Shown here one piece after another: positions 1-64,000 of a stretch of 64,000 nucleotides of DNA. Under the pieces are notes generated by a model that worked only from the letters and a program-made list of their open reading frames with translations, was not told the DNA's origin and searched no databases. The position numbers were made by a program, and so were the translations under genes. Within the stretch, counting starts at the first letter, position 1; every line of letters begins with the position of its first letter. Location of the stretch: assembly GCA_050250855.1 (NCBI GenBank), contig JBFWNW010000002.1, positions 69,925 through 133,924 on the forward strand, read 5' to 3'. This stretch comes from Candidatus Babeliales bacterium. GTDB lineage: Bacteria; Babelota; Babeliae; Babelales; JACPOV01.

Positions 1-113
1 AAATAGCATGAGGCTCTTTTAGTACAAAGCTAGAGAAAAGAGCGTTTTCAAAGTGGATGACCGTTGCGTCAGCAATGAAAGAGCAGCATGCAATGCAATA
101 AGAGGCATCCATT

Positions 114-1703
114 ATGAATACTTTTAAAACATTTAATCTTCACCCTGATTTAATAGCTACCCTGGAAACATTGGGTATAACTACCCCCACCGAAATACAG
201 ACTCAAACCCTACCAATTTTACTTTCCCAAAACAAAGATTTTCATGGGCAAGCTCAAACAGGAACAGGGAAAACATTAGCTTTTGGCCTTCCTTTACTCA
301 GCAACATTAAAGCTGACAATAAAAAGACCCAAGCCCTTGTTGTGGCCCCAACCAGAGAACTTGTCGTACAAATTTTCCAAAGCTTACAACCTTTAGCTCA
401 GGCTCGTGGTATTTCTATTGCCGCTATTTATGGTGGTGTTTCTATAGAAAATCAGTTCAGAGACCTTAAAAAAGGGGTTCAGGTTGTTATAGGTACACCG
501 GGCCGCTTAAATGACCATTTAAAGCGAAAATCGTTGTCTTTAAGCACTATTCAGACGCTTGTCCTTGATGAAGCTGATATCATGCTTGATATGGGCTTTA
601 GAGAGGAAATAGATGAAATTCTACAATTTACTCCGCAAGACCGTAATATTTGGCTCTTTTCTGCTACCGTGAAATCAGGAATTAGCGAGCTTATGAAAAC
701 TCATATGAAGGACCCTGCTTCAGTACGCGCATCGCAAAAAAATGTAGGGAACTCAAATACTAAGCAGTACTTTTGCACTGTTCCTAAAAAATATCGCTTT
801 GAAGCTCTCTTGCGCTTTATTACCAATACTCCTTCATTCTATGGCTTTATTTTTTGCCAAACAAAAATAGAAACAGCAGAACTTGCAGAAAAATTAGCTG
901 CTAAAGGATTAAGCTCTAATGCCCTCCATGGCGATATGAATCAAGCAAATAGAAATCGTGTTATTAAAGATTTTAAAAATAAAAAATTTAGCGTGCTTGT
1001 GGCAACTGACGTTGCAGCTCGTGGTATTGACGTTGCTGATATTACGCACGTTATTAACTACCAGCTTCCAGAAGACCATGAGTCGTATGTTCACCGTGTA
1101 GGAAGAACAGGACGTGCTGGTAAAGAAGGTACTGCTATTACGTTAATTAATCCACGTGAAGTACATACTATAAAAACATTACAAAAACGTTTTGGTGTTG
1201 CTATTGAAGCAATAGAAGTTCCTTCTGTAGAAGCTATGTATGACCGCCAAATTCAGGAAGCTCACAGTTTTGTAGAATCTATGCAAAGTACCACTACAAA
1301 AAAATCTCATTTAGAAAAGCTACAAGCATTACTGAAAAATTATTCAACAGCTCAAATTAATACAGTAATACTATCGCTCCTTGATGAAAAATTCTTCAAG
1401 AATATTGATGATACACCGGTTAATTTCAGTGCTGCAGTAGAAGTCGACAATCGTTACCATAATGCTGATGTTGGTGAAATTATGATTAACGTTGGCTCGC
1501 AAGACGGCATTCAAACCCAGGATATTTTACATTACTTATTGCAAGATAAAAGTCTTAACAAGCGCAACATTGGCAAAATTCGAGTTATTAAGAAACGTAG
1601 TTTTGTTAAAATTCCACATGAAAAAGTTAATGATATTATTACAGCACTTAAAGGCAAAACTATTCGCGGACGTCGCGTATATATTGCTGCTGTAACACAG
1701 TAA
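114..1703 (+). CDS. DEAD-box ATP-dependent RNA helicase with C-terminal DbpA-type RNA-binding domain
   Basis: 529-aa ORF. Motif I AQTGTGKT, motif II VLDEAD, motif III SAT, motif VI HRVGRTGRAG. AAGAGG Shine-Dalgarno-like sequence 8 nt upstream. Confidence 0.95.
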   Translation: MNTFKTFNLHPDLIATLETLGITTPTEIQTQTLPILLSQNKDFHGQAQTGTGKTLAFGLPLLSNIKADNKKTQALVVAPTRELVVQIFQSLQPLAQARGISIAAIYGGVSIENQFRDLKKGVQVVIGTPGRLNDHLKRKSLSLSTIQTLVLDEADIMLDMGFREEIDEILQFTPQDRNIWLFSATVKSGISELMKTHMKDPASVRASQKNVGNSNTKQYFCTVPKKYRFEALLRFITNTPSFYGFIFCQTKIETAELAEKLAAKGLSSNALHGDMNQANRNRVIKDFKNKKFSVLVATDVAARGIDVADITHVINYQLPEDHESYVHRVGRTGRAGKEGTAITLINPREVHTIKTLQKRFGVAIEAIEVPSVEAMYDRQIQEAHSFVESMQSTTTKKSHLEKLQALLKNYSTAQINTVILSLLDEKFFKNIDDTPVNFSAAVEVDNRYHNADVGEIMINVGSQDGIQTQDILHYLLQDKSLNKRNIGKIRVIKKRSFVKIPHEKVNDIITALKGKTIRGRRVYIAAVTQ

Positions 1704-1724
1704 AATATAATTCAAAAATTTGAA

Positions 1725-1757
1725 AGGAGCCGATTAAACTCGGCTCCTTTTGCTTTT
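1725..1757 (+). terminator. Rho-independent terminator after the helicase gene
   Basis: aggagccga / ttaaac / tcggctcct 9-bp stem followed by tttgctttt. Confidence 0.8.
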
Positions 1758-1821
1758 ATGTTGCATAATTTTTCCTTCAAGGTACCCTAGTGTATGAATT
1801 TCAATCTTGAAGGAGACTTTT

Positions 1822-2577
1822 ATGAATAAAAAAATTACCCTATCACTCGCTTTACTTACTTCTATTTTTAGCTCTCTTTTTGCAGATCAAATCTATACCC
1901 CGCAAACAGCTGTTATTGGCTGGGAATTACCAAACATTTTGCTCGAAAGCACCTGTCCTTCTAAAGCTGGTATTATTTGGGAAATTTTTAGTGATGCAGA
2001 AAATAAATGGGACTTAGTAAAACTTCTCTTTAATGGAGAATTAAGAAAAGATATAAAAGAACTAGCGCGCAGAAGTGATTATGTTATCGATGAAATTGTT
2101 GAAAAATTAAGTGACAAATACCCAGCGCTTGCTCCGCATGCAAACAACATTATGGATCTGGTAACAGAATTTGAAATAATCAATGAAACTTTCCAAGTAT
2201 TACAAGAATGCAAACAATGTGGTTATAAAAATTTTATTATCTCAAACATTGGCGCAGAGTCGCTACGCTTAATAAGCTCAAAACTGCCTGATTTTTTTGA
2301 ACTTTTTGATGGGATTGTTGTTGCACATGAGCAAGAAAATAATGATGATAAATGGATTGCAAAACCACAAAGCGAATATTACAAGGATATGCGTGAAGAA
2401 TTAACGCAACAGGGAATCAATAGTAATATCATAGTTATTTGCATTGATAGTAAAAAAGAAAATATTGACGCTCTTATAAAACTTTCAGAATTTAATATGA
2501 AAGCAGTTAGATACAAAAACCCTGACCAACTACGCAAACAATTAACGCGTTTGGGTGTACTTACCGCTGCAGCATAA
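1822..2577 (+). CDS. Secreted HAD-superfamily-like protein with a degenerate catalytic motif I
   Basis: ATG at 1822 is preceded by AGGAGA; the track ORF begins at a TTG at 1807. Signal peptide MNKKITLSLALLTSIFSSLFA. Paralogue of 5102..5848. HAD motif II (ISN), III (KP) and IV (CIDSKKEN) are recognisable, but motif I reads GWELPN. Confidence 0.6.
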   Translation: MNKKITLSLALLTSIFSSLFADQIYTPQTAVIGWELPNILLESTCPSKAGIIWEIFSDAENKWDLVKLLFNGELRKDIKELARRSDYVIDEIVEKLSDKYPALAPHANNIMDLVTEFEIINETFQVLQECKQCGYKNFIISNIGAESLRLISSKLPDFFELFDGIVVAHEQENNDDKWIAKPQSEYYKDMREELTQQGINSNIIVICIDSKKENIDALIKLSEFNMKAVRYKNPDQLRKQLTRLGVLTAAA

Positions 2578-2585
2578 AGGCCGCT

Positions 2586-2918
2586 ATGATTAGTTACCAA
2601 GATTTTGAAAAAGTTGATATTCGTACAGGAACAATTATTGAAGTTCAAGAATTCCCTGAAGCACGAAAACCTGCTTATAAATTAACTATCGACTTTGGCA
2701 AAGAACTAGGTGTAAAAAAGTCTTCTGCTCAGATAACACAAAATTACAGTCGCCAGGAACTTATTGGCAAACAGATTATTGCCGTAGTCAATTTTGGCCC
2801 TAAACAGATAGGGCCCTTCATTTCTGAAGTATTAACACTCGGGCTAGCACAAGAAGATGGCGCTGTTGTTTTGGTAGCACCAACTAAAACAGTTCCCAAT
2901 GGAACGAAACTTTTTTAA
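2586..2918 (+). CDS. csaA: tRNA-binding-domain chaperone CsaA
   Basis: Near-collinear match to B. subtilis CsaA as I recall it: DFEKVDIRTGTI..EFPEARKPAYKL.IDFG.E.G.K.SSAQIT...VNF.P...G..SEVL.LG...VPNGTK. Confidence 0.9.
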   Translation: MISYQDFEKVDIRTGTIIEVQEFPEARKPAYKLTIDFGKELGVKKSSAQITQNYSRQELIGKQIIAVVNFGPKQIGPFISEVLTLGLAQEDGAVVLVAPTKTVPNGTKLF

Positions 2919-2920
2919 AT

Positions 2921-3436
2921 ATGAAAACTCTGCATTCAACTACTTTTGAAACACTGCTGGGCACTATGCTTGCCATAGCAGATGAAAATTTTTTGTATCT
3001 TTTAGAGTTTACTGAACGCAAAAACCTTACAAAAGAACTTAAAAATTTACAAAAAAATTATGCTATCGTTCCTGGTACCACCAAAATAACCGAATCTATC
3101 AAACAAGAGATAAAAGGCTATTTTGCCGGAAAACTGCAACAATTCAAAACACCAATCAAAGTATCAGGAACGCCATTCCAAGAAAAAACCTGGCAAGCAC
3201 TCGCAAAAATTCCTTTTGGCAGTACGCAAAGTTATGCTCAACAAGCAATCTCTATGCATAAACCAAAAGCATGCCGCGCGGTTGCAAAAGCAAATAGCAC
3301 CAATCAACTTGTTATTATTATTCCATGTCATCGGATAATTAATAAAAGTGGAAAACTTGGTGGCTATGCTGCTGGCCTTGCACGCAAGCAATGGCTCCTT
3401 GAGCATGAAAAACAAGTAGCTATGAGATCAATTTAA
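2921..3436 (+). CDS. ogt: Methylated-DNA--protein-cysteine methyltransferase
   Basis: Active-site IPCHRII motif, FGSTQSYAQQA and GGYAAGL helix-turn-helix region. 171 aa. Confidence 0.9.
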   Translation: MKTLHSTTFETLLGTMLAIADENFLYLLEFTERKNLTKELKNLQKNYAIVPGTTKITESIKQEIKGYFAGKLQQFKTPIKVSGTPFQEKTWQALAKIPFGSTQSYAQQAISMHKPKACRAVAKANSTNQLVIIIPCHRIINKSGKLGGYAAGLARKQWLLEHEKQVAMRSI

Positions 3437-3674
3437 ATCGCGGTTGTTCTTGATTATCTATAAGAACAGTTTCACAGAATTTGTTTAGCGATCTTGCAAA
3501 GATAGGGTTATCGCCAAGCTTTGGGTCATTATAAAGCCCTTGATACACAACCCATTGTTCAAGATCATCAGCTTCGCTATTCCATACAAGCATTAAAATT
3601 TTATAACGTTTACCTTTATAGTGCTCGTAAACATCATGGGCAGATGGTTTTTTAAAATTCCCTTGAGTAAGCAT
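3420..3674 (-). CDS. DUF1653-family small protein
   Basis: YEHYKGKRYKIL...VVYQGLY pattern typical of DUF1653. 84 aa. Its 3' end overlaps ogt convergently. Confidence 0.7.
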   Translation of the reverse strand: MLTQGNFKKPSAHDVYEHYKGKRYKILMLVWNSEADDLEQWVVYQGLYNDPKLGDNPIFARSLNKFCETVLIDNQEQPRFKLIS

Positions 3675-3733
3675 TGTTAACTCCTTTGTAGTAACTTAAA
3701 TTTTTGTCTGATTGCTTGGTGCAGTATAAAAAC

Positions 3734-4120
3734 CTACTTTAATTCTACTTCTTGTTCTTCTAAACTCTTGTAAAAAGCAGAGCGTAGCCATACTTTATCA
3801 ACTGCTTGAAGAGCTACAGCAAATACTGCATAATGAAATGCCGCCCATAAACCCATATAAGAACTCCTCTGCAGAGAACTTTTGATATCGCGACGGCCAA
3901 GGTCACTTATTGTGCATATAGTAATTGGAAACAAAAATTTATATGCCGCCCATGTCCCTACCATAATTGATGCAGCATTTATATTAGCACGAACATTAAA
4001 GTACCAATCAGTTGAACTATATTGCTTTGGCAAATTATTTTTTTCACTTGAAAAGGTTGTACTTATTGCAGAAGAAAGCAATACTACCAATGCAAAATTT
4101 TTATAATGAGCTAAAAACAT
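3734..4120 (-). CDS. Hypothetical exported or membrane protein, paralogue of 4252..4890
   Basis: Shares MFL..YKNFAL..LL N-terminus, DWYFNVR.N.N.A.I and YKSLEEQ blocks with the neighbouring gene. Confidence 0.6.
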   Translation of the reverse strand: MFLAHYKNFALVVLLSSAISTTFSSEKNNLPKQYSSTDWYFNVRANINAASIMVGTWAAYKFLFPITICTISDLGRRDIKSSLQRSSYMGLWAAFHYAVFAVALQAVDKVWLRSAFYKSLEEQEVELK

Positions 4121-4194
4121 ATACTCTCCTCATAGTGTTAATATAAAAAATTAAAATCTAGCTTCATACTAAACATCGATAAAGAAAATATACA

Positions 4195-4229
4195 ATAAAA
4201 AAAGGGCTGAGAAAAATCCCAGCCCTTTA
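4195..4229 (-). terminator. Rho-independent terminator of 4252..4890
   Basis: Minus strand reads aaagggctg-loop-cagcccttt followed by ttttttatt. Confidence 0.75.
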
Positions 4230-4251
4230 AATAGTTTTTTTGGTCTATATC

Positions 4252-4890
4252 TTAGTTTGCTTCTTGCTCTTCTGCTGCAACAGCAACCTCTTCTTTTTGA
4301 ACAGCATCACTACTTGCTTCATTAGCTAAACTCGCTGCATTTTCAAGTACAACCATAAAAGGATGTTTTTCTGTCTCTTTATACTCAGCTTCAGTTTGTT
4401 TTTCTGAACTCTTCAAGCAGGATTTCATTATAGCCTCAATACGATTTATCTCATCCTTAAGCATAACCACAAAAGAATTATTTTCTGCCTCTTTATGCTC
4501 AGCTTTATTTTGCTCTTCTAAGCTCTTGTAGTAAGCAGGGCTAAGCCATAGTTTATCAATTGCTTTCAGGGCTAAAATCATACCTGCATAGGAAAACATA
4601 TGGGGAAGTCCATACTGAGAAGCATTGTAAAAAGCATCTGCAAAAGAACAAGGATGAATAAACATGCTCCCCTTTACCTTAAAACTACGGATTAGATAAA
4701 TATATTCAGATACTGCATAAGTTCCTGCAATAATTGCTGCAGAATTCAAGTTAGTACGAACATTAAAATACCAGTCAGCTGCGCTGTGCCCTTTTGGCAA
4801 AGATTTTTCTTGCTCTCCTGAAACTGCTGTACCAACTATAGAGAAAAGCAATGCAGCTAATGCAAAGTTTTTATAACGAGACAGAAACAT
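4252..4890 (-). CDS. Hypothetical exported or membrane protein with a repeated acidic C-terminal tail
   Basis: Paralogue of 3734..4120. The C-terminus has an internal repeat: KAEHKEAENNSFVVMLKDE and EAEYKETEKHPFMVVLENA. Confidence 0.6.
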   Translation of the reverse strand: MFLSRYKNFALAALLFSIVGTAVSGEQEKSLPKGHSAADWYFNVRTNLNSAAIIAGTYAVSEYIYLIRSFKVKGSMFIHPCSFADAFYNASQYGLPHMFSYAGMILALKAIDKLWLSPAYYKSLEEQNKAEHKEAENNSFVVMLKDEINRIEAIMKSCLKSSEKQTEAEYKETEKHPFMVVLENAASLANEASSDAVQKEEVAVAAEEQEAN

Positions 4891-5101
4891 AAAATCCCCT
4901 ACAAGGTTAATTTTGTTATAATAAAGATTAGATCTGCCTTAAGAATAACTTCTACTATAAAAATGTCAATTCAAAAGAACTGCTTGCCCATCACCTTTTA
5001 ATTCAAATAGAAAACTATAAATAACGCCTTTTTGACTTTTTTTTAAAAATCTATAATGTTATACATATATGGGTAAAAAATAGCTATAAATGGAGGCTAT
5101 C

Positions 5102-5848
5102 ATGCAAAAACGGTTATTATTATCTCTTTCCCTGCTTTTGGCAAGTTCTTCACTCTTTTGCCAACAAGAAACACCTAAACTTAATAACACTAATACGATC
5201 ATTGCCTGGGATTTTCATGACGTTTTAGTAAGAAAAAATTGGTCTAATATAGGGTCTTCTGCCCTTAATTTGATAAAAAAAGATTGGAGTCTTTTAGGCT
5301 ATTTATTCTCTCCTATTTCATTTTATATTCCAGCGTATAGAATAATAAAAAATTCAAGCAACCCTGAAGAAATTGTTGATAAACTGATCAGCAATTATGG
5401 TTATTTAAAACAACATGAAGATGACCTTTTAAATCTTGTTAATCAGCATGACCTTATTCCAGAATCTGTTACTGCACTAGAGCTCTTAAAAAAACAAGGT
5501 TACAAAAATTACCTAGCTTCAAATATGGGACCAAAATCATACACAATAAATCAAAAACGTTTTTCAGAATTTATGAATAAGTTTGATGGTAAATTTATTC
5601 CTTCTGACAATACTGAACAGGATAAAAAACCAAAACCATTTTTAGAATATTTTTATGGTCTGCGATCATTTCTTAATACACAAAAAGATATAACAGATCA
5701 AACAACTATCATTTTCCTTGATGATAGTGCAAAAAACATTAAAGCAGCAAATGAATCTCAAAAAAATATTATTGGGCTGCACGTTACTGATCCCAAAAAT
5801 ATAAAAAATCTTTTGAATAACCATATTACTCTAAATCAGGATGTATAA
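5102..5848 (+). CDS. Secreted HAD-superfamily hydrolase-like protein
   Basis: GGAGG lies 5 nt before the ATG at 5102. Signal peptide MQKRLLLSLSLLLASSSLFC. Motif I-like AWDFHDVL, motif II ASN, motif III KKPKP, motif IV FLDDSAKN. Confidence 0.65.
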   Translation: MQKRLLLSLSLLLASSSLFCQQETPKLNNTNTIIAWDFHDVLVRKNWSNIGSSALNLIKKDWSLLGYLFSPISFYIPAYRIIKNSSNPEEIVDKLISNYGYLKQHEDDLLNLVNQHDLIPESVTALELLKKQGYKNYLASNMGPKSYTINQKRFSEFMNKFDGKFIPSDNTEQDKKPKPFLEYFYGLRSFLNTQKDITDQTTIIFLDDSAKNIKAANESQKNIIGLHVTDPKNIKNLLNNHITLNQDV

Positions 5849-7284
5849 TGAAATTATTTAACTACGCTATACCGTTCTTTCTTTTTGCAACCTTTTCAAC
5901 GCCACTATTAAGTAAAAAAACCAAAACAAAAAAATATGATTGGCAAAAAGAAGACCACTGGAATTGGTCAACAGTTGACTCCATGAGCAATGAAGATTTC
6001 TGGCAGCAATTAACACGCTTCTTCCCTCAAGATTTTGCTTGGGGTGTTGCAACATCAGCATTCCAAATGGAAGGAACACAATCTGCTCATGGCAAACATT
6101 GTTTAAATAGTTGGACTAAAAATGCACAACTTGCTCAACCGGGCATTGCAACTGGCCACTGGGATCGTTACAAAGAAGACGTTCAGTTGATTAAAAAAGC
6201 AGGTTTTACGCACTACCGCTTTTCTATAGAATGGAGCAAAGTTGAGCCTGAATGTGGTGTTTTTGACGAAGATGCTCTGCAGCATTATAGTGATCTTGTT
6301 GATGAACTTATCGCCAACGGCATTACTCCCATTCCTTGCCTTTTCCATCATGCATGGCCGCTGTGGTTTGATGATAAAGATCATTTTGAAAAAACAGAAA
6401 ATATCCATTATTTTACCCAATTTGCTTTATACGTATTTGAAAAACTGCATCACAAAATTCAGATGTGGATGACGTTTAATGAACCTGCCGGTTATGCAAT
6501 GGCTGCTTACGTTGATGCAAAATATCCACCGTGCAAAAAACTTGCCTTTAAAGAATGTGGCATTTGGCTTAAAAATGTTTTAAATGCGCACGTTGCTGTT
6601 GCTATGAAATTTAAAGAGATTAACCCAACAGTACAAGTTGGCTTTCCTCATATGTTCAATCCTTTAGATCCTTACAATAGTTGGAATCCTTGCGATTATA
6701 AAATAACAGGAGAATTTAACTATTTACTCCATGATGTAACGCTCAATTTCTTTAAAACAGGACATTTTGATTGGAAAATTTCTTTATTTGGTATGAATAC
6801 CTATCGCATTCGTGATTACAACAAAAATGCACCAAAGTCACTCGATTATTTAGGTGTTAACTATTACAGCCATACCACTATAGGTTGGTTTAAGCGTAAA
6901 GTGCGTGAAAATGAACCTTATACTGGCGGTAAGAATGGCAGAACTATTTATCCAGAAGGTTTGTATCGTTCTATTAAAAAAGCCAATGAACTTGCAACTG
7001 CTCTTAACATTCCGCTTTATATTGCAGAAAATGGTGTTAACGATCCACAAGACATTTGGAAAAATGAGTTCTTAAAAAAACATTTATCAGTTATTACACG
7101 AGCAATGCAAGAAGGCATTGATATTCGTGGCTACTACTGGTGGACTTTGCTTGATTCATTCTCATGGTCCCACAATACTGATAGCAAAATGGGTTTTTAT
7201 GCTGTTGATGAAAACCTTAACAGAACATTACGCTTTGGCGTTCAGCCTTTTATTGAATTCATGAAAACAGTACAAGCGAGTTAA
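5848..7284 (+). CDS. Glycoside hydrolase family 1 beta-glucosidase with an N-terminal signal sequence
   Basis: GH1 acid/base motif TFNEP and nucleophile motif YIAENG. Also WGVATSAFQMEG and YRFSIEWSK. Start overlaps the upstream stop by 1 nt. Confidence 0.9.
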   Translation: MKLFNYAIPFFLFATFSTPLLSKKTKTKKYDWQKEDHWNWSTVDSMSNEDFWQQLTRFFPQDFAWGVATSAFQMEGTQSAHGKHCLNSWTKNAQLAQPGIATGHWDRYKEDVQLIKKAGFTHYRFSIEWSKVEPECGVFDEDALQHYSDLVDELIANGITPIPCLFHHAWPLWFDDKDHFEKTENIHYFTQFALYVFEKLHHKIQMWMTFNEPAGYAMAAYVDAKYPPCKKLAFKECGIWLKNVLNAHVAVAMKFKEINPTVQVGFPHMFNPLDPYNSWNPCDYKITGEFNYLLHDVTLNFFKTGHFDWKISLFGMNTYRIRDYNKNAPKSLDYLGVNYYSHTTIGWFKRKVRENEPYTGGKNGRTIYPEGLYRSIKKANELATALNIPLYIAENGVNDPQDIWKNEFLKKHLSVITRAMQEGIDIRGYYWWTLLDSFSWSHNTDSKMGFYAVDENLNRTLRFGVQPFIEFMKTVQAS

Positions 7285-7291
7285 AAACTAA

Positions 7292-7327
7292 AAAGGGCCG
7301 GCTAAACACCGGCCCTTTATTCTTTTT
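7292..7327. terminator. Bidirectional hairpin terminator between convergent genes
   Basis: aaagggccgg / ctaaaca / ccggcccttt, with an A-run before and a T-run after. Confidence 0.8.
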
Positions 7328-7340
7328 CTAAAAAAACTAA

Positions 7341-7976
7341 TTATGAAACTAAAGGATAAATTTCAACGCGGCGGTTAGCAGCTTGGCCTTCCTTAGTTAC
7401 CGCTTGCTCCATAATCATAGGCTCATCATAGCCAACGCCAATCAAAATGCGTTTGCTTTCTGGCACGCCAAGCATATTTGCAGCATGAATAGCACGCTCA
7501 TTAGATCTAATCATATTATATAAAGAATCACCTTTTGGCGACCAACAGCAAGCATGGCCACGGAAGACAATTTTATAGCCTTTCTTTTGCCATTTATTAA
7601 TTTCTGAGCGCACTGCTTTAAGCTGAGCTTTTTGATCCGCTCGCGGCTCATTACTGTCATAATCAAAATAAATGCAGCATTTCTCTCCCTCAGTACGGGC
7701 TGGTTTTAAGCGGAATTCTTCTTTTGCATCAGCCTTCGCTACCACCATTCCTTTATCATGAGACTCTTCGTCTAAAACAAAGGTTTCTACGTCATCAAAT
7801 GTATTAGTATCTTCATCAAAAAAGCTTAAAAGGGTTCCTTTTGAATCACCACCTAAAGGCATAGCTAATTTTTGGCCCTCAGTATCAGGCTTAACTTCCT
7901 TGACCTGCTTGTCTCCACAGCCGGCAAGAACTCCTAGTAAGATAATAAAAAGGGGGAATAAATTGCGTTTTTTCAT
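7341..7976 (-). CDS. OmpA/Pal-like peptidoglycan-associated lipoprotein
   Basis: Internal start MKKRNLFPLFIILLGVLAGC carries a lipobox (LAGC) and is preceded by GGAG. C-terminal OmpA-like domain ends in NRRVEIYPL. The longer track ORF to 8198 would overlap rng. Confidence 0.8.
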   Translation of the reverse strand: MKKRNLFPLFIILLGVLAGCGDKQVKEVKPDTEGQKLAMPLGGDSKGTLLSFFDEDTNTFDDVETFVLDEESHDKGMVVAKADAKEEFRLKPARTEGEKCCIYFDYDSNEPRADQKAQLKAVRSEINKWQKKGYKIVFRGHACCWSPKGDSLYNMIRSNERAIHAANMLGVPESKRILIGVGYDEPMIMEQAVTKEGQAANRRVEIYPLVS

Positions 7977-8158
7977 AGAAATCTCCTCTAAAAAACTCAT
8001 TATACTCAGGTTCAGATAGGGGAAACGTACCATATTTTTAACTATTTTACTAGAAGATTCTCTCGTTTCCTGTAATTTGTTGTACGAATAAGGTATACTA
8101 GAATTATACCTGGTTAAGGTTAAAAAATTATAGTTATTTAGGGGCGGATTGGAGATCC

Positions 8159-9667
8159 ATGAAAAAAATTTTAATACAAGTAACCCTTTGGCAAACAAAG
8201 GTTGCTATACTCCGGGATGGAGAACTACAGAATATCTATTTTTCATCCCCGGTCAGTGAAAATCTTGAACGTTCATATTTTAAGGGTATTGTTAATAAGG
8301 TACTGCCTGGGATACAAACAGCCTTTGTAGACATCGGGCAACCAAAAGCAGGCTTTTTACATATATCAGAAATTGATCGAGAGCTTGCACTCCAGCGCAT
8401 GAGCTCTACCGTAGATCTTGAAGATTTTAAGGATTCAAAACCTGAGCCTTCTCCATCTCGTCATGGTATGGATATTAGCAAGATATTCAAGGAAAATGAG
8501 AATATCTTAGTACAAGTAAGCAAAGAACCTGTTTATGAAAAAGGGGCTAAACTTACTACCTGCTTTACCATTCCTGGTAGATTTCTTGTTCTTATGCCCA
8601 ATATTCCCCGCATAGCTATTTCTAAAAAAATAGAAGACCGAGAAGAACGCGCACGCCTTAAAGAATTGGTTTTGGCTAATTTACCTGAGGGTATGGGCGC
8701 TATTATACGTACAACTTCAGAAAAACGTTTAGAAAAAGAAATCATTCGCGACCTGCATTACTTAGTTGATATTTGGAATACTATTCTAAAAAAATATCAA
8801 GCTGCAAAACCTACTGAAAAAATTTATGAAGATTTACCATTAGTGCTCAGCATTGTGCGTGATCATCTTGATGAAGATGTAGAAGATGTTGTTATTGATG
8901 ATCAAAGAACACAAGTTGAAGTCTATAAATTTGTAAAAACAATAGCACCAGAATATGCTCAACGCATCCATTATTATGCAGGGCCTCAAGATTTATTTGA
9001 GCGCTTTAATGTTAATAAGCAACTAGAAGAAGCACTTTCTGAAAAAGTTCATCTAAAATCTGGCGGTTCTATTATTGTTGAAACTACACAAGCTATGACC
9101 GTTATTGATGTAAATACTGGTAAATTTATAGGTAAAACAGATTTAGAAGAAACAATACTTAAGACAAATTTAGAAGCTGCTGAAGAAGTTGTACGCCAGT
9201 TGCGCTTGCGCAACATTGGTGGGCTTATTGTTATTGACTTTATTGATATGGCAACGCATGCCCACCGCCAAAAGCTTTTAAAATTTCTAGAGCGCATGCT
9301 TAAAGAGCGTGATAAATTCCAATCTGTGGTACTGAAAGTTTCTGAGTTTGGGCTTATTCAGATGACGCGTAAGCGTTCAGGCAAAACATTGTTGCAGGAA
9401 TTAATGACAACCTGTCCAACCTGTAAAAGTCTTGGTGTTATTAAATCAATCCAAACGCAATGTTATACAATTTTGGAAAAAATAAAAATCGCTTTAGAAA
9501 AAAAGAAAACTGAACCAAAAATAACCCTTGTTCTTAACCATGAAATGTTTGAATACATGACTGGCATAGAATACAACGTTATTCTTGAGCTTGAGAAAAA
9601 ATACAATGCCAAAATTACTCTCGTAAGCGATGAAACCATGCACTTACTAGAGTTTGAGATTCAGTAA
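8159..9667 (+). CDS. rng: Ribonuclease G/E family endoribonuclease
   Basis: N-terminal S1 domain (GIVNKVLPGIQTAFVDIGQPKAGFLHISE) and catalytic core (VIDVNTGKF, GGLIVIDFIDM). 502 aa. Confidence 0.9.
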   Translation: MKKILIQVTLWQTKVAILRDGELQNIYFSSPVSENLERSYFKGIVNKVLPGIQTAFVDIGQPKAGFLHISEIDRELALQRMSSTVDLEDFKDSKPEPSPSRHGMDISKIFKENENILVQVSKEPVYEKGAKLTTCFTIPGRFLVLMPNIPRIAISKKIEDREERARLKELVLANLPEGMGAIIRTTSEKRLEKEIIRDLHYLVDIWNTILKKYQAAKPTEKIYEDLPLVLSIVRDHLDEDVEDVVIDDQRTQVEVYKFVKTIAPEYAQRIHYYAGPQDLFERFNVNKQLEEALSEKVHLKSGGSIIVETTQAMTVIDVNTGKFIGKTDLEETILKTNLEAAEEVVRQLRLRNIGGLIVIDFIDMATHAHRQKLLKFLERMLKERDKFQSVVLKVSEFGLIQMTRKRSGKTLLQELMTTCPTCKSLGVIKSIQTQCYTILEKIKIALEKKKTEPKITLVLNHEMFEYMTGIEYNVILELEKKYNAKITLVSDETMHLLEFEIQ

Positions 9668-9673
9668 TTTTTA

Positions 9674-10519
9674 TTATGGATTTCCATATTTTTTGAATAT
9701 TTTTTCAACAAAAATACGGTTTGATTCTTTAGAAAGCTTTACTGCATGGTTATAATCAGCATTAAGTTTAAACGTTTTTTCTTCATTGCAACGATCAAAA
9801 CCATAGCCTTCCCATAATTTTTCCCAGTTTTCTTTATACTCCAAACAACTGAGAATGGTAGGCAATGCTCCTTCAAGCCAAGCATCATTTTTTCTATAGA
9901 TTTCGCACAGTTCAATAAAATCATCTTTATATACCGCTGGTATATATGCTATATCTGCATATGCATGACAGATGCAATTATCTCCCCAGTTAGCTTTTAA
10001 CATTTCCTTATAGCAATCAGGCGTTTCTTTATAAGCATTCTTTAGTGCTTCATAACCAAATTTTGTTGGCCACCAACAATTAGTAATTGCTCTAATCCCT
10101 TTATTTAAATTAACAGCTTCTCCAATATCATATCTATGCCAATTAACGAATACATGATTAGCGGCCCATATTTTTGATAGATCAAAACGATTATAACGCC
10201 AAACATTCATTAAGCAATCATCGTGACAGAACAAATACCCTTTATAATCAGGAAATCTTTGCATAGCATCACTAAGAGCATAATAACTAAATGCCCCTCG
10301 CTCCTCTTCAATCGCATAAACGTCAGGACACTCACTTGGTCCATAAAAAATTACTTTAGAAAAATAAGGCTCATAGATCTTTTTTAAAAATGAGATTGCT
10401 TCATAATGAGCAAAATTAAAATTTATAATTAAAAGAACATCATCAAACATTTTTCCATAATTAGAAAAAATAATAGTAAAGACAAAAAAATAAACAATTC
10501 TTTTACTAAAAAAAACCAT
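9674..10519 (-). CDS. Hypothetical protein, last gene of the glycan locus; possible glycosyltransferase
   Basis: 281-aa ORF with a hydrophobic N-terminus (IVYFFVFTIIF). I recognised no family motif. Function is guessed from context only. Confidence 0.35.
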   Translation of the reverse strand: MVFFSKRIVYFFVFTIIFSNYGKMFDDVLLIINFNFAHYEAISFLKKIYEPYFSKVIFYGPSECPDVYAIEEERGAFSYYALSDAMQRFPDYKGYLFCHDDCLMNVWRYNRFDLSKIWAANHVFVNWHRYDIGEAVNLNKGIRAITNCWWPTKFGYEALKNAYKETPDCYKEMLKANWGDNCICHAYADIAYIPAVYKDDFIELCEIYRKNDAWLEGALPTILSCLEYKENWEKLWEGYGFDRCNEEKTFKLNADYNHAVKLSKESNRIFVEKIFKKYGNP

Positions 10520-10531
10520 AGGTTTCCCTTT

Positions 10532-11611
10532 CTAGTGTGTTATAGTTTTATAATAGCTATAAGCCTTTTCAAGCATAGCTATTTGCTCCGGTGTAAAAAT
10601 TAACTCTCTTTTGTAATCAGGAATAGTTAATGATAACACGGTATCAATAAAATATTCTGTAGAAAATAGAAATGCCATTTCGCTCTTCAAGTAAGCTTTA
10701 ATATTTTTAATATATTGATCATATTCTTCTTTTTTCATCTTTTTCATAAATTTATATAATTCTCGATTATTTTTAAATTTACGGCGATCAATAAAGCAAC
10801 TTGGCCATACACAATCGGTAATATTTTCTGCACCCCAATAGACTGGTACACAGCCAGAAACTAAACAATCAAAAATTTTTTCTGTAATATAGCCAGGAAC
10901 ATTATTACAATTTTCATAACAAATGCAAAATTTATAATTTTTTAATACTGGGCGTTTATGAGGAACCTTGCCTTTAAATGTCTTAAATTGCGATGCAGGC
11001 CAACCACCTTCACCATAAAAATCAAATTTTTTTCTCCTTTTACTTTTTTTCTCAAAAAAATTAATTACTTCTCTTCGTGCAGAATATAACTGGCCAACTC
11101 CTCCTGACATCTTATAGCTTACTATCATAGTGCACAATTTCTTTTGATCAAAAGAAGGAATATCTTTTTCTATTTCTAATGATGGTTGAGGATAAAAAAA
11201 CTTTAAAGCTTTATCGTTATCAATCATTGCATCAGATAAATATAAAATTTTTTTACAATAAGGCCGATAATCAAAACTATACATTCCTGGCGCAATCAGA
11301 GGCGGTTCAAAAACTCCAAAAATAGATTTTTCTTGCAATGTTTTCGGCAAAAGATCGACATTAGGAGTATTTAAAAAAAAAGCCCCTATACAATTATCAT
11401 CATTATAATCACTAAGCTCTAAACAGCTTGGATGATAACCAAGATTTTTTATGGCTTGTGCAAAATCGTAAAACATCTTCCATCCATTATCGCGACAAGG
11501 GTAATTAGGAATATTTAATATTTCATCAGACAAATTAAAATAAAATACTTTTTCTGTTCCAACTACAGTAAAAAAAGCTAAAAAAACTAATACTCTTATC
11601 TTATTATTCAT
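10532..11611 (-). CDS. GT10-family alpha-1,3/4-fucosyltransferase (copy A1)
   Basis: GT10 signature FCICYENCNNVPGYITEKIFDCLVSGCVPVYWG; compare H. pylori FutA FENS..GYVTEKI...IPIYWG. Signal-like N-terminus. Confidence 0.85.
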   Translation of the reverse strand: MNNKIRVLVFLAFFTVVGTEKVFYFNLSDEILNIPNYPCRDNGWKMFYDFAQAIKNLGYHPSCLELSDYNDDNCIGAFFLNTPNVDLLPKTLQEKSIFGVFEPPLIAPGMYSFDYRPYCKKILYLSDAMIDNDKALKFFYPQPSLEIEKDIPSFDQKKLCTMIVSYKMSGGVGQLYSARREVINFFEKKSKRRKKFDFYGEGGWPASQFKTFKGKVPHKRPVLKNYKFCICYENCNNVPGYITEKIFDCLVSGCVPVYWGAENITDCVWPSCFIDRRKFKNNRELYKFMKKMKKEEYDQYIKNIKAYLKSEMAFLFSTEYFIDTVLSLTIPDYKRELIFTPEQIAMLEKAYSYYKTITH

Positions 11612-11618
11612 ATATTTT

Positions 11619-12467
11619 CTACGCCTTCAAGTAACTATGTTGTAAATGGGGATTAAAAAAAAGAGCCGCGAGCGCAACATTTGATACGCCATGGATAAAA
11701 TGATCACACTTAGAAAGCAACTGTGTTTCAATCAAAACCTGTTCTCCCATTAATGCTCTATTTTTTACTTGTTGGTTCCATATATGTAATCCTGTATCAT
11801 CAAGAGATCGATAGGAGTCATAATAGATCACCTTACCAGGTAATTTCTTTTTTAATTCATCAAGAACTCGTTGATCATCAGTCGCTACCAAAAATTGTGC
11901 TCCCTTATGCTTAGAAGCCTCTTCTATATACTGCTTAAGAGGAATTCGCGGTGCTTCATTATGGTCTGTTCTGCGTACATGAATACCGACCGTCTTTTTA
12001 CCTTGCATATTTTTGTGATAAAAATCATCAATTTTTGCACTAATTTGAGGTTTTATATGTATATATTTTTCTATATATGAGTTAATAAAAGATCTATATT
12101 CATAAGAAAAATTTTGTTCATATCCAATATATCCGCAAGGTATAGCTTGACCATCTGGCGTAACATAATCTTCATGTATTACATCACCAGAATTATACTG
12201 AGCTTCTGAGACGGGATAAAAATAATATTCCCAAATATTATCACTTCCATTATAAGTTCCTGATACTTTATAATAAGCAGGAGCACGGTTCCAATGTACC
12301 ACAAGATCTAGCCCTTTTTCTTCACACCATATAAGATGACTGACTACACCAAATATATTAGAAAAAAGACCTGCCCAGCGACCACCTAAAACATAATGAT
12401 CTTTTGAAAAAGAGAAAAAACTAAAAAATATAATCGACATACAAAGAAAACAAGAATAATTTTTCAT
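11619..12467 (-). CDS. GT23-like (FUT8/NodZ-type) fucosyltransferase (copy B1)
   Basis: GIHVRRTDH ... FLVATDDQRVLDELKKKLP ... GLHIWN ... closely parallels FUT8 IGVHVRRTDK ... VYLATDDPSLLKEAKTKYP ... GLHNRY. Signal-like N-terminus. Confidence 0.75.
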   Translation of the reverse strand: MKNYSCFLCMSIIFFSFFSFSKDHYVLGGRWAGLFSNIFGVVSHLIWCEEKGLDLVVHWNRAPAYYKVSGTYNGSDNIWEYYFYPVSEAQYNSGDVIHEDYVTPDGQAIPCGYIGYEQNFSYEYRSFINSYIEKYIHIKPQISAKIDDFYHKNMQGKKTVGIHVRRTDHNEAPRIPLKQYIEEASKHKGAQFLVATDDQRVLDELKKKLPGKVIYYDSYRSLDDTGLHIWNQQVKNRALMGEQVLIETQLLSKCDHFIHGVSNVALAALFFNPHLQHSYLKA

Positions 12468-12502
12468 TAACTATTTCCTCAACAAAAATCTGTTTTATAG
12501 CT

Positions 12503-13387
12503 CTAAGAAATAACCAAGCCTACCTTAAAATCTTCCGTCATTTTTAAATATATGCTTTTTAATAATGGATTAAAAAACAATGCACCCAAGGAAACATTTG
12601 ATACAGAGTGAATAAAACAATCGCACAAAGAAAGTAGCTTTGATTCTATAAGCACTTGCTCTCCCATAAGAGCTTTATTATCTACTTGTGGGTTCCATAT
12701 ATGCAATCCTTTATTATTTGAAGAACGATACGCATCATAATAAATAACGTTTCCCTTTAGTTTTTGTTTTAAAATATCTAACACTGATTGATCATCGGTC
12801 GCTACTAAAAACTGCACATCTTTAAAAGAATTTGCCACCTGAATATAAGCATTAAGAGGAATGCGTGGCGATTCATAATGATCTGTTCTTCTAACGTGAA
12901 TTCCTATTGTTGCTTTACCTTCCATATTTTTTTTATAAAAATCATTCATTTTTTCAAGAATAGAAGGCTTTATGTGAATATATCTTTGAATATAGGAGTT
13001 AATAAATGATCTATATTCATAAGAAAGATTTTTTTCATATAAATAATATAAACATTCAATAGCTTCTCCATCTGGTGGCGTATAATCTGCGTGCAATTCA
13101 TCACCAAGTTGATAGTGAGCTTCTGAAACAGGATAAAAATAATATTCCCAAATATTATCACTGCCATTATAACCATCACTCATCTTGTAAAAAGAAGGCT
13201 CATCTTTCCAATAAACTACTAAGTCCATTCCCTGTTTTTCACACCAAATGAGATGATTAATGACCCCAAGGATATTTGAAAATAACCCTGTCTGCCGACC
13301 TGTCAAAACATAATAATTATTACTTAAACAAGAAAATGATTGTCCTAAGAAAAAAACTCCTATAATAATTTTTACAAAAAACCGCAT
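12503..13387 (-). CDS. GT23-like (FUT8/NodZ-type) fucosyltransferase (copy B2)
   Basis: Paralogue of 11619..12467: GIHVRRTDHYESPRIPL, FLVATDDQSVLDILKQKL. Confidence 0.75.
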   Translation of the reverse strand: MRFFVKIIIGVFFLGQSFSCLSNNYYVLTGRQTGLFSNILGVINHLIWCEKQGMDLVVYWKDEPSFYKMSDGYNGSDNIWEYYFYPVSEAHYQLGDELHADYTPPDGEAIECLYYLYEKNLSYEYRSFINSYIQRYIHIKPSILEKMNDFYKKNMEGKATIGIHVRRTDHYESPRIPLNAYIQVANSFKDVQFLVATDDQSVLDILKQKLKGNVIYYDAYRSSNNKGLHIWNPQVDNKALMGEQVLIESKLLSLCDCFIHSVSNVSLGALFFNPLLKSIYLKMTEDFKVGLVIS

Positions 13388-13390
13388 AAC

Positions 13391-14461
13391 TTATCCTATT
13401 TTTTTAAACAAAAAAGAACAATAATCCTTTGCCTTTTCAAGGTTAGTTATTTGTTCCGGGTTAAAAATAAGCTCTTTTTTATAATCAGGAACTGTTAATG
13501 ACAAAACTAAATCAATAAAATATTCCATAGAAAATAAAAACGCCATTTCACTCTTTAAATATGCCTTGATATTTTCAATATATTGATCGTATTCCTCTTT
13601 TTTCATATGCTTAATGAAATTGTACAACTCTTGATTATCCTTAAATTTACGCCGATCAATAAAGCAATTTGGCCATACATAATCGGTAATATTTTCTGCA
13701 CCCCAATAAATAGGGACACATCCTGCAACTAAACAATCAAAAATTTTTTCTGTAACATATCCTGGCGCATTGTTGCTATTTTCGTAACATATACAAAACT
13801 TGTAATTTTTGAGCACTGGTCTTTTGTGAGAAACCTTCCCTTTATAGGTTTTAAATGACGCTGGCCATTCAATACCATATACATCAAGCTCTTGGACTCT
13901 TTGAGGATCTGAATCAAAAAAATTAACTACACTAAGACGTTGGGTAAATAATTCTCCAGGCCTTTCTATAAATTTATAGGTTGCAATAAGTGCACATAGT
14001 TTTTTTTCATGAAAATCTGGAATATCCTCTTCAATCTCCAGTGAAGGTTGAGGATAAAAAAATTTAAATCTCGTATTGTTATCAATCTTATTATCCAAGA
14101 GATATAAAGTTCTAAAAGGATAGAAGGTTGTTGTATAATAACCAGGAGCAATAATAGGCGGCTCCCATAATGAGAATAAACATTTTTCAGGAATTAGATT
14201 CGGTGAAATATAATTGGGCAAATTAATAAAAAAAGCACCTGCATAATCTTTTGATCCCAGATAATCAAATTCTTTTACCTCATAACCAAGTTTTTTTGCC
14301 GCCTGAGCTAATTCATAAAAAACTCTATAAGCAGCATCTCTTTGCGGATAAGAAGTATCAGTAAAAGTAACTTCTGGAAGATTTATATAAAAAATCCTTT
14401 GATCAGCTTCACTCAAAAAAACCTGTAATAAAAAAGTAATTCCTAATAAATAGCGCACCAT
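13391..14461 (-). CDS. GT10-family alpha-1,3/4-fucosyltransferase (copy A2)
   Basis: FCICYENSNNAPGYVTEKIFDCLVAGCVPIYWG. The C-terminal half is nearly identical to copy A1. Confidence 0.85.
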   Translation of the reverse strand: MVRYLLGITFLLQVFLSEADQRIFYINLPEVTFTDTSYPQRDAAYRVFYELAQAAKKLGYEVKEFDYLGSKDYAGAFFINLPNYISPNLIPEKCLFSLWEPPIIAPGYYTTTFYPFRTLYLLDNKIDNNTRFKFFYPQPSLEIEEDIPDFHEKKLCALIATYKFIERPGELFTQRLSVVNFFDSDPQRVQELDVYGIEWPASFKTYKGKVSHKRPVLKNYKFCICYENSNNAPGYVTEKIFDCLVAGCVPIYWGAENITDYVWPNCFIDRRKFKDNQELYNFIKHMKKEEYDQYIENIKAYLKSEMAFLFSMEYFIDLVLSLTVPDYKKELIFNPEQITNLEKAKDYCSFLFKKIG

Positions 14462-15933
14462 TATACTATGCCAAAATTATACAGCTTTCTCTTTTGATAT
14501 AGCTGCTGATCATACCTAAAATATTGTGCATTACGCACATATAAAGGATCGTTATGATCAGAACCATCTAAAGGGTAATTATTCTTAATAAGCTGCTCAT
14601 AGAATATTTTTTCTTTACCGAGTGAACGGGCTACTTCAGCCAGTTCATTATCGCAGTAATATGATTTATATTCTGGATAATAAATATATCCAAACCGTTT
14701 ATAATACATTCTGCCTATAATAGGATAAATAACATAGTCTTTAGGATCTCTGCCATCTGAAAAATTAAGGATACCGTCAAAATCAGGAAAATGTTTCAAC
14801 ATTTGACGCACTATAACTACATCATAGTTTTTTACGATAGGTTCAAGATCATCACTTACTACTAAAATAACGTCAAACTTATCAATAAAATCATCGATAT
14901 CTTTATTGTATGCTTCAATTTTTGAACTACTATTGCCAAAGCGATAAGAAAGATTTGGCAAACTATCAAGAATACTTATTACCTTGGCATTATTCATAGT
15001 TGGATCATCTTGATCGCACGTAATTAAAAAATGGTAGGGAATGGTTCCTGATAACATCTCATAGTACTTTTTTAAATATTGGAAAAATTGTACCGGACGA
15101 TAACGCGTTGGAATTTTTATAAGTAGACGAACTAACTGCTCTCTTGACTGCTTGCAAGCATGAAATGCTATAGTATCTATATCTTTTTTATATGCACTAT
15201 AGGGCCTTGGAGGTAAACAATCAACATAAGTACCTTCTTCAATACGGCCCACATCATAGCGCCAATTAATTTTATCTATTCTCGTGCGTGGTGAAACTAC
15301 ATCAGTTTTGCCCAATCGTATACAGCGACTCTCATAACCATCCCACGCAAGTACCGTTTTATATAACATTTTTTGATCAGTGGTCCATCCAATTGCAGTA
15401 TCATGCCATTCTTTAATCTTTTGAGGGATATCCTCTTTTGTGAAAATCTTAAAAATTTCTGCAAAAATTTTACCTTTACCTGCAACATAGCACATAGGAA
15501 TTTCTTTGAATTGTCGTTCAAACTCTTCGCTATCTCGATAAACAACAAAAACATCATCAGCTAAATCTTTAATACGCTCGGTAAAATAATCTCGAGAAAG
15601 AGGTAATAAGTCTATATCAGAAACTATGCAACAATCATTGGGAAATAACAAGGGCAAAAATAAGCGAATACATTGAGCATATAATGACGTTGGTATGCCT
15701 GGAATAGGCTCAAAGCGAATAATGTCACCTAATGATTCATCTATTTCTACACTTTTATCTGCAATTAAAGCTAACGTTGGCCTTATACCAACTACTTCTT
15801 TCCACATCTTGGCAACCAGCGGCCAGTATTCTATATAATTGGGATTTGCATCAGTAGACAAAATAACACGATCAAGCGTTAAAGCTTCTGCTTTAAAAAT
15901 ACATAAAAAAAGTACTACGTATATTCTTCTCAT
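14461..15933 (-). CDS. Hypothetical two-domain protein, possible glycosyltransferase
   Basis: 490-aa ORF with signal-like N-terminus MRRIYVVLFLCIFKAEA and 1-nt overlap with the downstream gene. No family motif recognised with confidence. Confidence 0.4.
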   Translation of the reverse strand: MRRIYVVLFLCIFKAEALTLDRVILSTDANPNYIEYWPLVAKMWKEVVGIRPTLALIADKSVEIDESLGDIIRFEPIPGIPTSLYAQCIRLFLPLLFPNDCCIVSDIDLLPLSRDYFTERIKDLADDVFVVYRDSEEFERQFKEIPMCYVAGKGKIFAEIFKIFTKEDIPQKIKEWHDTAIGWTTDQKMLYKTVLAWDGYESRCIRLGKTDVVSPRTRIDKINWRYDVGRIEEGTYVDCLPPRPYSAYKKDIDTIAFHACKQSREQLVRLLIKIPTRYRPVQFFQYLKKYYEMLSGTIPYHFLITCDQDDPTMNNAKVISILDSLPNLSYRFGNSSSKIEAYNKDIDDFIDKFDVILVVSDDLEPIVKNYDVVIVRQMLKHFPDFDGILNFSDGRDPKDYVIYPIIGRMYYKRFGYIYYPEYKSYYCDNELAEVARSLGKEKIFYEQLIKNNYPLDGSDHNDPLYVRNAQYFRYDQQLYQKRKLYNFGIV

Positions 15934-15943
15934 AGCTATCTCT

Positions 15944-17305
15944 TTATTCAGTACATGAAATTAAACAAATATCTTCTTTGTCTTTGGATAAATCATAAGA
16001 TTGTATAGTTGAAAGTGATAATACAGTATTTCTTTTTACTATCATGCCACATGAATCTGCAGGAGACATAAATTTTACTTGTGAAATAGCTAAACCATCC
16101 CATAGATATGAAGCATTTTGCTGAGAAGAAAAATCTTTTTTGGATAGTATACAGAAATTTGATTTTGTATCATGCATAGCTTCTGCACAAATTTCTCTAT
16201 TTTTTAATGTTTCTAAAGCTTTAACGTCTGTAATAACACAATAATAATCATAATTAACATCTTTTAACCAAAAATCAGGTGATGCATCCTGCGATGGGTT
16301 AATAACAAACGTATAATGAGAGTAAAGAGAAGCTAATTGTTCATAATCATTTTTATGAGATAAGTCTCCACAGCAAATAACGTTTAGATTTTCATTTTTA
16401 TATAAACCTTTAAATGCGCTTAATGTCTCTGCAAGTGTATTTGGATCATTAGCATAGATCAAAAAAGGAATAGATTTTTTTTGATACGATTCTCGATAAG
16501 GTCTTTGTTCAAGGGGTTTGTATGCCGACCGGCTGCTAATAACCTTTCTTAAAAATTGTTGCTTTTCCCAGTTAGTTGCACCATCTGCAATTGGATTATC
16601 TTCATTGTAGCGATATAAAATGTTTGGGTTAAATTTGTAATGATTAATTGCCATCTCTATAATTGGATACACCCAAGAAACGTCCTGTGCCATAGAGAAA
16701 AACATACCTTCATGTAGTAAATCTTTAAGAGCAACTTCTCTAAAAAGCCATGCATACATGCAACGAGGAGGACTAAAATACCAATTTTGACGAATAAGAT
16801 TACGCTGCTTTACCATAGGAGGAATATCACCAGACCATGGTGCATAACCGTTTCTTGTTCCCCAAAAATTACCGTAGGTAAACCAAATAGATTCATCACT
16901 AAACTGTTCATTGATTGATGATAAAACATCTTTTGTAGTAAAGGTATCATCGCCATCCAAAATTACTGCAATTTCATGAGGTTTGCAGAATTTATAAAAG
17001 GCATACACAATATTTCTGAGCGCAAGACCACGAATTTCATTTTTAATAAGAGTAACGCGATGATGTATATCATACTGATCAATAAAAGCCTTTGCATTTG
17101 CATAAGTATTATCAGGAGAACAATCATCTATATAAACAACGCGAAATTTTTCATAATCCTGCATAAGAACTGATGCTAAATTTTCATTGCATACATCTTG
17201 ATTTTTATAAGAAGGAATAATAACAACAATATCATGCTGATATGCTGCTGCTATAGTATATACTCCCCCTACAAAAATTAATCCAAAAAATAGTTTTAAA
17301 TTCAT
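15944..17305 (-). CDS. GT2-family glycosyltransferase with an extra C-terminal domain
   Basis: VVIIPSYKNQD...VVYIDDCSPDNT and DGDD (DXD) motifs. Preferred start MNLKLFF at 17305 forms an ATGA overlap with the upstream stop. An alternative start lies at 17335. Confidence 0.8.
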   Translation of the reverse strand: MNLKLFFGLIFVGGVYTIAAAYQHDIVVIIPSYKNQDVCNENLASVLMQDYEKFRVVYIDDCSPDNTYANAKAFIDQYDIHHRVTLIKNEIRGLALRNIVYAFYKFCKPHEIAVILDGDDTFTTKDVLSSINEQFSDESIWFTYGNFWGTRNGYAPWSGDIPPMVKQRNLIRQNWYFSPPRCMYAWLFREVALKDLLHEGMFFSMAQDVSWVYPIIEMAINHYKFNPNILYRYNEDNPIADGATNWEKQQFLRKVISSRSAYKPLEQRPYRESYQKKSIPFLIYANDPNTLAETLSAFKGLYKNENLNVICCGDLSHKNDYEQLASLYSHYTFVINPSQDASPDFWLKDVNYDYYCVITDVKALETLKNREICAEAMHDTKSNFCILSKKDFSSQQNASYLWDGLAISQVKFMSPADSCGMIVKRNTVLSLSTIQSYDLSKDKEDICLISCTE

Positions 17306-18243
17306 ACACACTTCCTTATTTGCTTTAAGTACCATTGAAAATTTTTAATATCATTTCTTGAACTATAAATATGGGTATTTTCATTAACAAAATCACCTTG
17401 CCAGGTAATATAAAAAGGAATTGAAACCTGATTATAATCCAAAAGCATAGGAACTTTCTGCGTATAGTCTTGTTTATGAATGCAAAGATCTTTTAAATAG
17501 GCTAAAATTCCCAACAACGCTTGTTCATAGCGAGCACAACCAAACCCTTCAGGAGCTGTCCCATCATCAATAAAATTTCTTAAATCTTTGCTCATGTTAT
17601 ATAAGGGAGTAATAAAAAGATCTTGTGCTTTTTGCGCTACACCAATAACACCAGCCATAACTGCCTCTTGTGAAAGTATCCATTGATACTCGGGAGCATC
17701 AAGATTAAATTTATTTCTTACATAACGCGTTGTCTGCCATGCAATGGGATGTCTAAATTTACCATTATCACGCTCATTACCAATAGTAGCTAAAAAATAT
17801 CCTTTGTGCTGTATATATTCAAATAAATCATCAAGAGGACGCAATACCGTTGAGCCTGCATCTATCCATAGAACATAGGGAAATCTTTCTAAAGCCTGTT
17901 TTATAACAACAGGTTTCCATGCAAACCATCCAGGAACCATTCTTCCTGCCTTATTAATTACTACCTGCCTGAGTAAGTCAGGATGCGTTAATTCAACATT
18001 ATAAACTGCTATATTTTGAATAGTTTTAAGAAAAGAAATTTGTTGTTCTTCAAGGCCTAAATCAAAAACAGCAATTTCGTTAATATTGTCATAATTTGTA
18101 GCATGTAATGATCCAATTAAATTTAAAAGCTTAGAAAAATATTTTGCATCACATGCAGTACAATAATACTGAGGAATAGCTTGTAGAAAAGCCATTCCTC
18201 CTAATAAAGCTAACCATACATAAAGAGTCTTTCTTTTTATCAT
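17302..18243 (-). CDS. Nucleotide-diphospho-sugar-transferase-like protein
   Basis: Signal-like N-terminus. FAWKPVVIKQALERFPYVLWIDAGS resembles GT-A families with a W-K-P...D-x-D/S core. Family assignment is uncertain. Confidence 0.45.
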   Translation of the reverse strand: MIKRKTLYVWLALLGGMAFLQAIPQYYCTACDAKYFSKLLNLIGSLHATNYDNINEIAVFDLGLEEQQISFLKTIQNIAVYNVELTHPDLLRQVVINKAGRMVPGWFAWKPVVIKQALERFPYVLWIDAGSTVLRPLDDLFEYIQHKGYFLATIGNERDNGKFRHPIAWQTTRYVRNKFNLDAPEYQWILSQEAVMAGVIGVAQKAQDLFITPLYNMSKDLRNFIDDGTAPEGFGCARYEQALLGILAYLKDLCIHKQDYTQKVPMLLDYNQVSIPFYITWQGDFVNENTHIYSSRNDIKNFQWYLKQIRKCV

Positions 18244-18249
18244 TACTCT

Positions 18250-18840
18250 TTACTCAAAAAATGTACGAATATCTATAGTATCACTGACAATCGTTGTCTG
18301 AATTGCATAACGCAAATAAGTATAACGATATTTGAAAGTTGCAAGAACTGGTTCATACCCATATGCAGGTTCTTCTGTATCATGTACAACAAAAATATCT
18401 GCATTATGGCGCAAACGCTCAATATCAACTCTTCGTCTATCACCAGGACGATGATCAACAAAAACCACTGACCAATAGCGATCTGTTCCTACAGCATCCC
18501 ATAATTCTGGCTTTGGATTCTTTGCCCAATCATCTTCAAAAACAGGAATATAGCTAAAATGATGCCAATCTCGTGCCAAATCTATAAATAAAGAAAGCCA
18601 TCTTTTATCAGTATCTGTTGTAAGAAGAAACCGTTTTGTTACTGAACAAACAGCATGCAAAAGTGGCGTACTATAATCCCCAGATCCAAGTTCTAAAATA
18701 GGCCCTTTAGTATTTGCCACGACCGTCATAAGAGGAGCCATGTGAGTCCCATAATTGCCATCACCAAGACGTCTATTCGCTTCTATAAACTGGCCATTTA
18801 AACTCAATAAAATTATGAATAAAAATAATTTTTTTTGCAT
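18250..18840 (-). CDS. Possible SAM-dependent methyltransferase-like protein
   Basis: ILELGSGDYSTP resembles Rossmann motif I, and VVFVDH / VVHDTE strands follow. Start MQKKLFLFIILL at 18840 avoids overlap with the upstream gene. Confidence 0.35.
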   Translation of the reverse strand: MQKKLFLFIILLSLNGQFIEANRRLGDGNYGTHMAPLMTVVANTKGPILELGSGDYSTPLLHAVCSVTKRFLLTTDTDKRWLSLFIDLARDWHHFSYIPVFEDDWAKNPKPELWDAVGTDRYWSVVFVDHRPGDRRRVDIERLRHNADIFVVHDTEEPAYGYEPVLATFKYRYTYLRYAIQTTIVSDTIDIRTFFE

Positions 18841-18853
18841 ACTATTCCCTCTT

Positions 18854-19774
18854 TTAAAAAGACCAATCAATATCCCAAATATCTAAATCTTTAAAGTAAC
18901 CTTTTCCATACTGTTCAAACCATGCCAATACCTGTTTTTTCCTCCATAAAATTGGTTTATCCCATACAGAAAAATCAAGAAATTCATAACCTTTAAACCA
19001 ATATACTGGAGATGGTTGCGTTCTTAATCCTCGCTCATCTTTTGAAGGGAAATAACGCACATTAATTTCCTGGCAAGATTTTTCTGGTTGCCTGATACGC
19101 TCAAGACAGCGATACCACGCTTGTTTTTCTAATAAGTTTTGCCAATTAACAAACTGAAAATGCAAAAGGCCATATTCATAACCCTGTAAACGGAATCTTT
19201 TTCCTTGCACGGGAAAACTACGATTATGCAAAAAGTATGAAGGAAAATTTGAAACACCATCATCGCAAAAAATAACAGGTTTATAATCATTGGTCCATTT
19301 TGAGTCATCAAAACGATAGCGATCTATTGTTCTCCAGAGTTGAATCCAACAAACCTCCATACTTTCTCCTGGCTGCAAAGAAAGAATAAGTTTGCGTAAA
19401 AAATTATTATCTGAACAGTTTGCAGTAAACATTTCATCCGCATCAATTAAAACAAAATGAGTACCACCAAGTGCTCTGCCAGCATCTAATAATTTCTGCT
19501 TGTTATCACTTTCTTTGCCAACTTGCCAGCCAGATTGTTCATTGCGCAAAATGACAAATTCTTTGCCAAGCTTTTTACAACATGATTCAACCAGAATTTT
19601 AGTGCTATCTTCAGAATTATCATCAAGCGTAACAAATGCATCAACATAAAAAGACAATGCTTGTAAACATTGCTCAATACATTGCTCTTCATTTCTTACT
19701 TGCATAAGACTTACTATTTTAGGTGAAGCAGTTAAAGATAAAAAAGTCCCTAACAATAATAATAATTTAAACAT
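18854..19774 (-). CDS. GT2-like glycosyltransferase
   Basis: VSLMQVRNEE...VTLDDNSEDST and LIDADEMF (DXD) motifs. Start MFKLLLLLG at 19774 is preceded by AAGGAG. Confidence 0.6.
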   Translation of the reverse strand: MFKLLLLLGTFLSLTASPKIVSLMQVRNEEQCIEQCLQALSFYVDAFVTLDDNSEDSTKILVESCCKKLGKEFVILRNEQSGWQVGKESDNKQKLLDAGRALGGTHFVLIDADEMFTANCSDNNFLRKLILSLQPGESMEVCWIQLWRTIDRYRFDDSKWTNDYKPVIFCDDGVSNFPSYFLHNRSFPVQGKRFRLQGYEYGLLHFQFVNWQNLLEKQAWYRCLERIRQPEKSCQEINVRYFPSKDERGLRTQPSPVYWFKGYEFLDFSVWDKPILWRKKQVLAWFEQYGKGYFKDLDIWDIDWSF

Positions 19775-19787
19775 ATTCAGCACTCCT

Positions 19788-20636
19788 TTACTGAACAAAT
19801 GCTTCTTTTTTTAACCAGCTTCCTGCCCAATGGTGCACCGCATATGATTCAGGTTTTTGCCATTCTGAGGCAGGGGTTCCTCGTTGTTCATAACCACATG
19901 GGTAAAAGTAACTAGCGGGAAAAGCTACGATACGAAATTCTTGCATCATAGAGGGAACATATTTTAAAAAAAGTTTAGTAAAAAACAAAGGACCCGTTCT
20001 TAGTATAATCTGAATCTCATGAGATGAATTACGCAACTCTTCAATACATTTTTGCAATAATGGATGATGAGGAATAGACGCTATTAAAGCATTGTTAAGC
20101 TGGACCATATTGGTATCCAAAGGTTGAATACCGGTGTAAAAATCATAAATACATAAAGAATTCATTGATTTTAAACATTCAAAATCGGTATCAATGTAAA
20201 TACCCCCAAATTGCTCTAAAATTTCATAACGCCAAATATCAGACTTTTCACCATAATTCTTTGAAGCATCAAATAGATCTTTATTACGCCACGCAAATGA
20301 TGCTACATCTGCATCTGTCCATAATTTATATTCCCAGCCAGGATTATGCTTCAACCAGCTTTCTTGATAAGCGCGGTATTTTTCAGGAAAAGGACTACCA
20401 AGCCAAATTTGATGTATTATTTTAGGGATACGAACAGACGTCGGCACAATTCTTGCTGGTGAAAATAAGTTATATAAACGCTCAAAAAAGTTTTTAAGCA
20501 TCATATTATTATTCTTTTCAAGAATATGTTTATATGAATCAGCTTGCATTGATGTATTAAAATCTACCCATATAAAATTTTCCTGTGCACAAACTAAAGA
20601 ACTAAAAAGAAACGTTATGCTTAATAGTTTTTTCAT
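19788..20636 (-). CDS. GT32-type glycosyltransferase with a DXD sugar-binding region
   Basis: IPKIIHQIWLG...NPGWEYKLWTD...SDIWRYEILEQFGGIYIDTDFECL is a classic Gly_transf_sug/OCH1-type signature. Signal peptide MKKLLSITFLFSSLVCA. Confidence 0.8.
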   Translation of the reverse strand: MKKLLSITFLFSSLVCAQENFIWVDFNTSMQADSYKHILEKNNNMMLKNFFERLYNLFSPARIVPTSVRIPKIIHQIWLGSPFPEKYRAYQESWLKHNPGWEYKLWTDADVASFAWRNKDLFDASKNYGEKSDIWRYEILEQFGGIYIDTDFECLKSMNSLCIYDFYTGIQPLDTNMVQLNNALIASIPHHPLLQKCIEELRNSSHEIQIILRTGPLFFTKLFLKYVPSMMQEFRIVAFPASYFYPCGYEQRGTPASEWQKPESYAVHHWAGSWLKKEAFVQ

Positions 20637-20638
20637 AA

Positions 20639-21670
20639 TTATACCCTTGCTTGTTTATAAGATTTTTCTGGTACAACCTTGTGCGCTAAATACCAAAAAT
20701 ATGCTTCCTTTAAACCATTTTTCAATGAAGTTTTTGCTGTCCAACCAAGCTGTGAAATTTTATCAACATTTAATACTTTTCTTGGCGTGCCATCTAAAGT
20801 ATTGATATTAAAAAGGATTTCTCCTGCATACCCAACGATCTCTTTAATTAAAGAAGCTAGTTCGGCAATTGTTATATCTTTACCGGTCCCAATATTAATA
20901 TGACCCGATTCTTCATAACTATTCATTAAAAATAAGCATGCTTGCGCTAAATCATCGACGTATAAAAATTCTCGCAACGCTTTACCCGTTCCCCATAAAG
21001 AAACTGACGGTTTATTTTCTTCTTTTGCTGCATGAATTTTTGCAATAAGTGCAGGAATAACGTGCGATGATTCAAAGTCAAAATTATCATGAGGACCATA
21101 AAGATTTGTTGGCATACAAGAAATAAATTTTGTACCATATTGCCTGTTATAGCTTTTGCATAAAAGTATGCCGGCAATTTTTGCAAGCGCATACGGCTCA
21201 TTTGTTTTTTCAAGTTCATCGGTCATTAAATACTCTTCTTGTATTGGTTGAGGACAATTACGAGGATAAATGCAAGAAGAACCTAAAAATAAGAGCTTTT
21301 TAACGCCATTGGTATACGATGCATGAATAATATTTGCTTCAATCATAAGATTGTCATAAATAAATGAGGCTGGAAAATCATTATTTGCTTTAATGCCGCC
21401 AACTTTTGCAGCAGCCAAAAACACATATTCCGGTTTTTCTTGGTTGAAAAAATCATGTACCGCTGCTTGGTTGCGCAAATCAAGTTCTGCAAAACTACGC
21501 GTTATAAGGTTAGTATATCCTTCAGCTTGCAACGCTCGCATTAAAGCAGAGCCAACCAACCCCTGACCTGCTATATAAATTTTTGCCTGCTTGTCCATAT
21601 GTGCTTCACTAACACCAGTAAAAAGATTAAAAATCAAGCCTATACTCATTATCTTTGTTACGTAGTTCAT
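20639..21670 (-). CDS. fcl: GDP-L-fucose synthase (GDP-4-keto-6-deoxymannose 3,5-epimerase/4-reductase)
   Basis: Collinear with E. coli Fcl from [11 protein letters not shown] (ATG at 21598) to the C-terminus: [33 protein letters not shown]. An upstream in-frame ATG at 21670 has a strong AGGAGA SD and adds the hydrophobic 24-aa segment [24 protein letters not shown]. Confidence 0.9.
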
Positions 21671-22859
21671 GAGATTCTCCTGATAATTTTTGAGCTGCAA
21701 TGTAGATATTTGAGCCGGTTGCCTCACTTTTTAATTCCCATGCAATTTGTTCTAAATCTGCATCCATCATTAGACAAACTAAATCTTTAAAGGTTGTTTT
21801 TGGCTCCCAACCAAGAAGTTTTTTTGCTTTGCTAGGATCACCCAGTAAAATTTCAACTTCAGTCGGTCTGAAATAACGAGGATCAACCGCTATCAACAGC
21901 TCACCAGTTTTTTTATTGTATCCTTTTTCCTCAGCACCTATACCGCGCCATTCTACCGTAATACCAACACGTTCAAATGCTAATTCAACAAACTCTCTTA
22001 CGGTATGCGTTTGTCCGGTTGCAACAACCCAATCTTCAGGCTTTTCATACTGTAAAATAAGCCACATTGCTTCTACATATTCTTTGGCATAGCCCCAATC
22101 TCGTTTTGCATCAAGATTACCTAAATAAATAGGATCTTTTTTACCTAAAGAAATTGCGGCTACCGCACGCGTAATTTTTCTGGTTACAAAGGTTTCGCCA
22201 CGTAAAGGAGATTCATGATTAAATAAAATACCATTTGCAGCAAACATGCCGTAGGCTTCTCGATAGTTTACCGTTATCCAATAGGCATAAAGTTTTGCAA
22301 CACCATAGGGAGAACGTGGATAAAAAGGGGTCGTTTCTTTTTGAGGAATTTCTTGTACGTTGCCATACATTTCTGAAGTTGATGCTTGGTAAAATTTCGT
22401 TGTTTTATCAAATCCGGTTACACGCAATGCTTCTAATAAACGCAAGGTACCTATGCCATCAGCATTTGCTGTATATTCTGGCACTTCAAAAGAAACTTTT
22501 ACATGAGATTGTGCTGCAAGATTATAAATTTCATCAGGCTTAATTTCTTGTATCAAACGAATAAGATTGGTAGAATCGGTCATATCACCAAAGTGTAAAA
22601 AGAAATTTCCTTTCTTTTTATTATGAGGATCACGGTATAAAGGATCTATGCGATGCGTATTAAACATTGATGAACGACGTTTAATGCCATGAACTTCATA
22701 CCCTTTACCCAGTAAAAATTCAGCCAAGTAGGCCCCATCTTGACCAGTTATACCGGTAATTAAGGCAACTTTTTTCTTCATACTCTGCTCTCCTGCAAAA
22801 AAAGTACTGAATCCTAAGCAAGCTACTGCAACAAAAATTTTTTTATAAGAGTGCTTCAT
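21627..22859 (-). CDS. gmd: GDP-mannose 4,6-dehydratase
   Basis: Collinear with E. coli Gmd from [16 protein letters not shown] (ATG at 22781, AGGAGA upstream). The longer ORF from 22859 adds [26 protein letters not shown]. Confidence 0.92.
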
Positions 22860-22874
22860 ATCCTATTTCCTTTT

Positions 22875-23903
22875 TTATGTATAATGATGGCTATTTTTTT
22901 CCCGTAATTGATGCAAAATATGTTTTACTTTATCTGTCTGATCTCGCTTCGCTATTAAAAGAACATCATCTGTTTCTACAACACATAGATCTTCAACGCC
23001 TATAAGTGCTACGAGCTTTTTTGGCACCTGAACAATATTATTAGCTGCGTGCAATTCAATAACTTCTGTTTGCTGTTGGCTATGCTTTTTGTGCAAAGAA
23101 AGAAATATTTCTAAGTTGCCAACATCTGACCATGTAAAAGAGCAGGGCTGTACATACACGGCATTACTTTTTTCTAATACCGCATAATCAATAGAAATAT
23201 TTTCGGCATCTTTGTAATCTGCTTTATGTTCAAAAAAATCACATACCACCTTATATAGCTGTTGGGCATGACGATTGTATTCTTCTATAAAAACAGAACT
23301 TTTGGCACAAAAAATACCTATATTCCATAACATGGTATCCATGGTACTATATACATCCGCCAATTGCGCTGAAGGTTTTTCATGAAAACGAGAAACTTTT
23401 ACAACATCATTTTTTTGCGCTGCCATTTCTATGTAGCCATAGTTTGTTGCGGGAAAATCAGGACGAATTCCTAACAATGTTATGGCATCATGAGCTTGCG
23501 AAAATTCTAACGCATTATTTAAATGTTTGGCAAATTGGTCATCTTCTACAATAAAAGCATCAGCAGGTAAAAAAGCTATAATTGCTGAAGGGTCTTTTTG
23601 TTGAATATAAAGCGTAGCCAAAAGTAATGCTGGCGCTGTATTGCGGCCAATTGGTTCAGACAAAATGCCGCCTATAGAATCTCCCAAAAGACTTTTAATA
23701 GAATCAACCTGCTGCTCAGTTGTCATAATAAAAATATTATGTTTTTCAACAATTAAAGAAGCACGCATAACAGTACGCTCAAGCAAAGAATTTTGATCAT
23801 CAAGAGAGAGCAGCTGCTTTGGCTTTTTCTCTCTACTCAAAGGCCATAAACGCTCACCTTTGCCTCCAGCTAAAATAACAATATAGCGTGATGTTATATC
23901 CAT
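22875..23903 (-). CDS. manC: Mannose-1-phosphate guanylyltransferase (nucleotidyltransferase domain only)
   Basis: VILAGGKGERLWPLSREKKPKQLL N-terminal NTP-transferase signature. At 342 aa there is no C-terminal isomerase/cupin domain. Confidence 0.8.
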   Translation of the reverse strand: MDITSRYIVILAGGKGERLWPLSREKKPKQLLSLDDQNSLLERTVMRASLIVEKHNIFIMTTEQQVDSIKSLLGDSIGGILSEPIGRNTAPALLLATLYIQQKDPSAIIAFLPADAFIVEDDQFAKHLNNALEFSQAHDAITLLGIRPDFPATNYGYIEMAAQKNDVVKVSRFHEKPSAQLADVYSTMDTMLWNIGIFCAKSSVFIEEYNRHAQQLYKVVCDFFEHKADYKDAENISIDYAVLEKSNAVYVQPCSFTWSDVGNLEIFLSLHKKHSQQQTEVIELHAANNIVQVPKKLVALIGVEDLCVVETDDVLLIAKRDQTDKVKHILHQLREKNSHHYT

Positions 23904-23909
23904 AACTAT

Positions 23910-24623
23910 TTATTTTTTTCTTCGTTCAAAAAACAAACGACAAAATGTTTTAGCTGCTTCTTTCATAATTGCTACTGAAAGCTTTGAATCGCCATGAATT
24001 CTATTACGTGCATGAATCGGAATTTCTGTTATACGCAAACCATCCTCTTTAAAGCGATACAGTGATTCAATGCAGAAAGAAAATCCTTTTGAACTTACTT
24101 TTTTATAGACATGAGGCTTTAATTTTTGTACAGAATATAAACGGTAAGCACCGGTACAATCGTACGGCATACCAAGGCCTCGTTTAATTAAATTTCGCCA
24201 AAAGTAAGTAAATGGTAAACGAATTCTTCCCCAACCGCTCATGCCACCGCCATGAATATAGCGTGAACCAATAACGACATCATGAACATCTCTTTTTTCA
24301 AAAAGAGCAGGAATATAACGCGGATCGTGCGTAAGATCTGCATCCATCGTAATTAAAAATTTATAATTATGTTTTTGCGCATATTCAAATGCCTGCACGT
24401 GAGCCGTTCCTAAACCAAGCTTTGCAGGGCGATGCATAACATGCACAGAAGGATCTTTTTTACTTAAATCATCAAGAACTTTTCCGGTGCCATCTGGAGA
24501 ATTATCATCACAAAAAAGAATATCAACATCTTCTTTGTGCTTCTTTATTTCTTCATACAAAATTAAAACATTGTCACGTTCATTATAGGTGGGAACAAAA
24601 ACTAAAACTTCATTTTTTTGCAT
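23910..24623 (-). CDS. Polyprenyl-phosphate sugar synthase, Dpm1/Ppm1-like GT2
   Basis: VFVPTYNERDN...DILFCDDNSPDGTG...HRPAKLGLGTA...ITMDADLTHDP is the canonical dolichol/polyprenol-phosphate mannose synthase pattern. Confidence 0.8.
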   Translation of the reverse strand: MQKNEVLVFVPTYNERDNVLILYEEIKKHKEDVDILFCDDNSPDGTGKVLDDLSKKDPSVHVMHRPAKLGLGTAHVQAFEYAQKHNYKFLITMDADLTHDPRYIPALFEKRDVHDVVIGSRYIHGGGMSGWGRIRLPFTYFWRNLIKRGLGMPYDCTGAYRLYSVQKLKPHVYKKVSSKGFSFCIESLYRFKEDGLRITEIPIHARNRIHGDSKLSVAIMKEAAKTFCRLFFERRKK

Positions 24624-24632
24624 AGTATAAAC

Positions 24633-25985
24633 CTAGTGAATCAATTGGTACGTAATAATAGTATTTTCTTTCTTTGCACAACGATATGCAACAACCATAC
24701 CAAAAGCAGAAAAAAGGATAAAGAAGTATTCAAACATCATCCGATAGCGCGCACATCCGTCATGTCCTGTTATAAAGGAAAAATAAAAAATTGAAATAAT
24801 GACAAAGCTAACTATAAAATAATATTTTTTATGCCATAGAGCATAAAGGCCGATCATGATAAAAAATAGTTGCAATACCATCCAGAGTAATTGTAAAAAT
24901 GCAATAATATGTATTAAACGCGATGAAGTGCCATCAACTACATAATGGTAAAAACGATTATATAAAGAGCCTGACTTTGAAAAAAATGATGTTTCCGTAC
25001 CTTTTAACGATGGATTTACTAAAAATTTAAGTTGATTCGTATACAAAGCACCTACCGTCTTTATCATGTTATGCAACCAAATACGTACAACTAATACTGG
25101 TTTTTCATAAAAATAAGAATGCATCAATGCTTTTGGTTTATTCCAACGCGTATGATCATTATGATGTTTACCATCCATTAACGTACCGACCTGAACTAAT
25201 CCTTCTGCCCATGAGATACCTTGGTCATGTGCTATAACTTTTGCCAAAAAATAAAAATAAATATTTTCATGCATTAAAGGGGCAATTGTCATAGAACCAA
25301 ATTGATACTTATTGTGTAGCATATAACCAGCAACAGGAATATAAAAACAAAACAAGCACAGTAAAATGGCATTCAATACTTTTTGTCTCTGTAAATAAGC
25401 ATGTAGCCCGACAAAAAAGATTACTATGAAAATATAAAAAAGCGCTACCGGTTTTACCGCAACTGAACAACCATACAATAAGCCTGCTAGGGCTAAAGAA
25501 GATAAGCTAGACGTTTTAAAATACGTACATAAACGCTCAAGAGAAGCTATCAAGAAAAATGCTAAAAGCACTTCTGTGAGCATAAATTGACTGTATATTA
25601 AAAAACCAAGATTAAAAGATCCTAACAAAACAGTTACTTGTGCAACATGTTCATCAAAAAGCATGTATGCTATGCGATAGAGCAACAATAACGCTAAAAG
25701 GCTTAGCAAGATTTGTGCAATAATGACCCATGTGTGATGAAAACCAAATAACTTATAAATACTACCTAGAAAAAATGGGTACCCTAATGTTTGAACGGGA
25801 ATAATGGATCCTCGTTGAGGATCCATTAATTGATTATCTGTTGCAAAATAGTTGCCTATTGCCACATATCCTGATGAATCAAGATCACAATGAGCTTCAT
25901 AGGCAGGATTTATCCTATACAAACTGTAGGATAATAAACAAAAAATAACTATCGAACAGAGTAAAACTATTTTTGTACTATTCAT
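24633..25985 (-). CDS. GT-C fold membrane glycosyltransferase (PMT/ArnT-like)
   Basis: 450 aa with many predicted TM helices. CDLDSSGY acidic motif in the first extracytoplasmic loop. 4-nt overlap with the upstream gene. Confidence 0.65.
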   Translation of the reverse strand: MNSTKIVLLCSIVIFCLLSYSLYRINPAYEAHCDLDSSGYVAIGNYFATDNQLMDPQRGSIIPVQTLGYPFFLGSIYKLFGFHHTWVIIAQILLSLLALLLLYRIAYMLFDEHVAQVTVLLGSFNLGFLIYSQFMLTEVLLAFFLIASLERLCTYFKTSSLSSLALAGLLYGCSVAVKPVALFYIFIVIFFVGLHAYLQRQKVLNAILLCLFCFYIPVAGYMLHNKYQFGSMTIAPLMHENIYFYFLAKVIAHDQGISWAEGLVQVGTLMDGKHHNDHTRWNKPKALMHSYFYEKPVLVVRIWLHNMIKTVGALYTNQLKFLVNPSLKGTETSFFSKSGSLYNRFYHYVVDGTSSRLIHIIAFLQLLWMVLQLFFIMIGLYALWHKKYYFIVSFVIISIFYFSFITGHDGCARYRMMFEYFFILFSAFGMVVAYRCAKKENTIITYQLIH

Positions 25986-28159
25986 TGATTGATTTCTTGA
26001 TTACCTCCTCCTTGGCAGGCAAGCTTATCAACAATCAGCGTTATTTCTGCTACGCGCATTAAACGTTCTATGCTAATTGGCGCTTTATAATCATTGTGCA
26101 TAGCGCCAAAAAAATCCTTAAGCAACTGCTCATGACCTTTATCAGGAACCATTACTTTTTCATTAAATGATGATGGTAATCCAAAACCTTGCAAGACTTT
26201 ATAATCGTCCATCAAAATTGATTTAGAATCATAAAAGACTTCCATACGCTCTTTTCCTAGATCGCCATGACCTAATGACGTATACAATAAAGAACAAATT
26301 GAACCATCTGCAAAGCTAAATTGAACGGAAAAATTATCCGTTGGAAAAAGATCATCATGTTTTGGTTTTAGTGATTCTACTGATAATGCTACTGGATAGG
26401 AATCTGTTAAATGAACAAAAAGATCAAAAATATGACACGCCTCACCTATAATTCTGCCAGCACCAACTTCAGTTTGAATCCAATGATTTTTAGGGATAAA
26501 ACCAGCATTCATTCGATAATGTACAACAAGTGGTGATGAACGCTTTGCTACTTCTTTTTTTATTTTCTGCACAAAAGGAGCAAAGGAACGATTATAATCA
26601 ACACAGAATGGCAATGAAGAATTTTTCTCAAAAAACGCTTTCATTTCGTGTAGTTGATCAAAATCAGTAACCATAGGTTTTTCTAAGAATACCGCTTTGC
26701 CATGTTGCAATGCAGCAAGAGCTTGCTTGCTATGGTATTTGTGAGGAGATGCAATTAATACTGCATCAACTAAATCTTCATCAAAAAGTTTGCTATCATC
26801 AGATAATGCTTTTGCTGCACCATATGTTTTTGAAACAGTAATTGAATTTGCCATATTGGCATCAACAACGGCATTAATTTTTACATTTTTGATACGAGAA
26901 ATTATAGGCATAAGCTTCACTTTTGCAAAGCCACCAGCACCAACAACCCCGACACGTAAACGATCTTTAAATGCTGGAACAAATCTTATTTCTTCTAATG
27001 GTACGGATTCTTTTTGAACCGCCTCTTCTTGATGAGGCGCAAGCTCATGTTCTTCAGTACGATAAGAAAGAACTACCGCCAAAACGTCTTGCGATTTTAA
27101 AGAATCATATGCCTTTTCTGCTTGATCAAGAGAGGCTTCTTGTGAAATTAAACTATCAACATCAAGCTTTTTACGTTCAATAAGATCAACAATTGATTCC
27201 ATATTGCGATTTTCTGTCCAACGCACGTAGGCATAAGGATAATCTAAACCATTTTGCTCATACGATGCATCGTAACGGCCAGGACCATATGAACATGAAA
27301 TAAGAAAATCAATCTCTTTTTGATAAAATGGTGAACGATCAAAGGTAAGCGGAACATCACCAACTAAGACAACACGCCCTTTTTTGCGCGTAATTTCCAT
27401 AGATTGTTGAATTATTCCTTTATGCGATGATCCTGCGGTAATAATAGTACAGTCAACGCCCTGATGAGCAGTTACAAATTCTATTTCTTTTTTTATATCA
27501 ACTTCTGCAGGATTCAACACGGTATCAGCACCTAGTTTAAGCGCTAAATCAAGGCGATTTTTTAATAAATCTAATGCAATAACTTTGCAACCAGAAATCT
27601 TTGCCAATTGCACCGTAAATTGCCCAAGTAGACCTAAACCAAGAACGCACACGGTATCACCCAGTTTAACATCGGCACGACGTAAACCTTGTAATGCAAT
27701 TGCACCTAACGTTGTAGTACTTGCTTGGCGCAAATATTCTTCGCTGCTTACTTTAGTAACAAGATTTTCTGGCACAATGACCATTTCAGCATGATGAGCA
27801 AAACCTGCGCCAGCACAAGCAACAAAATCTCCTGCTCTGTATTTTTTTATATTTTTGCCTACAGCAATAACTTTTCCAGAACATGAGTATCCTAGTGCTT
27901 GCAAATTGCCGGCAAGTTTTTCGCGAATAAGTGCTTTTGTTCCTTCTATCCCATTTTTTGCAATAGAAAGAAGAACTTTAGGCAACTTTAACGGAATATT
28001 GCTAAAAACACTTTGTTGAGCATTTGCAATAGTAGAACCTTCTGTTCCTGGACTAATACAAGAGTAATAAACTTCAACAAGAACACTATTATCATCAAGA
28101 ATAGGTTCGCATACATCTTTTACTGCTATAATACCTTTTTCTAGAAACAGTTGTCTCAT
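25982..28159 (-). CDS. Bi-domain oxidoreductase: zinc-type alcohol dehydrogenase (MDR) N-terminal half plus Gfo/Idh/MocA C-terminal half
   Basis: N-terminal half carries GLGLLG Rossmann and MDR features. C-terminal half has VGVVGAGGFAK Rossmann, then EKP and other Gfo/Idh/MocA features. 725 aa. Confidence 0.8.
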   Translation of the reverse strand: MRQLFLEKGIIAVKDVCEPILDDNSVLVEVYYSCISPGTEGSTIANAQQSVFSNIPLKLPKVLLSIAKNGIEGTKALIREKLAGNLQALGYSCSGKVIAVGKNIKKYRAGDFVACAGAGFAHHAEMVIVPENLVTKVSSEEYLRQASTTTLGAIALQGLRRADVKLGDTVCVLGLGLLGQFTVQLAKISGCKVIALDLLKNRLDLALKLGADTVLNPAEVDIKKEIEFVTAHQGVDCTIITAGSSHKGIIQQSMEITRKKGRVVLVGDVPLTFDRSPFYQKEIDFLISCSYGPGRYDASYEQNGLDYPYAYVRWTENRNMESIVDLIERKKLDVDSLISQEASLDQAEKAYDSLKSQDVLAVVLSYRTEEHELAPHQEEAVQKESVPLEEIRFVPAFKDRLRVGVVGAGGFAKVKLMPIISRIKNVKINAVVDANMANSITVSKTYGAAKALSDDSKLFDEDLVDAVLIASPHKYHSKQALAALQHGKAVFLEKPMVTDFDQLHEMKAFFEKNSSLPFCVDYNRSFAPFVQKIKKEVAKRSSPLVVHYRMNAGFIPKNHWIQTEVGAGRIIGEACHIFDLFVHLTDSYPVALSVESLKPKHDDLFPTDNFSVQFSFADGSICSLLYTSLGHGDLGKERMEVFYDSKSILMDDYKVLQGFGLPSSFNEKVMVPDKGHEQLLKDFFGAMHNDYKAPISIERLMRVAEITLIVDKLACQGGGNQEINQ

Positions 28160-29485
28160 TTAAATTTCTCCTTGCATATGATCTATAATTGAGCGAATTG
28201 CTGCATTACTTGCAGGCCAAAATAGTTTTTCTTGTGTATCTTGTTCCTTGTGAGGCTCATAAAAAATACCACAAAAATCCAAAATCTTTTTATGCTGTAT
28301 ATCAAGTGCATCTATTTTTTTAAATGCTGTATGTTTTACAAGACATAAGATAATATCAGCCTGTTCGATGCCTTTTTGTAATGAAACACCATCGTGACCA
28401 AAAATTTCTACAATATTCTCATTGTGAATGTATGGATCACAAATCAGTAAATTCATATCAGTAAAAATTGAAAGTTTTTTTGCTATTTCTAATGCTGGTG
28501 ATTCGCGTAAATCATCAATATCTGGCTTATAGGTGAGGCCTAAAATAAGTACGTTAGCTACTTTTTGATGCGCTTGACGCCAACGCTCAATACAGTAACG
28601 TGTTGCTTGAACAACCTGTCTTGGCTTTGCACTATTAACATCACGAGCCATTTTTAAAAGTTTTGTTTCTTCAGGAAATGTTTGCACTAAAAACCAAGGA
28701 TCAACTGCTATGCAATGCCCACCAACACCGCATGAAGGATTTAAAATATTAACGCGTGGATGTTTATTTGCTAATTCAATAACTTCAAAAGGATTTAAAC
28801 CTATTTTATACGCCATTGCAGCAACTTGGTTTGCAAAGGCAATTTCAACATCACGAGAGCTATTTTCAACTAGCTTTACCATTTCTGCTGTTGTTGCATT
28901 AGTAAGATATAATGCTCCCTTTACAAATGCTTTATAAAATAGTTTTGCTTGCTCAACTGATTCTTGGTTTATACCGCCAATAATGCGAGCATTGTGTACA
29001 AGCTCATGAAAAATCTTGCCTGGCAACACGCGCTCTGGACAATGTGCAACAAAAAAGTCTACGCCTGCCTTTAAGGGGGTAAGCATTTCTAATCGCTCAC
29101 CAAGCTTATCAGTAGCTCGGACCGGCACAGTAGATTCTAAAATAACAACGTCACCCTTTTTGAGTACCGTAGCTATTGAAGCTGCAGCATGCCAAATATA
29201 AGAAAGGTCTGCTTCTTTATTTTCTAAAAATGGCGTTGGTACTGCTATAACAAAAAAGTCAGCCGCTTCTATAGCTTGTATAGCACGGAAATTACCGGAA
29301 GAAAGAGCTTCTCGCAATTTCTCCGAAAGCTCTGGCTCTTCTATGACAGGGTCAAAATTATTAATACGTTCAACTTTTTTTTGATCTATGTCAAAACCAA
29401 CAACATCAAAATCTGCATTTGCTGCAACAATAGCTGTTGGAAGACCTATATAACCAAGACCAACTACACATACCTTTTTTTTCAT
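28160..29485 (-). CDS. wecC: UDP-N-acetyl-D-mannosamine dehydrogenase / nucleotide-sugar dehydrogenase
   Basis: KVCVVGLGYIGLPTA N-terminal Rossmann motif and catalytic GGHC motif (PSCGVGGHCIAVDP). 441 aa. Confidence 0.85.
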   Translation of the reverse strand: MKKKVCVVGLGYIGLPTAIVAANADFDVVGFDIDQKKVERINNFDPVIEEPELSEKLREALSSGNFRAIQAIEAADFFVIAVPTPFLENKEADLSYIWHAAASIATVLKKGDVVILESTVPVRATDKLGERLEMLTPLKAGVDFFVAHCPERVLPGKIFHELVHNARIIGGINQESVEQAKLFYKAFVKGALYLTNATTAEMVKLVENSSRDVEIAFANQVAAMAYKIGLNPFEVIELANKHPRVNILNPSCGVGGHCIAVDPWFLVQTFPEETKLLKMARDVNSAKPRQVVQATRYCIERWRQAHQKVANVLILGLTYKPDIDDLRESPALEIAKKLSIFTDMNLLICDPYIHNENIVEIFGHDGVSLQKGIEQADIILCLVKHTAFKKIDALDIQHKKILDFCGIFYEPHKEQDTQEKLFWPASNAAIRSIIDHMQGEI

Positions 29486-29500
29486 AGGAAAAGTTCCTCT

Positions 29501-30685
29501 CTATTTTACTACTAATGTAGGCTTAATTTTTTTGTGATCAAGAACATTAGAATTATCGTGCATAAAAAAATTCTTAATACCTTGTACCATTTTTTCTGCT
29601 GCATAACCATCACCAAAGATAGTACGTTTTTTTGGCTCACTTAACAAGATGGTATCAGCTATTTGTTGTAACATATCAGTAATATTCTTTTCATCCGTCC
29701 CTACTAAATGTGCAACACCTTCCCACACTGCCTCCATGCGCTCTGTTTCGTTGCGCAAAATTAAGGTAGGCTTTCCTAAACTTGCTGCCTCTTCGCAGAT
29801 GCCGCCGGAATCTGATGCTACAATATCGGCCTGTAAAAGAATGTATACTAAATCTTTATACGCTACTGGCTTACACATAAAAATATTTGAAGTGCCATCA
29901 AGACCAACCGACTGAATAGCTTGCAATACGTTTGGATTTGGATGATAAGGATAAATAAAAAATGTATCAGGATTTTTTTGAGCATACGTTTTGATGGCAG
30001 TTAGTATTGATTTAATACCGCCATTAAAGGATTCTCTACGATGCGCTGTTACTAAAATAATTTTTTTACCGTGTTTTTTATTCTCTTCTATAACTGCTTT
30101 AAGAGTAGCATCAATAAGAACTACTTCTTGTTTAATTTTTTCTTCCATAATACGCAAGGCATCAACAACGGTATTTCCTGTGCATAACACTCTTTGTCTT
30201 TCAATATTTTCTGATAAAAGATTTGCTGCTGCCGTTGCTGTTGGTGCAAAATGAAGCTGTGCGACCATAGAAATAAAACGTCGATTCATTTCCTCAGGAA
30301 AAGGTAAATCTATTGTTGGGGTACGCAATCCTGCTTCAACGTGAGCAAGGGGGATTCTTAGGTAAAATGCAGCAAGAGCTGCTGTCATTGCCGTGGTTGT
30401 ATCTCCTTGCACAATAACAAGAGAGGGCTCAACTGACACAAATATTTCTTTAATTTTTTCCAAAACTTTTTGCGTAATATGGAAAAGGTCTTGTCCTGGC
30501 ACCATACAATGCAGTTCAAAATCTGGCTTAATTGAAAAAAGATCAAAAGCTTCTTGCAATAAATTGTTATGTTGATTTGTTGAACATATTAAAACAGGCA
30601 ACTTTGCTCGTTTAAGAGCATAGTAAAGAGGTATCATTTTAATACCTTCTGGCCTCGTTCCAATAACAAGAATAATTGGTTTCAT
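29501..30685 (-). CDS. wecB: UDP-N-acetylglucosamine 2-epimerase (non-hydrolysing)
   Basis: ILVIGTRPEGIKMIPL, VQGDTTT, HVEAGLRT and SDSGGICEEA motifs. Confidence 0.9.
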   Translation of the reverse strand: MKPIILVIGTRPEGIKMIPLYYALKRAKLPVLICSTNQHNNLLQEAFDLFSIKPDFELHCMVPGQDLFHITQKVLEKIKEIFVSVEPSLVIVQGDTTTAMTAALAAFYLRIPLAHVEAGLRTPTIDLPFPEEMNRRFISMVAQLHFAPTATAAANLLSENIERQRVLCTGNTVVDALRIMEEKIKQEVVLIDATLKAVIEENKKHGKKIILVTAHRRESFNGGIKSILTAIKTYAQKNPDTFFIYPYHPNPNVLQAIQSVGLDGTSNIFMCKPVAYKDLVYILLQADIVASDSGGICEEAASLGKPTLILRNETERMEAVWEGVAHLVGTDEKNITDMLQQIADTILLSEPKKRTIFGDGYAAEKMVQGIKNFFMHDNSNVLDHKKIKPTLVVK

Positions 30686-30816
30686 ATAATAATTTTACGT
30701 TTATAAAAACTATATCAAATACATCTGCAAACATACCATAATCGTACTACATAGCAAGATTTGAAATATGAAAATTAGTTGATAAACTGATAGTTTGTAT
30801 AAAAATAGGGAGTATC

Positions 30817-32298
30817 ATGAATACAACATTTTCACATTTTAATCGTCCATATTCTTGGAAAAATTTAAGCTTTCTTTTTATTGCAGCATTCATACTACGA
30901 GCTCTTTTTTTCTTTTTTTATGTACAACATGAAGAGCGTTATCGTCAAGCAGATTCTATGGATTATCATGCATGCGCAGTAAGCCTTGGCGCTGGATTTG
31001 GCTTAGTACATCCACAACATAGAAAGCCTATTTTTTGGCGCGTTCCAGGTTATCCTTATTATCTATCAAAATTTTATACATCATATGGACTAAAGGATCC
31101 TCGCTTTGAAGGAAACCGTGAAGCACAAAAAGCATCAATTTGGTTTCAAATCTTTTTATGCTCCTTTACTCCTATTCTTACTTTTTTTCTTGCGCTCTTT
31201 TTAACAGGATCATTAGCTCTTGCATGGATTACCGGCTGGATTTTTGTATTTCATGTAGGATTCATTCTGGCAAGTACCTATCTGCTTACAGATGGCCTTG
31301 CTACACTATTTTTTTTAATGTTTTTAATACTTTTTTATCTTTGTTTTAATTTTATAGGAGAACAGCGACACTTATCTGCCAATAAATATCTTTATTGCAT
31401 TGGCGCTGCATTAACTCTTTCTGCTTATACGTGGATGAGACCAAATGGTGAATTTATTGCACTTCTTGCTCTTATAATTTTTGCCCTTGCTGCTGGCACA
31501 TGGAGAAAAAAAGTTGTTATGATGATACTCTTTTTTTCTGTATTTTTTTCAAGCATTAGCCCATGGTATTTTAGAAATTACCGCCTTACTGAAAAATGGT
31601 TTTTCTGTCCCATGTCTGGACCTTATCATTTAGCATTTACTGCCCCAAAAATATTACGCAGAGTAACAAAACAACCCCTTGATATCTGTTTGAAATACCT
31701 TTTTTATCAAACTAAACAGGAATTAGACCGCCAAGAAAAAGAATTAAAAATTACTTCGCCCCATCTTTATGTACCGCAAGAATTAGTATGCGGTTCCATT
31801 GCGCGCCAGTGGCTAACAAAATATCCTCATTATCTTGCTTGTGATTGGGCTCGAGAAGTTTCCAAGGCAACGTTTGATTTGTATTCAAGTCAACTTGTTG
31901 CCTTTGCAAATAATAGTTATACCTATGATCCCATTGAAGAATTTTTAACGGAAAAACTAAAAAATTGCATCTATAAACAAGCTATGCCTTGGTGGATGCG
32001 ACTAGTCTGCTGGCTTGAATTAATCTTTTCTCTTTGCGTCTGGTTTGGCTTATTTGGTGGCCTTATTTATTATGTTATTCTTCCTTTATTCTATCTTATA
32101 AGAAAAAAACAACCTCTTCATGCTGTATCTTTACTCTGGATTAAAACAGGACTCATGATAGGGGGATTATTGTTTATGACAGGAGGATTTGGTTATGCGC
32201 GCCTTCGTATGCCACCTGAAGCGCTCATGATCATTCTTTCGCTAACATTTTGGTATTGGTTTTTAGAAAAAAAACATCTTGAGGAGCTTACTCAATGA
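30817..32298 (+). CDS. GT-C fold membrane glycosyltransferase (PMT/ArnT-like), second copy
   Basis: 493 aa, polytopic. YRQADSMDYH acidic loop motif after TM1. Divergent from the wecB operon. Confidence 0.6.
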   Translation: MNTTFSHFNRPYSWKNLSFLFIAAFILRALFFFFYVQHEERYRQADSMDYHACAVSLGAGFGLVHPQHRKPIFWRVPGYPYYLSKFYTSYGLKDPRFEGNREAQKASIWFQIFLCSFTPILTFFLALFLTGSLALAWITGWIFVFHVGFILASTYLLTDGLATLFFLMFLILFYLCFNFIGEQRHLSANKYLYCIGAALTLSAYTWMRPNGEFIALLALIIFALAAGTWRKKVVMMILFFSVFFSSISPWYFRNYRLTEKWFFCPMSGPYHLAFTAPKILRRVTKQPLDICLKYLFYQTKQELDRQEKELKITSPHLYVPQELVCGSIARQWLTKYPHYLACDWAREVSKATFDLYSSQLVAFANNSYTYDPIEEFLTEKLKNCIYKQAMPWWMRLVCWLELIFSLCVWFGLFGGLIYYVILPLFYLIRKKQPLHAVSLLWIKTGLMIGGLLFMTGGFGYARLRMPPEALMIILSLTFWYWFLEKKHLEELTQ

Positions 32299-32813
32299 AA
32301 CATCTTTATGCTCCATGGCGAAAAAAATACGTAGAAGATATTGTTCATGGTAAAAAAGAAAAAACAGAAGAAGGCGAATGCCCTTTTTGCTTAAAAATTT
32401 TATCCCATGAAGATGAAAAAAATTTTATTTTAGCGCGTTTTAAATATTTCACTATAATGCTTAATCTTTATCCTTATAACGCTGGCCATATTTTAATTGT
32501 ATCTAATGACCATAAAAATTGCTTAAAAAATATATCAGCCCAAGCGCGCCATGAACTCATGGAGCTTACCAATGAATCGATCAACATTTTAACTGACGTT
32601 TTAAAAGCAGAGGGCATTAACGTTGGGCTTAATATTGGCAAAGCAAGTGGCGCTGGCATTCCTGCACATTTGCATCAACACGTATTGCCGCGCTGGGTTG
32701 GCGATACTAACTTTTTACCACTCCTTGCTCATACTAAGCAAATTTCAGTGGACCTTGAAGAGCTTTTCCTTAAGCTAAAACCTTATTTTGAAAAGCTCAC
32801 TGCTCACCACTAG
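32295..32813 (+). CDS. HIT-family nucleotide hydrolase/transferase (Ap4A-phosphorylase-like)
   Basis: Histidine triad HLHQHVLPRW, plus NLYPYNAGHILIV and CPFC. ATGA overlap with the upstream gene. Confidence 0.8.
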   Translation: MKHLYAPWRKKYVEDIVHGKKEKTEEGECPFCLKILSHEDEKNFILARFKYFTIMLNLYPYNAGHILIVSNDHKNCLKNISAQARHELMELTNESINILTDVLKAEGINVGLNIGKASGAGIPAHLHQHVLPRWVGDTNFLPLLAHTKQISVDLEELFLKLKPYFEKLTAHH

Positions 32814-32872
32814 GCTGTTGCGTTTTGGTTATAATACATTACTTTAAGTATACATAATCTGAAAGGAAAACT

Positions 32873-33538
32873 ATGCTTAAATTAATGTCGCTGCTACTTT
32901 TATTTCAATTAGAATCACCAGAAATAACAGTAAAAAAGGCCAATCACGATAAAGTATTGGAAATCTATCTTGATATAGCATTTAAAACTGCCTATGAAAG
33001 AGCAGTGAATTATGGATTGTGTGCTTCAAATCTTTCGCATTATATTAAAGATTCACAGGAGATTCCTTCTTTGAAGTATAATGAGAAAAGAAGCATTATA
33101 GATTCTTTACAAAATGAATCTCATCAATATCCTTTTGCTTATATAGCAGGCAAATTTAACTTGGATCATGTAAAACTTTCCCGTCTTTATGATGTCATAA
33201 CCCCCTATGAAATGGCACTGAATTTTTATCTTTATGCTGCTTATACGAAAGGGCTTTTTAGCCGAGAGTATAATCTTCTTGCAAATATATGGCATTCAAA
33301 CATACACCATAAAGAAATGATATTTGAATGCTTCAGCGATAAAGAACATAAAAAGATTCAGGCTCGATGCAAAAAGATTATTAAAAAAGATTTTCGCCAG
33401 CCACTCTACAGTGTGAAGCCAGCCCCTCACAAAAATCCGTATTGGGTTCATCCTCATTCCCCTTATATAGATCACGGGATTAACCCTCATTCATCATGGG
33501 CTAATCATTCAAATATTTATAAATATCAGCCCTTTTAG
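32873..33538 (+). CDS. Hypothetical protein with a His/Pro-rich C-terminus
   Basis: 221-aa ORF with no recognised motif. The last ~7 codons run into the antisense of a HAD-gene remnant. Confidence 0.4.
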   Translation: MLKLMSLLLLFQLESPEITVKKANHDKVLEIYLDIAFKTAYERAVNYGLCASNLSHYIKDSQEIPSLKYNEKRSIIDSLQNESHQYPFAYIAGKFNLDHVKLSRLYDVITPYEMALNFYLYAAYTKGLFSREYNLLANIWHSNIHHKEMIFECFSDKEHKKIQARCKKIIKKDFRQPLYSVKPAPHKNPYWVHPHSPYIDHGINPHSSWANHSNIYKYQPF

Positions 33539-33613
33539 TATACAAAAACCCTTTTATACCAAGAGATTCTGCTGAAGCAATATTTTTCTTTTTGATCATC
33601 AATAAAAACAGCG
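33517..33613 (-). pseudogene. 3'-terminal remnant of the HAD hydrolase gene (copy of 37007..37101)
   Basis: About 97 nt align to the 3' end of 36997..37731 (NIASAESLGIKGFLYTKRADIYK vs NIASAESLGIKGLLYTKGADIYK). A 1-nt indel breaks the frame upstream. Confidence 0.8.
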
Positions 33614-33680
33614 CGAAAGAATATTCTTGCTTTTTATATAAAGAATATGATGTACTTTCTATATAAAAAAAAGGAGAACC

Positions 33681-35117
33681 ATGAAGAATCATTTTAAAAA
33701 ATTACTATTGTTCGGATTACTCGGTGCAATGCCCACAATTTTTGCTGAGAAAATAAAGCTTGAATCAAGCAATGACAAAAAGTTCGAAATCGAAAAAAAA
33801 GCCGCAGAACAATCAATAACTATTAAAAACATGTTAGCAGATATAGGTGAAGCAACTGATCAACCAATTCCTTTGCCCAATATAGATGGAGCAACGTTGG
33901 GGCATATGGTAGAATTTCTTACAAACATAGATAAAAATCCGAAAAAATATAAAAATCCTCAAGAACTAATTACTTTGATTAAAAATAAAAATTTAGATCT
34001 TGAAAATCTTATAAAAATAGTTAATGCAACAAATTATCTTGATATACCTACGCTCCTTGATGCTGCAACTACAGTTTTAGCAGAATATATCAATACCAAT
34101 CCAAGCAATCTTGAAGAAAAAGTCAAAAAACTTCCTTTAGATATTCTAAAACTTGTTATGCAAAAATTAAATTTTAAAGAAACACCATTCAAAACACTTA
34201 TGGAAGATAGATCTGTCACTTCAGTAGCATGGTCACCAGATAGCAAAAAGCTTGCATCAGGCTCAGATGACGGTATCATAAAAACATGGGATACCAATAC
34301 CTGGCAAAAGACACCTCTTAAAGGGCATACATCCTATGTCCATTCAGTAGCATGGTCACCAGATGGCACCAAGCTTGCATCAGGCTCATATGATGATAAA
34401 ACCATAAAAATATGGGATGCCAATAACGGGAAAGAGCTCAAAATTCTTAAGGGGCATACAGGCGATATCATTTCAGTAGCATGGTCACCAGATGGCACTA
34501 AGCTTGCATCAGGCTCAAATGACGAGACCATAAAAATATGGGATGCAAAAAACTGGAAAAAGCTCCAAACTCTTACGGGGCATGAAGGCGCGATTAATTC
34601 AGTAGCATGGTCACCAGATGGCACTAAGCTTGCATCAGGCTCACATGACGAGACCATAAAAATATGGAATGCAAAAAATGGCACAGAGCTCCAAACCCTT
34701 ACAGGGCATACAGCTGAGGTCACTTCAGTAGCATGGTCACCAGATGGCACTAAGCTTGCATCAGGCTCACATGACAAAACCATAAAAATATGGGATGCCA
34801 ATAACGGGAAAGAGCTCCAAATTCTTAGGGGGCATAAAGATTCTGTCTATTCAGTAGCATGGTCACCAGATGGCAAAAATCTTGCATCAGGCTCAGATGA
34901 CAAAACCATAAAAATATGGAATACCAATACCTGGAAAGAGCTCCAAACTCTTACAGGGCATGAAGGCGCGATTAATTCAGTAGCATGGTCACCAGATGGC
35001 ACTAAGCTTGCATCAGGCTCACATGACAAAACTATAAAAATATGGGAACGAGAGTCTGAAATAGGAAAAAAATTACAAGAAGTTATAAAAGAAAAAGAAA
35101 AAACAACCAAAATCTAA
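33681..35117 (+). CDS. Secreted SKP1-like (BTB/POZ) / F-box-like / 7xWD40 fusion protein, copy 1
   Basis: AAGGAGA SD. Signal peptide MKNHFKKLLLFGLLGAMPTIFA. IKLESSNDKKFEIEKKAAEQSITIKNMLADIG...PIPLPNIDGATL aligns with SKP1. LPLDILKLVMQKL follows, then 7 repeats of GH..V.SVAWSPDG.KLASGS.D.TIKIW. Confidence 0.85.
   Translation: MKNHFKKLLLFGLLGAMPTIFAEKIKLESSNDKKFEIEKKAAEQSITIKNMLADIGEATDQPIPLPNIDGATLGHMVEFLTNIDKNPKKYKNPQELITLIKNKNLDLENLIKIVNATNYLDIPTLLDAATTVLAEYINTNPSNLEEKVKKLPLDILKLVMQKLNFKETPFKTLMEDRSVTSVAWSPDSKKLASGSDDGIIKTWDTNTWQKTPLKGHTSYVHSVAWSPDGTKLASGSYDDKTIKIWDANNGKELKILKGHTGDIISVAWSPDGTKLASGSNDETIKIWDAKNWKKLQTLTGHEGAINSVAWSPDGTKLASGSHDETIKIWNAKNGTELQTLTGHTAEVTSVAWSPDGTKLASGSHDKTIKIWDANNGKELQILRGHKDSVYSVAWSPDGKNLASGSDDKTIKIWNTNTWKELQTLTGHEGAINSVAWSPDGTKLASGSHDKTIKIWERESEIGKKLQEVIKEKEKTTKI
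34200..35045 (+). repeat. Seven tandem ~126-bp coding repeats (WD40 blades)
   Basis: tcagtagcatggtcaccaga recurs at 34221, 34344, 34473, 34599, 34725, 34851 and 34977. Confidence 0.95.
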
Positions 35118-35261
35118 AACAAGAACTGCAGCTGGCAATGCATGAAATTGATTTCTTAAATAAAGAATTACAATCATTGCAAAGTGAGCTGGATAGATTG
35201 GTAAAAATGCTGGGATAATCTAAAAGTTTATCGCAAAATTAGAAACTTTTGCAGTTTTATA

Positions 35262-35379
35262 CTTCGATTCGGGTCAAAACCCTTGCTCCCGTCGCCCCCA
35301 AGGCTACATCGGACACCGCAGGGCGAACGTTTATATTAAAGCCGTTTGTGCTGAGTTTATCCAAGCATTCGAACGGCAG
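35262..35379 (-). repeat. GC-rich MITE-like palindromic element, short copy
   Basis: The reverse complement gccgttcgaatgcttggataaactcagcacaaacgg...cgttcgccctg matches 41988.. (gccgttcgaatgcttcgacaagctcagcacgaacgg...cgttcgccctg). GC content is far above the surroundings. Confidence 0.75.
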
Positions 35380-35446
35380 TTAAAGGATATTCTTGCTTTT
35401 TATATAAAGAATATGATGTACTTTCTATATAAAAAAAAGGAGAACC

Positions 35447-36886
35447 ATGAAGAATCATTTTAAAAAATTACTATTGTTCGGATTACTCGGTGCAATGCCT
35501 ACAATTTTTGCTGAGAAAATAAAGCTTGAATCAAGCGATGACAAAAAGTTCGAAATCGAAAAAAAAGCCGCAGAACAATCAATAACTATTAAAAACATGT
35601 TAGCAGATATAGGTGAAGCAACTGATCAACCAATTCCTTTGCCCAATATAGATGGAGCAACGTTGGGGCATATGGTAGAATTTCTTATAAACATAGATAA
35701 AAATCCTCAAGAACTAATTACTTTGATTAAAAATAAAAATTTAGATCTTGAAAATCTTATAAAAATAGTTAATGCAACAAATTATCTTGATATACCTACG
35801 CTCCTTGATGCTGCAACTACAGTTTTAGCAGATCATATTAATGCTACGCAAACAGCTATTAATGATTTTAAAGACAAACTTCCTTTAGATATACTAAAGC
35901 TTCTTGTGCAAAAAATACCAGGAGGAACGTTTAAAGAAACGCCATTCAAAACACTTATGGGGAATACGAACACGGTCTATTCAGTTGCATGGTCACCAGA
36001 TGGCACTAAGCTTGCATCAGTCTCAGATCTCAAGACCATAAAAATATGGGATACCAATACCTGGAAAGAGCTCCAAACCCTTACAGGGCATACAGCCGCG
36101 GTCGATTCAGTAGCATGGTCACCAGATGGCAAAAATCTTGCATCAGGCTCAAGTGACACAACCATAAAAATATGGAATACCAATACCTGGAAAGAGCTCC
36201 AAACTCTTAAAGGGCATACAGCCGTGGTCACTTCAGTAGCATGGTCACCGGATGGCAAAAAGCTTGCATCAGGTTCACATGACAATACCATAAAAATATG
36301 GAATACCAATACCTGGAAAGAGCTCCGAACTCTTACAGGGCATACAGCCGTGGTCACTTCAGTAGCATGGTCACCGGATGGCACTAAGCTTGCATCAGGT
36401 TCACATTCACCTGACAATACCATAAAAATATGGGATGCGAATACCTGGAAAGAGCTCCAAACTCTTACAGGGCATACAGCCGCGCTCACTTCAGTAGCAT
36501 GGTCACCAGATGGCACTAAGCTTGCATCAGGTTCAAATGCATATAGCAACAATACCATAAAAATATGGGATACCAATACCTGGAAAAAGCTCCGAACTCT
36601 TAAGGGGGATACAGCCGCGATCACTTCAGTAGCATGGTCACCAGATGGCAAAAATCTTGCATCAGGCTCAAATGACAAAACCATAAAAATATGGAATGCA
36701 AAAAATGGCACAGAGCTCCAAACTCTTAAAGGGCATACAGCCGCGGTCGATTCAGTAGCATGGTCACCAGATGGCACTAAGCTTGCATCAGGTTCATGGG
36801 AGCTAAAAATATGGGAACGAGAGTCTGAAATAGGAAAAAAATTACAAGAAGTTATAAAAGAAAAAGAAAAAACAACCAGAACCTAA
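35447..36886 (+). CDS. Secreted SKP1-like (BTB/POZ) / F-box-like / 7xWD40 fusion protein, copy 2
   Basis: Same signal peptide and SKP1-like N-terminal domain as copy 1. [13 protein letters not shown], then 7 WD40 blades, some with 2-3 aa loop insertions (HSPDN, NAYSNN). Confidence 0.85.
   Translation: [479 protein letters not shown]
35965..36815 (+). repeat. Seven tandem ~126-bp coding repeats (WD40 blades), copy 2
   Basis: Recurring gcatggtcacc[ag]gatggca...cttgcatcagg...accataaaaatatgg units. Confidence 0.9.
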
Positions 36887-36996
36887 AACAAGAACTGCAG
36901 CTGGCAAGGCATGAAATTGATTTCTTAAATACAGAATTACAATCATTGCAAAGTGAGCTGGATAGATTGGTAAAAATGCTGGGATAATCTAAGCTT

Positions 36997-37731
36997 TCAT
37001 AATAGCTTATAAATATCAGCCCCTTTAGTATATAAAAGGCCTTTTATGCCAAGAGACTCTGCTGAAGCAATATTTTCTTGTTGATCATCAATAAAAACAG
37101 CTTCTTGAGGATCAAAAGCATGTTTTTGCAAAACATGCTCAAAAATAGCTTTTTCTGGTTTTATTAACTGCACTTGGCAAGAAGCGATAATGTCATCAAA
37201 AAGAGCAAATATTTCTGGAAAAGCTTTTTGTAAACAATCAAGGAGCTCGTGATCAATATTAGTAAGCATAAGCAGAGAATACTGATTACTTTCTTTTAAT
37301 GCAGCAATATTCTTTATGAGTTTATTATTCGGCTGCATGGTAGGTATTCTGTTTTTACTATCAAATGATTGCCTCATAGAATTTTTAAATAACTGATATT
37401 CCCATTCTTGTGCAAAATAGCTTTGTTGATCAAGAATCTCTATAAATTGTAGTAATTTTTCTAAAGCTTCTTGATTACTCATAAGTCCTCTCTGCCAAGA
37501 ACAAAAGGATGCTGGCAGATAATTACCACGAAATGCAATAACATCTTGATATTCCCCCGGCATTTCTTCGCGCATTTTATCAAGAATTTCGTAATATTTG
37601 TCATAAGGAGTTGTTCGATACTTACAGAAAAATCTTAATGTACTCAACCAGCCTATTTGCTTTAAAATAACAAGTGGCTTTAAAAAAAATAAAACACCAT
37701 AAAGGTCAAAAATTACTGTCTTTTTCTTCAT
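36997..37731 (-). CDS. HAD-superfamily hydrolase (subfamily IA-like)
   Basis: Motif I VIFDLYGVLF, motif II LTN, motif III KPEKAIF, motif IV FIDDQQEN. No signal peptide. Confidence 0.8.
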   Translation of the reverse strand: MKKKTVIFDLYGVLFFLKPLVILKQIGWLSTLRFFCKYRTTPYDKYYEILDKMREEMPGEYQDVIAFRGNYLPASFCSWQRGLMSNQEALEKLLQFIEILDQQSYFAQEWEYQLFKNSMRQSFDSKNRIPTMQPNNKLIKNIAALKESNQYSLLMLTNIDHELLDCLQKAFPEIFALFDDIIASCQVQLIKPEKAIFEHVLQKHAFDPQEAVFIDDQQENIASAESLGIKGLLYTKGADIYKLL

Positions 37732-37732
37732 A

Positions 37733-38287
37733 TCAACTCATACTAAAAACAAATTGTTTATGCTTTTCATCATAGGCAAGTTTGCCTTTTAAAGATAATT
37801 TTTTTTGCTGCGCTACTTTAGGCAATGGTTCTACTAAAAAAGAATCCTTTGAACTATCAAGATGAAAATGAACGCTATTTGTTTGGCCATCAACAGGGTG
37901 CATGCTGCCATGAAAAGTTCCTTCTAAGGATACCAACTCAAAACCCTCTTTTTCCACTGCTTTTTTTAAACTCTCAAAAGATATATTCTCATTTCTTTTA
38001 GTCCAAAAAAGTTCTATATAACTTTGTTCATAATCTTCTGTTACATTTTTAAAGAGGGGCTCTTCTATGCCATTAATTTTTTTAAGAGCCGTTAATACTG
38101 ATTCAGCACATAGCTCGCACTCAACACCGCTCACTTTTACATAAAAAAGAGAAGCATTCTTTTTCTTTCTCAATAACGTTGAAATTTTTTGTTGATCACT
38201 TTTTTCTGATCTTTTTTTAGTGTAAGGCCCGGCATAGCTGATACAACATACCGTTATTATTATCATTAAAAAAATACTTTTTTTCAT
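37733..38287 (-). CDS. Exported or lipoprotein-like protein with a heavy-metal-associated (HMA)-like domain
   Basis: Start MKKSIFLMIIITVCC at 38287. VKVSGVECELCAESVLTALKKINGIEE resembles the HMA fold and keeps a CxxC pair. Confidence 0.5.
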   Translation of the reverse strand: MKKSIFLMIIITVCCISYAGPYTKKRSEKSDQQKISTLLRKKKNASLFYVKVSGVECELCAESVLTALKKINGIEEPLFKNVTEDYEQSYIELFWTKRNENISFESLKKAVEKEGFELVSLEGTFHGSMHPVDGQTNSVHFHLDSSKDSFLVEPLPKVAQQKKLSLKGKLAYDEKHKQFVFSMS

Positions 38288-38492
38288 AGCACATTCTCTA
38301 TCTTTTATAAAAAAATTATATAATACCAAACAATCACGCCTCTTTATTTTTTTCTTGACAGCACTCTGGTTGCTTGTTAGGATCATCTGTGACTAAAGAA
38401 TTTAACAATGTCCCTAAACGAACAATACGATCTACTGTATTGTTCACCCCCCTAACCCTTCAGCTTTTTCTAAGTTGAAGGGTTTTATTTTT

Positions 38493-38759
38493 CTATCTTT
38501 TTGGCTTTGAAACCTGAAAAATTTGTCCCTTATCATTTTGTAAAATAAGCTGATCTTTACTTACCCCTTTTACAATCCATTCATCATTAAAACGATCGCC
38601 TACTTGATAACTATCTTTATTTTCATAAGAAGCTTTTTGGCAAGACTCTTTAGGTTTTTGCTCAGAGTGTTTAATGCTATCATCTGCAAAAGAGAAAGGA
38701 TCTCGTGCTTGCAAAATAGGAAAACTAATACAGACCAAAAGCATATAATATTTTTTCAT
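38493..38759 (-). CDS. Small secreted PilP-like protein
   Basis: Signal peptide, an RDPF motif, then a short beta-rich C-terminal domain (VGDRFNDEWIVKGVSKDQLILQNDKGQIFQV), as in PilP/GspC HR domains. 4-nt overlap with the upstream gene. Confidence 0.45.
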   Translation of the reverse strand: MKKYYMLLVCISFPILQARDPFSFADDSIKHSEQKPKESCQKASYENKDSYQVGDRFNDEWIVKGVSKDQLILQNDKGQIFQVSKPKR

Positions 38760-39322
38760 ACTCCCACACCTTCATTAAATTTTAATACTAAGGACATTTG
38801 CAACACCGCATCGTGCACTTTTTTTATGTCACAACAATGAATAGTGGTGGCTGGTAAATTTTTTTCAATCACCTGTAATAACTTTATAGAATTTTCAAAA
38901 GACCCCTGTACTGCACTGTGAACTACAGTTCTAGGGCTCCCTTTTTTATTCATTTTTTGTTCAGATGAAAATGACTGCAAAGATAACCCAGATTCTTCAA
39001 CGAGCGAACAAAAAAGCTTGCTATATTCATCAAACGGTAATGCTTTATTTTTTGCCTCTTGTATTGAATCTTTAAGCGTTTTTATTGAGCGCTCAAGATC
39101 ATGAAATAGTCTGTTGTCCTGAATAAGAGTTTGTTGACCTTTTTCTAAGGTAGCTATTCCCTGTTTATAATTTTTTATAGTACTAAGCAAAATACGATAA
39201 CAAGTGCCGTACCATAGAGCAACCAATCCTAGTAGCAATAAACATGAAATACCATACCAAGTTTTAAGTGAAAATTTGCTCGCATATGCGCTGAGCCTAT
39301 ATGGCCGTGCTATAAATTCCAC
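38756..39322 (-). CDS. PilO/GspM-like bitopic membrane protein
   Basis: One TM helix (ISCLLLLGLVALWYG), a coiled-coil stretch, then a ferredoxin-like C-terminal pattern (..VQGSFENSIKLLQVIEKN...). Confidence 0.45.
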   Translation of the reverse strand: MEFIARPYRLSAYASKFSLKTWYGISCLLLLGLVALWYGTCYRILLSTIKNYKQGIATLEKGQQTLIQDNRLFHDLERSIKTLKDSIQEAKNKALPFDEYSKLFCSLVEESGLSLQSFSSEQKMNKKGSPRTVVHSAVQGSFENSIKLLQVIEKNLPATTIHCCDIKKVHDAVLQMSLVLKFNEGVGV

Positions 39323-39336
39323 CTTTTTACCTCATA

Positions 39337-40542
39337 TTAAAAATATTGATTTGTCCATTGTAATGGATCAATTGCTACATTATTAATACGCATTTCCCAA
39401 TGGAGATGATAACCACTTGCATAGCCAGTTTTTCCAAGCGTTCCTATAGGATTACCGCGTTTAACTACGCTACCAACGGCAATATTTTCTGCAAATTCAT
39501 CAAGATGATAGAATAAAGAAAAAACACCATAGCCATGATCAATTACAATAGTGTTACCACTTTCTGCATAACGATTTTTAACGATAACCCTACCGCCCTG
39601 CGTTGCCCATACGACGCTTTTTGGACTGCTAATAACATCTATTGCTTTATGCGTATAACGCCCTTTTTCTTGCGTAGTTCTTATGGTACCAAACTCAGTA
39701 GTAATCGTTTGAATTTCTATAGGCGGATAGAACGAACCATGCCATAGTTTTTCTTGAGGTGATTTTTGCACCAATATCTCTAGTTCTCGCTCAAGTTCTG
39801 CATTGCTCAAACCAAGCTCTTTTTCTTTTTTAAACTGTTCATAATCAACTTTGAGAATCGATTTTTTAAACTGAAATGCAACGACTTGAAATTTGCTCTC
39901 TAGCTTTGAACTATTACCGACATTATCCTGCGCTTCTATAGTAAAAGGATGTTCTGTTGGTGATTCTTCACATGCTATAGGAATAAAACATTCATAAACT
40001 AATGAGTTTTTTGACTCTGGAAAACATATAAAATTATCATCGAGTGTTTTTACAAAAGCAGTTTTTAAAGGCTTATTGGCTTGAAACTGAAGATGCAATG
40101 TTCTGCCTTGAAAAACTTTACTCTCCGTTTGCGGACGCACAAAAGCTGCTCGTAAGGGCTCATTATCAACTAAAAATTCACAGGTGATAGTTTTTTTTGC
40201 TTGATTATACGTACCACTTACTACTTCTGCCTTTAAGGAATGTGCTCCATGCGCAAGATGTTTTGTTGCAAAGGTAAGCGGATGCTCAAAATTCTTTTTG
40301 CCAATTCTTAATTTTGAAATAAGAGGTTTTTCATCAAGCCACACAGAACACTCAGCAACTTTATAAGAATCCTTACCTTCAAGCGTACATTGCACGTCTC
40401 CTGCATAGTAATGCTGATCAATTAATCCTTTGAGCATAATGGTTGGCTCTGCTGTATCAAAAAAGTAGTGGTAATAATTCCATGTAGTATAGCCGCTAAA
40501 AACAAATAATAATGTTATAAGAGCTGTCTTTATATAGTTCAT
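39337..40542 (-). CDS. M23-family metallopeptidase (LytM domain) with an N-terminal membrane anchor
   Basis: HKAIDV, IDHGYGVFSLFYHL and GYHLHWEM (HxH) M23 motifs. 401 aa. Confidence 0.85.
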   Translation of the reverse strand: MNYIKTALITLLFVFSGYTTWNYYHYFFDTAEPTIMLKGLIDQHYYAGDVQCTLEGKDSYKVAECSVWLDEKPLISKLRIGKKNFEHPLTFATKHLAHGAHSLKAEVVSGTYNQAKKTITCEFLVDNEPLRAAFVRPQTESKVFQGRTLHLQFQANKPLKTAFVKTLDDNFICFPESKNSLVYECFIPIACEESPTEHPFTIEAQDNVGNSSKLESKFQVVAFQFKKSILKVDYEQFKKEKELGLSNAELERELEILVQKSPQEKLWHGSFYPPIEIQTITTEFGTIRTTQEKGRYTHKAIDVISSPKSVVWATQGGRVIVKNRYAESGNTIVIDHGYGVFSLFYHLDEFAENIAVGSVVKRGNPIGTLGKTGYASGYHLHWEMRINNVAIDPLQWTNQYF

Positions 40543-40693
40543 AAATAATCCTTGTCATAATCTAGAAAAAAACTCATAAGTAAGTTCAATATAAATCTTT
40601 TTAAAAATAAGGTAAATTGATTATCAGAAAACTATTTCTTTAGCTATACCCCAATTTTACAAATTGCCAATATTTTGCTATAGTAAAAATACT

Positions 40694-41953
40694 ATGGAAA
40701 CCTTAAATAAAGCTCTCATTCCTACATCTCCAGGTATCTATCTCTTTAAAAATAAGGATAATACCATTATCTATATAGGTAAGGCAAAGTCACTCAAAAA
40801 AAGGGTAAATTCCTATTTTCTTAACTATCATAAGGACTGGAAAATTAAGGCTCTTATTGATGAACATACCTCCATAGACCATATTGTTACCAAAACTGAA
40901 CCTGAGGCCCTCCTTCTTGAAGCTCAGCTTATAAAGCAGCATCAGCCCAAATACAATGTTTTGCTCAAAAGCGGACAACCTTTTGTATACCTTTTATTCA
41001 CAGCAGAGCCCTTGCCTCAACTAGAATTAGTAAGAAATAAAAAGAAAAAAGGTACCTATTTTGGGCCATTTTTGCATAAAAAACAGGCCCGTAGTGTTTA
41101 TAGCTACCTTTTAAGAACCTTCCGTCTAGAATGGTGTAAAACAAAAATAAAAGAAGGGTGCTTGCGTTATCATATAGATTTATGCGTTGGGAACTGCCGC
41201 CAAGATTTTAACCCTGATGAATACCTTTTTAGAATAGAATTAACCAAAGATATTCTTAAAGGACATTATGAAAAGTCTTTAAAAGATTTAAAAGAACGCA
41301 TCACGCTCCATAGTAAAAATTTCGAATTTGAAAAAGCAAAAAACTTACACGAATATGTACAAAATTTAGATACTATTTTTGCTACCTTAAAAACAAAATT
41401 TTCTGATAAAAAATATGAACATGATGTTTTTATAGCAACAATGCCGCTTGCACATAAAAAAGAACCTGATCTGAAATTAGCTGAAGAGCTCCAAGCATTT
41501 CTGCAACACCATGACCCTATAAAAACAGTAGATTGTTTTGATATTTCTCATTTTCAAGGTAATTATATTGTAGGCTCATGCGTTCGCTTTACGTATGGCG
41601 TTCCTGATAAACATCATTTTCGTCATTTTAAAATAAAAACATTAGTACAACAAAATGATTATGCTGCATTACAAGAAATTGTGAGCCGTCGGTACAAAAA
41701 TCCTGCTGAAATTCCTGACCTTATTGTTATTGATGGCGGTAAAGGACAATTAAGTGCTGTAAAAGCTATTTTACCAGCTGCACCTTTAGTGAGCCTTGCA
41801 AAACGAGAAGAAAGATTGTTTACTGGTTATAATCCTGAGGGAATTCTTCTTAATCAAAAAACTGAGGTTGGTAAGTTTTTTATTGCTTTACGCGATTATG
41901 CTCATCATTTTGCTATTAGTTATCATAGAAAACGAAGAAATAAAGAGTTATAA
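40694..41953 (+). CDS. uvrC: Excinuclease ABC subunit C, short form lacking the C-terminal (HhH)2 domain
   Basis: GIY-YIG (PGIYLFKNKDNTIIYIGKAKSLKKRVNSYF), UVR domain (FEFEKAKNLHEYVQNLD), RNase H-like endonuclease domain ending in LRDYAHHFAISYHRKRR. ATG at 40694; the track ORF starts at a TTG at 40664. Confidence 0.85.
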   Translation: METLNKALIPTSPGIYLFKNKDNTIIYIGKAKSLKKRVNSYFLNYHKDWKIKALIDEHTSIDHIVTKTEPEALLLEAQLIKQHQPKYNVLLKSGQPFVYLLFTAEPLPQLELVRNKKKKGTYFGPFLHKKQARSVYSYLLRTFRLEWCKTKIKEGCLRYHIDLCVGNCRQDFNPDEYLFRIELTKDILKGHYEKSLKDLKERITLHSKNFEFEKAKNLHEYVQNLDTIFATLKTKFSDKKYEHDVFIATMPLAHKKEPDLKLAEELQAFLQHHDPIKTVDCFDISHFQGNYIVGSCVRFTYGVPDKHHFRHFKIKTLVQQNDYAALQEIVSRRYKNPAEIPDLIVIDGGKGQLSAVKAILPAAPLVSLAKREERLFTGYNPEGILLNQKTEVGKFFIALRDYAHHFAISYHRKRRNKEL

Positions 41954-41985
41954 TATAAGTTAAGAGTTTATTCACAAACTACTAA

Positions 41986-42207
41986 TTGCCGTTCGAATGC
42001 TTCGACAAGCTCAGCACGAACGGATTTTAATACAGATACTTCCTCCGTTCAACCTAATTCTTCGATTGAATATTCAGGAGTAAGTACTGCGCTTAGTAGC
42101 TCACTCCGTTCGCCCTGACCCCTCGTCAGCTTTGCAGCTGCTCGGGACTAAAGGCCACTCGAGGGGAGCCTGCCCTGAGCTTGTCGAATGGGTCGAAGGG
42201 TACGAAC
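41986..42207 (+). repeat. GC-rich MITE-like element with terminal inverted repeats, long copy
   Basis: ttcgacaagctcag at 42001-42014 and its exact reverse complement ctgagcttgtcgaa at 42174-42187. Internal ccgttcg/cgaacgg hairpins. Related to 35262..35379. Confidence 0.75.
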
Positions 42208-42230
42208 ACAAAATTAATTTGGAGATAATT

Positions 42231-44789
42231 ATGAATACAGAAATTCTTACTAATGCAAGCCAAGAACTTATCAATAAAAGTATTCAATTGGCCATGGCCA
42301 ATAAAAATCCTGCTTTATTACCCCTCCATACGCTTGCTGCAGGACTTGGCGATGAATTTTGTTCTTCATTTTTTGCTGCACTCAATGTTGCTCAAGAACC
42401 ATTAAAAACATTAATTGAACAAGAACTTGCCAAACTTCCTAAAGCTGAAGGAGCTCGCCTTGCAGCTGATTATTCTTTTGAACAGTTTATGTTAGAACTA
42501 GAAAAGGAAGCTCAAGGACTTGGTGATACCTATATAAGTCTTGAACTTTTTTTACTTGGTTGGGGCACTACAAGCTATCTTCCTGAGGCTATAAAAAATT
42601 TCTTTAAACAAAATAATTTTACCAAAAGCACTATCCTTGCTCATATGAAATTATTGCGAAAGGGCAAAACAGTGAATTCAAAATCTGCTGAAAAACAGTA
42701 CCAAATTTTAGAAAAATATTGCACAGACCTTACTAAACTTGCTCGTGAAGGAAAACTTGATCCCGTCATTGGCCGCCATGAAGAGGTTCGTCGCGTTATT
42801 CAAATTCTTTCACGCAGAACAAAAAACAATCCTGTTTTAATTGGACAACCAGGCGTTGGTAAAACTGCTATTGTAGAAGGTATTGCACAACGCATTATTA
42901 ATAATGACGTACCTGAAGGACTACAAAATAAAAAAATATTTGCCCTTGATCTTGGCATGCTCATTGCAGGAACTAAATATCAAGGAGAGTTTGAAGAACG
43001 TCTTAAAGGAATTTTAAAAGAAATAGAAGAAAGTAAGGATGATATTATTCTCTTTATTGACGAGCTGCATATGCTTGTTGGCGCTGGTGCAGCTGGTGGC
43101 GGCATGGATGCTTCTAATTTACTCAAGCCTGCTTTAGCGCGCGGCATTTTGCATTGCATTGGCGCAACAACGCTGCAAGAATATAAAAAATATATAGAAA
43201 AAGATGCGGCACTTGAGCGCCGATTCCAAAAAGTTTTTGTTCCTGAACCAACGGTAGAAGATGCTATTTCAATTTTACGTGGCTTAAAAGAGCGCTATGA
43301 ACTTCATCATGGTATTCGTATAAAAGACCAAGCGCTGGTGGATGCGGTACAACTTTCTGCCAAAAATATCGCTGATCGCTTTTTGCCTGATAAAGCAATA
43401 GACCTTATTGATGAAGCAGCAGCAAGTGTTCGCATGACCATTGATTCTCATCCGGTTGAAATAGATCAACTTGATCGCAAGATTCGTCAGCTTGAGATTG
43501 AAAAAGTTGCTTTAGCAAAAGAAAAAGATGAGGCTTCACAAAAGCGCTTAAAAGATATTGAAAAGGAATTGGCTAATCTTAAAGAACAGCATAAAAAACT
43601 CATGAGCCAGTGGGAAGCTGAAAAAAAACCGTTAGAAACTATTCATAAATTGCGTGAAAAAATTGAACAAGCGCAGCTTGAATTCCAACAAGCAGAACGT
43701 GAGGGTGATTTTGCAAAAGCTTCAGAAATTAAGTATGGCAAGTTAGTAAAATTGGCAAGTGAGCTTGATAAAGAACAAGAAAAAATTAAAAAATTAGAAA
43801 CACACCTTATTAAAGAAGAAGTCGATGAAGAGGATATTGCACGTATTCTTTCTCGCTGGACTGGCATTCCTGCAGAAAAATTACAAACTTCAGAAAAAGA
43901 AAAAATCCTTAACATGGAAAAAATCTTAAAAGAACATGTTATTGGACAAGATGAAGCTCTTGAAAAAGTTTCTCAAGCAATTCAAATGCACCGTGCCGGG
44001 CTTACTGACCAAAATAGACCAATAGGTTCTTTTCTCTTTTTAGGACCAACAGGGGTTGGTAAAACTGAAGTAGCAAAAACATTAGCAGACTTTTTATTCA
44101 ATGACCCTCATCGCCTCATTCGCATTGATATGTCTGAATACATGGAAAAACATGCCGTTGCGCGCCTTATTGGTGCTCCTCCTGGTTATGTTGGTTATGA
44201 AGAAGGTGGTCAATTAACAGAACAAGTACGCCGCAACCCTTACAGCGTTATATTATTTGATGAAATTGAAAAAGCACATCCAGATGTTTTTAATATTTTC
44301 TTACAAATTCTTGATGAAGGCCATTTAACAGATAGCCAAGGACGTACCGTCTCCTTTAAAAATTGCATTATTATTATGACTTCTAATATTGGCTCTGATA
44401 TTATCCTTACGGCAAAAGAATTAACCGATAAGGTAAAGTCTGAAGTCGAGCAACTACTGTTTAAGCATTTTAGACCAGAATTTTTAAACCGTATTGATGC
44501 CATAGTATTCTTTAAAAGTCTTTCAGAAAAAGATGTGGAAAAAATTGCAAAAATCCATCTTGGCATGCTAGAAAAACGCTTACAAGAAAAGGGCATTACT
44601 CTTACTATGAGCAAAGATGTTTTGAAAATAATTGCACAAGAAGGGTATGAAAAAGAGTTTGGCGCTCGTCCATTAAAACGGGCTATTCAACGATTTATTA
44701 CGGTACCAGTTTCACTCTCTATGCTTCAGCATCCTGATAAAAAAGAAATTCATTTAGGAACTAAAGGCGGGGCGATAATAGTGGAATAG
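42231..44789 (+). CDS. clpB: ATP-dependent chaperone/disaggregase ClpB
   Basis: Two AAA+ modules ([16 protein letters not shown]), a long middle coiled-coil and [15 protein letters not shown] at 42231 is preceded by GGAGA. The track's 42132 start lies inside the repeat element. Confidence 0.95.
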
Positions 44790-44812
44790 AACTTATCAAA
44801 TATTGAATAATT

Positions 44813-44821
44813 TGATATAAT
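44813..44821 (+). promoter_or_regulatory. Extended -10 promoter element (TGaTATAAT) immediately upstream of the 44828 ATG
   Basis: tgatataat at 44813-44821, with the ATG 6 nt downstream and no SD sequence. Confidence 0.4.
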
Positions 44822-44827
44822 AGCAGC

Positions 44828-45628
44828 ATGAATTACAAAAAAAAATTAATAAAAACTATTACACATTCTCTTGATGGCCCATTATTGGACACCATAAAAA
44901 TTGCTTTTTCAGCTAATGCTCCCTTTAATGAGTATCCTTTTTGCATACCGCTTATTAAAAACTTAAAAAATATAAACTTTCCGCAGCAAGTTACTTTTTT
45001 TGTTGGCGAAAACGGGACAGGTAAATCAACCATTATGGAAGCCATTGCGCAAAAATCAGGATTTGGCCCTGAAGGTGGCAGTAAAAACATACATTTTAAA
45101 ACGTCTCAGGAAAATACCTATACAGGAACAGAGTCTCTTGCAGATGCTATGACACTTTCATGGCGAAAAAAACCTATGAATGGTTATTTTTTTAGAGCAG
45201 AAAGTTTTTTTAATGTTGCAAATTATCTTGATCTTATAGCAAAAAATGGTGGCCCTGAATTGGCTTATGGTCCTTATGGTGGCAAGTCTCTGCATGAACA
45301 ATCACATGGTGAAAGCTTTCTTGCTTTTTTTAAAAATCGGTTAGGAATAGAAGGCTTTTTTCTATTTGATGAGCCAGAGGCAGCACTTTCACCGCAGCGT
45401 CAGTTATCATTGCTGGCAATAATGCACGATATCTGCAAACATAATACACATGCACAATTTATTATCGCAACGCATTCACCTCTATTACTTGCTTACCCAA
45501 ATGCTACTATTTATTCATGTGATGGGGATGCATTAACTCAGATTTCTTACGAAGATACGCTGCATTATCAAATTACAAAAAACTTTTTAAATAACCCAGA
45601 GGGTTACTTACGTTACTTATGCGATTAA
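44828..45628 (+). CDS. AAA/ABC-like ATPase (COG3910-type predicted ATPase)
   Basis: Walker A GENGTGKST, Walker B FFLFDEPEAALS, then ATHSPLLL. Confidence 0.75.
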   Translation: MNYKKKLIKTITHSLDGPLLDTIKIAFSANAPFNEYPFCIPLIKNLKNINFPQQVTFFVGENGTGKSTIMEAIAQKSGFGPEGGSKNIHFKTSQENTYTGTESLADAMTLSWRKKPMNGYFFRAESFFNVANYLDLIAKNGGPELAYGPYGGKSLHEQSHGESFLAFFKNRLGIEGFFLFDEPEAALSPQRQLSLLAIMHDICKHNTHAQFIIATHSPLLLAYPNATIYSCDGDALTQISYEDTLHYQITKNFLNNPEGYLRYLCD

Positions 45629-45636
45629 ATTAAATC

Positions 45637-45654
45637 GGGGGCTTTTCAGCCCCC
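45637..45654. terminator. Hairpin between convergent genes
   Basis: gggggct / tttc / agccccc, a 7-bp GC-rich stem in an AT-rich spacer. Confidence 0.6.
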
Positions 45655-45662
45655 CTTAATCT

Positions 45663-46733
45663 TTATTTATCGCAATAAACAACAATACAAGGTCTGCTAT
45701 TTTGTTCTTGCTTCAATTTTTCTTTTTCATATTCGAGCGATACTTGCTGAATACCTTGGCAAACGCCAGTAACAAATTGACCTGCTTCTTTTAATGCCAA
45801 ATAATCTTCTCGTGCTTGTAGTGCTGCTTCGCGTTCACGCTGTCTTATTCTTTCTTGTGCTAAACGCGCTTCTTTTTCTCGTAGCTCTTTTTCTTTGCGT
45901 TCAAGCTCTTGTTTTTTGTAATAATGGCTTGTGCTTACAATTCTCTGCACATCACGCAAAATAATAAGCATTCCATTGGCATCTTGATACACAACAGAAT
46001 ATCTGTTCAAATACTGGATATGAGACTCTAAATTTCGAATATCACGATTAAGGTTTTGAACATAATACAAAGCAGGAAATTCTTTGCGTATGTTATAAAC
46101 AAGTCGCTCCAAAAATTGCTCTCTGCCCGCATAAGAAAGCTTTGGCATATTCATAAACTCGCTACCATAAGAGCGATGTAAGCAACCCTGTAACGAGCAA
46201 AATTCAAAATAATGCTTATGCATAGTAACTATATCTTTAAAATTTTTAATACGCTTTACAAAATCCTCTATCTGCACTACAGCACGTTGCGCTTCAAATA
46301 CAAACATCCCTTTTTCATAATTGTTATAAGATTTTGTTATGCGCTTTGTTAATTCTTGTCTGATTTGATCAAGATTGTTTTCATAGGTCATATTACAAAA
46401 ATCAAGAAGCTTAGATCCACTAAAACGTTCATAGAGTGTTCTTAAATCATTTTCACTCAATTGATACCCTGATTTACAACCAACAGTATATTCAAATCCT
46501 CGTATAACATGCTCCAAATTTCGCTGTGCTTCTTCTAATGCTGTATGAGCTTTTTGCAAAACTGCCTCATCTGACTCTGGCCAAAAAAGCCAGTACCCTA
46601 TTCCAGCAACCGCCGCACATGCCGTTGCAAAAATACCTACCTTTTCTGGGGTGCTAAGTTCAACTGGCTTTGCCTCTTGAACCTGAGTATAAAGCGCTAA
46701 GCCTAGTGATATTTTCATAATGTGTTTTTTCAT
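45663..46733 (-). CDS. Hypothetical membrane-anchored coiled-coil protein
   Basis: Start MKKHIMKISLGL at 46733. One TM helix (IFATACAAVAGIGYWLFW). C-terminal charged coiled coil ELERKEKELREKEARLAQERIRQREREAALQ. Confidence 0.55.
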   Translation of the reverse strand: MKKHIMKISLGLALYTQVQEAKPVELSTPEKVGIFATACAAVAGIGYWLFWPESDEAVLQKAHTALEEAQRNLEHVIRGFEYTVGCKSGYQLSENDLRTLYERFSGSKLLDFCNMTYENNLDQIRQELTKRITKSYNNYEKGMFVFEAQRAVVQIEDFVKRIKNFKDIVTMHKHYFEFCSLQGCLHRSYGSEFMNMPKLSYAGREQFLERLVYNIRKEFPALYYVQNLNRDIRNLESHIQYLNRYSVVYQDANGMLIILRDVQRIVSTSHYYKKQELERKEKELREKEARLAQERIRQREREAALQAREDYLALKEAGQFVTGVCQGIQQVSLEYEKEKLKQEQNSRPCIVVYCDK

Positions 46734-46896
46734 TGAAAAGTCTCCATGTATAAGTAGTTGTGAAAAAACTAATTTCGTTTCAACTATAGCGATATTTGCC
46801 ACAAAATCAAAAGCCCCCCTAGACCAAAAAACTATACAAATACATAAATTTTGGCATATTCTTTCAATAATACATTTCAACACCAAAAGGATTCCT

Positions 46897-47595
46897 ATGA
46901 AAAAATTTCTTCTTGCTTTAGCAATAATGTTTAGCACTCCGGCTGTACAAGCCCAAGACCCAATTAGTTGGTTTTTTGAATTACTTGGTTATCGAGTAGA
47001 AGAGCGTGAAGGCTGGCAAGTACAACAAGCGGCCCGTGAAAATGCAGCTTATGATGTAGCAGAGGCAAATGCTAGCCAACGCGCAGATTATTATGGTGAA
47101 ATTCGCCAAACATTTAAAAATTCTTTTGATTATGTATTAGTAAAGCCAGGCACCTACAACAGTAAAATTGAAAAAGCTAAAAATCACTATTCAAATGAAT
47201 TAATTAACCACTACCAAAAACAAAATGCTCATACATGGCTTGCATTAGATCAAGCAAAAAAGCAAGCAAAAGACGTTGCTGTCCAAAAAGCCAAAGAATT
47301 TATCTTGCACAACGCTAAGGATTATGCAAATAAGCTCCTTTATGGCAAAAATCTCCCTTGCAATCCCGATTACCTTATAAATGAAGTTCATAATAACATT
47401 GCTAATAAAATAAGATATCTCGACACTTGCCAAGATTTTGTTGGCCAAAATTTATACTATGAAGTTGAGGCTATATTAGAAAGAGAAATAGGATGTACGT
47501 GCACTATGATTACCCATGATCAATCAGATTACGCAGATTATCTTAATGCTCAGAACCAGAAATATGCACCTTCAGCACCGCCTATGGATCTATAA
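46897..47595 (+). CDS. Hypothetical secreted protein
   Basis: ATG at 46897 gives signal peptide MKKFLLALAIMFSTPAVQA. The track ORF's 5' extension overlaps the divergent gene. Confidence 0.55.
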   Translation: MKKFLLALAIMFSTPAVQAQDPISWFFELLGYRVEEREGWQVQQAARENAAYDVAEANASQRADYYGEIRQTFKNSFDYVLVKPGTYNSKIEKAKNHYSNELINHYQKQNAHTWLALDQAKKQAKDVAVQKAKEFILHNAKDYANKLLYGKNLPCNPDYLINEVHNNIANKIRYLDTCQDFVGQNLYYEVEAILEREIGCTCTMITHDQSDYADYLNAQNQKYAPSAPPMDL

Positions 47596-47606
47596 AGGAA
47601 TTTAGC

Positions 47607-48368
47607 ATGCAAAAAAAAGGATATATGCTCATTGGTAATTGGAAAATGTACATGAGCACTTATGAAGCACGTGCATGGCTGGAATCTCACACTAAAAATC
47701 TTGCTACAACTCTTAAGGGCTCAGGACATTCTTTAGTCCTGTGCCCTTCTTTTGATGCTCTTTTTTTAGTGCAACAGTTTTTAAAAGATTCTTCTATAGA
47801 ATATGGTGCGCAGGATTGTTCGGAACATATACAAGGGGCGTACACGGGCCAGGTTTCTGCTCAATCATTGCAAGACCTTGGTTGTTCTTACGGCATTATT
47901 GGCCATAGCGAAGTAAGACAGTTTCATGCAGAAACATCAGATATAGTTGCTCAAAAAATGGTGCGTTTATTGGAACATGCTATAACCCCGATAATTTGCA
48001 TTGGAGAATCTCATCAAGATTACCTAAATGGTAAAGCACAAGAACACATTAAGAAACAACTTAAGCCCATTGAGCGTGCTCTTACTTCTTATAAAAAATC
48101 TGCAAATCTTATTATCGCCTATGAACCAATTTGGTCGATAGGAACGGGCATTGTACCAGAAGTTAATTACTTAGAAAGCATCTTTGAATTCATTAACTCT
48201 TTAACTGCCAGTTGGCCAAAAACTACTACGTTTAAACTTTTATATGGCGGTAGCGTTAATGAAAAAAGCAGTATACAGCTTAAAAATATAGCTGCTCTTG
48301 ATGGCTTTCTTGTAGGTAAAGCAAGCACTGACCCTAAAAAATTAAGTGATATGCTAAAGCTCTTATAA
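47607..48368 (+). CDS. tpiA: Triosephosphate isomerase
   Basis: GNWKMY, IGHSEVR and AYEPIWSIGTG motifs. Confidence 0.95.
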   Translation: MQKKGYMLIGNWKMYMSTYEARAWLESHTKNLATTLKGSGHSLVLCPSFDALFLVQQFLKDSSIEYGAQDCSEHIQGAYTGQVSAQSLQDLGCSYGIIGHSEVRQFHAETSDIVAQKMVRLLEHAITPIICIGESHQDYLNGKAQEHIKKQLKPIERALTSYKKSANLIIAYEPIWSIGTGIVPEVNYLESIFEFINSLTASWPKTTTFKLLYGGSVNEKSSIQLKNIAALDGFLVGKASTDPKKLSDMLKLL

Positions 48369-48440
48369 ATTCTTTTTTTACAAATGCTAAAAAAAGGGTT
48401 ATCCTGAAACTATAAGTATACTCAAGTACTGGAGACTATT

Positions 48441-48734
48441 ATGAATATTGTTATCGGTTTACTAACAGCTCTTTTTGTTTTTGTCAGCATTCTTTTGATT
48501 CCCCTTATTCTTTTACAAAAAGGTAAAGGAAGCATGGGTCTTGGCTCTATGGGCGGCGGCGCTCAAATGCTTTTTGGTGGCAGCGGTGGTCAAGATCTTT
48601 TCCAAAAATTAACATGGACTCTTGGTGCAATTTTCATGTTTGGCTCGCTTGCAATTTCTATCATGAAAACCCAAGATTATCGCTCTTCTCGCTATTTAAA
48701 GGGTTATAAAACTCAACAGCAACTTCCAGAATAA
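48441..48734 (+). CDS. secG: Preprotein translocase subunit SecG
   Basis: Two TM helices flank a Gly-rich loop (LLQKGKGSMGLGSMGGGAQMLFGGSGG). Classic tpiA-secG adjacency. Confidence 0.85.
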   Translation: MNIVIGLLTALFVFVSILLIPLILLQKGKGSMGLGSMGGGAQMLFGGSGGQDLFQKLTWTLGAIFMFGSLAISIMKTQDYRSSRYLKGYKTQQQLPE

Positions 48735-48750
48735 GAATCTTATTCTGCGC

Positions 48751-49521
48751 ATGCTTATTAGCAACACGGGAAGATTTTTTTTAAAAGCATGTAATGCTAC
48801 TGGTTCCTTTATTCTTTTTTTAGGACATGTGCTGCGTACTTTTTTTTCTGAAAAACCTCCTTATAAAAAGATACTGCACAATATTGAGTCTATAGGAATT
48901 CATTCGCTTCCTATTGTTTTATTAACCGGTACGTTTTCTGGCGCCGTACTCGCTTTGCAAAGTTATTTAGGATTCAAGCGCTTTGGCGGTCAAGATTTTA
49001 TAGGCCCTATTGTAGCATTAACCTTAACACGAGAGTTAGGCCCCGTTTTAACAGGACTTATGGTCACAGGAAGGGCCGGTTCTTCCATTGCAGCAGAAAT
49101 TGGCACCATGAAAATTACTGAACAAATTGATGCTCTGCGCACGATGAATATTAATATCTGGCACTATCTTATGGTTCCCCGTATTGTTGCTGCTACTTTT
49201 ATAGTACCTTTTCTTTCACTGATTGCTATGCTCATGGGAATCTTAGGCGGTTATTTTGTATGCACCTATATTTTACATATAAATAGTCACCTTTATATTC
49301 TTGGCATTCAAAAACATATTGACCTTTTTGACATTATAAGCGGCCTGATTAAATCTGCTTTTTTTGGCCTCATTTTTTCATGGGTTGGTTGTTATAAAGG
49401 ATATAAAACATATGGCGGCGCTCAAGGAGTTGGCAAAGCCACAACACAAACGGTTGTCCTTGCTTCTGTTATGATTTTAATAGCTAACTACTTTTTAACC
49501 GCACTTCTTTTTGGTCTCTAG
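48751..49521 (+). CDS. mlaE: MlaE-family ABC transporter permease
   Basis: Polytopic 256-aa protein. Motifs ..G..SLPIV.LTG.F.G.VLALQ.. and TRELGPVLT.L...GRAGS..AAEIG.MK..EQIDAL. Confidence 0.85.
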   Translation: MLISNTGRFFLKACNATGSFILFLGHVLRTFFSEKPPYKKILHNIESIGIHSLPIVLLTGTFSGAVLALQSYLGFKRFGGQDFIGPIVALTLTRELGPVLTGLMVTGRAGSSIAAEIGTMKITEQIDALRTMNINIWHYLMVPRIVAATFIVPFLSLIAMLMGILGGYFVCTYILHINSHLYILGIQKHIDLFDIISGLIKSAFFGLIFSWVGCYKGYKTYGGAQGVGKATTQTVVLASVMILIANYFLTALLFGL

Positions 49522-49524
49522 CAT

Positions 49525-50277
49525 ATGATTCAACTTATTAATGTTCATAAAAAAATTAAAAATTCATTTATCTCTAAGGGCATAGATCTGGTAATCCCTG
49601 CTCACAAGATGACCGTTATTATAGGAAGATCGGGTGAAGGTAAGTCACTTCTTTTAAAACAGATCATGGGACTTGTAAAACCAACATCAGGCTCAATTTT
49701 GATTGATAATAAGGATATAACTACATTATCAGAAAAAGAGTGCGCTCCTATTTTTAGCCAACTGGGCTATGTATTTCAATTTGCAGCTCTTCTTGATTCA
49801 CTCAATACATTTGAAAATATAGGAATAAAGTTGCTCCTTGATGGCATGCCCCGAGAAAAGGTTCTTGCTATTGTGCAAGAAAAATTAGCTCTTGTTCATT
49901 TACCACAAGAAGTATTATGGAAATATCCTTCTGAACTTTCTGGCGGCATGCGCAAGCGCGTTGGCTTGGCACGCACTTTAACCACAAACCCTAGCATTAT
50001 TTTGTATGATGAACCAACAACGGGCCTTGACCCTATTACAACACGAGTAATTCATGAACTTATGCATGACATGCAAGTAAAACTCAATGTAACGTCTGTT
50101 GTTATTTCACATGACGTTGAAATTTTTAAATATGCGGATCATGTAGCACTATTGCATGAAGGTAAAATTCAGTATTCAGGAACTGCCTGCGACATATGGC
50201 AAACGGATAATGCTCACGTTCATCAATTCATTCATGGCTTACAAAACGGCCCTATTCAAGCAGAATGGCAACTCTAA
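49525..50277 (+). CDS. mlaF: MlaF-family ABC transporter ATP-binding protein
   Basis: Walker A GRSGEGKS, signature LSGGMRKRV, Walker B ILYDEPTTGLD. Confidence 0.85.
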   Translation: MIQLINVHKKIKNSFISKGIDLVIPAHKMTVIIGRSGEGKSLLLKQIMGLVKPTSGSILIDNKDITTLSEKECAPIFSQLGYVFQFAALLDSLNTFENIGIKLLLDGMPREKVLAIVQEKLALVHLPQEVLWKYPSELSGGMRKRVGLARTLTTNPSIILYDEPTTGLDPITTRVIHELMHDMQVKLNVTSVVISHDVEIFKYADHVALLHEGKIQYSGTACDIWQTDNAHVHQFIHGLQNGPIQAEWQL

Positions 50278-50390
50278 AACAAATCGCCATTGTAAGATTT
50301 GATCAAACTGATACAATGAATATTACTCAGTAATTTGCACGAGGATTTACTAATAAGAATAGTATAAAACTTGGATAGTAAGGCATAGTT

Positions 50391-51377
50391 ATGGTTCATG
50401 AATTAGATAATCAACTTATTGAAAAAATACAAGAACAAAGCGCTTTATTTAATCTTTTAAAAAATGAAGTCGGCAAACATATTGTTGGCAATGAAAAAGC
50501 TATAGATTTTATTATTATAGCCCTTCTTTGCAATGGACATATTCTTTTGGAAGGTGTTCCTGGTGTCGCTAAAACAAAAATGATTAAAACAATTTCTGAT
50601 GCGCTAGGTCTTTCGTTTAAGCGAATTCAATTTACGCCAGATTTATTACCAGCAGATTTGCTTGGCACCCTTATTTTTAACCCAAAAACTCATGAATTTG
50701 AAACAAAAAAGGGTCCTATTTTTGCCAATTTAATTTTAGCCGATGAAATTAACCGTACGCCTGCAAAAGTTCAAGCTGCTTTGCTTGAATGTATGCAAGA
50801 ACATCAAGTAACACTCGGTTCTACTACCTACAATCTCGAAAAACCTTTCTTGGTATTTGCTACACAAAATCCTATAGAACAAGAAGGAACCTATCGCCTT
50901 CCTGAAGCGCAAATAGATAGATTCATGTTTAAACTTCTTATTGAATATTTAAATCCTGAACAAGAAAAACAAATTATAGCAAAAACAGAAAATAGTAGTC
51001 CTATTGTTCGTATTCTTGACCAGGCAACTATTTCAGCCGCGCAAGCATTAGTCAAAAAAGTATATGTCGATCAAAAGATTGTTGATTATATTATTGACCT
51101 TATTTTTGCAACAAGAAGACCACAAGATTATGGCTTAAAAAATATTAAACCATATATTCATTATGGCGTTTCTCCTCGTGCTACGCTTGCACTCTATCAT
51201 GCTGCTCAAGCTCATGCATTTTTAAAGAAACGACATTTTGTAATACCTGATGATGTAAAAGCAGTTGCTCCTGCAGTGCTTCGTCACCGCATAACGTTAA
51301 GCTACGAGGCAGAAGCGGATGATATTACGCAAGATGCTATCATTCAAACAATTTTAAATACTATTCCATCTCCATAA
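50391..51377 (+). CDS. MoxR-family AAA+ ATPase
   Basis: ILLEGVPGVAKT, FKRIQFTPDLLPADLLG and LADEINRTPAKVQAALLE.MQE motifs. Confidence 0.9.
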   Translation: MVHELDNQLIEKIQEQSALFNLLKNEVGKHIVGNEKAIDFIIIALLCNGHILLEGVPGVAKTKMIKTISDALGLSFKRIQFTPDLLPADLLGTLIFNPKTHEFETKKGPIFANLILADEINRTPAKVQAALLECMQEHQVTLGSTTYNLEKPFLVFATQNPIEQEGTYRLPEAQIDRFMFKLLIEYLNPEQEKQIIAKTENSSPIVRILDQATISAAQALVKKVYVDQKIVDYIIDLIFATRRPQDYGLKNIKPYIHYGVSPRATLALYHAAQAHAFLKKRHFVIPDDVKAVAPAVLRHRITLSYEAEADDITQDAIIQTILNTIPSP

Positions 51378-51486
51378 TAATAAGTAGGACAAATCAAGGG
51401 TCTATTCTTGCAATCAAAAATAGCCCTTGACAAAAAATTAATATGAAGGGTATTGTGTGAAAGTAATGTCAAAAAAAGGAATATTA

Positions 51487-52638
51487 ATGAAACATCCTTT
51501 TTGGCTTCTTAATAGTACTCTATTATTAACCTTTATTGGGTCAATACTTTTTGTAATTTTTTCATGGCAAAAAATGCCTTTAAAGGTATCCTTTGAGCCT
51601 GGTCCTGAAATAAAACCTATTAAAAAAGAACTTACAAAAATTGATCTGAGTAAAATTTATACTAACGATCTTTTTGATACGTATGTTCAACCATTGCCAA
51701 GTATCAAGCAGCCAACATTTACAGCACCTATTCCTGCACCCCCAATACCAAAACCACCAGCAATTCCTTCTACACCGCCTATAAAATTTTTAGAACCACT
51801 TAAAATTAATTTGCGTGGCATTATTATAGCAAGCGATGAACGCATGAATATTGCTATTATTCAAGATGCAAAAACAGGAAAATCTGAAAACTACAAAATT
51901 GGTGACATGCTTGAAGATGCTCAACTTATTAGAATATTAAAAAACAAAATTATTCTTATTCGCTCAAATGGGCAACAAGAAACTCTTTATGTAAGTCAGC
52001 ATGATGCAGAGCTTGAACAACTTATGAAACCTCAGCAAAACTGGACTTCTGTTATCAAGAAAACATCAGAAAATGTTTATAGCATAGATACCGATCTTTT
52101 TGCTGAAAAAATAAAAAATCTTTCACAATTTATTGACGCACTGAACTTAACAACAGTATATAAACAGGGTGAAAGCATTGGATGCCGCCTTGGTAAACAA
52201 AGTAATGATTCATTAGGCTTAGCGCTTGGTTTAATGCAAGGTGATATTATTGAATCAATACAAGGTATTCCGGTAACAACCACTGAAAATCGCTTTACTA
52301 TTTACCAAAATCTTCTTTCTTTAGAAAAAGGTCAGGAGATTTCCGTTATTGTGATACGACGAGGTCAACCAATGCGTTTTAGTTACCTATTGGAAAAATA
52401 TACGGGAATAAGTGCTGCTGCGCAGCTAGAAGGAATCTCAGTAAAATATGATGAAAAAACAGAAGAGCAAGTTAAAGCAGAAAAAAGAAAGCTTCTAGAA
52501 GAAAAATATCGTTTTGCTCCAACTGCTGAAGAACTACAAAAAAAAGAAAAACAGGATATGCTCAAATTAAGTAGACGAAATAGCCAGTTATCTAATAGGC
52601 AAAATCGTAGTACACTATTAAATACTATGAAACTTTAA
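51487..52638 (+). CDS. GspC/PilP-like inner-membrane secretion-system component with a PDZ-like domain
   Basis: N-terminal TM helix, Pro-rich linker (PIPAPPIPKPPAIPSTPP), HR-like beta domain (LRGIII...IILIRSNGQQETLYV), PDZ-like segment (GLMQGDIIESIQGIPV), Lys/Glu-rich tail. Alternative starts at 51457 (GTG) and 51466. Confidence 0.6.
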   Translation: MKHPFWLLNSTLLLTFIGSILFVIFSWQKMPLKVSFEPGPEIKPIKKELTKIDLSKIYTNDLFDTYVQPLPSIKQPTFTAPIPAPPIPKPPAIPSTPPIKFLEPLKINLRGIIIASDERMNIAIIQDAKTGKSENYKIGDMLEDAQLIRILKNKIILIRSNGQQETLYVSQHDAELEQLMKPQQNWTSVIKKTSENVYSIDTDLFAEKIKNLSQFIDALNLTTVYKQGESIGCRLGKQSNDSLGLALGLMQGDIIESIQGIPVTTTENRFTIYQNLLSLEKGQEISVIVIRRGQPMRFSYLLEKYTGISAAAQLEGISVKYDEKTEEQVKAEKRKLLEEKYRFAPTAEELQKKEKQDMLKLSRRNSQLSNRQNRSTLLNTMKL

Positions 52639-52650
52639 ATGTAGAAAAAA

Positions 52651-55296
52651 ATGAATTATAAAAAAATTATATCAATGCTTTTTATATTCTTTTTTTGTCA
52701 GCATCTAGAGGGATACACGAGAAAAACAAAAACTTCTTGTGCTAGTCCTGTTGCTGCAGAAAAACAACAGAGCTCTTATGGCAAAAGAGCATCACGAAAT
52801 AAACCTAAAGCGGTTATTTCTGGTTCTACCCAAGAATGTCAACCTGAAGCTTTAGATACCTGTGCTCCTGCAGTTTTTAATCCTGCGCAAAAGGTACAAA
52901 GCCGACAACCCTTTGCCGCAAAAAAAGATCCTAAACAGACTAAAACAAAACCACTATCACAAGTAGAGCAAAAACAAGTTGATGAGCCTTTAGATGGTCA
53001 CGATTTTTCTGAAGCTAAAAAGCATATTCCCACGCGCCCAAAAACAGCAACTGATGATAAAGAAGATTTAATAGAAGTAAATCTTGAAAAAACAGATCTT
53101 CCTAATTTGTTGCGTTGGATTTCTGATGTATTTAACGTTAAATTTTTAAGTGAAGATGCTCTTCAACCGTCGCCGAGTGGCAGAAATTTATCTGGTAATG
53201 CTATTACTTTTAAAACCCATACGCCACTTACCAAGCGTGAAGTGTGGGATCTCTTTATTACGTTTCTTGATCTTTTTGGTTTTGGCCTTTCTGAAGGCAC
53301 TATTCCAGATTTATATAAAGTTTTACCAACAGGGCCACAGGGGTCTCCTAATTTACTTTCAAAAGCACCGCTCCCTTCTTACATTAATATACCTTGGCAA
53401 GATTTACCTGATAATGATAGCACCGTGCGCTATGTATATTTGGTAAAAAATAGTAACTTAGCAACCATTCAAGGTATTGTTGATGCCTTTAGAAGTAACA
53501 CCTCAATATTACGAAAATTAGAAGATCTAAATGGTCTTTTTATGATTGATAAATCATCCAATATTCGTTCTATTATGCAAGTTGTTGATGAGCTTGATAA
53601 AGCAACACAACCGGAAGCACTTTCTGTTCTTAAGTTAAAAAATGCTGACGCTAATGATGTTGTTAATCTTTATAACCAATTAGTAAAAACAGAAGATCCT
53701 CGCGGCATTGCTCGCTTTTTGGGAGGCAAAAAACCTACTACTATTTACTTTCCCGAAGGCCTTCGCATGATTCCTGAACCGCGAACCAATACGCTGATTA
53801 TTTTGGGAGATAAAGAAGGTATCAAAAAAGCAGAAGATTTCATTATTAACCATGTTGATACTGAATTAAAAATTCCTTATTCACCTTTGTATGTTTATGA
53901 ATTACAGTACACCAGCGCCAAAGATATGGCAGAAATTTTAACGAATGTAACACAATTTACCGGAGGCTCTGCAGCCGCAGCAACAAGCGGCGGTGTTCGT
54001 GAAGGTGATAAATATTTACGTCCTATGGTGTTCAAGGCAGAAGATCAAGGAAATCGTTTACTTATTAAAGCAGAAAAAGAAGATTATTTAAAAGTGCGTG
54101 ATATTATTAGAAAACTTGATGTAAAACAACCACAGATTGCTATGGAAGTTTTAATCGTCAATGTTATTCAGACCAATGATCGCCAACTTGGCGTTCAGAT
54201 TCGTAACAAGTCAACAAATACCGTTAGTAAAAATCTTGATTTCCAAACTTCCGGGTTCCCTCTTGCGAATAATACTCGCTCAGCTCCCGTCATTGATCAA
54301 AATACTGGCTCAATCATGGCAAACCTTATTAGCCTTGCGCAAGGACAATCTGTTGGCTCAACCTTGTTGACCATTTCTAATGCAGCATCGGGCGTATGGG
54401 GAATTTTTAAAATTTTACAAAACTATGCACAAACAAATATTGTTTCTAATCCGTTCTTAATTACGACTAATAAATATACGGCTCAAGTTTCTATTGGTGA
54501 AACACGCCGTATTCAGACAAGTACAACCTCTGGTGTACAAAACGTTGCAGCATTTGGCGACGTTGAAGCGAATTTGACAGTAAAAATAACACCACAAATA
54601 AATAGTATAGGTATTATTAACTTAGTTGTTGATATTAGCATTCAAAACTTTACGCAAGCTGACCCTAACAGTGCTACTAAAGATACAAAAACAGTAAAAA
54701 CAAACGCTAACGTTGCTAATGGCGAAGTTCTTGCTATTGGTGGCCTCTTGCAATCAAGAGAAGATGATGCCACCAGCAAAGTACCTATTCTTGGTGATTT
54801 TCCTGTGCTTGGTTGGTTCTTTAAAAGTAAGGCAAAAACGAAAACAAAAGATAATTTACTTATTTTTATTTCTCCTCGCATTATCGAACCTATGCTTGCA
54901 GGTGGCATTGGTGAATACACACAAGAAAAAGCATGTAAATCAAAAAATATTATGGGCGAAGCTCGTCATCCTGCAGAAAAACGCGATCCTATTCATCGTT
55001 GGTTCTTCCATGACTATCCATGCGAAGGTACTGAGTATATTGACGATTTCCTTGCAAGTCGCAACAATGAACCAGTATGCCGCGTAGAATGTGAAGAATG
55101 TCCAGATCAAATAGATCCAGATTATACCTGTTGCGGAGAGCCAGCCACACGCTTTATAACAACAGATGCTGCAGTTGGCACTGATGCAAAGAAAAATAGT
55201 CCCGCACCTAAAGAAAAAGTTATTCTTGCTGATAACAAGGCAGAAAATAAAAAATCAAAAAAATCTCTTATTAACTTCTTGCCAGGTGAAGCATGA
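52651..55296 (+). CDS. Secretin (GspD/PilQ family), copy 1
   Basis: Signal peptide. N-domain repeats. C-terminal secretin domain NANVANGEVLAIGGLLQSREDDATSKVPILGDFPVLGWFFKSKAKTKTKDNLLIFISPRII. Cys-rich C-terminal tail. Confidence 0.9.
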   Translation: MNYKKIISMLFIFFFCQHLEGYTRKTKTSCASPVAAEKQQSSYGKRASRNKPKAVISGSTQECQPEALDTCAPAVFNPAQKVQSRQPFAAKKDPKQTKTKPLSQVEQKQVDEPLDGHDFSEAKKHIPTRPKTATDDKEDLIEVNLEKTDLPNLLRWISDVFNVKFLSEDALQPSPSGRNLSGNAITFKTHTPLTKREVWDLFITFLDLFGFGLSEGTIPDLYKVLPTGPQGSPNLLSKAPLPSYINIPWQDLPDNDSTVRYVYLVKNSNLATIQGIVDAFRSNTSILRKLEDLNGLFMIDKSSNIRSIMQVVDELDKATQPEALSVLKLKNADANDVVNLYNQLVKTEDPRGIARFLGGKKPTTIYFPEGLRMIPEPRTNTLIILGDKEGIKKAEDFIINHVDTELKIPYSPLYVYELQYTSAKDMAEILTNVTQFTGGSAAAATSGGVREGDKYLRPMVFKAEDQGNRLLIKAEKEDYLKVRDIIRKLDVKQPQIAMEVLIVNVIQTNDRQLGVQIRNKSTNTVSKNLDFQTSGFPLANNTRSAPVIDQNTGSIMANLISLAQGQSVGSTLLTISNAASGVWGIFKILQNYAQTNIVSNPFLITTNKYTAQVSIGETRRIQTSTTSGVQNVAAFGDVEANLTVKITPQINSIGIINLVVDISIQNFTQADPNSATKDTKTVKTNANVANGEVLAIGGLLQSREDDATSKVPILGDFPVLGWFFKSKAKTKTKDNLLIFISPRIIEPMLAGGIGEYTQEKACKSKNIMGEARHPAEKRDPIHRWFFHDYPCEGTEYIDDFLASRNNEPVCRVECEECPDQIDPDYTCCGEPATRFITTDAAVGTDAKKNSPAPKEKVILADNKAENKKSKKSLINFLPGEA

Positions 55297-56912
55297 TACG
55301 TGATATTTTTATTCCAGAAAAAGTTGGTACGTATTATCTATCACCAAAACGCATTATAGGATTTGATATAACCAAAACATACGTATACGCTTCACAAGTT
55401 TATTGCGCTGGCTCTTCTATTACGTTGGAAAAATTTTATCAAGAACAGATTGACCCTGATGTTACAAGATCTTATGTAGAACGAGTGAGCCAAGCAATTA
55501 GAGCAATTATGAGCCAAGCTCCTTATTGCGATGAAATGAGATCTTCTCTTTCAAGTACCTTAATTGTTTTTAAAGAATTAACATTACCGTTCTTGAATGC
55601 AGAAAAAATTTCCTTACTCTTGCCGTATGAAATTGAACAATCATTACCATTTTCATTACACGATGCAGTTGTTGATTTTATTACTACAAAGCAAACAGTT
55701 CAACAAGGAACATCAGACGTTATTGCTGCTGCTACCCAGAAAGAATATATTGCAGAGCAAATAGTTTATTTTGAACAAGCTGGCTACAACCCTACAACTC
55801 TCACTGTTGATCTTTTTGATCTTTATGGCCTTTATCGCCAAATTCCTTCTTATGCAACATCGGAGGAAACGGTGGCCCTTATTGATATAGAATTTAATAT
55901 AACCAGAATTTGTTTTATTATTGATGGTCAATTAAAACTTGTGCGCACATTACAGCGCGGCATTGCAAATATTGCAAAAACAATGGCTCAAGAACTTTCT
56001 GCTGCTAATGGAAAAGCACTAGAAGATCTTGTCAGATTTGGTCTAGAAAAACATGACGATGCATCCTATACGACTGCTGCACAAAAAGCAATGCAGATGT
56101 TCTTAAAAGATATTCAGTTCACCTTGCAATCATTTATAACGCAAACAGGCTATCAAGAAAAAATTAATAAAATTTTATTACTGGGCCGAGGCTCTGAAAT
56201 TAATAATCTTGAGCAGTTCTTTACTAAAAATTTGAGTATTGAAACCGTGCTTTTTGATACGAATGCTTTATTAAAACTACCAAATGTTTCAATAAAAACA
56301 GGCGTGCGTATTCCGCGTGCAAATAGCATAAGTTTATCTACAGCTTTCCCTACTACTATTACTGAAAGATTCAATTTACGCCAACAAGAGTTTGCTATTC
56401 CCTCAACCGTTACGTTTTACAAACAGTTTTTTGTAGCAGTTACTCTTTTTCTGTCAACATTCTTAATGCTCTTTATGCACAGCTATTGGCAAAAAAGAAC
56501 GCTAGCTCATACGGCAACAGCAATGGAAAAAGCGGTAGTAAATAAACTTAATGAGCTTGATCTAACGGATAAAAAACAGTTTGCTACTGCTCTTGAAGAT
56601 GCAGAGGAAAAAGTTGCACGAGAAGAAGAATTATGGTTTGGTTTTTCTCGTCAAACACGTTTTTCTTTCCTTAAAGCATTGCAAGATTTAAGCATTCTTA
56701 TAGATAGAAAAGGCCTTGGACTTCAGCTTAAAAAAATGATCATTACCACCAATGAAATTACCCTAGAGGGTGAGGTCAGAGGATTTGAAGAACTAAAAAC
56801 GCTTGAACGCGAATTGCGAGAATCAAAACTATTTGCCTATGTTCCTACACTGCAAGAGCTTAAATTTAATGAAAAGTTACCATTACGTAAAAATAATGAG
56901 GGACCTCAATGA
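55293..56912 (+). CDS. PilM-PilN fusion / GspL-like actin-fold assembly protein
   Basis: The N-terminal ~350 aa follows the PilM pattern (IIGFDITKT..., LIDIEFNITRICFIIDG, KILLLGRGSEINNL). One TM helix (FFVAVTLFLSTFLMLF), then a ~140-aa periplasmic domain. ATGA overlap upstream. Confidence 0.7.
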   Translation: MIRDIFIPEKVGTYYLSPKRIIGFDITKTYVYASQVYCAGSSITLEKFYQEQIDPDVTRSYVERVSQAIRAIMSQAPYCDEMRSSLSSTLIVFKELTLPFLNAEKISLLLPYEIEQSLPFSLHDAVVDFITTKQTVQQGTSDVIAAATQKEYIAEQIVYFEQAGYNPTTLTVDLFDLYGLYRQIPSYATSEETVALIDIEFNITRICFIIDGQLKLVRTLQRGIANIAKTMAQELSAANGKALEDLVRFGLEKHDDASYTTAAQKAMQMFLKDIQFTLQSFITQTGYQEKINKILLLGRGSEINNLEQFFTKNLSIETVLFDTNALLKLPNVSIKTGVRIPRANSISLSTAFPTTITERFNLRQQEFAIPSTVTFYKQFFVAVTLFLSTFLMLFMHSYWQKRTLAHTATAMEKAVVNKLNELDLTDKKQFATALEDAEEKVAREEELWFGFSRQTRFSFLKALQDLSILIDRKGLGLQLKKMIITTNEITLEGEVRGFEELKTLERELRESKLFAYVPTLQELKFNEKLPLRKNNEGPQ

Positions 56913-57478
56913 CGATAGTTAACCATATTAAAGAATTCATTGAGCAACTTGATGAAGCAGCTTTTAAGCGTTACATAGTTACCTTTTTTGCTCTTTTTTT
57001 CCTCTGCATAGGTTTTATTATATATCGCTACTATAGTGGCGTTTCAGTTATAAAAAATCGCATTGATACTATTAATAAAAAAAGAAAAGAGGTTAAAAAT
57101 CTCTTAGAACGTTTTGAAGTTGTTAAAGTACAAAAAACGGAAGTAGATACACTTCTTGAAAAAGATGCAGCATTTAAAATTGGTGGTTATTTTGATACTA
57201 TTATTAATCAACTAGGCATAGCCGGTAATCAAACTCGTGCTCCTGAAACTTCATCTGAAGAGCTAGATAATGGCTACACTGAAGTTAAGTTGTATGCAAG
57301 CTTTACCAACATGAATACACAAAAGCTTGTAGCATTACTTGACACACTTGAGCAAAATGAACGAATCTATACAAAAGAAGTTGAAATTTATAAACCAGAT
57401 GTTGGCAAAACAATCAACATAAATATTTTAATTGCAACGCTTGAACCAAAAATTGAAACAACTGAAATAACGGAGTGA
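56909..57478 (+). CDS. PilO/GspM-like bitopic membrane protein
   Basis: 189 aa with a single TM helix (IVTFFALFFLCIGFIIY), a coiled coil and a C-terminal alpha/beta domain. ATGA overlap upstream. Confidence 0.55.
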   Translation: MTIVNHIKEFIEQLDEAAFKRYIVTFFALFFLCIGFIIYRYYSGVSVIKNRIDTINKKRKEVKNLLERFEVVKVQKTEVDTLLEKDAAFKIGGYFDTIINQLGIAGNQTRAPETSSEELDNGYTEVKLYASFTNMNTQKLVALLDTLEQNERIYTKEVEIYKPDVGKTININILIATLEPKIETTEITE

Positions 57479-57480
57479 TT

Positions 57481-60033
57481 ATGCTAAACAAGCGTTTTAT
57501 ATTTCTTGTAAGCATAGTACTATTTACTACGCATGCATTAATGAGTACTGAAGAAATTTCTTTAAAAAAAGATGATTCAGTAAAAAAAACTCATACAAGA
57601 ACTGGCAAAAAAAAAATTAAATTCGAGTTTACGGATAAACCTCTTGTAGATATTATCAATGAACTCGCACAAGAAAAAAAACTAAATATTATTCTTCCGC
57701 AAGGTGATCCTGTTGAAATAAAAACAAAGGTAACCTATCATCTTAAAAAACCTTTAACCCTTGCACAAGCATGGAAAGAAGTTATTTCACTACTTGACCT
57801 TGCTGGCTATACTATGCAGCCGCAGGGCACTGATATGCTTCTTATTAGAAAAGTTGATGATAATATAAAAAAACAAATTACTTCAATCTTTATTGATCAA
57901 CCTCTCGATAAATTACCTGATAATGAAAACTTTATTCGTGCTGTTTTTTATTTGGCCAATATAAATCTTAAAAATGAGTCTAGCTGGGGGGATTTAAATC
58001 CCATATTAACCGATATGCTTTCAGCTAAAGCAAATATCCAGGTTGATAAAAAAACTAACGCTTTAATTTTAACTGACAAAGCAACCAATATAAAATCGGT
58101 TATGAAAATAGTTTTGGAGCTTGATAAAGGTGGCCCTAAAGATAGCATTGAAGTTATTCCTCTTTACTATACCTCAGCAGATGATATTCAAAAACTTTTT
58201 GATCAACTGCTTGCACCACGTCAACAACCAGTACCTGGTGCTCCTCCTGTGCAAGAGCAAGCTTCTTATTTTCCTAAAAATACAAGAATTATTGCATTGC
58301 CGCGTAATAATAATTTAGTAATTATGGGTACGCCGTATACTATAGATCTAGTGCGTGATTTTATTATTAAATATATTGACCGTCCTTTAGAATCTGGTGA
58401 ATCAATTCTTCATATTTATGATTTACAATATCTTGATGCACAGCAATTTCAGCCCGTTTTACAACAAATTGTAAGTCCTGGGCAAACAGGACAAAGTACT
58501 GGACAGGCTGTAGCTCAAGGGCCTAAGCAATATTTCCAGGGCGTTATTATTGCTGCCGAAAAAACAAGCGAAACGGAACAGCTTGCACCGTCAACCGTAG
58601 GCACCAATGGTTCAACGGCTGGCGCACAGCCACAAGCAGAAACCGCAAAAGTAGGTGGTAATCGTTTACTTATTGCAGCACGTAAAAAAGATTGGATTCG
58701 CATTAAGCAACTTATTGAGGATCTTGATAAACCCCAACCACAAATTTCTTTAGAAGTACTTGTTGCTGATATAACTCTCAATAGCGATAAATTATTAGGC
58801 AGCCAAATGCGCAACAAACAAGGCTGGAATGATGCCATTTCACAAGGTGTTGATTGGCAAAGTGCACAACTTAACCAGCCTGTATTAAAAGCTGCACCTA
58901 TAAATCCCGATGGTACCGGCGCTAGTGATATCTTCACTCAATTACCTGCAGATGCCCTTATGTCAAACTTATTGCAATTGAATGATCCTTTTGGCAATGG
59001 CCAAAACCTTGCATCAGTTATGACACCTGGATCTTTAGTATTTTCTTTAAAAGATTCTGCCAATAATGGCATTTGGAGTGTTTGGCAATTTATTAATAAC
59101 TACACCACAGCAACGCTTATCGCTCAACCCTTTGTGGTTACCAAAAATCACCAACAAGCAAGTGTAACTATTGCACAGCAACGATTCGTTGCTGGTAAAG
59201 CAGATACCAGTAATACTGCCGTTAACGTTGCTAATGAATGGATTACCGCTGCATTTACTATTGATATTCTTCCTCATATAAGTAGCTCTGGTAATGTCAA
59301 TTTACAAGTAGTGGTAAAAATAAACCAGTTTGCATCCTCTGATGTTACTAACAACACGCGCTTGACGCGCTTAGTACAAACCAATGCAAACGTTGGCGAT
59401 GGTCAAATTTTAGCTCTTGGTGGCCTAACGCGTGAATCAACGGATGATGCTATGCGAGAAACTCCGGTTTTAGGAAATTTCCCCATCTTAGGATGGTTCT
59501 TTAAAGCGAAGCAAAAAATTAAGGAACGTAATAACCTTATCATTTTTATTAGACCAGTAATTGATAAAGAGATTGTCGGTGGTACAAGCAAATTTACTCA
59601 ACGCAAACTTGCTTATGCTAAAGATAGTATTGATGAAAGTCTTTGCTTTGAAAATCTTAATGACCCTATTACGCGTTGGTTCTTTAAGCCTGATCCGTTC
59701 TATGCAAAAAATACTATTGATGAGTACAAACATATAACGCAAAAACATCGTGAGCCATCTGGAAAAGCTGAAGACGTGAAAGTTTTAGCTGAGCAATCTG
59801 TAGATAAAAAAACTATACGAGAGCTTGTTAAAAATGAAACAAATCCTTTATTAAATACGCAAGAAGAAAAATCTGTGCATATTGCCACCACAAAATCTTC
59901 TCCTGCACGCAAAGAACGTTCTGTGCAAGAGAAAAGAATGCATGATATTATTGCAAAAGAAGCTTCATGCCAAGACTTAAAACTATTACTTGAAGACGCA
60001 GAAAATCCTTTACTTGCTAATTCTCAAGCATAG
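57481..60033 (+). CDS. Secretin (GspD/PilQ family), copy 2
   Basis: ATG at 57481 follows GGAG. Signal peptide. Secretin domain NANVGDGQILALGGLTRESTDDAMRETPVLGNFPILGWFFKAKQKIKERNNLIIFIRPVI. Roughly 160-aa C-terminal extension. Confidence 0.9.
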   Translation: MLNKRFIFLVSIVLFTTHALMSTEEISLKKDDSVKKTHTRTGKKKIKFEFTDKPLVDIINELAQEKKLNIILPQGDPVEIKTKVTYHLKKPLTLAQAWKEVISLLDLAGYTMQPQGTDMLLIRKVDDNIKKQITSIFIDQPLDKLPDNENFIRAVFYLANINLKNESSWGDLNPILTDMLSAKANIQVDKKTNALILTDKATNIKSVMKIVLELDKGGPKDSIEVIPLYYTSADDIQKLFDQLLAPRQQPVPGAPPVQEQASYFPKNTRIIALPRNNNLVIMGTPYTIDLVRDFIIKYIDRPLESGESILHIYDLQYLDAQQFQPVLQQIVSPGQTGQSTGQAVAQGPKQYFQGVIIAAEKTSETEQLAPSTVGTNGSTAGAQPQAETAKVGGNRLLIAARKKDWIRIKQLIEDLDKPQPQISLEVLVADITLNSDKLLGSQMRNKQGWNDAISQGVDWQSAQLNQPVLKAAPINPDGTGASDIFTQLPADALMSNLLQLNDPFGNGQNLASVMTPGSLVFSLKDSANNGIWSVWQFINNYTTATLIAQPFVVTKNHQQASVTIAQQRFVAGKADTSNTAVNVANEWITAAFTIDILPHISSSGNVNLQVVVKINQFASSDVTNNTRLTRLVQTNANVGDGQILALGGLTRESTDDAMRETPVLGNFPILGWFFKAKQKIKERNNLIIFIRPVIDKEIVGGTSKFTQRKLAYAKDSIDESLCFENLNDPITRWFFKPDPFYAKNTIDEYKHITQKHREPSGKAEDVKVLAEQSVDKKTIRELVKNETNPLLNTQEEKSVHIATTKSSPARKERSVQEKRMHDIIAKEASCQDLKLLLEDAENPLLANSQA

Positions 60034-61267
60034 CAAGAGCAAGTTCATCTTCAATCATAAGTAAGCGGTTATATTTTGCCAGGCGCTCACCACGGGAAAG
60101 TCCGCCAGCTTTTATTTGCCCAGCATTAGCACCAACAGCAAGGTCTGCAATAAAAGCATCATTGGTTTCGCCCGAACGGTGAGAAACTAAGGTATTAAAC
60201 CCATGCTCCTGGCATAATTGAAGGGCTTGTAGCGTTTCTGTGATGGTACCTATTTGATTTGGCTTAATAATAGATCCTGTTGCCAATCCTTCGATAATAC
60301 CTTGATAGATACGTGTTGGATTGGTTGCAAAAATATCATCGCCAAGAATTTGAATTTTTTTGCCCAAGGTTGCCGTCAATGTTTGCCAACCTTCAATATC
60401 AAAAGCAACAAGACCATCTTCTAAAGAAAAAATAGGATAATCTTGCACCCATTGACCATAGAGCTCAATAAGTTCTTGCGTAGAAATTAATTTGCCATAC
60501 CATTCGTACGCTTTTTTTTGTTTGTTGTAAAAAAATGATGCTGCAGCATCAAGCGCAATTTTAAAAAGAGATTCTGCTTTAAGTGATTGTATAGTTTCCA
60601 TTAATAGATCTAATGCTTGTCTGTCATCAGTTAATAATGGTGCAAAACCACCTTCATCGCCAACACACGTCAATAATTTTTTACGTTTTAATATATCTTT
60701 TAATCTATGATAAAATTCAACACCATATTCAAGTGACTGACGAAAATTTTGTGCTCCAGAAGGCACAATCATAAACTCTTGTATATGAAGTTTATTATCT
60801 GCATGCATGCCGCCATTAATAACATTAAAAAAAGGAATTGGCAGCATAACTGATTCATAACCTAATAACTGAGCAATAAATTCATACAACTCCATTTCAT
60901 TAACTACTGCTTGCGCTTTAATAACTGCCATACTCGCCGCAAGCATACTATTAGCTCCCAGTTTACTTTTGTCATCAGTACCATCAAGTTGCAAAAGAAT
61001 TTGATCAATAACAACAACATCAGGTTCTTTGCCAACAAGAGCTGGTGCAATAATTTCTTCTATAATTTGGATAGCTTTTGAAATTCCTTGGCCGTTAAAG
61101 CGATCACCGCCATCACGCAGCTCATGCGCTTCGTAAGGACCTTTTGATTTTCCAGCAGGAACCGCTGACGCAACAAAAAAACCATCATCTAAATAAAGAT
61201 AGCATGCTATGGTTGGATATCCGCGTGAATCAAAAATCTCTCGGGCTTGAATTTTTGCTATTTTCAT
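60017..61267 (-). CDS. eno: Enolase
   Basis: IFDSRGYPT N-terminus, SHRSGETND and KYNRLLMIEDEL. 416 aa. Confidence 0.95.
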   Translation of the reverse strand: MKIAKIQAREIFDSRGYPTIACYLYLDDGFFVASAVPAGKSKGPYEAHELRDGGDRFNGQGISKAIQIIEEIIAPALVGKEPDVVVIDQILLQLDGTDDKSKLGANSMLAASMAVIKAQAVVNEMELYEFIAQLLGYESVMLPIPFFNVINGGMHADNKLHIQEFMIVPSGAQNFRQSLEYGVEFYHRLKDILKRKKLLTCVGDEGGFAPLLTDDRQALDLLMETIQSLKAESLFKIALDAAASFFYNKQKKAYEWYGKLISTQELIELYGQWVQDYPIFSLEDGLVAFDIEGWQTLTATLGKKIQILGDDIFATNPTRIYQGIIEGLATGSIIKPNQIGTITETLQALQLCQEHGFNTLVSHRSGETNDAFIADLAVGANAGQIKAGGLSRGERLAKYNRLLMIEDELALAMLEN

Positions 61268-61373
61268 AGCTTCCTTTTTTGTTCTGTTTTGAAATTTGTT
61301 ATATTATTTTTAATGTACTCTATCAAGAAATTATACTCAATAGTTCCTCTGAAAAATGTAAAGCTGAAATACC

Positions 61374-61796
61374 TTATACATTCTCGCTATAAAACAGTTT
61401 CTTTATAAAGCAAGCAACACCATCACGGCTTGCATCAAAATGCGGTTGAGGAAGATTTTGAGGGTCAACCCAGCGCCATTCAGCACACTTTTCTGGCTCC
61501 ATGAGCTTCAGTTCACCCGTAAAATCTTTTGCAAGCAAAATAACTGATGCGTAATGCTTGCCAAACTCTTTATACGTCTCAAGGTTGTTGGTAATTGCTA
61601 TTACTTTTGGATCATGAATAATAAGATTAGTTTCTTCTTTAATTTCGCGCACAGCGCACTGCTCAAATGTTTCGCCTAGCTCTAATTTACCGCCAGGAAT
61701 TGACCAAAAGGGCGCATGGCTATTAATACGCTTGCCAACTAAAATCTTGCCGTTATGCTCAATAATTACGCCAATGCCAACGCGAACTATTTCCAT
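61374..61796 (-). CDS. NUDIX hydrolase
   Basis: Nudix box GGKLELGETFEQCAVREIKEETNL. Confidence 0.9.
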   Translation of the reverse strand: MEIVRVGIGVIIEHNGKILVGKRINSHAPFWSIPGGKLELGETFEQCAVREIKEETNLIIHDPKVIAITNNLETYKEFGKHYASVILLAKDFTGELKLMEPEKCAEWRWVDPQNLPQPHFDASRDGVACFIKKLFYSENV

Positions 61797-61798
61797 AC

Positions 61799-63565
61799 TT
61801 ATTTTTTTACCGGCAACTTTTTCAATCCATATTCAAGAAGTTGCTTATCATCAACTGGCGTAGGACTTTCCATTAATGGATCATAACCATTTGCCATCTT
61901 AGGGAATGCAATAACTTCACGAATAGATGTTGACTCCGTTAAAAGCATAATAAGGCGATCAAGGCCGAGGGCTATGCCACCGTGCGGAGGAAAGCCAAGT
62001 TCTTGCGCTTCTAATAAAAAGCCAAATTTTTCTTTTGTTTGTTCATCAGATAATCCAAGAAGTTCAAAAATCTTTTTTTGTACTTCTGGTTTATAAATAC
62101 GAATAGAACCGCCACCAAGTTCAATACCATTAAGCACAATATCGTACGCTCGCGCCTTCATATCATGCGGCTTAAGATTTTCCCAGCCCTCTTGTGGTGA
62201 GGTAAAAGGGTGATGTGCTGAAGACCACGATTTACTTTCTTTATCATATTCAAGTAATGGAAAATCAGTCACCCATGATAGATTTAAAACATTTTTAGGA
62301 ATCATATCAAGAGCATGCGCTACCATTAAACGCAAGCGGCCTAAAAGTTCCCATGCCTCTTTATAGTCGCCAGCAATTAAAAATAATACATCACCATGCG
62401 CAAGGCCTGGCACTACCGTTCTTAACTGCTCATAAAAATCTGTCGGCAAAAATTTGGCAACAGGGGTTTCAATTTTATCTTCTTCTATCTTCATCCATAG
62501 CAAACCTTTTGCGCCAATTTCTTGTGCTCGGTCAACCCAACGCACGAGCTCAGAACGCGAAATATCTTTGCCTTGAACATAGATACCCCCAATTTTACCA
62601 CCTTTATCAAGCACATCGCGTAAAAATTTAAGCTCAGTTTTTTCAAAAAGCTTGGTAAAATCTTGAATTTCCATGCCAAAACGCAGATCAGGTTTATCTG
62701 AACCATAATGAGAAAATGCATGATCATAGGTCATGCGCGATAGTGGTAATGAAATTGTTTTATTAAATAATTTTTTAAAAAGAAACGCAAAAAGCTGCTC
62801 AATTAAACTTTGCACATCCTGTTCTTTAATGAATGACATTTCAATATCAAGCTGAGTAAATTCTGGCTGACGATCAGCGCGCAAATCTTCATCACGAAAA
62901 CAACGGGCAATCTGGAAATAACGCTCCAAGCCGCCGGCCATTAAAAGTTGCTTATAAAGCTGCGGAGATTGTGGTAGCGCATAAAAATAGGTTGGCTTGC
63001 AACGAGAAGGGACTAAAAATTCTCGTGCTCCTTCTGGCGTATTTTTTGTCAAAATAGGGGTTTCGATTTCATAAAAACCTTGGTTTTGCAAAAATTCGCG
63101 CATGGCAAAAATAACATCATTGCGCAAGCGCATACGCTCCTGCATATAGTTCGTACGCAAATCAAGATAGCGGTATTTTAGGCGCAACTCTTCATCAACA
63201 TGCGATGCTTCATCAAGCATAAAGGGCAAGGTTTTTGCCTTATTTAAAATAGTCAGTTCTTCAACTTGAATTTCAAAATCACCAGTTTTTAAATCAGAGT
63301 TCTTGGTTTCTGGCGCGCGCTCAATAACGGTACCCTTAATTGAAATAACATATTCTGAGCGCAATGAATGGGCCATTTCATGTACTTTTGGATTTTTATC
63401 AGGATTAAGCACCAACTGCACTATGCCGCTACGATCGCGTAAATCAATAAAAATCAATCCGCCATGATCTCGACGTCTTGCAACCCATCCTGCCAAAGAA
63501 ACTTCTTTATTCAAGTGGGCTTTATCAATCAACCCGCAACCGGTAGTACGTTCATAATAATGCAT
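61799..63565 (-). CDS. aspS: Aspartate--tRNA ligase
   Basis: Class II aaRS. FIDLRDRSGIVQLV OB-fold region, FRDEDLRADRQPEFTQLD motif 2, GGIALGLDRL motif 3. 588 aa. Confidence 0.95.
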   Translation of the reverse strand: MHYYERTTGCGLIDKAHLNKEVSLAGWVARRRDHGGLIFIDLRDRSGIVQLVLNPDKNPKVHEMAHSLRSEYVISIKGTVIERAPETKNSDLKTGDFEIQVEELTILNKAKTLPFMLDEASHVDEELRLKYRYLDLRTNYMQERMRLRNDVIFAMREFLQNQGFYEIETPILTKNTPEGAREFLVPSRCKPTYFYALPQSPQLYKQLLMAGGLERYFQIARCFRDEDLRADRQPEFTQLDIEMSFIKEQDVQSLIEQLFAFLFKKLFNKTISLPLSRMTYDHAFSHYGSDKPDLRFGMEIQDFTKLFEKTELKFLRDVLDKGGKIGGIYVQGKDISRSELVRWVDRAQEIGAKGLLWMKIEEDKIETPVAKFLPTDFYEQLRTVVPGLAHGDVLFLIAGDYKEAWELLGRLRLMVAHALDMIPKNVLNLSWVTDFPLLEYDKESKSWSSAHHPFTSPQEGWENLKPHDMKARAYDIVLNGIELGGGSIRIYKPEVQKKIFELLGLSDEQTKEKFGFLLEAQELGFPPHGGIALGLDRLIMLLTESTSIREVIAFPKMANGYDPLMESPTPVDDKQLLEYGLKKLPVKK

Positions 63566-63632
63566 GAAAAATCCTTTTTAAAAGGGCTAAAAACCTACAC
63601 TTAGTCTAACAAATGACATAGATTAAAGCAAT

Positions 63633-63655
63633 AAGGGATGCTTAGTGCATCCCTT
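63633..63655 (-). terminator. Hairpin downstream of the partial outer-membrane protein gene
   Basis: aagggatgc / ttagt / gcatccctt 9-bp stem. The U-tract on the minus strand is weak (tattgcttt). Confidence 0.35.
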
Positions 63656-63687
63656 AAAAAAAAATTACTCAACTTACAATAGCTACC

Positions 63688-64000
63688 TTAAAACCTATAC
63701 TCAATACCAATATTAATAGTATAAGCAATATTATCACCAAGAAGCGGATTTGCATCAACAGTAATACCCGTTACATCAGAGTTATCAATCAATTTTAAAT
63801 CATCACGATTTAGTGGCATTCCCTTAATATCTGCATAATGACCACCCGGAACAAACATAGAACCAACTACATAAATTTTGCAGGCATCAAGCAGCGTAGC
63901 ATCAATAAATGCATTCGCTTCCAAACCTAAATAGTTGCGTGCAAATTTAGTTGGTGAAGACATGCCAGTAGTAATATCAAAAGCACGTGTTTTTCTTTGC
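63688..64000 (-). CDS. Partial (5'-truncated by the window edge) putative outer-membrane beta-barrel protein
   Basis: The frame is open to the window edge. The C-terminus ...INIGIEYRF ends in an aromatic Phe with alternating hydrophobic residues, typical of OMP terminal strands. Confidence 0.4.
   Translation of the reverse strand, partial: QRKTRAFDITTGMSSPTKFARNYLGLEANAFIDATLLDACKIYVVGSMFVPGGHYADIKGMPLNRDDLKLIDNSDVTGITVDANPLLGDNIAYTINIGIEYRF

Follow-up and report, generated by a model that had tools for sequence, protein, structure and literature searches.

Signal-like N-termini on thirteen neighbouring sugar-building genes of a host-dependent Babeliales bacterium and the possible export of their products

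The window considered here is a stretch of 64,000 nucleotides from a Babeliales/Dependentiae bacterium, a tiny, host-dependent organism with a genome of 1.2 Mb. On its minus strand lie thirteen neighbouring sugar-building genes, two of them gmd and fcl, whose products carry signal-like N-termini. Translation of the minus-strand ORFs (9674-22859) reproduced, letter for letter, the eleven Sec-type N-termini listed by the first-pass annotation, and the gmd and fcl extensions that it described are also present. The features of the locus and its surroundings are the following.

9674..10519, minus strand: STELLO-like glycosyltransferase (PF03385, 34.1 bits, cut-off 27.8), signal-like N-terminus of 19 aa (10463-10519)
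10532..11611, minus strand: GT10 fucosyltransferase copy 2 (PF00852, 57.9 bits; 59% identity to the copy at 13391-14461), signal-like N-terminus of 18 aa (11558-11611)
11619..12467, minus strand: NodZ/FUT8 (GT23)-like protein (PF05830, 29.0 bits, and PF19745, 28.3 bits, each just above cut-off), signal-like N-terminus of 21 aa (12405-12467)
12503..13387, minus strand: GT23-like paralogue (67% identity to 11619-12467; Pfam scores under the cut-offs), signal-like N-terminus of 19 aa (13331-13387)
13391..14461, minus strand: GT10 fucosyltransferase copy 1 (PF00852, 58.4 bits), signal-like N-terminus of 19 aa (14405-14461)
14461..15933, minus strand: 490-aa two-part protein without known family (no match in Pfam or NCBIfam), signal-like N-terminus of 17 aa (15883-15933)
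15944..17305, minus strand: GT2 glycosyltransferase (PF00535, 57.7 bits; AAGGAAG ahead of the second ATG), signal-like N-terminus of 21 aa (17243-17305)
17302..18243, minus strand: GT8-like GT-A glycosyltransferase (AlphaFold2 and Foldseek), signal-like N-terminus of 22 aa (18178-18243)
18250..18840, minus strand: 196-aa protein without known family (GAGGGA ahead of the ATG), signal-like N-terminus of 16 aa (18793-18840)
18854..19774, minus strand: weakly GT2-like protein (PF13704, 24.4 bits, under the cut-off of 27.5; AAGGAG ahead of the ATG), signal-like N-terminus of 16 aa (19727-19774)
19788..20636, minus strand: GT32 (DXD sugar-binding region, TcdA/TcdB-like) glycosyltransferase (PF04488, 62 bits; PF12919, 43 bits), signal-like N-terminus of 17 aa (20586-20636)
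20639..21670, minus strand: fcl, GDP-fucose synthase-type SDR (PF01370, 217 bits), 24-codon signal-like extension (21599-21670), canonical ATG at 21598
21627..22859, minus strand: gmd, GDP-mannose 4,6-dehydratase (PF16363, 523 bits), 26-codon signal-like extension (22782-22859), canonical ATG at 22781
22875..30685, minus strand: signal-less upstream genes of the same gene string, namely manC, a Dpm1/ArnC-like GT2, a multi-pass PMT_2 GT-C, an ADH+GFO oxidoreductase fusion, wecC and wecB (Pfam domains start at residues 2-26)
30817..32298, plus strand: second PMT-like multi-pass GT-C, divergently transcribed (PF02366, 22.3 bits, near cut-off)
51457..60033, plus strand: type II secretion/type IV pilus-like cluster with a GspC-like protein, two secretins and a PilM-like protein (PF11356, PF00263 twice, PF11104), given as context only

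Several family labels proposed earlier hold, namely GT32, GT10 (twice) and GT2, and the two GT23-like assignments are borderline. The label GT2-like for the protein at 18854..19774 stays under its cut-off, and profile searches gave no family match for the 196-aa protein that had been called methyltransferase-like. Two proteins that had been left without a label are the STELLO-like and the GT8-like one; the AlphaFold2 model of the latter (pLDDT 96) matched XXYLT1, the UGGT catalytic domain, LgtC and glycogenin in Foldseek. For GT10 copy 1 (pLDDT 95; helix 2-19, first strand 23-26) the best PDB matches were the H. pylori alpha1,3-FucT (2NZW/2NZX) and, next, FUT9. The invariant Arg, the Glu-Lys and further family columns are retained in the GT10 proteins, which therefore still depend on GDP-fucose wherever they are located. 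The second PMT-like GT-C is kept next to wecB in the related genomes G001 and G030, and next to gmd/fcl in G025.

By their architecture the N-termini resemble Sec signal peptides of the cleavable type. In all thirteen, Lys or Arg precedes an apolar core with a median length of 13 residues (range 8-18), similar to the cores of 11 and 12 residues in the secretins of the same window, whereas bitopic anchors such as that of the GspC-like protein have longer cores of 16-18 residues or more. Counted from the translations, the net charge of the 15 residues that follow the core is zero or negative in most of the eleven transferases (-2 to +1), which by the positive-inside rule would place the catalytic domain outside. 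A stem is lacking: in the AlphaFold2 models a helix (residues 2-19 in GT10, 3-17 in the GT8-like protein) is followed directly by the first strand. Four residues ahead of the Tyr of the first strand, 58% of 101 GT10 homologues have Ala, Gly or Ser, with Ala alone at 45% against 4.9% overall. The equivalent fixed position of the GT8-like protein holds one of these three residues in 58% of 109 homologues, compared with 16% overall, and two positions before it the residues are aliphatic or small. Lys occupies the first mature position in 61 of the 101 GT10 homologues, which is not ideal for Sec export, and the conserved cysteines of the GT10 family showed no pairwise covariation pointing to disulfides. 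Three of the starts, MNLKLFF (ATG 17305), MQKKLF (18840) and MFKLLL (19774), lie within longer ORFs and are backed by SD-like motifs.

Signal calls were made with a home-made heuristic instead of a trained predictor, and it wrongly flagged the Rossmann-fold N-terminus of WecC. By this measure, 33.7% (strict rule) or 40.6% (liberal rule) of the 1170 ORFs in the genome are signal-like. The cultured relative Chromulinavorax destructans has predicted signal peptides on 44% of its CDS (PMC6561590). Under the liberal rule the longest signal-like run genome-wide is 13 genes, exactly this locus, and such a run was reached in 0.5% of 50,000 gene-order shuffles. Since a third or more of the proteins of this genome have such N-termini, the run by itself is only moderately unlikely (P about 0.005).

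Conservation of the trait extends to relatives, where it is kept in homologues without conservation of the sequence itself. A hydrophobic N-terminus was found in 107 of 120 GT10 homologues from the protein database, GT10 was signal-like in 61 of 75 genome records, and the same holds for 107 of 120 GT8-like homologues; most of the 21 fetched GT23-like homologues have a hydrophobic N-terminus directly ahead of the first strand. Signal-like N-termini were also present in fetched regions of Babeliales relatives for the GT8-like protein (3/3 homologues), the 490-aa protein (5/5) and GT32 (5/5), and in relatives for the GT2 of 15944..17305 (3/5). The weakly GT2-like protein has a signal-bearing homologue in G013, and the STELLO-like protein has one in G023 as well as a signal-bearing paralogue in this genome (G000:C2:48496-49332). 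The homologues with this trait come from Dependentiae and Chlamydiae, two phyla of host-dependent bacteria, and close GT10 relatives are almost confined to Babeliales/Dependentiae, Chlamydiae and a handful of further small genomes (1.1-3.2 Mb).

As had been claimed from the sequence, ManC, the Dpm1-like GT2, the 725-aa oxidoreductase, WecC and WecB start directly in their Pfam domains, and the absence of a signal on ManC implies that GDP-mannose is made in the cytoplasm here. Orthologues in relatives were flagged in 0/5 (Dpm1-like), 0/11 (oxidoreductase), 1/7 (WecB, apparently an artefact of upstream ORF extension) and 3/13 cases (ManC, of which on inspection only the one in G033, an extension without an internal start, looks genuine). 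For Gmd, the tally of signal-like extensions covers ten of the Babeliales genomes examined (the present one, G000, and nine relatives) and one chlamydial genome with two tandem signal-bearing copies, and the genomes listed are G000 and eight relatives, i.e. G001, G002, G004, G013, G021, G023, G033 (two copies) and G039 (two copies). The trait follows the Gmd tree, on which only two changes suffice to explain it, against a mean of 9.5 with shuffled labels (none of 500 shuffles as low); one of the gains came after a recent duplication in G023. Of 116 diverse Gmd representatives, 85 have canonical starts and a single one has a hydrophobic extension; the eukaryote-type representatives have hydrophilic extensions. 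Fcl carries a signal-like extension also in G004, G013 and G039.

It had been put forward as a refuting outcome that gmd and fcl are translated only from their internal canonical ATGs, and a reading in which this happens in the present genome, with the upstream stretches as untranslated leader or leftovers and real signals on the eleven transferases only, appears improbable to us. The gmd ORF is open for 26 codons upstream of its canonical start, with AAGGAA ahead of the upstream ATG at 22859, and the upstream fcl ATG at 21670 has AGGAGA 5 nt upstream, a motif stronger than anything ahead of the internal fcl ATG. Both stretches encode complete n/h/c-type signals instead of random peptide. In several relatives the extensions are necessarily translated: no ATG, GTG or TTG is found near the canonical Gmd start in G004, G023, one G033 copy, both G039 copies and both chlamydial copies, only TTG or GTG is present in G021 and the other G033 copy, and Fcl of G039 also lacks an internal start. 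In most lineages an SD-like motif stands ahead of the upstream start, and the internal Met is mostly without one. On the other hand, Met is kept exactly at the canonical start of both genes, the same-genus genome G001 lacks an fcl extension, and the extension of fcl lies within the 3' end of gmd (44-nt overlap) and could be an accident of that overlap. Since the internal gmd ATG also has a strong motif (AGGAGAG, 6 nt upstream), it is possible that cytoplasmic and exported isoforms are made from this one gene.

Two further readings were weighed. Golgi enzymes typically carry N-terminal signal anchors, and several of the families found here are typical of such enzymes (PF00852, PF19745, PF04488, PF03385), in line with the earlier suggestion of anchors retained from eukaryote-like ancestors, which here would have been kept when GT10, GT23, GT32 and STELLO-type genes came from eukaryotic hosts. 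That origin is very doubtful in view of the short, stemless cores, the presence of such N-termini also on Gmd, Fcl and ManC, enzymes that are cytosolic and anchor-less in eukaryotes, the hydrophilic extensions of eukaryote-type Gmd, the gain of a Gmd signal after duplication inside a Babeliales genome, and the bacterial enzyme as closest solved structure of the GT10 model. A less remote, though still rather unlikely, explanation is that the N-termini are uncleaved tethers: the transferases, along with Gmd, Fcl or ManC in some lineages, would be kept on the cytoplasmic side of the inner membrane, and a glycan would be built there by the classical route, on a lipid carrier from cytoplasmic nucleotide sugars, and then flipped. 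In its favour, nucleotide sugars, NADPH and SAM are metabolites of the cytoplasm, no signal is present on ManC, WecB or WecC, the patchy N-termini of Gmd, Fcl and ManC could serve optional channelling, and a fusion of a Wzx-like flippase with a GT4 domain is encoded 27 kb upstream in the same contig. Such tethers need no extra assumptions for G005, G006 and G040, where a signal-bearing GT10 occurs alongside Gmd and Fcl genes that are closed off by a stop codon immediately before their canonical start, and two of the thirteen cores, of 18 residues each, could span the membrane. However, the median core is not long enough to span the membrane stably, the opposite topology (N-in, C-out) is predicted for each of the eleven transferases and for most copies of Gmd from their basic n-regions and the neutral or acidic segments that follow, and the N-termini are indistinguishable from those of the secretins of the same genome. 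Nor would a tether account for the enrichment of Ala/Ser at a single fixed pre-strand position in two unrelated families, and without a linker the nucleotide-binding loop would lie against the membrane in the AlphaFold2 models.

We lean, with some reservation, towards export of the enzymes to the periplasm or beyond, where they may use host nucleotide sugars and NADPH. The earlier proposal of export to a compartment containing nucleotide sugars is favoured by the Sec architecture, the Ala/Ser at the junction, the conservation in two phyla and the Gmd, Fcl and ManC genes without alternative start, and does not fit genomes in which GT10 has a signal but Gmd and Fcl lack one. The architecture of the N-termini, their conservation, the translation of the extensions in several relatives and the host-dependent lifestyle stand as findings, and export itself, cleavage, the compartment, the donor source and the acceptor are inferred. 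The thirteen N-termini would be genuine Sec-type signal peptides cleaved by signal peptidase I, and the late-acting Leloir set (two GT10, two GT23-like, one GT8-like, two GT2-type, one GT32, one STELLO-like and two of unknown family) would be translocated from the bacterial cytoplasm in this lineage together with Gmd and Fcl, to act in the periplasm or, if then released by type II secretion, in the host compartment. Fucose and other sugars would then be made and transferred from host-derived GDP-mannose, NADPH and other nucleotide sugars, and ManC, the Dpm1-like GT2, WecB/WecC and the oxidoreductase would remain cytoplasmic and provide the two PMT-type GT-C enzymes with donors linked to polyprenol phosphate. 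A glycan pathway that is normally confined to the bacterial cytoplasm would thus work outside it, probably on sugar nucleotides supplied by the host. A simple model with the whole pathway outside fails to explain G005, G006 and G040, as well as G001 and G002, which have the extension on Gmd and none on Fcl.

Gmd needs bound NADP+ and Fcl needs NADPH. As TatC was not found in a search of the genome, the cofactors of exported Gmd and Fcl would need loading outside the cytoplasm. The genome encodes one signal peptidase I, two T2SSE ATPases and two secretins, both ATPases lying elsewhere than the secretin cluster; this cluster, suggested earlier as the export route, bears on export only in that such machinery exists. 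At least three TLC nucleotide-carrier genes (ATP/ADP-translocase type) are present, a family matched in none of 14 control genomes, and the search for the nucleotide-sugar transporter families PF03151 and PF04142 found no member of either, only five generic EamA/DMT carriers. A precedent for exported sugar enzymes in a host-dependent bacterium is Chlamydia trachomatis: its secreted proteins include glycogen enzymes and a phosphoglucomutase that acquired signals for secretion, and it draws on UDP-glucose imported from the host (PMC4829429, PMC9251005). The cultured relative C. destructans grows in the host cytoplasm (PMC6561590).

The window also encodes two signal-bearing proteins with WD40, a domain of eukaryote-cytosol type, which is in line with export.

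The glycan genes of the window form one minus-strand string that runs with hardly any gaps from wecB (30685) to position 9674. The proteins of its upstream half have no signal-like N-termini and their Pfam domains start within the first few residues; the downstream half consists of gmd, fcl and eleven more genes, all thirteen of which encode a signal-like N-terminus.

Features of the gene string
30685 onwards, minus strand: upstream half, with wecB, wecC, a 725-aa ADH+GFO oxidoreductase fusion, a multi-pass GT-C (PMT_2), a Dpm1/ArnC-like GT2 and manC
22859 down to 9674, minus strand: downstream half, thirteen genes
21627-22859, minus strand: gmd
21670 onwards, minus strand: fcl
19788-20636, minus strand: GT32 with a TcdA/TcdB-like DXD domain (TcdA/TcdB catalytic domain model, 43 bits)
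18250-18840, minus strand: nothing from Pfam or NCBIfam, loose thresholds included
17302-18243, minus strand: GT8-like, GT8/GT24-type GT-A fold in a confident AlphaFold2 model (pLDDT 96)
14461-15933, minus strand: 490-aa protein, likewise nothing from Pfam or NCBIfam at loose thresholds
13391-14461 and 10532-11611, minus strand: two GT10 fucosyltransferases (PF00852, cut-off 23.9 bits; scores of 58.4 and 57.9 bits, respectively)
12503-13387 and 11619-12467, minus strand: NodZ/FUT8 (GT23)-like paralogues with borderline scores
Elsewhere in the string, minus strand: one clear GT2, one weak GT2-like and one STELLO-like protein (family profiles)

The eleven N-termini listed by the first-pass annotation match the translations of the window ORFs exactly; for three of them the start is an ATG inside a longer ORF, in each case with a good Shine-Dalgarno-like motif ahead of it. 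Assignment to enzyme families is firm for some members and weaker for others. Gmd matches PF16363 at 523 bits over residues 33-362, covering the profile over its full length with an N-terminal GxxGxxG Rossmann motif, and is 59-71% identical to the Gmd of relatives. Fcl, a putative GDP-L-fucose synthase, reaches 217 bits with the SDR epimerase/reductase profile PF01370, and its gene follows immediately on gmd, an arrangement shared by most relatives. The AlphaFold2 model of the GT10 protein has a GT-B fold, which Foldseek matches to 2NZW/2NZX and FUT9 with probability 1.0, and the invariant columns of the family include R175, E227 and E238-K239; judging from the conserved donor-binding columns, these proteins should still use GDP-fucose. 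The GT23-like protein at 11619-12467 is just over the curated cut-offs (29.0 vs 28.3 and 28.3 vs 27.6), and its paralogue at 12503-13387 is under both. The fold at 17302-18243 resembles XXYLT1, UGGT, LgtC and glycogenin at Foldseek probability 1.0, with TM-scores of only about 0.5; PF01501 (GT8) did not match this protein and is on record for just two of its homologues. In the upstream half, the 725-aa fusion (25982-28159, minus strand) joins a zinc-type alcohol dehydrogenase to a GFO/IDH/MocA oxidoreductase domain; among the 11 Babeliales relatives in which it occurs (38-78% identity), it mostly adjoins wecC.

Signal-like N-termini are frequent in the genome of the window (G000; 1.22 Mb, 36% G+C, 11 contigs, estimated 95% complete), for which the source names of homologues and related genome records point to Candidatus Babeliales/Dependentiae, formerly TM6. 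A home-made classifier based on hydropathy and charge rules assigned them to 33.7% (strict) to 40.6% (liberal) of 1170 ORFs, in agreement with the high published figure for the phylum. In Chromulinavorax destructans, a cultured member of the Dependentiae that grows in the host cytoplasm and has no LPS genes, signal peptides are predicted on 44% of the CDS (PMC6561590). Our classifier makes errors: the first heuristic version was too loose and marked 60% of ORFs, the Rossmann-fold N-terminus of WecC was flagged, and one version misses the GT10 protein at 13391 due to a false membrane span. Because of these miscalls, more weight is given below to comparative evidence. Under the liberal rule, the longest signal-like run in the genome comprises 13 genes and is exactly this locus; on shuffling of gene order, a run of 13 was reached in 0.5% of 50,000 permutations. 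The run is thus real, but taken alone it is only moderately remarkable in such a genome. It stands out by the type of protein that bears the signal.

The in-frame extensions of gmd and fcl proposed in the first-pass annotation are present: 26 codons are open before the canonical gmd start (ATG 22781, upstream ATG 22859), with Shine-Dalgarno-like motifs at both ATGs, and the canonical Met of fcl (21598) is preceded by 24 codons from an ATG at 21670, with AGGAGA 5 nt upstream. The fcl extension shares 44 nt (21627-21670) with the 3' tail of gmd. Gmd itself continues for about 40 residues past the Pfam domain, and the coding end of this tail overlaps the start of the fcl signal-coding stretch; all Babeliales Gmd ORFs examined have variable C-terminal tails (365-425 aa, vs about 340-355 aa for typical database Gmd).

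The distribution among relatives shows that the extensions are not an accident of one genome. Signal-like extensions on Gmd occur in the congeneric G001 and in G002, G004, G013, G021, G023, G033 and G039, the last two with two paralogues each, and also on two tandem copies in a chlamydial genome of 3.1 Mb (G043). No ATG, GTG or TTG is found near the canonical start of gmd in G004, G023, one G033 copy, both G039 copies and both chlamydial copies, which implies that in these organisms any Gmd that is produced must include the translated extension. For the second G033 copy and the G021 gene, alternative starts near the canonical site are limited to TTG or GTG. Fcl carries a signal-like extension in G004, G013 and G039, in the last case with no internal start, and the same combination is found for ManC in G033, where the signal-bearing ManC adjoins the two tandem signal-bearing Gmd paralogues (locus L054, G033:C1:55000-75000). 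In most lineages a Shine-Dalgarno-like motif precedes the upstream starts and is mostly missing before the internal Met, the exception being gmd of the window. A gene-call artefact is ruled out by the orthologues that lack internal starts. In the case of gmd of the window, where the motif ahead of the internal ATG is strong, there may be two isoforms, or translation may begin at the internal site only.

In a maximum likelihood tree of 28 Gmd sequences, the signal trait needs only two changes, as compared to a mean of 9.5 for shuffled labels, and none of 500 shuffles gave so low a number. The signal-bearing Gmd of G023 is the sister of the signal-less copy from the same genome (95/83), which points to a recent duplication after which one copy gained the signal. 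The chlamydial copies cluster with a signal-bearing Babeliales Gmd (93/92). Their genes have transposase-like ORF fragments as neighbours, and the G+C content there is 36.6%, vs 40% in another region of the same contig (L183, G043:C1:482000-502000); together with the position in the tree, this suggests gene transfer between Dependentiae and Chlamydiae. Among 116 diverse control Gmd representatives (50%-identity clusters), 85 begin straight in the Rossmann fold and only one is extended by a hydrophobic stretch; the extensions of eukaryote-type Gmd in this set are hydrophilic.

For the transferases, comparison with homologues likewise indicates that a hydrophobic N-terminus is a family trait, of which the presence and not the sequence is conserved. 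It was found in 107 of the best 120 GT10 homologues from the protein database (61/75 in genome records), in 107/120 homologues of the GT8-like protein, and in most of 21 fetched GT23-like homologues. In 18 regions from relatives, the homologues of the GT8-like, 490-aa, GT32, STELLO-like and GT23-like proteins were all signal-like; signals were absent from the orthologues of the Dpm1-like protein (0/5) and the oxidoreductase (0/11), and the only WecB orthologue that was flagged is apparently an artefact of upstream ORF extension. The closest GT10 relatives occur in Babeliales/Dependentiae and in many environmental Chlamydiae, including Parachlamydiales, Rhabdochlamydiaceae, Simkaniaceae and Anoxychlamydiales, as well as in a few MAGs labelled Verrucomicrobia, Pseudomonadota or Acidobacteriota; the GT10-holding genomes that were sized measure 1.1-3.2 Mb. 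The GT10 gene of G002 (L076, G002:C12:208535-211828) has an in-frame upstream signal-like stretch with no ATG, GTG or TTG before it, and public annotation begins at an internal Met. This gene may be damaged or may use a non-canonical start codon.

The architecture of the N-termini bears on their function. The h-region of a Sec signal has about 7-15 apolar residues, which is shorter than a membrane span, and signal peptidase I requires small residues at positions -1 and -3 after it. All thirteen N-termini have Lys or Arg ahead of the apolar core, and of 13 signal-bearing Gmd copies, 12 have an n-region with a net positive charge. The median core length is 13 residues (range 8-18, with two of the thirteen borderline at 18), to be compared with 11 and 12 for the window secretins, proteins that have to pass the inner membrane, and with 16-18 or more for the bitopic GspC-like protein and other anchors. 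By our own count from the translations, the segments that follow are mostly neutral or acidic, for which the positive-inside rule predicts a catalytic domain on the outside. By inspection, most of the thirteen segments end in Ala, Ser or Gly, and alignment of homologues places such residues at a fixed site. In 101 GT10 homologues, the position four residues before the first-strand Tyr is Ala, Gly or Ser in 58% of cases (15-16% overall) and Ala alone in 45% (4.9% overall). The equivalent site in 109 GT8-like homologues gives 58% vs 16%, with aliphatic or small residues two positions earlier. The AlphaFold2 models of the GT10 and GT8-like proteins show an N-terminal helix followed after 3-8 residues by the first strand, with no stem. 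The GT10 family has four to six conserved cysteines; covariation was sought as a sign of disulfides and an oxidising compartment, and no paired loss was found. Inspection of the thirteen N-termini revealed no twin-arginine consensus and no lipobox. Two other signal types were considered and rejected by inspection: a lipoprotein signal for 12503-13387, as the S-F-S ahead of its Cys does not make a lipobox, and a Tat signal for 14461-15933, whose sequence begins with MRR; the absence of TatC also speaks against the latter.

The observation on the thirteen genes is itself solid, and two readings offered in the first-pass annotation can be judged with it. Anchors inherited from eukaryote-like ancestors had been one option, but a Golgi-type (type II) signal anchor is contradicted by span length (median 13 vs about 17-22 residues) and by the missing stem region. 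Export, the other option, is favoured by charge, core length and the Ala/Ser site, and on balance we consider it moderately likely that the enzymes leave the cytoplasm. Against it stand G005, G006 and G040, which have a signal-bearing GT10 and yet a stop codon immediately upstream of the canonical Gmd and Fcl starts. These genomes keep alive the explanation that the N-termini serve as tethers, by which the enzymes would stay at the membrane on its cytoplasmic face. So do G001 and G002, with an extension on Gmd and none on Fcl, G029, which apparently has no signals on Gmd/Fcl or on GT10, and the signal-less ManC of G000, which is taken as cytoplasmic. The cofactor need of Gmd also fits poorly with export: no TatC was found in G000 (95% complete), and with no Tat system an exported Gmd would have to take up NADP+ after export. 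Nor was a dedicated nucleotide-sugar transporter found, since families PF03151 and PF04142 were negative in G000 and only generic EamA carriers matched, although PF04142 matched no control genome and thus says little. A cytoplasmic tether is, however, contradicted by the charge distribution and the core lengths, and it offers no reason for the Ala/Gly/Ser pattern at a fixed site; as a prediction of signal peptidase I cleavage, this pattern is the strongest point for export.

Read in the simplest way, the signals would take the transferases out of the cytoplasm, and in lineages such as G000 the enzymes converting GDP-mannose to GDP-fucose, Gmd and Fcl, would have been moved to where the transferases act. 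The genome has genes for at least three nucleotide carriers of the TLC type, a family found in 0/14 control genomes, and for a bacterium that takes up nucleotides across its inner membrane inside a eukaryotic cell, those of the host must already be present in the periplasm. Host GDP-mannose, NADPH and UDP-sugars could enter it in the same way. Alternatively, a type II system might hand the enzymes on to a host compartment. A type II substrate needs a Sec signal, a folded-state recognition signal and the machinery; we know of no sequence rule that identifies such substrates. G000 has one signal peptidase I (G000:C4:187009-187695) and two T2SSE ATPases, and the window encodes a GspC-like protein, two secretins and a PilM-like protein. 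The signal-less half of the locus, with its Dpm1-like GT2 and two GT-C proteins, would fit the accepted lipid-linked route. The locus may combine both, with a lipid-linked first sugar added outside and extended there by Leloir enzymes; we infer this combination, the compartment and the acceptor. Signals are also present on proteins normally tied to cytosolic partners or cofactors, i.e. two WD40 proteins, a SAM-dependent TylF-like methyltransferase and a second STELLO-like protein. As a more tentative proposal, held with less confidence than export as such, Dependentiae and environmental Chlamydiae could run a Golgi-like, nucleotide-sugar-dependent glycosylation line outside their own cytoplasm, with Sec-exported Leloir transferases, Gmd, Fcl and, in one relative, ManC. 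Such a line would produce GDP-fucose on the spot, in the periplasm or a host compartment, with GDP-mannose and NADPH drawn from the host, and would decorate the bacterial surface or host molecules.

In textbook bacteria, nucleotide-sugar synthesis and Leloir transferases are cytoplasmic, and the outside is reached only via lipid-linked intermediates. The nearest documented case of another arrangement is Chlamydia trachomatis, in which glycogen enzymes (GlgA etc.) and the phosphoglucomutase CT295 have come to bear type III secretion signals and work in the lumen of the inclusion, using UDP-glucose imported from the host (PMC4829429, PMC9251005). There too, housekeeping sugar-nucleotide enzymes of an obligate intracellular bacterium gained secretion signals, and a nucleotide sugar of the host is used by a Leloir transferase beyond the bacterial cytoplasm, as is predicted here. 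The differences are that the chlamydial signals are of type III and backed by experiment, whereas those described here are predicted N-terminal peptides of the Sec type, and that the pathway here is centred on fucose, with about eleven transferases. The locus would then be a Sec-signal variant of the principle known from Chlamydia, by which glyco-enzymes of the housekeeping kind are redirected to the outside of the bacterial cell. Golgi type II transferases (FUT9 in GT10, FUT8 in GT23) share families and an N-terminal hydrophobic targeting segment with the locus, and they act in a non-cytosolic compartment supplied with nucleotide sugars, as proposed here. They differ by an uncleaved anchor and stem, and their donor is made in the cytosol and carried in, whereas here the cores are short, the Ala/Ser residues are of the cleavage type, and the donor makers Gmd and Fcl also bear signals.

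The best structural match of the GT10 model, the alpha1,3-fucosyltransferase of Helicobacter pylori (2NZW/2NZX), of which the GT10 motif residues are kept, is a cytoplasmic enzyme with no known N-terminal signal that associates with the membrane via C-terminal helices. TcdA/TcdB and the Legionella proteins Lgt and SetA are GT-A DXD toxins or effectors that use host nucleotide sugars in the host cytosol, and the GT32 protein resembles the former in its catalytic domain. They modify host proteins with single sugars, and their delivery relies on translocation domains of their own or on type IV secretion; the locus is a whole multi-enzyme string. Three-component or polyprenol-phosphate routes, the accepted way to glycosylate outside the cytoplasm, combine a GtrB- or ArnC-type GT2 with a GT-C, or Ppm1 with Pmt (PMC11127046). 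The string has a Dpm1/ArnC-like GT2 and two PMT-type GT-C proteins as well, but the lipid-linked route needs no nucleotide sugar outside the cell and the eleven signal-bearing enzymes have nucleotide-sugar-binding Leloir folds; the locus is not the lipid-linked three-component route. The secretome of Chromulinavorax destructans, of the same phylum as G000 and with a similarly large predicted signal-peptide share, contains eukaryote-like repeat proteins with signal peptides that are taken to act in the host (PMC6561590). In a word search, that paper showed no words beginning with 'glycos' or 'fucos', and it seems silent on glycosyltransferases and nucleotide-sugar enzymes. In the part of the literature covered by our searches, nothing linked Dependentiae, TM6 or environmental chlamydiae to signal-peptide glycosyltransferases, fucosyltransferases or GDP-mannose enzymes. 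If the enzymes are exported, host-dependent bacteria own a second solution, in which the enzymes are moved to the host nucleotide sugars, and housekeeping Gmd, Fcl and ManC have repeatedly been fitted with Sec signals. Export would also explain part of the oversized predicted secretome of Dependentiae, provide a sequence marker of lifestyle that can be searched for in metagenomes, and indicate fucosylated glycans at the parasite-protist host interface.

A second glycan cluster lies 13-33 kb upstream of the window (L171, G000:C2:36878-56580). Its signal-less members are GT2 enzymes that have spans at the C-terminus, a fusion of a methyltransferase with a GT2, and a Wzx-like flippase of 903 aa that is joined to a GT4 domain; the members with signals, about 20 kb upstream, are a STELLO-like protein and a SAM-dependent TylF-like O-methyltransferase. 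Two tandem genes (33681-35117 and 35447-36886, plus strand) encode seven-bladed, G-beta-like WD40 proteins with identical first 30 residues, signal peptide included; with a domain type of the eukaryotic cytosol behind a Sec signal, these are probably secreted effectors. A small paralogue pair with near-identical signal peptides and no family match (3734-4120 and 4252-4890, minus strand) lies near a gene for a GH1 glycoside hydrolase with a signal peptide (5848-7284, plus strand). The G+C content of the distal transferase genes (10000-14000) drops to about 30%, vs about 36% for the genome, which may be due to A+T-rich codons of the signal-bearing genes or to foreign origin.

Follow-up and report, generated by a model that had tools for sequence, protein, structure and literature searches.

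Conserved Sec-type N-termini on the transferases and GDP-fucose-forming enzymes of a Babeliales glycan locus

A glycan locus of a Babeliales genome encodes eleven transferase-type proteins with Sec-type N-termini and, next to them, signal-bearing forms of both fucose-donor enzymes, the GDP-mannose 4,6-dehydratase Gmd and the GDP-L-fucose synthase Fcl. The signals are present, family-specific and conserved, and in orthologues they are obligatory. Such a glycan is normally built inside the bacterial cell; signals on eleven sugar-adding and two fucose-donor enzymes suggest that here it is built outside the cytoplasm, probably from host metabolites. Judging from the sequences, the enzymes are most likely active in the host cytosol, in the periplasm or at the cell surface. 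We found no published account of this observation. The locus lies in the window, the whole 64,000-nucleotide stretch analysed, which comes from a 1.2 Mb metagenome-assembled genome (G000) of landfill origin affiliated with the Dependentiae (TM6, order Babeliales). Dependentiae are protist parasites with ATP/ADP translocases, and the tiny genome G000 encodes TLC-type nucleotide translocases.

All eleven N-termini quoted in a sequence-only reading of the window were recovered from the minus strand, within 9674-20636. They belong to the following proteins, each with a Sec-type N-terminus:

9674..10519, minus strand: STELLO-like glycosyltransferase (Pfam STELLO, 34 bits; N-terminus by signal heuristic)
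10532..11611, minus strand: GT10 fucosyltransferase, copy b (Pfam Glyco_transf_10, 58 bits)
11619..12467, minus strand: NodZ/FUT8-like (GT23-like) transferase, copy b (Pfam, narrowly above cut-off; NodZ 29 bits, FUT8_N_cat 28 bits)
12503..13387, minus strand: NodZ/FUT8-like transferase, copy a (67% identity to copy b)
13391..14461, minus strand: GT10 fucosyltransferase, copy a (Pfam, 58 bits)
14461..15933, minus strand: two-domain GT-A-like protein without a Pfam family (ESM Atlas features and structure)
15944..17305, minus strand: GT2 glycosyltransferase, start 17305 (Pfam Glycos_transf_2, 58 bits)
17302..18243, minus strand: GT-A-like protein, DUF1647/GT8-like fold (ESM Atlas structure, TM 0.67-0.69)
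18250..18840, minus strand: class I SAM-methyltransferase-like protein, start 18840 (ESM Atlas features, 0.95)
18854..19774, minus strand: GT2-like protein, start 19774 (Glyco_tranf_2_4, below cut-off)
19788..20636, minus strand: GT32-type DXD glycosyltransferase (Pfam Gly_transf_sug, 62 bits; TcdA_TcdB, 43 bits)

The family labels given in that reading hold for both GT10 copies, the GT2 and the GT32 (Gly_transf_sug) proteins, which exceed the Pfam cut-offs, as does the STELLO match. GT23-like applies narrowly to one NodZ/FUT8-like paralogue and to the other by identity, GT2-like (18854-19774) carries a Pfam score below cut-off, methyltransferase-like derives from ESM Atlas features only, and the two proteins previously left unlabelled are GT-A-like by ESM Atlas features and structure only. 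Three of the eleven signal-bearing starts (17305, 18840 and 19774) are internal ATGs in longer ORFs and are better starts than the longer alternatives, with SD duplex energies of -6.9, -6.3 and -8.2 kcal/mol as opposed to +0.6, -2.0 and -2.2 kcal/mol. They lie 13 nt past the preceding stop or overlap it as ATGA, the latter being the arrangement of 17305 and its upstream gene. Ribosome-binding-site strength and operon spacing thus bear out the starts chosen earlier.

All 13 N-termini, those of Gmd and Fcl included, begin with a net positive charge (+1 to +3), and the region behind the core is mostly neutral or acidic. The uncharged core spans 10-16 residues in eight of the eleven transferase-type proteins, cleavage-type motifs with small residues at -3/-1 (e.g., A-x-A) are common, and the catalytic folds begin a few residues past the signals. 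The STELLO match, for instance, covers residues 23-61, immediately behind the signal, and structural alignments begin at residue 18 in the protein at 14461..15933 and at approximately residue 17-22 in that at 17302..18243. By this anatomy the segments resemble short, cleavable Sec signals, unlike Golgi-type anchors; in the other three proteins the uncharged run extends over 20-24 residues and could be an uncleaved anchor, which counts against export. Signals of paralogue pairs (60-67% identity; 60% for the GT10 copies) have diverged in sequence while keeping their hydrophobicity, and across paralogues and orthologues alike it is character, not sequence, that is conserved.

It had been proposed that these N-termini may be anchors inherited from eukaryote-like ancestors. 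They would then be Golgi-type signal anchors acquired together with glycosyltransferase genes from eukaryotes or giant viruses. GT10, FUT8/NodZ-like, GT32 and STELLO proteins are indeed best known as eukaryotic Golgi enzyme families, and viral clusters occur among the ESM Atlas neighbours. However, the cores are short, no stem region precedes the catalytic folds, and like segments are found on Gmd, Fcl and ManC of bacterial type, enzymes that are cytosolic in eukaryotes. The closest solved GT10 structure, that for copy a, is bacterial (H. pylori alpha1,3-FucT), and the fast divergence of signals in recent paralogues points to local maintenance as opposed to block inheritance. A eukaryotic origin of the anchors is therefore highly improbable, and the proposal is not upheld.

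The two donor-forming enzymes carry their signals as extensions:

20639..21670, minus strand: GDP-L-fucose synthase Fcl with a 24-residue signal-like extension (NCBIfam GDPFucSynFcl, 471 bits)
21627..22859, minus strand: GDP-mannose 4,6-dehydratase Gmd with a 26-residue signal-like extension (TIGR01472, 611 bits)

Gmd scores above the equivalog cut-off and Fcl nearly so, with catalytic motifs intact, and the NCBIfam models start at residue 30 in Gmd and residue 28 in Fcl, which places both extensions outside the enzyme folds. As had been described, the gmd ORF is open for 26 codons ahead of its canonical start, and the fcl ATG at 21670 has AGGAGA 5 nt upstream (SD -7.4), while the SD of the canonical fcl ATG at 21598 is weak (-2.8). 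The upstream gmd ATG at 22859 (SD -5.6) lies an operon-typical 15 nt past the manC stop, versus 93 nt for the internal ATG at 22781. The latter is also a plausible start, and its stronger SD (-7.4) counts against the export model, as do the cysteine counts of Gmd, which show no export signature. Both genes could conceivably be translated only from 22781 and 21598, the upstream stretches then being untranslated spacers that resemble signals. In favour of this, the SD of the internal gmd ATG is very strong, a value of -6 being reached by only 2% of internal in-frame ATGs, and the internal Met of Gmd is kept in G000, G001, G002 and G013. Against such an artefact stand the fcl SD energies, the gmd spacing and the relatives described below, and we consider it very unlikely.

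The decisive evidence for the signals is comparative. Signal-bearing Gmd is encoded in nine of the 20 Babeliales genomes with full Gmd (G000 and eight relatives), signal-bearing Fcl in four (G000, G004, G013, G021), all of which have both, and signal-bearing ManC in one (G033). In the Gmd of G039 and G023 no other start codon separates the signal from the Rossmann motif, and in the Gmd of G004, G021 and G033, the Fcl of G021 and the ManC of G033 a good SD is present only at the start preceding the signal. Since several relatives have no other usable start, the signal must be translated there; the long forms in public annotations are identical letter for letter. Signal-bearing Gmd forms a supported clade (99/98) within the window's own family and occurs in four other families, and the hydrophobic character of the extension is kept across 0.3-0.7 substitutions per site. 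Among the best 150 Gmd cluster representatives of 1.84 billion proteins, 98 start in the fold and one is signal-like. The GT32-type protein is also signal-bearing in G002, G005 and G025, and NodZ/FUT8-like copy a, with only seven relatives among 5.8 billion proteins searched, has signals in three (P0013, P0015, P0016) of five retrieved relatives that are more distant.

The remainder of the locus lacks such N-termini:

22875..30685, minus strand: core without signals (ManC, Dpm1-like GT2, PMT_2 GT-C, fused oxidoreductase, WecC, WecB)
30817..32298, plus strand: second PMT-like GT-C membrane protein at the locus flank (Pfam PMT, 22 bits; syntenic in relatives)

The core is syntenic in relatives and its soluble enzymes are without signals; ManC, the Dpm1-like protein, the oxidoreductase, WecC and WecB begin directly in their domains, as previously stated. 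No signals were found on WecB, WecC, the oxidoreductase or Dpm1 in G000 or in six to nine relatives each, nor on the classical GT2/GT4 enzymes and two other SDR enzymes of G000. The signals are thus specific to particular families. Eukaryote-type WD40 proteins nearby carry Sec signals as well.

Genome-wide, approximately 35% of the 1078 ORFs of G000 score as signal- or membrane-like by a crude heuristic that wrongly scores some Rossmann N-termini. The run of eleven signal-like ORFs is the longest of the genome and was reached in 0.6% of 20,000 shuffles (P ~0.006). In Chromulinavorax destructans, signal peptides are predicted by Phobius in 44% of coding sequences, among them eukaryote-like repeat proteins, while glycosyltransferases, fucose and nucleotide-sugar enzymes go unmentioned in this set (PMC6561590). 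The earlier description of the N-termini as unusual for bacteria is generally apt, but a large signal-bearing proteome is an already known trait of the phylum.

We tentatively read the N-termini as cleavable Sec signals of enzymes that decorate the bacterium's own envelope from the periplasm or cell surface, a reading whose chances fall a little short of even. The signals would be translated and cleaved (signal peptidase I is present in G000), exporting two GT10, two NodZ/FUT8-like, GT2-type, GT32-type, STELLO-like, GT-A-like and methyltransferase-like proteins, eleven accessory enzymes altogether, along with Gmd and Fcl. At the periplasm or surface of this LPS-less parasite (TatC, LpxC and Wzy_C were not found in the 95% complete genome) they would add a fucose-rich glycan to envelope proteins or glycans. 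Priming would fall to the signal-free part, namely cytoplasmic ManC and the Dpm1-like synthase with the PMT-like GT-C membrane transferases. The host cytosol, where such bacteria replicate, would supply GDP-mannose, NADP(H), SAM and other nucleotide sugars, and the internal gmd start may yield a second, cytoplasmic isoform. We infer cleavage, compartment, donor source and acceptor. It also counts against export that GDP-mannose, NADPH and SAM are not known to occur in the periplasm, and that the analysis identified neither a nucleotide-sugar exporter nor a suitable porin. The export first proposed from sequence gains from the Sec anatomy, the conserved character and the obligatory starts in relatives, while its secretin link and compartment stay conjectural.

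Alternatively, uncleaved anchors might tether the catalytic domains to the cytoplasmic face of the inner membrane, in a glycan-assembly complex fed by the bacterium's own nucleotide sugars. Leloir enzymes would then stay with their donors, the 20-24-residue runs would fit, and a WecA-like gene and a Wzx-like fusion in G000 make a flip-out route possible. Moreover, G005, G006 and G040 combine signal-bearing GT10 with plain Gmd and Fcl; donor synthesis and transfer therefore do not always share a location, which speaks against export. However, the charge distribution in 13 of 13 predicts N-in, C-out topology, the 10-16-residue cores are too short for a bilayer, cleavage motifs are common, and like sequences are the Phobius signal peptides of Chromulinavorax (PMC6561590). 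We regard tethering as unlikely.

Envelope decoration also has to be weighed against a role in the host, for which the window offers a candidate exit:

51466..60033, plus strand: secretin cluster (T2SS-C-like gene, two secretins, PilM), candidate outer-membrane exit route

After Sec transport to the periplasm, the secretin system or outer-membrane vesicles would release the enzymes into the host cytosol, which has all cofactors, to glycosylate host targets or coat the bacterium externally using host GDP-mannose, NADPH and UDP-sugars. The nearby WD40 proteins with Sec signals are most sensible in a host, and the nearest solved relatives of the GT32-type protein are host-targeting glycosyltransferases (Legionella SetA, YeGT, toxin GT domains), although it matches Och1 too. 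Chromulinavorax, which multiplies in the host cytoplasm and has a Sec system and a PulD-like channel but no LPS genes, reportedly secretes ankyrin proteins with signals and sheds vesicles (PMC6561590), and Chlamydia sends enzymes of the glycogen pathway into its vacuole (PMC4829429, PMC9251005). Yet eleven sequential transferases and a methyltransferase would be diluted in host cytosol, the conserved synteny with membrane GT-C transferases and a polyprenol-phosphate-sugar synthase, which act on the bacterium's own envelope, ties the locus to that envelope, neither a secretion motif nor a partner is known, and the secretins may function in type IV pili. Release into the host is possible, but we give it the smaller share of belief.

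Among known systems, Chromulinavorax shares phylum and lifestyle and, at 44% against the roughly estimated 35%, a large signal-bearing proteome (PMC6561590); here, signals occur on enzymes with presumably cytoplasmic substrates. Chlamydia trachomatis, an obligate intracellular bacterium with secretion signals on housekeeping sugar enzymes, exports glycogen enzymes and phosphoglucomutase to the inclusion lumen and so runs a nucleotide-sugar-dependent pathway outside the cytoplasm on host UDP-glucose, but by type III signals, for glycogen and in a vacuole, in contrast to Sec-type signals, GDP-fucose and many transferases here (PMC4829429, PMC9251005). Eukaryotic ER/Golgi O-mannosylation and fucosylation similarly pairs a polyprenol-phosphate-sugar synthase with GT-C enzymes at the membrane (Dpm1, PMT), after which GT10, GT23-like and GT32-type enzymes (FUT, Och1) act on its far side; Golgi enzymes, however, have uncleaved anchors of ~20 residues and stems and depend on nucleotide-sugar transporters, and eukaryotic Gmd and Fcl are cytosolic, whereas in G000 the signals are short and a search for such a transporter identified none. 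Legionella SetA/Lgt, Yersinia YeGT and clostridial TcdA/B are GT-A DXD enzymes using host nucleotide sugars outside the bacterium, and SetA and YeGT give E values of 2e-9 to 5e-6 with the GT32-type protein. Unlike the present enzymes, they depend on type IV/III secretion or self-translocation, act singly on host proteins and do not lie in a glycan operon with donor-synthesis genes. Finally, Gmd and Fcl resemble those of E. coli colanic acid synthesis, with Gmd passing the equivalog cut-off, and H. pylori FucT is related to the GT10 C-terminal domain, but the classical Gmd, Fcl and FucT are cytoplasmic and without signals, whereas those described here are signal-bearing.

The sequence-only reading had quoted Sec-type N-termini for eleven transferase-type proteins of the glycan locus, and had pointed to in-frame, signal-like extensions of Gmd and Fcl next to them. 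ORF listing and translation reproduce every one of the eleven N-termini. The features concerned are as follows:

9674–20636, minus strand: the eleven transferase-type proteins
17305, 18840 and 19774, minus strand: ATGs chosen for three of the eleven
21598 and 21670, minus strand: canonical and extended ATG of fcl
21627–21670, minus strand: gmd frame continuing about 35 residues beyond the conserved domain, a 44-nt overlap with the extended fcl start
22781 and 22859, minus strand: canonical internal and upstream ATG of gmd

Three of the eleven proteins sit in ORFs that could also open earlier, at TTG or ATG codons. Here, the ATGs named in the earlier reading are the better starts, with anti-Shine-Dalgarno (SD) duplex energies of −6.9, −6.3 and −8.2 kcal/mol, as opposed to +0.6, −2.0 and −2.2 kcal/mol for the longer alternatives, and they either follow the preceding stop by 13 nt or overlap it as ATGA. 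Across the window's own genome (G000), an SD strength of −4 kcal/mol or better is found at 57% of called starts vs. 11% of internal in-frame ATGs. The upstream ATG of gmd, located 15 nt past the manC stop, has an SD of −5.6 kcal/mol, which is exceeded by that of the canonical internal ATG (−7.4 kcal/mol). This advantage of the internal start is absent in fcl, where the extended ATG is preceded by AGGAGA 5 nt upstream (−7.4 kcal/mol) and the canonical ATG has a weak SD (−2.8 kcal/mol). As the NCBIfam models begin at residue 30 (Gmd) and residue 28 (Fcl) of the long forms, both extensions lie outside the folds. An internal gmd start with a good SD is retained in G000 and its closest relative; exported and cytoplasmic isoforms may therefore coexist, and gmd alone could yield both forms. 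Due to the 44-nt overlap, the fcl signal is partly encoded within the 3′ end of gmd.

That the extensions of Gmd and Fcl are coding is borne out by their Babeliales orthologues. A hydrophobic, positively started Gmd extension occurs in nine of the 20 Babeliales genomes having a full Gmd (G000 included). The Gmd genes of relatives G039 and G023 offer no alternative ATG, GTG or TTG from the signal start to the Rossmann motif, those of G004, G021 and G033 have their sole good-SD start ahead of the signal, and a GTG start in G001 (SD −8.5 kcal/mol) gives a textbook signal. A signal of this kind is also seen on the Fcl of G004, G013 and G021, in the last of these with no alternative start, and Gmd and Fcl are jointly signal-bearing in these three genomes and G000. 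The ManC of G033 (TM6 GW2011_GWF2_36_131) is signal-bearing as well. The long forms of Gmd, Fcl and ManC match public gene calls letter for letter, and annotators are cautioned not to trim such starts to a “canonical” methionine.

Within the window's own family, signal-bearing Gmd proteins group as one clade of the Gmd tree (support 99/98), apart from the plain Gmd of a sister genus, and signal-bearing forms appear in four further families. Three to four state changes are needed, and the trait has been kept across 0.3–0.7 substitutions per site. The pattern extends across a whole order. Outside the lineage, 98 of the 150 top-ranking Gmd cluster representatives, drawn from 1.84 billion proteins, begin in the fold and one is signal-like, figures that are indicative only as clustering at 50% identity hides members; signal-bearing Gmd looks rare outside Babeliales. 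The catalytic motifs have been preserved, and cysteine counts do not differ between signal-bearing and plain Gmd. A separate arrangement is seen in G033, whose compared locus (L030, 9524–15249) holds two tandem signal-bearing Gmd paralogues and the signal-bearing ManC, with no Fcl in the region; extracytoplasmic synthesis of another 6-deoxyhexose is a possibility in this genome.

The N-termini themselves have the anatomy of Sec signal peptides. All 13 (the eleven plus Gmd and Fcl) carry a net charge of +1 to +3 ahead of the hydrophobic core. By the heuristic, the uncharged run spans 10–16 residues in eight of the eleven transferase-type proteins and 16 in Gmd, while the other three of the eleven have 20–24; a Sec signal peptide calls for an h-region of about 7–15 residues, below a membrane span, with which these lengths agree for the most part by this heuristic. 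Runs of 10–16 uncharged residues are too short to span the bilayer. Candidate −3/−1 small-residue sites (e.g., A-x-A, S-x-A, S-x-S) are found in all N-termini, and a signal peptidase I is encoded in G000. Paralogue pairs that are 60–67% identical overall share few identities in their signal regions, which nevertheless remain hydrophobic, and such divergence with retained hydrophobicity is typical of signal peptides. The S/T-R-R-x-F-L-K motif of Tat signals is absent from all 13 N-termini, and TatC was not found in the 95% complete genome. A 19-residue Kyte-Doolittle window was discarded as a discriminator between signal and anchor; in it, the Rossmann strand of WecC reaches values on a par with several signals.

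Two anchor models have to be weighed against this anatomy. The first, raised in the earlier reading, regards the N-termini as membrane anchors inherited from eukaryote-like ancestors. A Golgi-type type II anchor consists of an uncleaved span of about 17–22 residues followed by a stem; here, the cores are mostly 10–16 residues long and the catalytic domains start a few to about 30 residues past the core, with no stem region. Since Gmd and Fcl are moreover cytosolic in eukaryotes, the inherited-anchor proposal is not supported and eukaryotic inheritance is not needed for the pattern. The second model keeps the enzymes on the cytoplasmic face of the membrane, which would rescue textbook biochemistry and would fit the presence of GT10 N-termini of this type even where Gmd and Fcl are plain. 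It conflicts with the core lengths and with the charge distribution: the residues after the core are mostly neutral or acidic, and positive charge before the core with neutral or acidic residues behind it predicts an N-terminus in the cytoplasm and an enzyme outside. We consider this second model quite improbable. Judged from sequence, the segments are best read as Sec-type signals rather than Golgi-type anchors.

The heuristic behind these calls is rough. It asks that the start be positively charged, that 10 uncharged core residues average 2.2 or more in hydropathy and that a cleavage motif of small residues be present; its relaxed version miscalls ManC of relatives G022 and G029, which were reassigned by eye. 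It labels 35% of the 1078 ORFs in G000 as signal- or membrane-like, a high background. Despite this, no other run in the genome is as long as these 11, a length reached in 0.6% of 20,000 shuffles. More telling than run length is that the signals are family-specific. They are missing from the classical GT2/GT4 enzymes of G000 at other loci, from its two other SDR enzymes and from the soluble core enzymes of the same operon (ManC, the Dpm1-like protein, the oxidoreductase, WecC and WecB), as had been observed for this last set before. In the relatives compared, WecB, WecC, the oxidoreductase and Dpm1 are never signal-bearing, and accessory transferases have the same type of N-terminus in 13 of 19 cases by heuristic and 14 of 19 by eye. 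Close homologues of the NodZ/FUT8-like pair in other samples have a signal-type N-terminus, too. The idea that a signal-bearing GT10 occurs only with a signal-bearing Gmd was rejected, as GT10 is signal-bearing almost everywhere. GT10 relatives in named genome contigs were found only at L025 (MAG MAS3.bin28), a similar cluster in which hydrophobic N-termini are likewise seen for the GT2_4-like, STELLO-like and GT-A-like genes, and at L026 (a Chlamydiae MAG), whose GT10 N-terminus is hydrophobic but uncharged.

Proteins of the glycan locus and the matches behind their assignment

Gmd: TIGR01472 equivalog, 611 bits (cut-off 415), with GxxGxxG, S/T-E and Y-x3-K motifs
Fcl: NF047922, 471 bits, below the cut-off of 500, with a full-length match from residue 28 of the long form
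GT10 copies a and b: Pfam Glyco_transf_10 C-terminal domain, 58 bits each (cut-off 24); PDB relatives 2nzw, 5zoi and FUT9
NodZ/FUT8-like copy b: narrow pass with NodZ (29.0, cut-off 28.3) and FUT8_N_cat (28.3, cut-off 27.6)
NodZ/FUT8-like copy a: below the Pfam cut-off, 67% identical to copy b; no PDB match by sequence for either copy
19788–20636, minus strand: GT32-type DXD enzyme; TcdA_TcdB 43 bits, SetA E 2e-9 over only ~50 residues, Och1 also matching
Dpm1-like GT2: 98 bits
PMT_2 GT-C membrane protein: PMT_2 42 bits and PMT 32 bits, both above cut-offs; PMT_2 also takes in ArnT-like enzymes
ManC: isomerase domain missing
Two proteins left unlabelled before: GT-A-like according to the ESM Atlas (features and structure), aligned from about residue 17–22 onward
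Small protein: class I methyltransferase-like, by Atlas features only
Others by Pfam/NCBIfam: GT2, weak GT2-like, STELLO-like, fused oxidoreductase, WecC and WecB

The Dpm1/Ppm1-type GT2 and the PMT-family GT-C protein form a candidate protein O-mannosylation pair. In sequence comparisons with solved structures, the GT32-type enzyme comes closest to Legionella SetA, Yersinia YeGT, toxin GT domains and yeast Och1; its signal-bearing gene follows fcl even in relatives with plain Gmd and Fcl. Several neighbouring features of the window accompany the locus:

5848–7284, plus strand: glycoside hydrolase family 1 protein with a hydrophobic N-terminus, just upstream of the locus across an RNase G-like gene
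30817–32813, plus strand: second PMT-like GT-C protein and a HIT-family nucleotide hydrolase/transferase, adjoining wecB
33681–35117 and 35447–36886, plus strand: tandem, near-identical seven-blade eukaryotic-type WD40 beta-propellers, each with a Sec-like N-terminus; candidate secreted host-interaction proteins
51466–60033, plus strand: secretin cluster comprising secretins (52651–55296 and 57481–60033), a T2SS-C-like protein and PilM; either one system, or a pilus channel and a secretion channel

In several relatives, the surroundings of the glycan locus also contain a HIT-like ORF, and at least two of them (G001, G030) have it immediately next to a comparable large membrane ORF. Outside the window, G000 has a second glycan locus upstream on the same contig (C2:36800–56600). 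The classical GT2/GT4 enzymes of this locus lack signals and are accompanied by an asparagine-synthase-like gene and a 903-residue Wzx-like/GT4 fusion; STELLO-like and NodZ/FUT8-like paralogues with signals are interspersed among them.

The genome amounts to 1.22 Mb on 11 contigs, and its order-level relatives all measure 0.7–1.8 Mb. Public records label proteins of the relatives as candidate division TM6, Candidatus Dependentiae or Candidatus Babeliales. The DNA of G000 is present in landfill metagenomes; the sequencing runs listed as containing it are DNA runs from landfill and sludge, with no RNA run among them. TLC-type nucleotide translocases are encoded in G000. LpxC, Wzy_C and Bac_transf were not found there; given the presence of a WecA-like gene and a weak Wzx-like fusion, absence of the classical flip-out route is not claimed.

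Export, which the earlier reading had offered as one of two options, is upheld in part by the Sec-type N-termini, the charge distribution and the orthologues with an obligatory signal. The best-supported reading is that the transferases, the methyltransferase-like protein, Gmd and Fcl would be exported by Sec, in which case Gmd has to acquire its fold and its NADP on the far side of the membrane. Once outside, Fcl would need NADPH, the transferases nucleotide sugars and the methyltransferase SAM, so that the destination would have to hold a cytosol-like metabolite pool. In view of replication inside a protist and host ATP import, this pool would most plausibly be the host's, reached either in the periplasm, by passage across the outer membrane, or in the host cytosol, upon release of the enzymes there. 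The latter route, in line with the host compartment suggested earlier, could draw on the two secretins, the T2SS-C-like gene and PilM of the window; the nearby WD40 proteins carry Sec signals too, and the GT32-type enzyme is similar to SetA, YeGT and the GT domains of toxins, but also to Och1. Release as effectors nevertheless strikes us as unlikely. For action in the periplasm or at the cell surface, the likelihood appears just short of even: the conserved synteny with a polyprenol-phosphate-sugar synthase and GT-C transferases would point to the cell's own envelope, eleven sequential enzymes would work best in a confined space, and a cell without LPS needs another surface coat. Tentatively, and as a possible rather than probable full account, Babeliales would run a Golgi-like Leloir pathway outside the cytoplasmic membrane, at the periplasm or surface, comprising Gmd, Fcl, one lineage's ManC, about ten transferases and a SAM-dependent methyltransferase, and fed by host GDP-mannose, NADPH, SAM and UDP-sugars entering via the outer membrane.

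If true, the periplasm or host cytosol would be a glycosylation compartment supplied by host metabolites, in the periplasmic case a new kind of bacterial compartment. Energy parasitism would be widened to nucleotide sugars and cofactors, and the surface coat of LPS-less Dependentiae, recognized by protists, could be explained. A periplasmic or surface pathway of this kind would be without precedent as extracytoplasmic nucleotide-sugar metabolism in bacteria, and would add a new form to metabolic parasitism.

In textbook bacteria, nucleotide-sugar synthesis and Leloir transferases are cytoplasmic, and lipid-linked products are flipped outward. The layout described here parallels eukaryotic ER/Golgi glycosylation, except that Gmd and Fcl, cytosolic in eukaryotes, are signal-bearing. 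Cultured Dependentiae include Babela, Vermiphilus and Chromulinavorax. Chromulinavorax destructans multiplies in the cytoplasm of its host and has no LPS genes, and 44% of its coding sequences are predicted to bear signal peptides (PMC6561590). The biology of G000 agrees with this picture, in which a large signal-bearing proteome is an already published trait; in the literature searched, glycosyltransferases or nucleotide-sugar enzymes are not mentioned as part of it, and searches of the Dependentiae/TM6 literature for glycosyltransferase, fucose and signal peptide found no description of the pattern, which appears undescribed so far. The closest functional precedent is Chlamydia trachomatis, where glycogen enzymes and phosphoglucomutase carry type III secretion signals and glycogen is made in the vacuole from host UDP-glucose (PMC4829429; PMC9251005). 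The export of housekeeping sugar enzymes by intracellular bacteria is therefore a known theme, of which this pattern is a fresh form: it suggests that, across an order of protist parasites, fucose-donor enzymes and a battery of transferases cross the inner membrane.

Follow-up and report, generated by a model that had tools for sequence, protein, structure and literature searches.

Gene content of the glycosylation cluster

The window (the whole stretch of DNA that was analysed, 64 kb) is part of a 1.22-Mb genome with a GC content of 35%. It is almost certainly that of a protist parasite of the Dependentiae/Babeliales, a phylum whose members depend obligately on amoebae and other protist hosts: ATP/ADP translocases, a sign of an energy parasite, are encoded, Tat and type III systems are lacking, and the secretins are limited to two GspD-like copies, as is usual for the phylum. 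A run of 11 adjacent glycosyltransferase-type genes is found on the minus strand between positions 9674 and 20636. It comprises two GT10, two GT23, two GT2 and two GT-A enzymes, one GT32 (Och1-like), one STELLO-like protein and one SAM methyltransferase. Together with the genes for Fcl and Gmd, these encode the 13 proteins with signal-like N-termini:

9674..10519, minus: STELLO-like glycosyltransferase, Sec-type signal-like N-terminus (Pfam STELLO, E=1.8e-8)
10532..11611, minus: GT10 alpha-1,3/4-fucosyltransferase (Pfam Glyco_transf_10, E=1.4e-15; signal kept in the GT10 alignment)
11619..12467, minus: GT23 (FUT8/NodZ-like) alpha-1,6-fucosyltransferase (Pfam NodZ and FUT8_N_cat; top solved match FUT8)
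12503..13387, minus: second GT23-like fucosyltransferase (Pfam NodZ, E=8.5e-5)
13391..14461, minus: second GT10 fucosyltransferase (Pfam GT10, E=9.3e-16; top PDB match H. pylori FucT, 2NZW)
14461..15933, minus: GT-A glycosyltransferase, GT2/GT7C-like (Atlas feature matches to GT2/Glyco_transf_7C clusters)
15944..17305, minus: GT2 glycosyltransferase, internal Met start, ORF open to 17335 (Pfam Glycos_transf_2, E=1.9e-15)
17302..18243, minus: GT-A glycosyltransferase, DUF1647/GT8/Nucleotid_trans-like (Atlas feature and structure neighbours)
18250..18840, minus: class I SAM-dependent methyltransferase-like protein, start M11 (Atlas matches to SAM-methyltransferase clusters)
18854..19774, minus: GT2-like glycosyltransferase, internal Met (Pfam Glyco_tranf_2_4, weak)
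19788..20636, minus: GT32 Och1/Sur1-like alpha-mannosyltransferase related to effector GT-A domains (Pfam Gly_transf_sug, E=9e-17; TcdA_TcdB, E=4e-11)
20639..21670, minus: Fcl (GDP-L-fucose synthase), long form, signal-like extension of 24 aa (Pfam Epimerase/GDP_Man_Dehyd; canonical ATG 21598-21596)
21627..22859, minus: Gmd (GDP-mannose 4,6-dehydratase), long form, signal-like extension of 26 aa (Pfam GDP_Man_Dehyd, E=4e-157)

The remaining genes of the cluster encode cytoplasmic enzymes and a PMT module, with both a polytopic PMT (GT39) and a Dpm1/Ppm1-type GT2, the gene pair of O-mannosylation:

22875..23903, minus: ManC (GDP-mannose pyrophosphorylase), no signal, cytoplasmic (Pfam NTP_transferase; N-terminus)
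23910..24623, minus: Dpm1-like polyprenyl-phosphate mannose synthase (GT2), no signal (Pfam Glycos_transf_2, E=8e-28)
24633..25985, minus: PMT protein O-mannosyltransferase, polytopic membrane protein (Pfam PMT/PMT_2; later TM segments)
25982..28159, minus: Zn-dependent oxidoreductase/GFO_IDH_MocA fusion, no signal (Pfam)
28160..29485, minus: WecC-like UDP-sugar dehydrogenase, no signal (Pfam UDPG_MGDP_dh)
29501..30685, minus: WecB UDP-GlcNAc 2-epimerase, no signal (Pfam Epimerase_2)
30817..32298, plus: second PMT-like O-mannosyltransferase (Pfam PMT, E=1.1e-4)

The PDB matches of the GT32 protein are to SetA (E=2e-9) and YeGT (5e-6), as well as to TcdA and Och1; together with the TcdA_TcdB match they place it among effector-related GT-A domains. 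Its nearest solved relatives are host-acting effector glycosyltransferases (SetA, YeGT, TcdA).

Signal-like N-termini and their conservation

Sec-type N-termini had been listed for all 11 genes of the run in the first-pass annotation, and all are encoded where it had placed them. The internal Met starts that it had assigned to the GT2 (15944-17305), methyltransferase-like (18250-18840) and GT2-like (18854-19774) proteins were also found as described, while the other eight ORFs begin directly with their signal-like N-termini. The 11 N-termini have the same layout: a short positive stretch, 10–17 hydrophobic residues and then, mostly, an AxA-like cleavage site. With Gmd and Fcl included, K or R occurs within residues 2–7 in 13 of 13 proteins, as in a positive n-region, and the cores of 10–17 residues agree with a Sec h-region of ∼7–15. 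Inspection and a crude scan placed AxA-like sites at 15–22 in most proteins, the site of Gmd being poor.

N-terminal hydropathy was scored on the Kyte-Doolittle scale in a 12-residue window. Scores were 2.17–2.79 for the 11-gene run and 0.37–1.46 for ManC, the Dpm1-like protein, WecB, the oxidoreductase, RNase E, enolase, AspRS and the DEAD-box protein; WecC scored 1.93, owing only to the Rossmann GxGxxG strand inside its Pfam catalytic domain. ManC, the Dpm1-like protein, the oxidoreductase, WecC and WecB therefore do lack such N-termini, as originally proposed, and so do the housekeeping enzymes in the window. The split between proteins with and without a signal in the window follows the pathway. 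There are no twin-arginine motifs in the N-termini, and no TatC was found in the genome, so that export would be Sec-dependent.

A hydrophobic N-terminal segment of some kind is present in ∼32% of the ORFs of at least 200 aa in this genome (crude count). A single such N-terminus therefore means little, and it is conservation that settles the question. All nine GT10 proteins compared, from Dependentiae and Chlamydiae MAGs, begin with hydrophobic signal-like segments, and 102 of the 120 best GT32 homologs have a signal-like N-terminus. Signal-bearing glycosyltransferases occupy matching cluster positions in two relatives and one Logan contig, and the N-terminal signals of related clusters are kept despite divergent sequence. 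By these comparisons, the predicted Sec-type N-termini are real rather than due to chance, are confined to the fucose branch and the eukaryote-type glycosyltransferases, and belong to a putatively signal-bearing glycosylation cluster that is conserved among related genomes.

The Gmd reading frame is open for 26 codons upstream of the canonical start, as the first reading of the DNA had it, with an ATG at 22859 and a Shine-Dalgarno (SD) sequence, ggaaatagga, at 22870-22861. The internal ATG at 22781 is preceded by its own SD (caggagag) and is the start taken by the public gene call (384 aa). The Fcl ATG at 21670 has an AGGAGA SD 5 nt upstream (21681-21676), again as annotated, and the canonical ATG at 21598 has a weak SD only. 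Both catalytic domains are intact (Pfam E=4e-157 for Gmd; Pfam Epimerase E=3e-64 for Fcl).

Extensions recur across the Gmd family, diverging in sequence with their hydrophobicity kept. Four genomes (G004, G023, G033 and G039) have no internal Met ahead of the Gmd catalytic domain, which makes the signal-bearing form obligatory there; from G033 and G039 a signal-less Gmd is missing altogether. An internal start with its own SD is also present in G001 and G002, and in these genomes and the present one (G000) a cytoplasmic isoform may be made from it as well. The Fcl extension is variable, being present in G000, G004, G013 and G033 and absent from G002, L051 and G001, the last of the same genus. 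Where Fcl has no signal, the steps of GDP-fucose synthesis would take place in different compartments, unless the Fcl of those genomes is cytoplasmic. In the bacterial GDP-fucose pathway the enzymes are expected in the cytoplasm, with no targeting signal, whereas signal-bearing forms occur in this genome and in relatives. Judged by its sequence and its recurrence, the extension of Gmd is a predicted export signal, and that of Fcl in this genome probably is one too.

Candidate exit route and place of action

A T2SS-type cluster (Pfam and NCBIfam) is a candidate outer-membrane exit route:

51457..60033, plus: T2SS-type cluster
51457-52638, plus: GspC
52651-55296, plus: GspD-1
55293-56912, plus: PilM/GspL-like
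56909-57478, plus: ORF without assigned family
57475-60033, plus: GspD-2

The two GspD-like copies are the only secretins of the genome, and T2SS is its only outer-membrane secretion system; a search of the genome for T3SS found none. Two T2SSE and four T2SSF genes lie elsewhere in the genome, so GspC, the GspD secretin, the GspE ATPase and the GspF platform are all represented, with the membership of the E and F genes in T2SS or a type IV pilus being ambiguous. Two GspD copies are typical of TM6 (PMC4776705). Babela has no T3SS, and the amoeba cytoplasm is the presumed site of action of its signal-bearing effectors (PMC4378268).

With export signals predicted on the 11 enzymes and Gmd, and probably Fcl, fucosylation and mannosylation by the cluster probably take place beyond the bacterial cytoplasm, the sugar donors probably being those of the host, and a host compartment is a plausible site for the candidate exported enzymes. 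We read the N-termini as true Sec signal peptides that export a dedicated glycosylation kit, likely to the host cytosol or interface via T2SS, and give this an even chance (about 0.5). Gmd, Fcl (in this genome), the GT10 and GT23 pairs, GT32, several GT-A/GT2 enzymes and the SAM methyltransferase would be carried out by Sec. ManC and the Dpm1-like protein would stay inside, making the GDP-mannose and polyprenyl-phosphate-mannose used when the bacterium O-mannosylates in its own periplasm, and PMT would stay in the membrane. After passage through T2SS the kit would probably run with access to GDP-mannose, NADP(H) and SAM of the host, most likely in the host cytosol or at the host–parasite interface, and it would modify either molecules of the host or secreted or surface proteins of the parasite itself. 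NADP+ is bound by Gmd and NADPH is consumed by Fcl; the host cytosol is rich in both, and neither is to be expected in a periplasm.

A fuller version is more tentative: a complete kit leading from GDP-mannose to fucosyl-glycans (Gmd, Fcl, GT10/GT23, the Och1-like enzyme and more) would be secreted to the host cytosol and run on host GDP-mannose and NADPH, some relatives having both exported and cytoplasmic Gmd through two starts. If true, the parasite would make a glycosylation station outside the Golgi, with host-like fucosylated glycans on host proteins or its own surface, and in some relatives one gene would yield both Gmd forms. We know of no textbook bacterial pathway that works like an exported fucose and mannose kit. 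Babela replicates at least partly within a host vacuole (PMC4378268); a life of this kind would put T2SS cargo in a vacuole without NADPH, not in the cytosol.

A less probable but serious explanation is that the bacterium glycosylates its own envelope in a 'Golgi-like' way: the enzymes, released or anchored N-in/C-out in the periplasm, would elongate PMT-made O-mannose glycans on periplasmic and outer-membrane proteins. The bacterium would live in the host cytosol, and nucleotide sugars of the host, perhaps along with NADP(H), would leak in via outer-membrane pores. The periplasmic O-mannosylation module of the cluster (two PMTs and the Dpm1-like protein) fits this explanation, as do the eukaryotic GT10, GT23 and GT32 enzymes, which act in a lumen on glycans begun by GT-C enzymes. 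The cluster glycosyltransferases are also slightly rich in cysteine (median 1.6%, against 1.2–1.3% genome-wide), which is consistent with oxidative folding outside the cytoplasm, but neither DsbA nor DsbB was found in the genome. Moreover, the search of the genome for nucleotide-sugar transporters (NST/TPT) found none, so periplasmic GDP-mannose could come only from the host through porins, and the NADPH needed by Fcl (∼745 Da) is probably too large for general porins.

The first-pass annotation had weighed export, possibly through the secretin system, against membrane anchors retained from eukaryote-like ancestors. At the sequence level the export half gains support, the signals being real, conserved and pathway-specific and T2SS the sole outer-membrane system; the anchor half largely fails. 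Signal anchors of the type II Golgi kind, acquired by horizontal transfer from eukaryotes and retained without any particular role in export, would suit families that are Golgi-luminal in eukaryotes (GT10, GT23, GT32), a first GT23 (11619..12467) slightly nearer FUT8 than NodZ among solved structures, and GT32 homologs named OCH1-like/IPC mannosyltransferase. However, Gmd and Fcl, which are cytosolic in eukaryotes, bear the same kind of signal, and the nearest solved relatives of GT10 (H. pylori FucT, 2NZW) and GT32 are bacterial. In place of the tail and uncleaved TM segment of ∼18–22 residues of a Golgi anchor, the proteins have tails of 1–6 residues, cores of signal-peptide length and cleavage-like sites. 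Retained Golgi anchors are very unlikely.

It is highly improbable that the segments are N-out/C-in tethers holding the catalytic domains in the cytoplasm beside lipid-linked acceptors: some bacterial glycosyltransferase complexes are membrane-associated and some segments are positive on both flanks (Gmd has KHSYKK before and KKK after), but under the positive-inside rule the short positive N-tails point to N-in/C-out, and AxA-like sites occur in most of the proteins. Chance hydrophobic N-termini of an AT-rich genome, or mis-called starts, would accord with the ∼32% background and the public Gmd call, but are hardly credible given signals conserved across lineages despite divergent sequences, several Gmds without an internal start and housekeeping enzymes without such N-termini.

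Comparison with known systems

The exported kit proposed here has partial counterparts in several systems. Eukaryotic Golgi glycosyltransferases (FUT3–9 of GT10, FUT8 of GT23, yeast Och1 and Sur1/Csg1 of GT32) belong to the same families, and an N-terminal hydrophobic segment likewise puts their catalytic domains outside the cytosol, where GT-C O-mannosylation (PMT) supplies the first sugars and fucosylated and mannosylated glycans are built on them. The signals described here, in contrast, are of bacterial style rather than type II anchors of ∼20 residues; Gmd and Fcl are targeted too, and there is neither a Golgi nor an encoded nucleotide-sugar transporter. The closest solved GT10, the H. 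pylori alpha-1,3-fucosyltransferase, differs in being cytoplasmic and without a signal peptide.

Effector glycosyltransferases (the large clostridial toxins TcdA/TcdB, Legionella SetA, Yersinia YeGT) are GT-A enzymes that use nucleotide sugars of the host and act away from the bacterium that makes them, and the GT32 protein matches their glycosyltransferase domains by sequence. These travel singly, by self-translocation, T4SS or T3SS, whereas in the present cluster predicted Sec signals, presumably for T2SS export, are found on an entire pathway, the synthesis of nucleotide sugars included. Chlamydia trachomatis provides a precedent for a bacterial glycosyltransferase pathway that runs outside the cell and is fed with nucleotide sugars of the host: its GlgA and GlgB are secreted into the inclusion, with host UDP-Glc supplied via the co-opted host transporter SLC35D2 (PMC4829429). 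That system is T3SS-dependent and makes glycogen, without signal peptides or exported sugar-nucleotide synthesis.

The secretomes of other Dependentiae share the reduced, host-dependent genome and the Sec signal with T2SS as the presumed route to a protist host: Babela massiliensis has signal-bearing ankyrin and Ulp1-like proteins (PMC4378268), and 44% of Chromulinavorax proteins have a signal or TM segment (PMC6561590), but glycosylation enzymes were not reported among the secreted proteins in either. Finally, actinobacterial O-mannosylation (Pmt with the Ppm1 polyprenyl-P-Man synthase) resembles the PMT and Dpm1-like pair encoded in this one cluster, being periplasmic and using a lipid-linked donor of cytoplasmic origin; here, in contrast, the pair is coupled to putatively signal-bearing Leloir glycosyltransferases and a signal-bearing GDP-fucose branch.

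Gene content and conservation of the glycan cluster

The glycan genes form a single co-directional cluster, laid out as follows:

8159-9667: RNase E, left boundary of the cluster
9674-30685, minus strand: the cluster, transcribed in the order WecB, WecC, Zn-oxidoreductase/GFO fusion, PMT, Dpm1-like GT2, ManC, Gmd, Fcl, GT32 (Och1/Sur1-like), GT2-like, SAM-methyltransferase-like, GT-A (DUF1647/GT8-like), GT2, GT-A (GT2/GT7C-like), GT10, GT23, GT23, GT10, STELLO-like
24633-25985, minus strand: the PMT of the cluster
30817-32298, plus strand: second PMT

This gene order is common to the congeneric genome G001 (locus L044), the related genome G002 (L045) and a Logan metagenome contig (L051). The two PMTs and the Dpm1-like synthase give this Dependentiae genome a protein O-mannosylation module of the actinobacterial type. 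Short ORFs lying over cluster genes in other frames, at 20165-20425 (+), 15297-15557 (-), 20947-21219 (-) and 22235-22543 (+), are probably spurious.

The closest solved sequences to the GT32 protein were the host-acting effector glycosyltransferases SetA of Legionella, YeGT and TcdA/TcdB, together with yeast Och1; several of its homologues are named as Candidatus Babeliales, Babeliaceae or Dependentiae. A single-sequence AlphaFold model of this protein was uninformative (pLDDT 35). The GT10 proteins are closest to FucT of H. pylori and also match eukaryotic FucTA/FUT9, their nearest relatives being encoded in Babeliales/Dependentiae and Chlamydiae MAGs, while the GT23 proteins are closest to FUT8. 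In Dependentiae MAGs (loci L001, L005 and L008) GT2-GT10 fusions of ~850 aa with N-terminal signals were found. A GT2+GT10 cluster of Nucleocytoviricota (giant viruses) was a structural neighbour, a hint of gene exchange among amoeba-associated parasites.

Signal-like N-termini of the transferases, Gmd and Fcl

A short positively charged tail, a hydrophobic core and an AxA-like site constitute the Sec signal-peptide architecture (von Heijne rules). The signal-like N-termini quoted in the first-pass annotation for eleven glycosyltransferase-type proteins are all present in the sequence, with short positively charged tails, cores of 10-17 residues and, in most, AxA-like sites; judged from sequence, their architecture is that of Sec signal peptides. 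Their N-terminal hydropathy is 2.17-2.79, as scored by crude hydropathy and AxA scans; an early heuristic called false signal peptides on cytoplasmic GT4s, and only its descriptive numbers are used here. As had also been claimed, cytoplasmic-type enzymes of the cluster lack such N-termini (ManC 1.27, Dpm1 0.37, WecB 1.24, oxidoreductase 1.46). Values for other cytoplasmic-type enzymes in the window were 0.98 (RNase E), 1.06 (enolase) and 0.55 (AspRS), and that of WecC, 1.93, is due solely to its Rossmann GxGxxG strand. Lipoprotein signals were considered and rejected, there being no lipobox.

Since hydrophobic N-termini are common in the source genome, G000 (roughly counted, ~32% of ORFs), the case for signals rests on their conservation. 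Signal-bearing transferases occupy equivalent positions in related clusters; a signal-like N-terminus is found in 102 of the 120 best GT32 homologues, and all nine GT10 proteins from Dependentiae and Chlamydiae in alignment A1 start with signal-like segments of divergent sequence.

The N-terminal extensions of Gmd and Fcl and their SD motifs, noted earlier, are likewise present. G000 Gmd (21627-22859) has in-frame starts at 22859 and 22781, each preceded by an SD motif, so that dual initiation giving an exported and a cytoplasmic Gmd from one gene is possible; in the public annotation Gmd begins at the internal start (384 aa). Extensions of Gmd recur among relatives with divergent sequences. 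The Gmd of the related genomes G004, G023, G033 and G039 lacks an internal Met, and the signal-bearing form is thus the sole product possible. Both Gmd paralogues of G033 and G039 carry a signal; of the two in G023, one bears a signal and the other is plain. Long signal-carrying forms account for only 7 of the best 120 Gmd homologues, apparently all from this lineage; cluster look-ups returned no taxonomy for such forms. For Fcl, a strong SD motif precedes the upstream ATG (21670) and a weak one the canonical ATG (21598); the extension is present in G000, G004, G013 and G033 and absent from G001, G002 and L051.

Two further pairs of signal-bearing paralogues are encoded in the window:

33681-35117 and 35447-36886, plus strand: large proteins with near-identical N-termini (MKNHFKKLLLFGLLGAMPTIFAEK...), from a recent tandem duplication of a probably secreted protein
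3734-4120 and 4252-4890, minus strand: small proteins with N-termini MFLAHYKNFALVVLL... and MFLSRYKNFALAALL...

Possible export of the fucose branch

Read from the sequence, the distribution of signals follows the pathway. Enzymes that supply cytoplasmic donors to O-mannosylation in the bacterium's own periplasm, ManC (GDP-Man) and the Dpm1-like protein (polyprenyl-P-Man), are without signals, PMT being a membrane protein, whereas the fucose branch bears them: Gmd and Fcl, which make GDP-Fuc, and the four GT10/GT23 fucosyltransferases, which consume it. Also signal-bearing are the Och1/IPC-mannosyltransferase-like GT32 and several GT-A/GT2 transferases.

G000 (1.22 Mb in 11 contigs, 35-37% GC, 95% complete; related genomes measure 0.7-1.8 Mb), of which the window is C2:69925-133924, was searched for relevant functions. 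A search of the sequencing runs containing the source DNA returned landfill-metagenome DNA only and no RNA runs. Neither TatC nor FHIPEP/SctV was found in the genome. Searches for nucleotide-sugar transporters (PF04142, PF03151) were empty, so no GDP-sugar export route is encoded, and those for DsbA/DsbB were empty too, leaving disulfide machinery unsupported; the transferases of the locus are somewhat Cys-rich. Three genes for NTT ATP/ADP translocases are located on contig C3 (C3:146985-147959, C3:181371-184193). The sole secretins are two copies in the window, accompanied by GspC and PilM:

52651-55296: GspD-like secretin 1
57475-60033: GspD-like secretin 2

Both score below the NCBIfam cut-offs for GspD and for PilQ, and their roles may lie in a T2SS or in a type IV pilus; GspE/F of the T2SS are encoded outside the window. 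Candidate phylum TM6/Dependentiae is characterised by a pair of GspD copies and by having a T2SS as its only secretion system (PMC4776705, PMC4378268). Taken with the translocases, the missing TatC and FHIPEP/SctV, the GT10 and GT32 relatives, the sizes of related genomes and the landfill origin of the DNA, these traits led us to treat G000 as a Dependentiae/Babelota MAG. Members of the phylum live as obligate parasites of protists, and their signal-bearing proteins are believed to be active in the host cytoplasm (PMC4378268); in Chromulinavorax 44% of proteins have a signal or TM (PMC6561590).

We put at about one in two the probability that the signal-bearing proteins form a kit exported by Sec, and probably by the T2SS, which works on host metabolites, most probably within the host cytosol or at the interface, fucosylating and mannosylating host or parasite molecules. 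Sec would move the proteins across the inner membrane, with signal cleavage suggested by the h-region shapes, and exit through the outer membrane would be via the T2SS, the sole such route of G000, as in Babela. GDP-Man used outside the cytoplasm would have to be host-derived, because ManC lacks a signal and the genome encodes no nucleotide-sugar transporter. Gmd holds NADP+ tightly bound, Fcl uses NADPH and the methyltransferase is SAM-dependent; the host cytosol would be the compartment supplying GDP-Man, NADP(H) and SAM together. The main rival, rather unlikely in our judgement, is periplasmic glycosylation of the bacterial envelope, for which host metabolites would enter through outer-membrane pores. 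The GT10, GT23 and GT32 families are Golgi-type in eukaryotes, and the first-pass annotation had offered, as one option, anchors inherited from eukaryote-like ancestors; as a general explanation this is very improbable and is rejected, since it fails for Gmd and Fcl and the signal lengths do not fit.

Relation to known systems

In the literature searched, we found no reports of glycosyltransferases in Babeliales, of fucosyltransferases tied to Chlamydiae in amoebae, or of exported Gmd; within the scope of these searches, no exported branch for GDP-fucose synthesis combined with fucosyltransferases in one conserved cluster has been described. If export to host metabolites is real, it would be the first known case of a bacterium exporting a branch of nucleotide-sugar synthesis (GDP-fucose) along with the transferases, and obligate protist parasites would run eukaryote-type glycosylation beyond their own cytoplasm on host metabolites, hijacking host metabolism in a new way. 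It could also explain why N-terminal targeting signals are kept in bacterial members of Golgi-type families. Among the closest known cases are the effector glycosyltransferases (toxin GT domains, SetA), which act in host cells, the Golgi glycosyltransferase families, the Dependentiae secretomes, and GlgA of Chlamydia, which uses host UDP-Glc via the co-opted SLC35D2 (PMC4829429).
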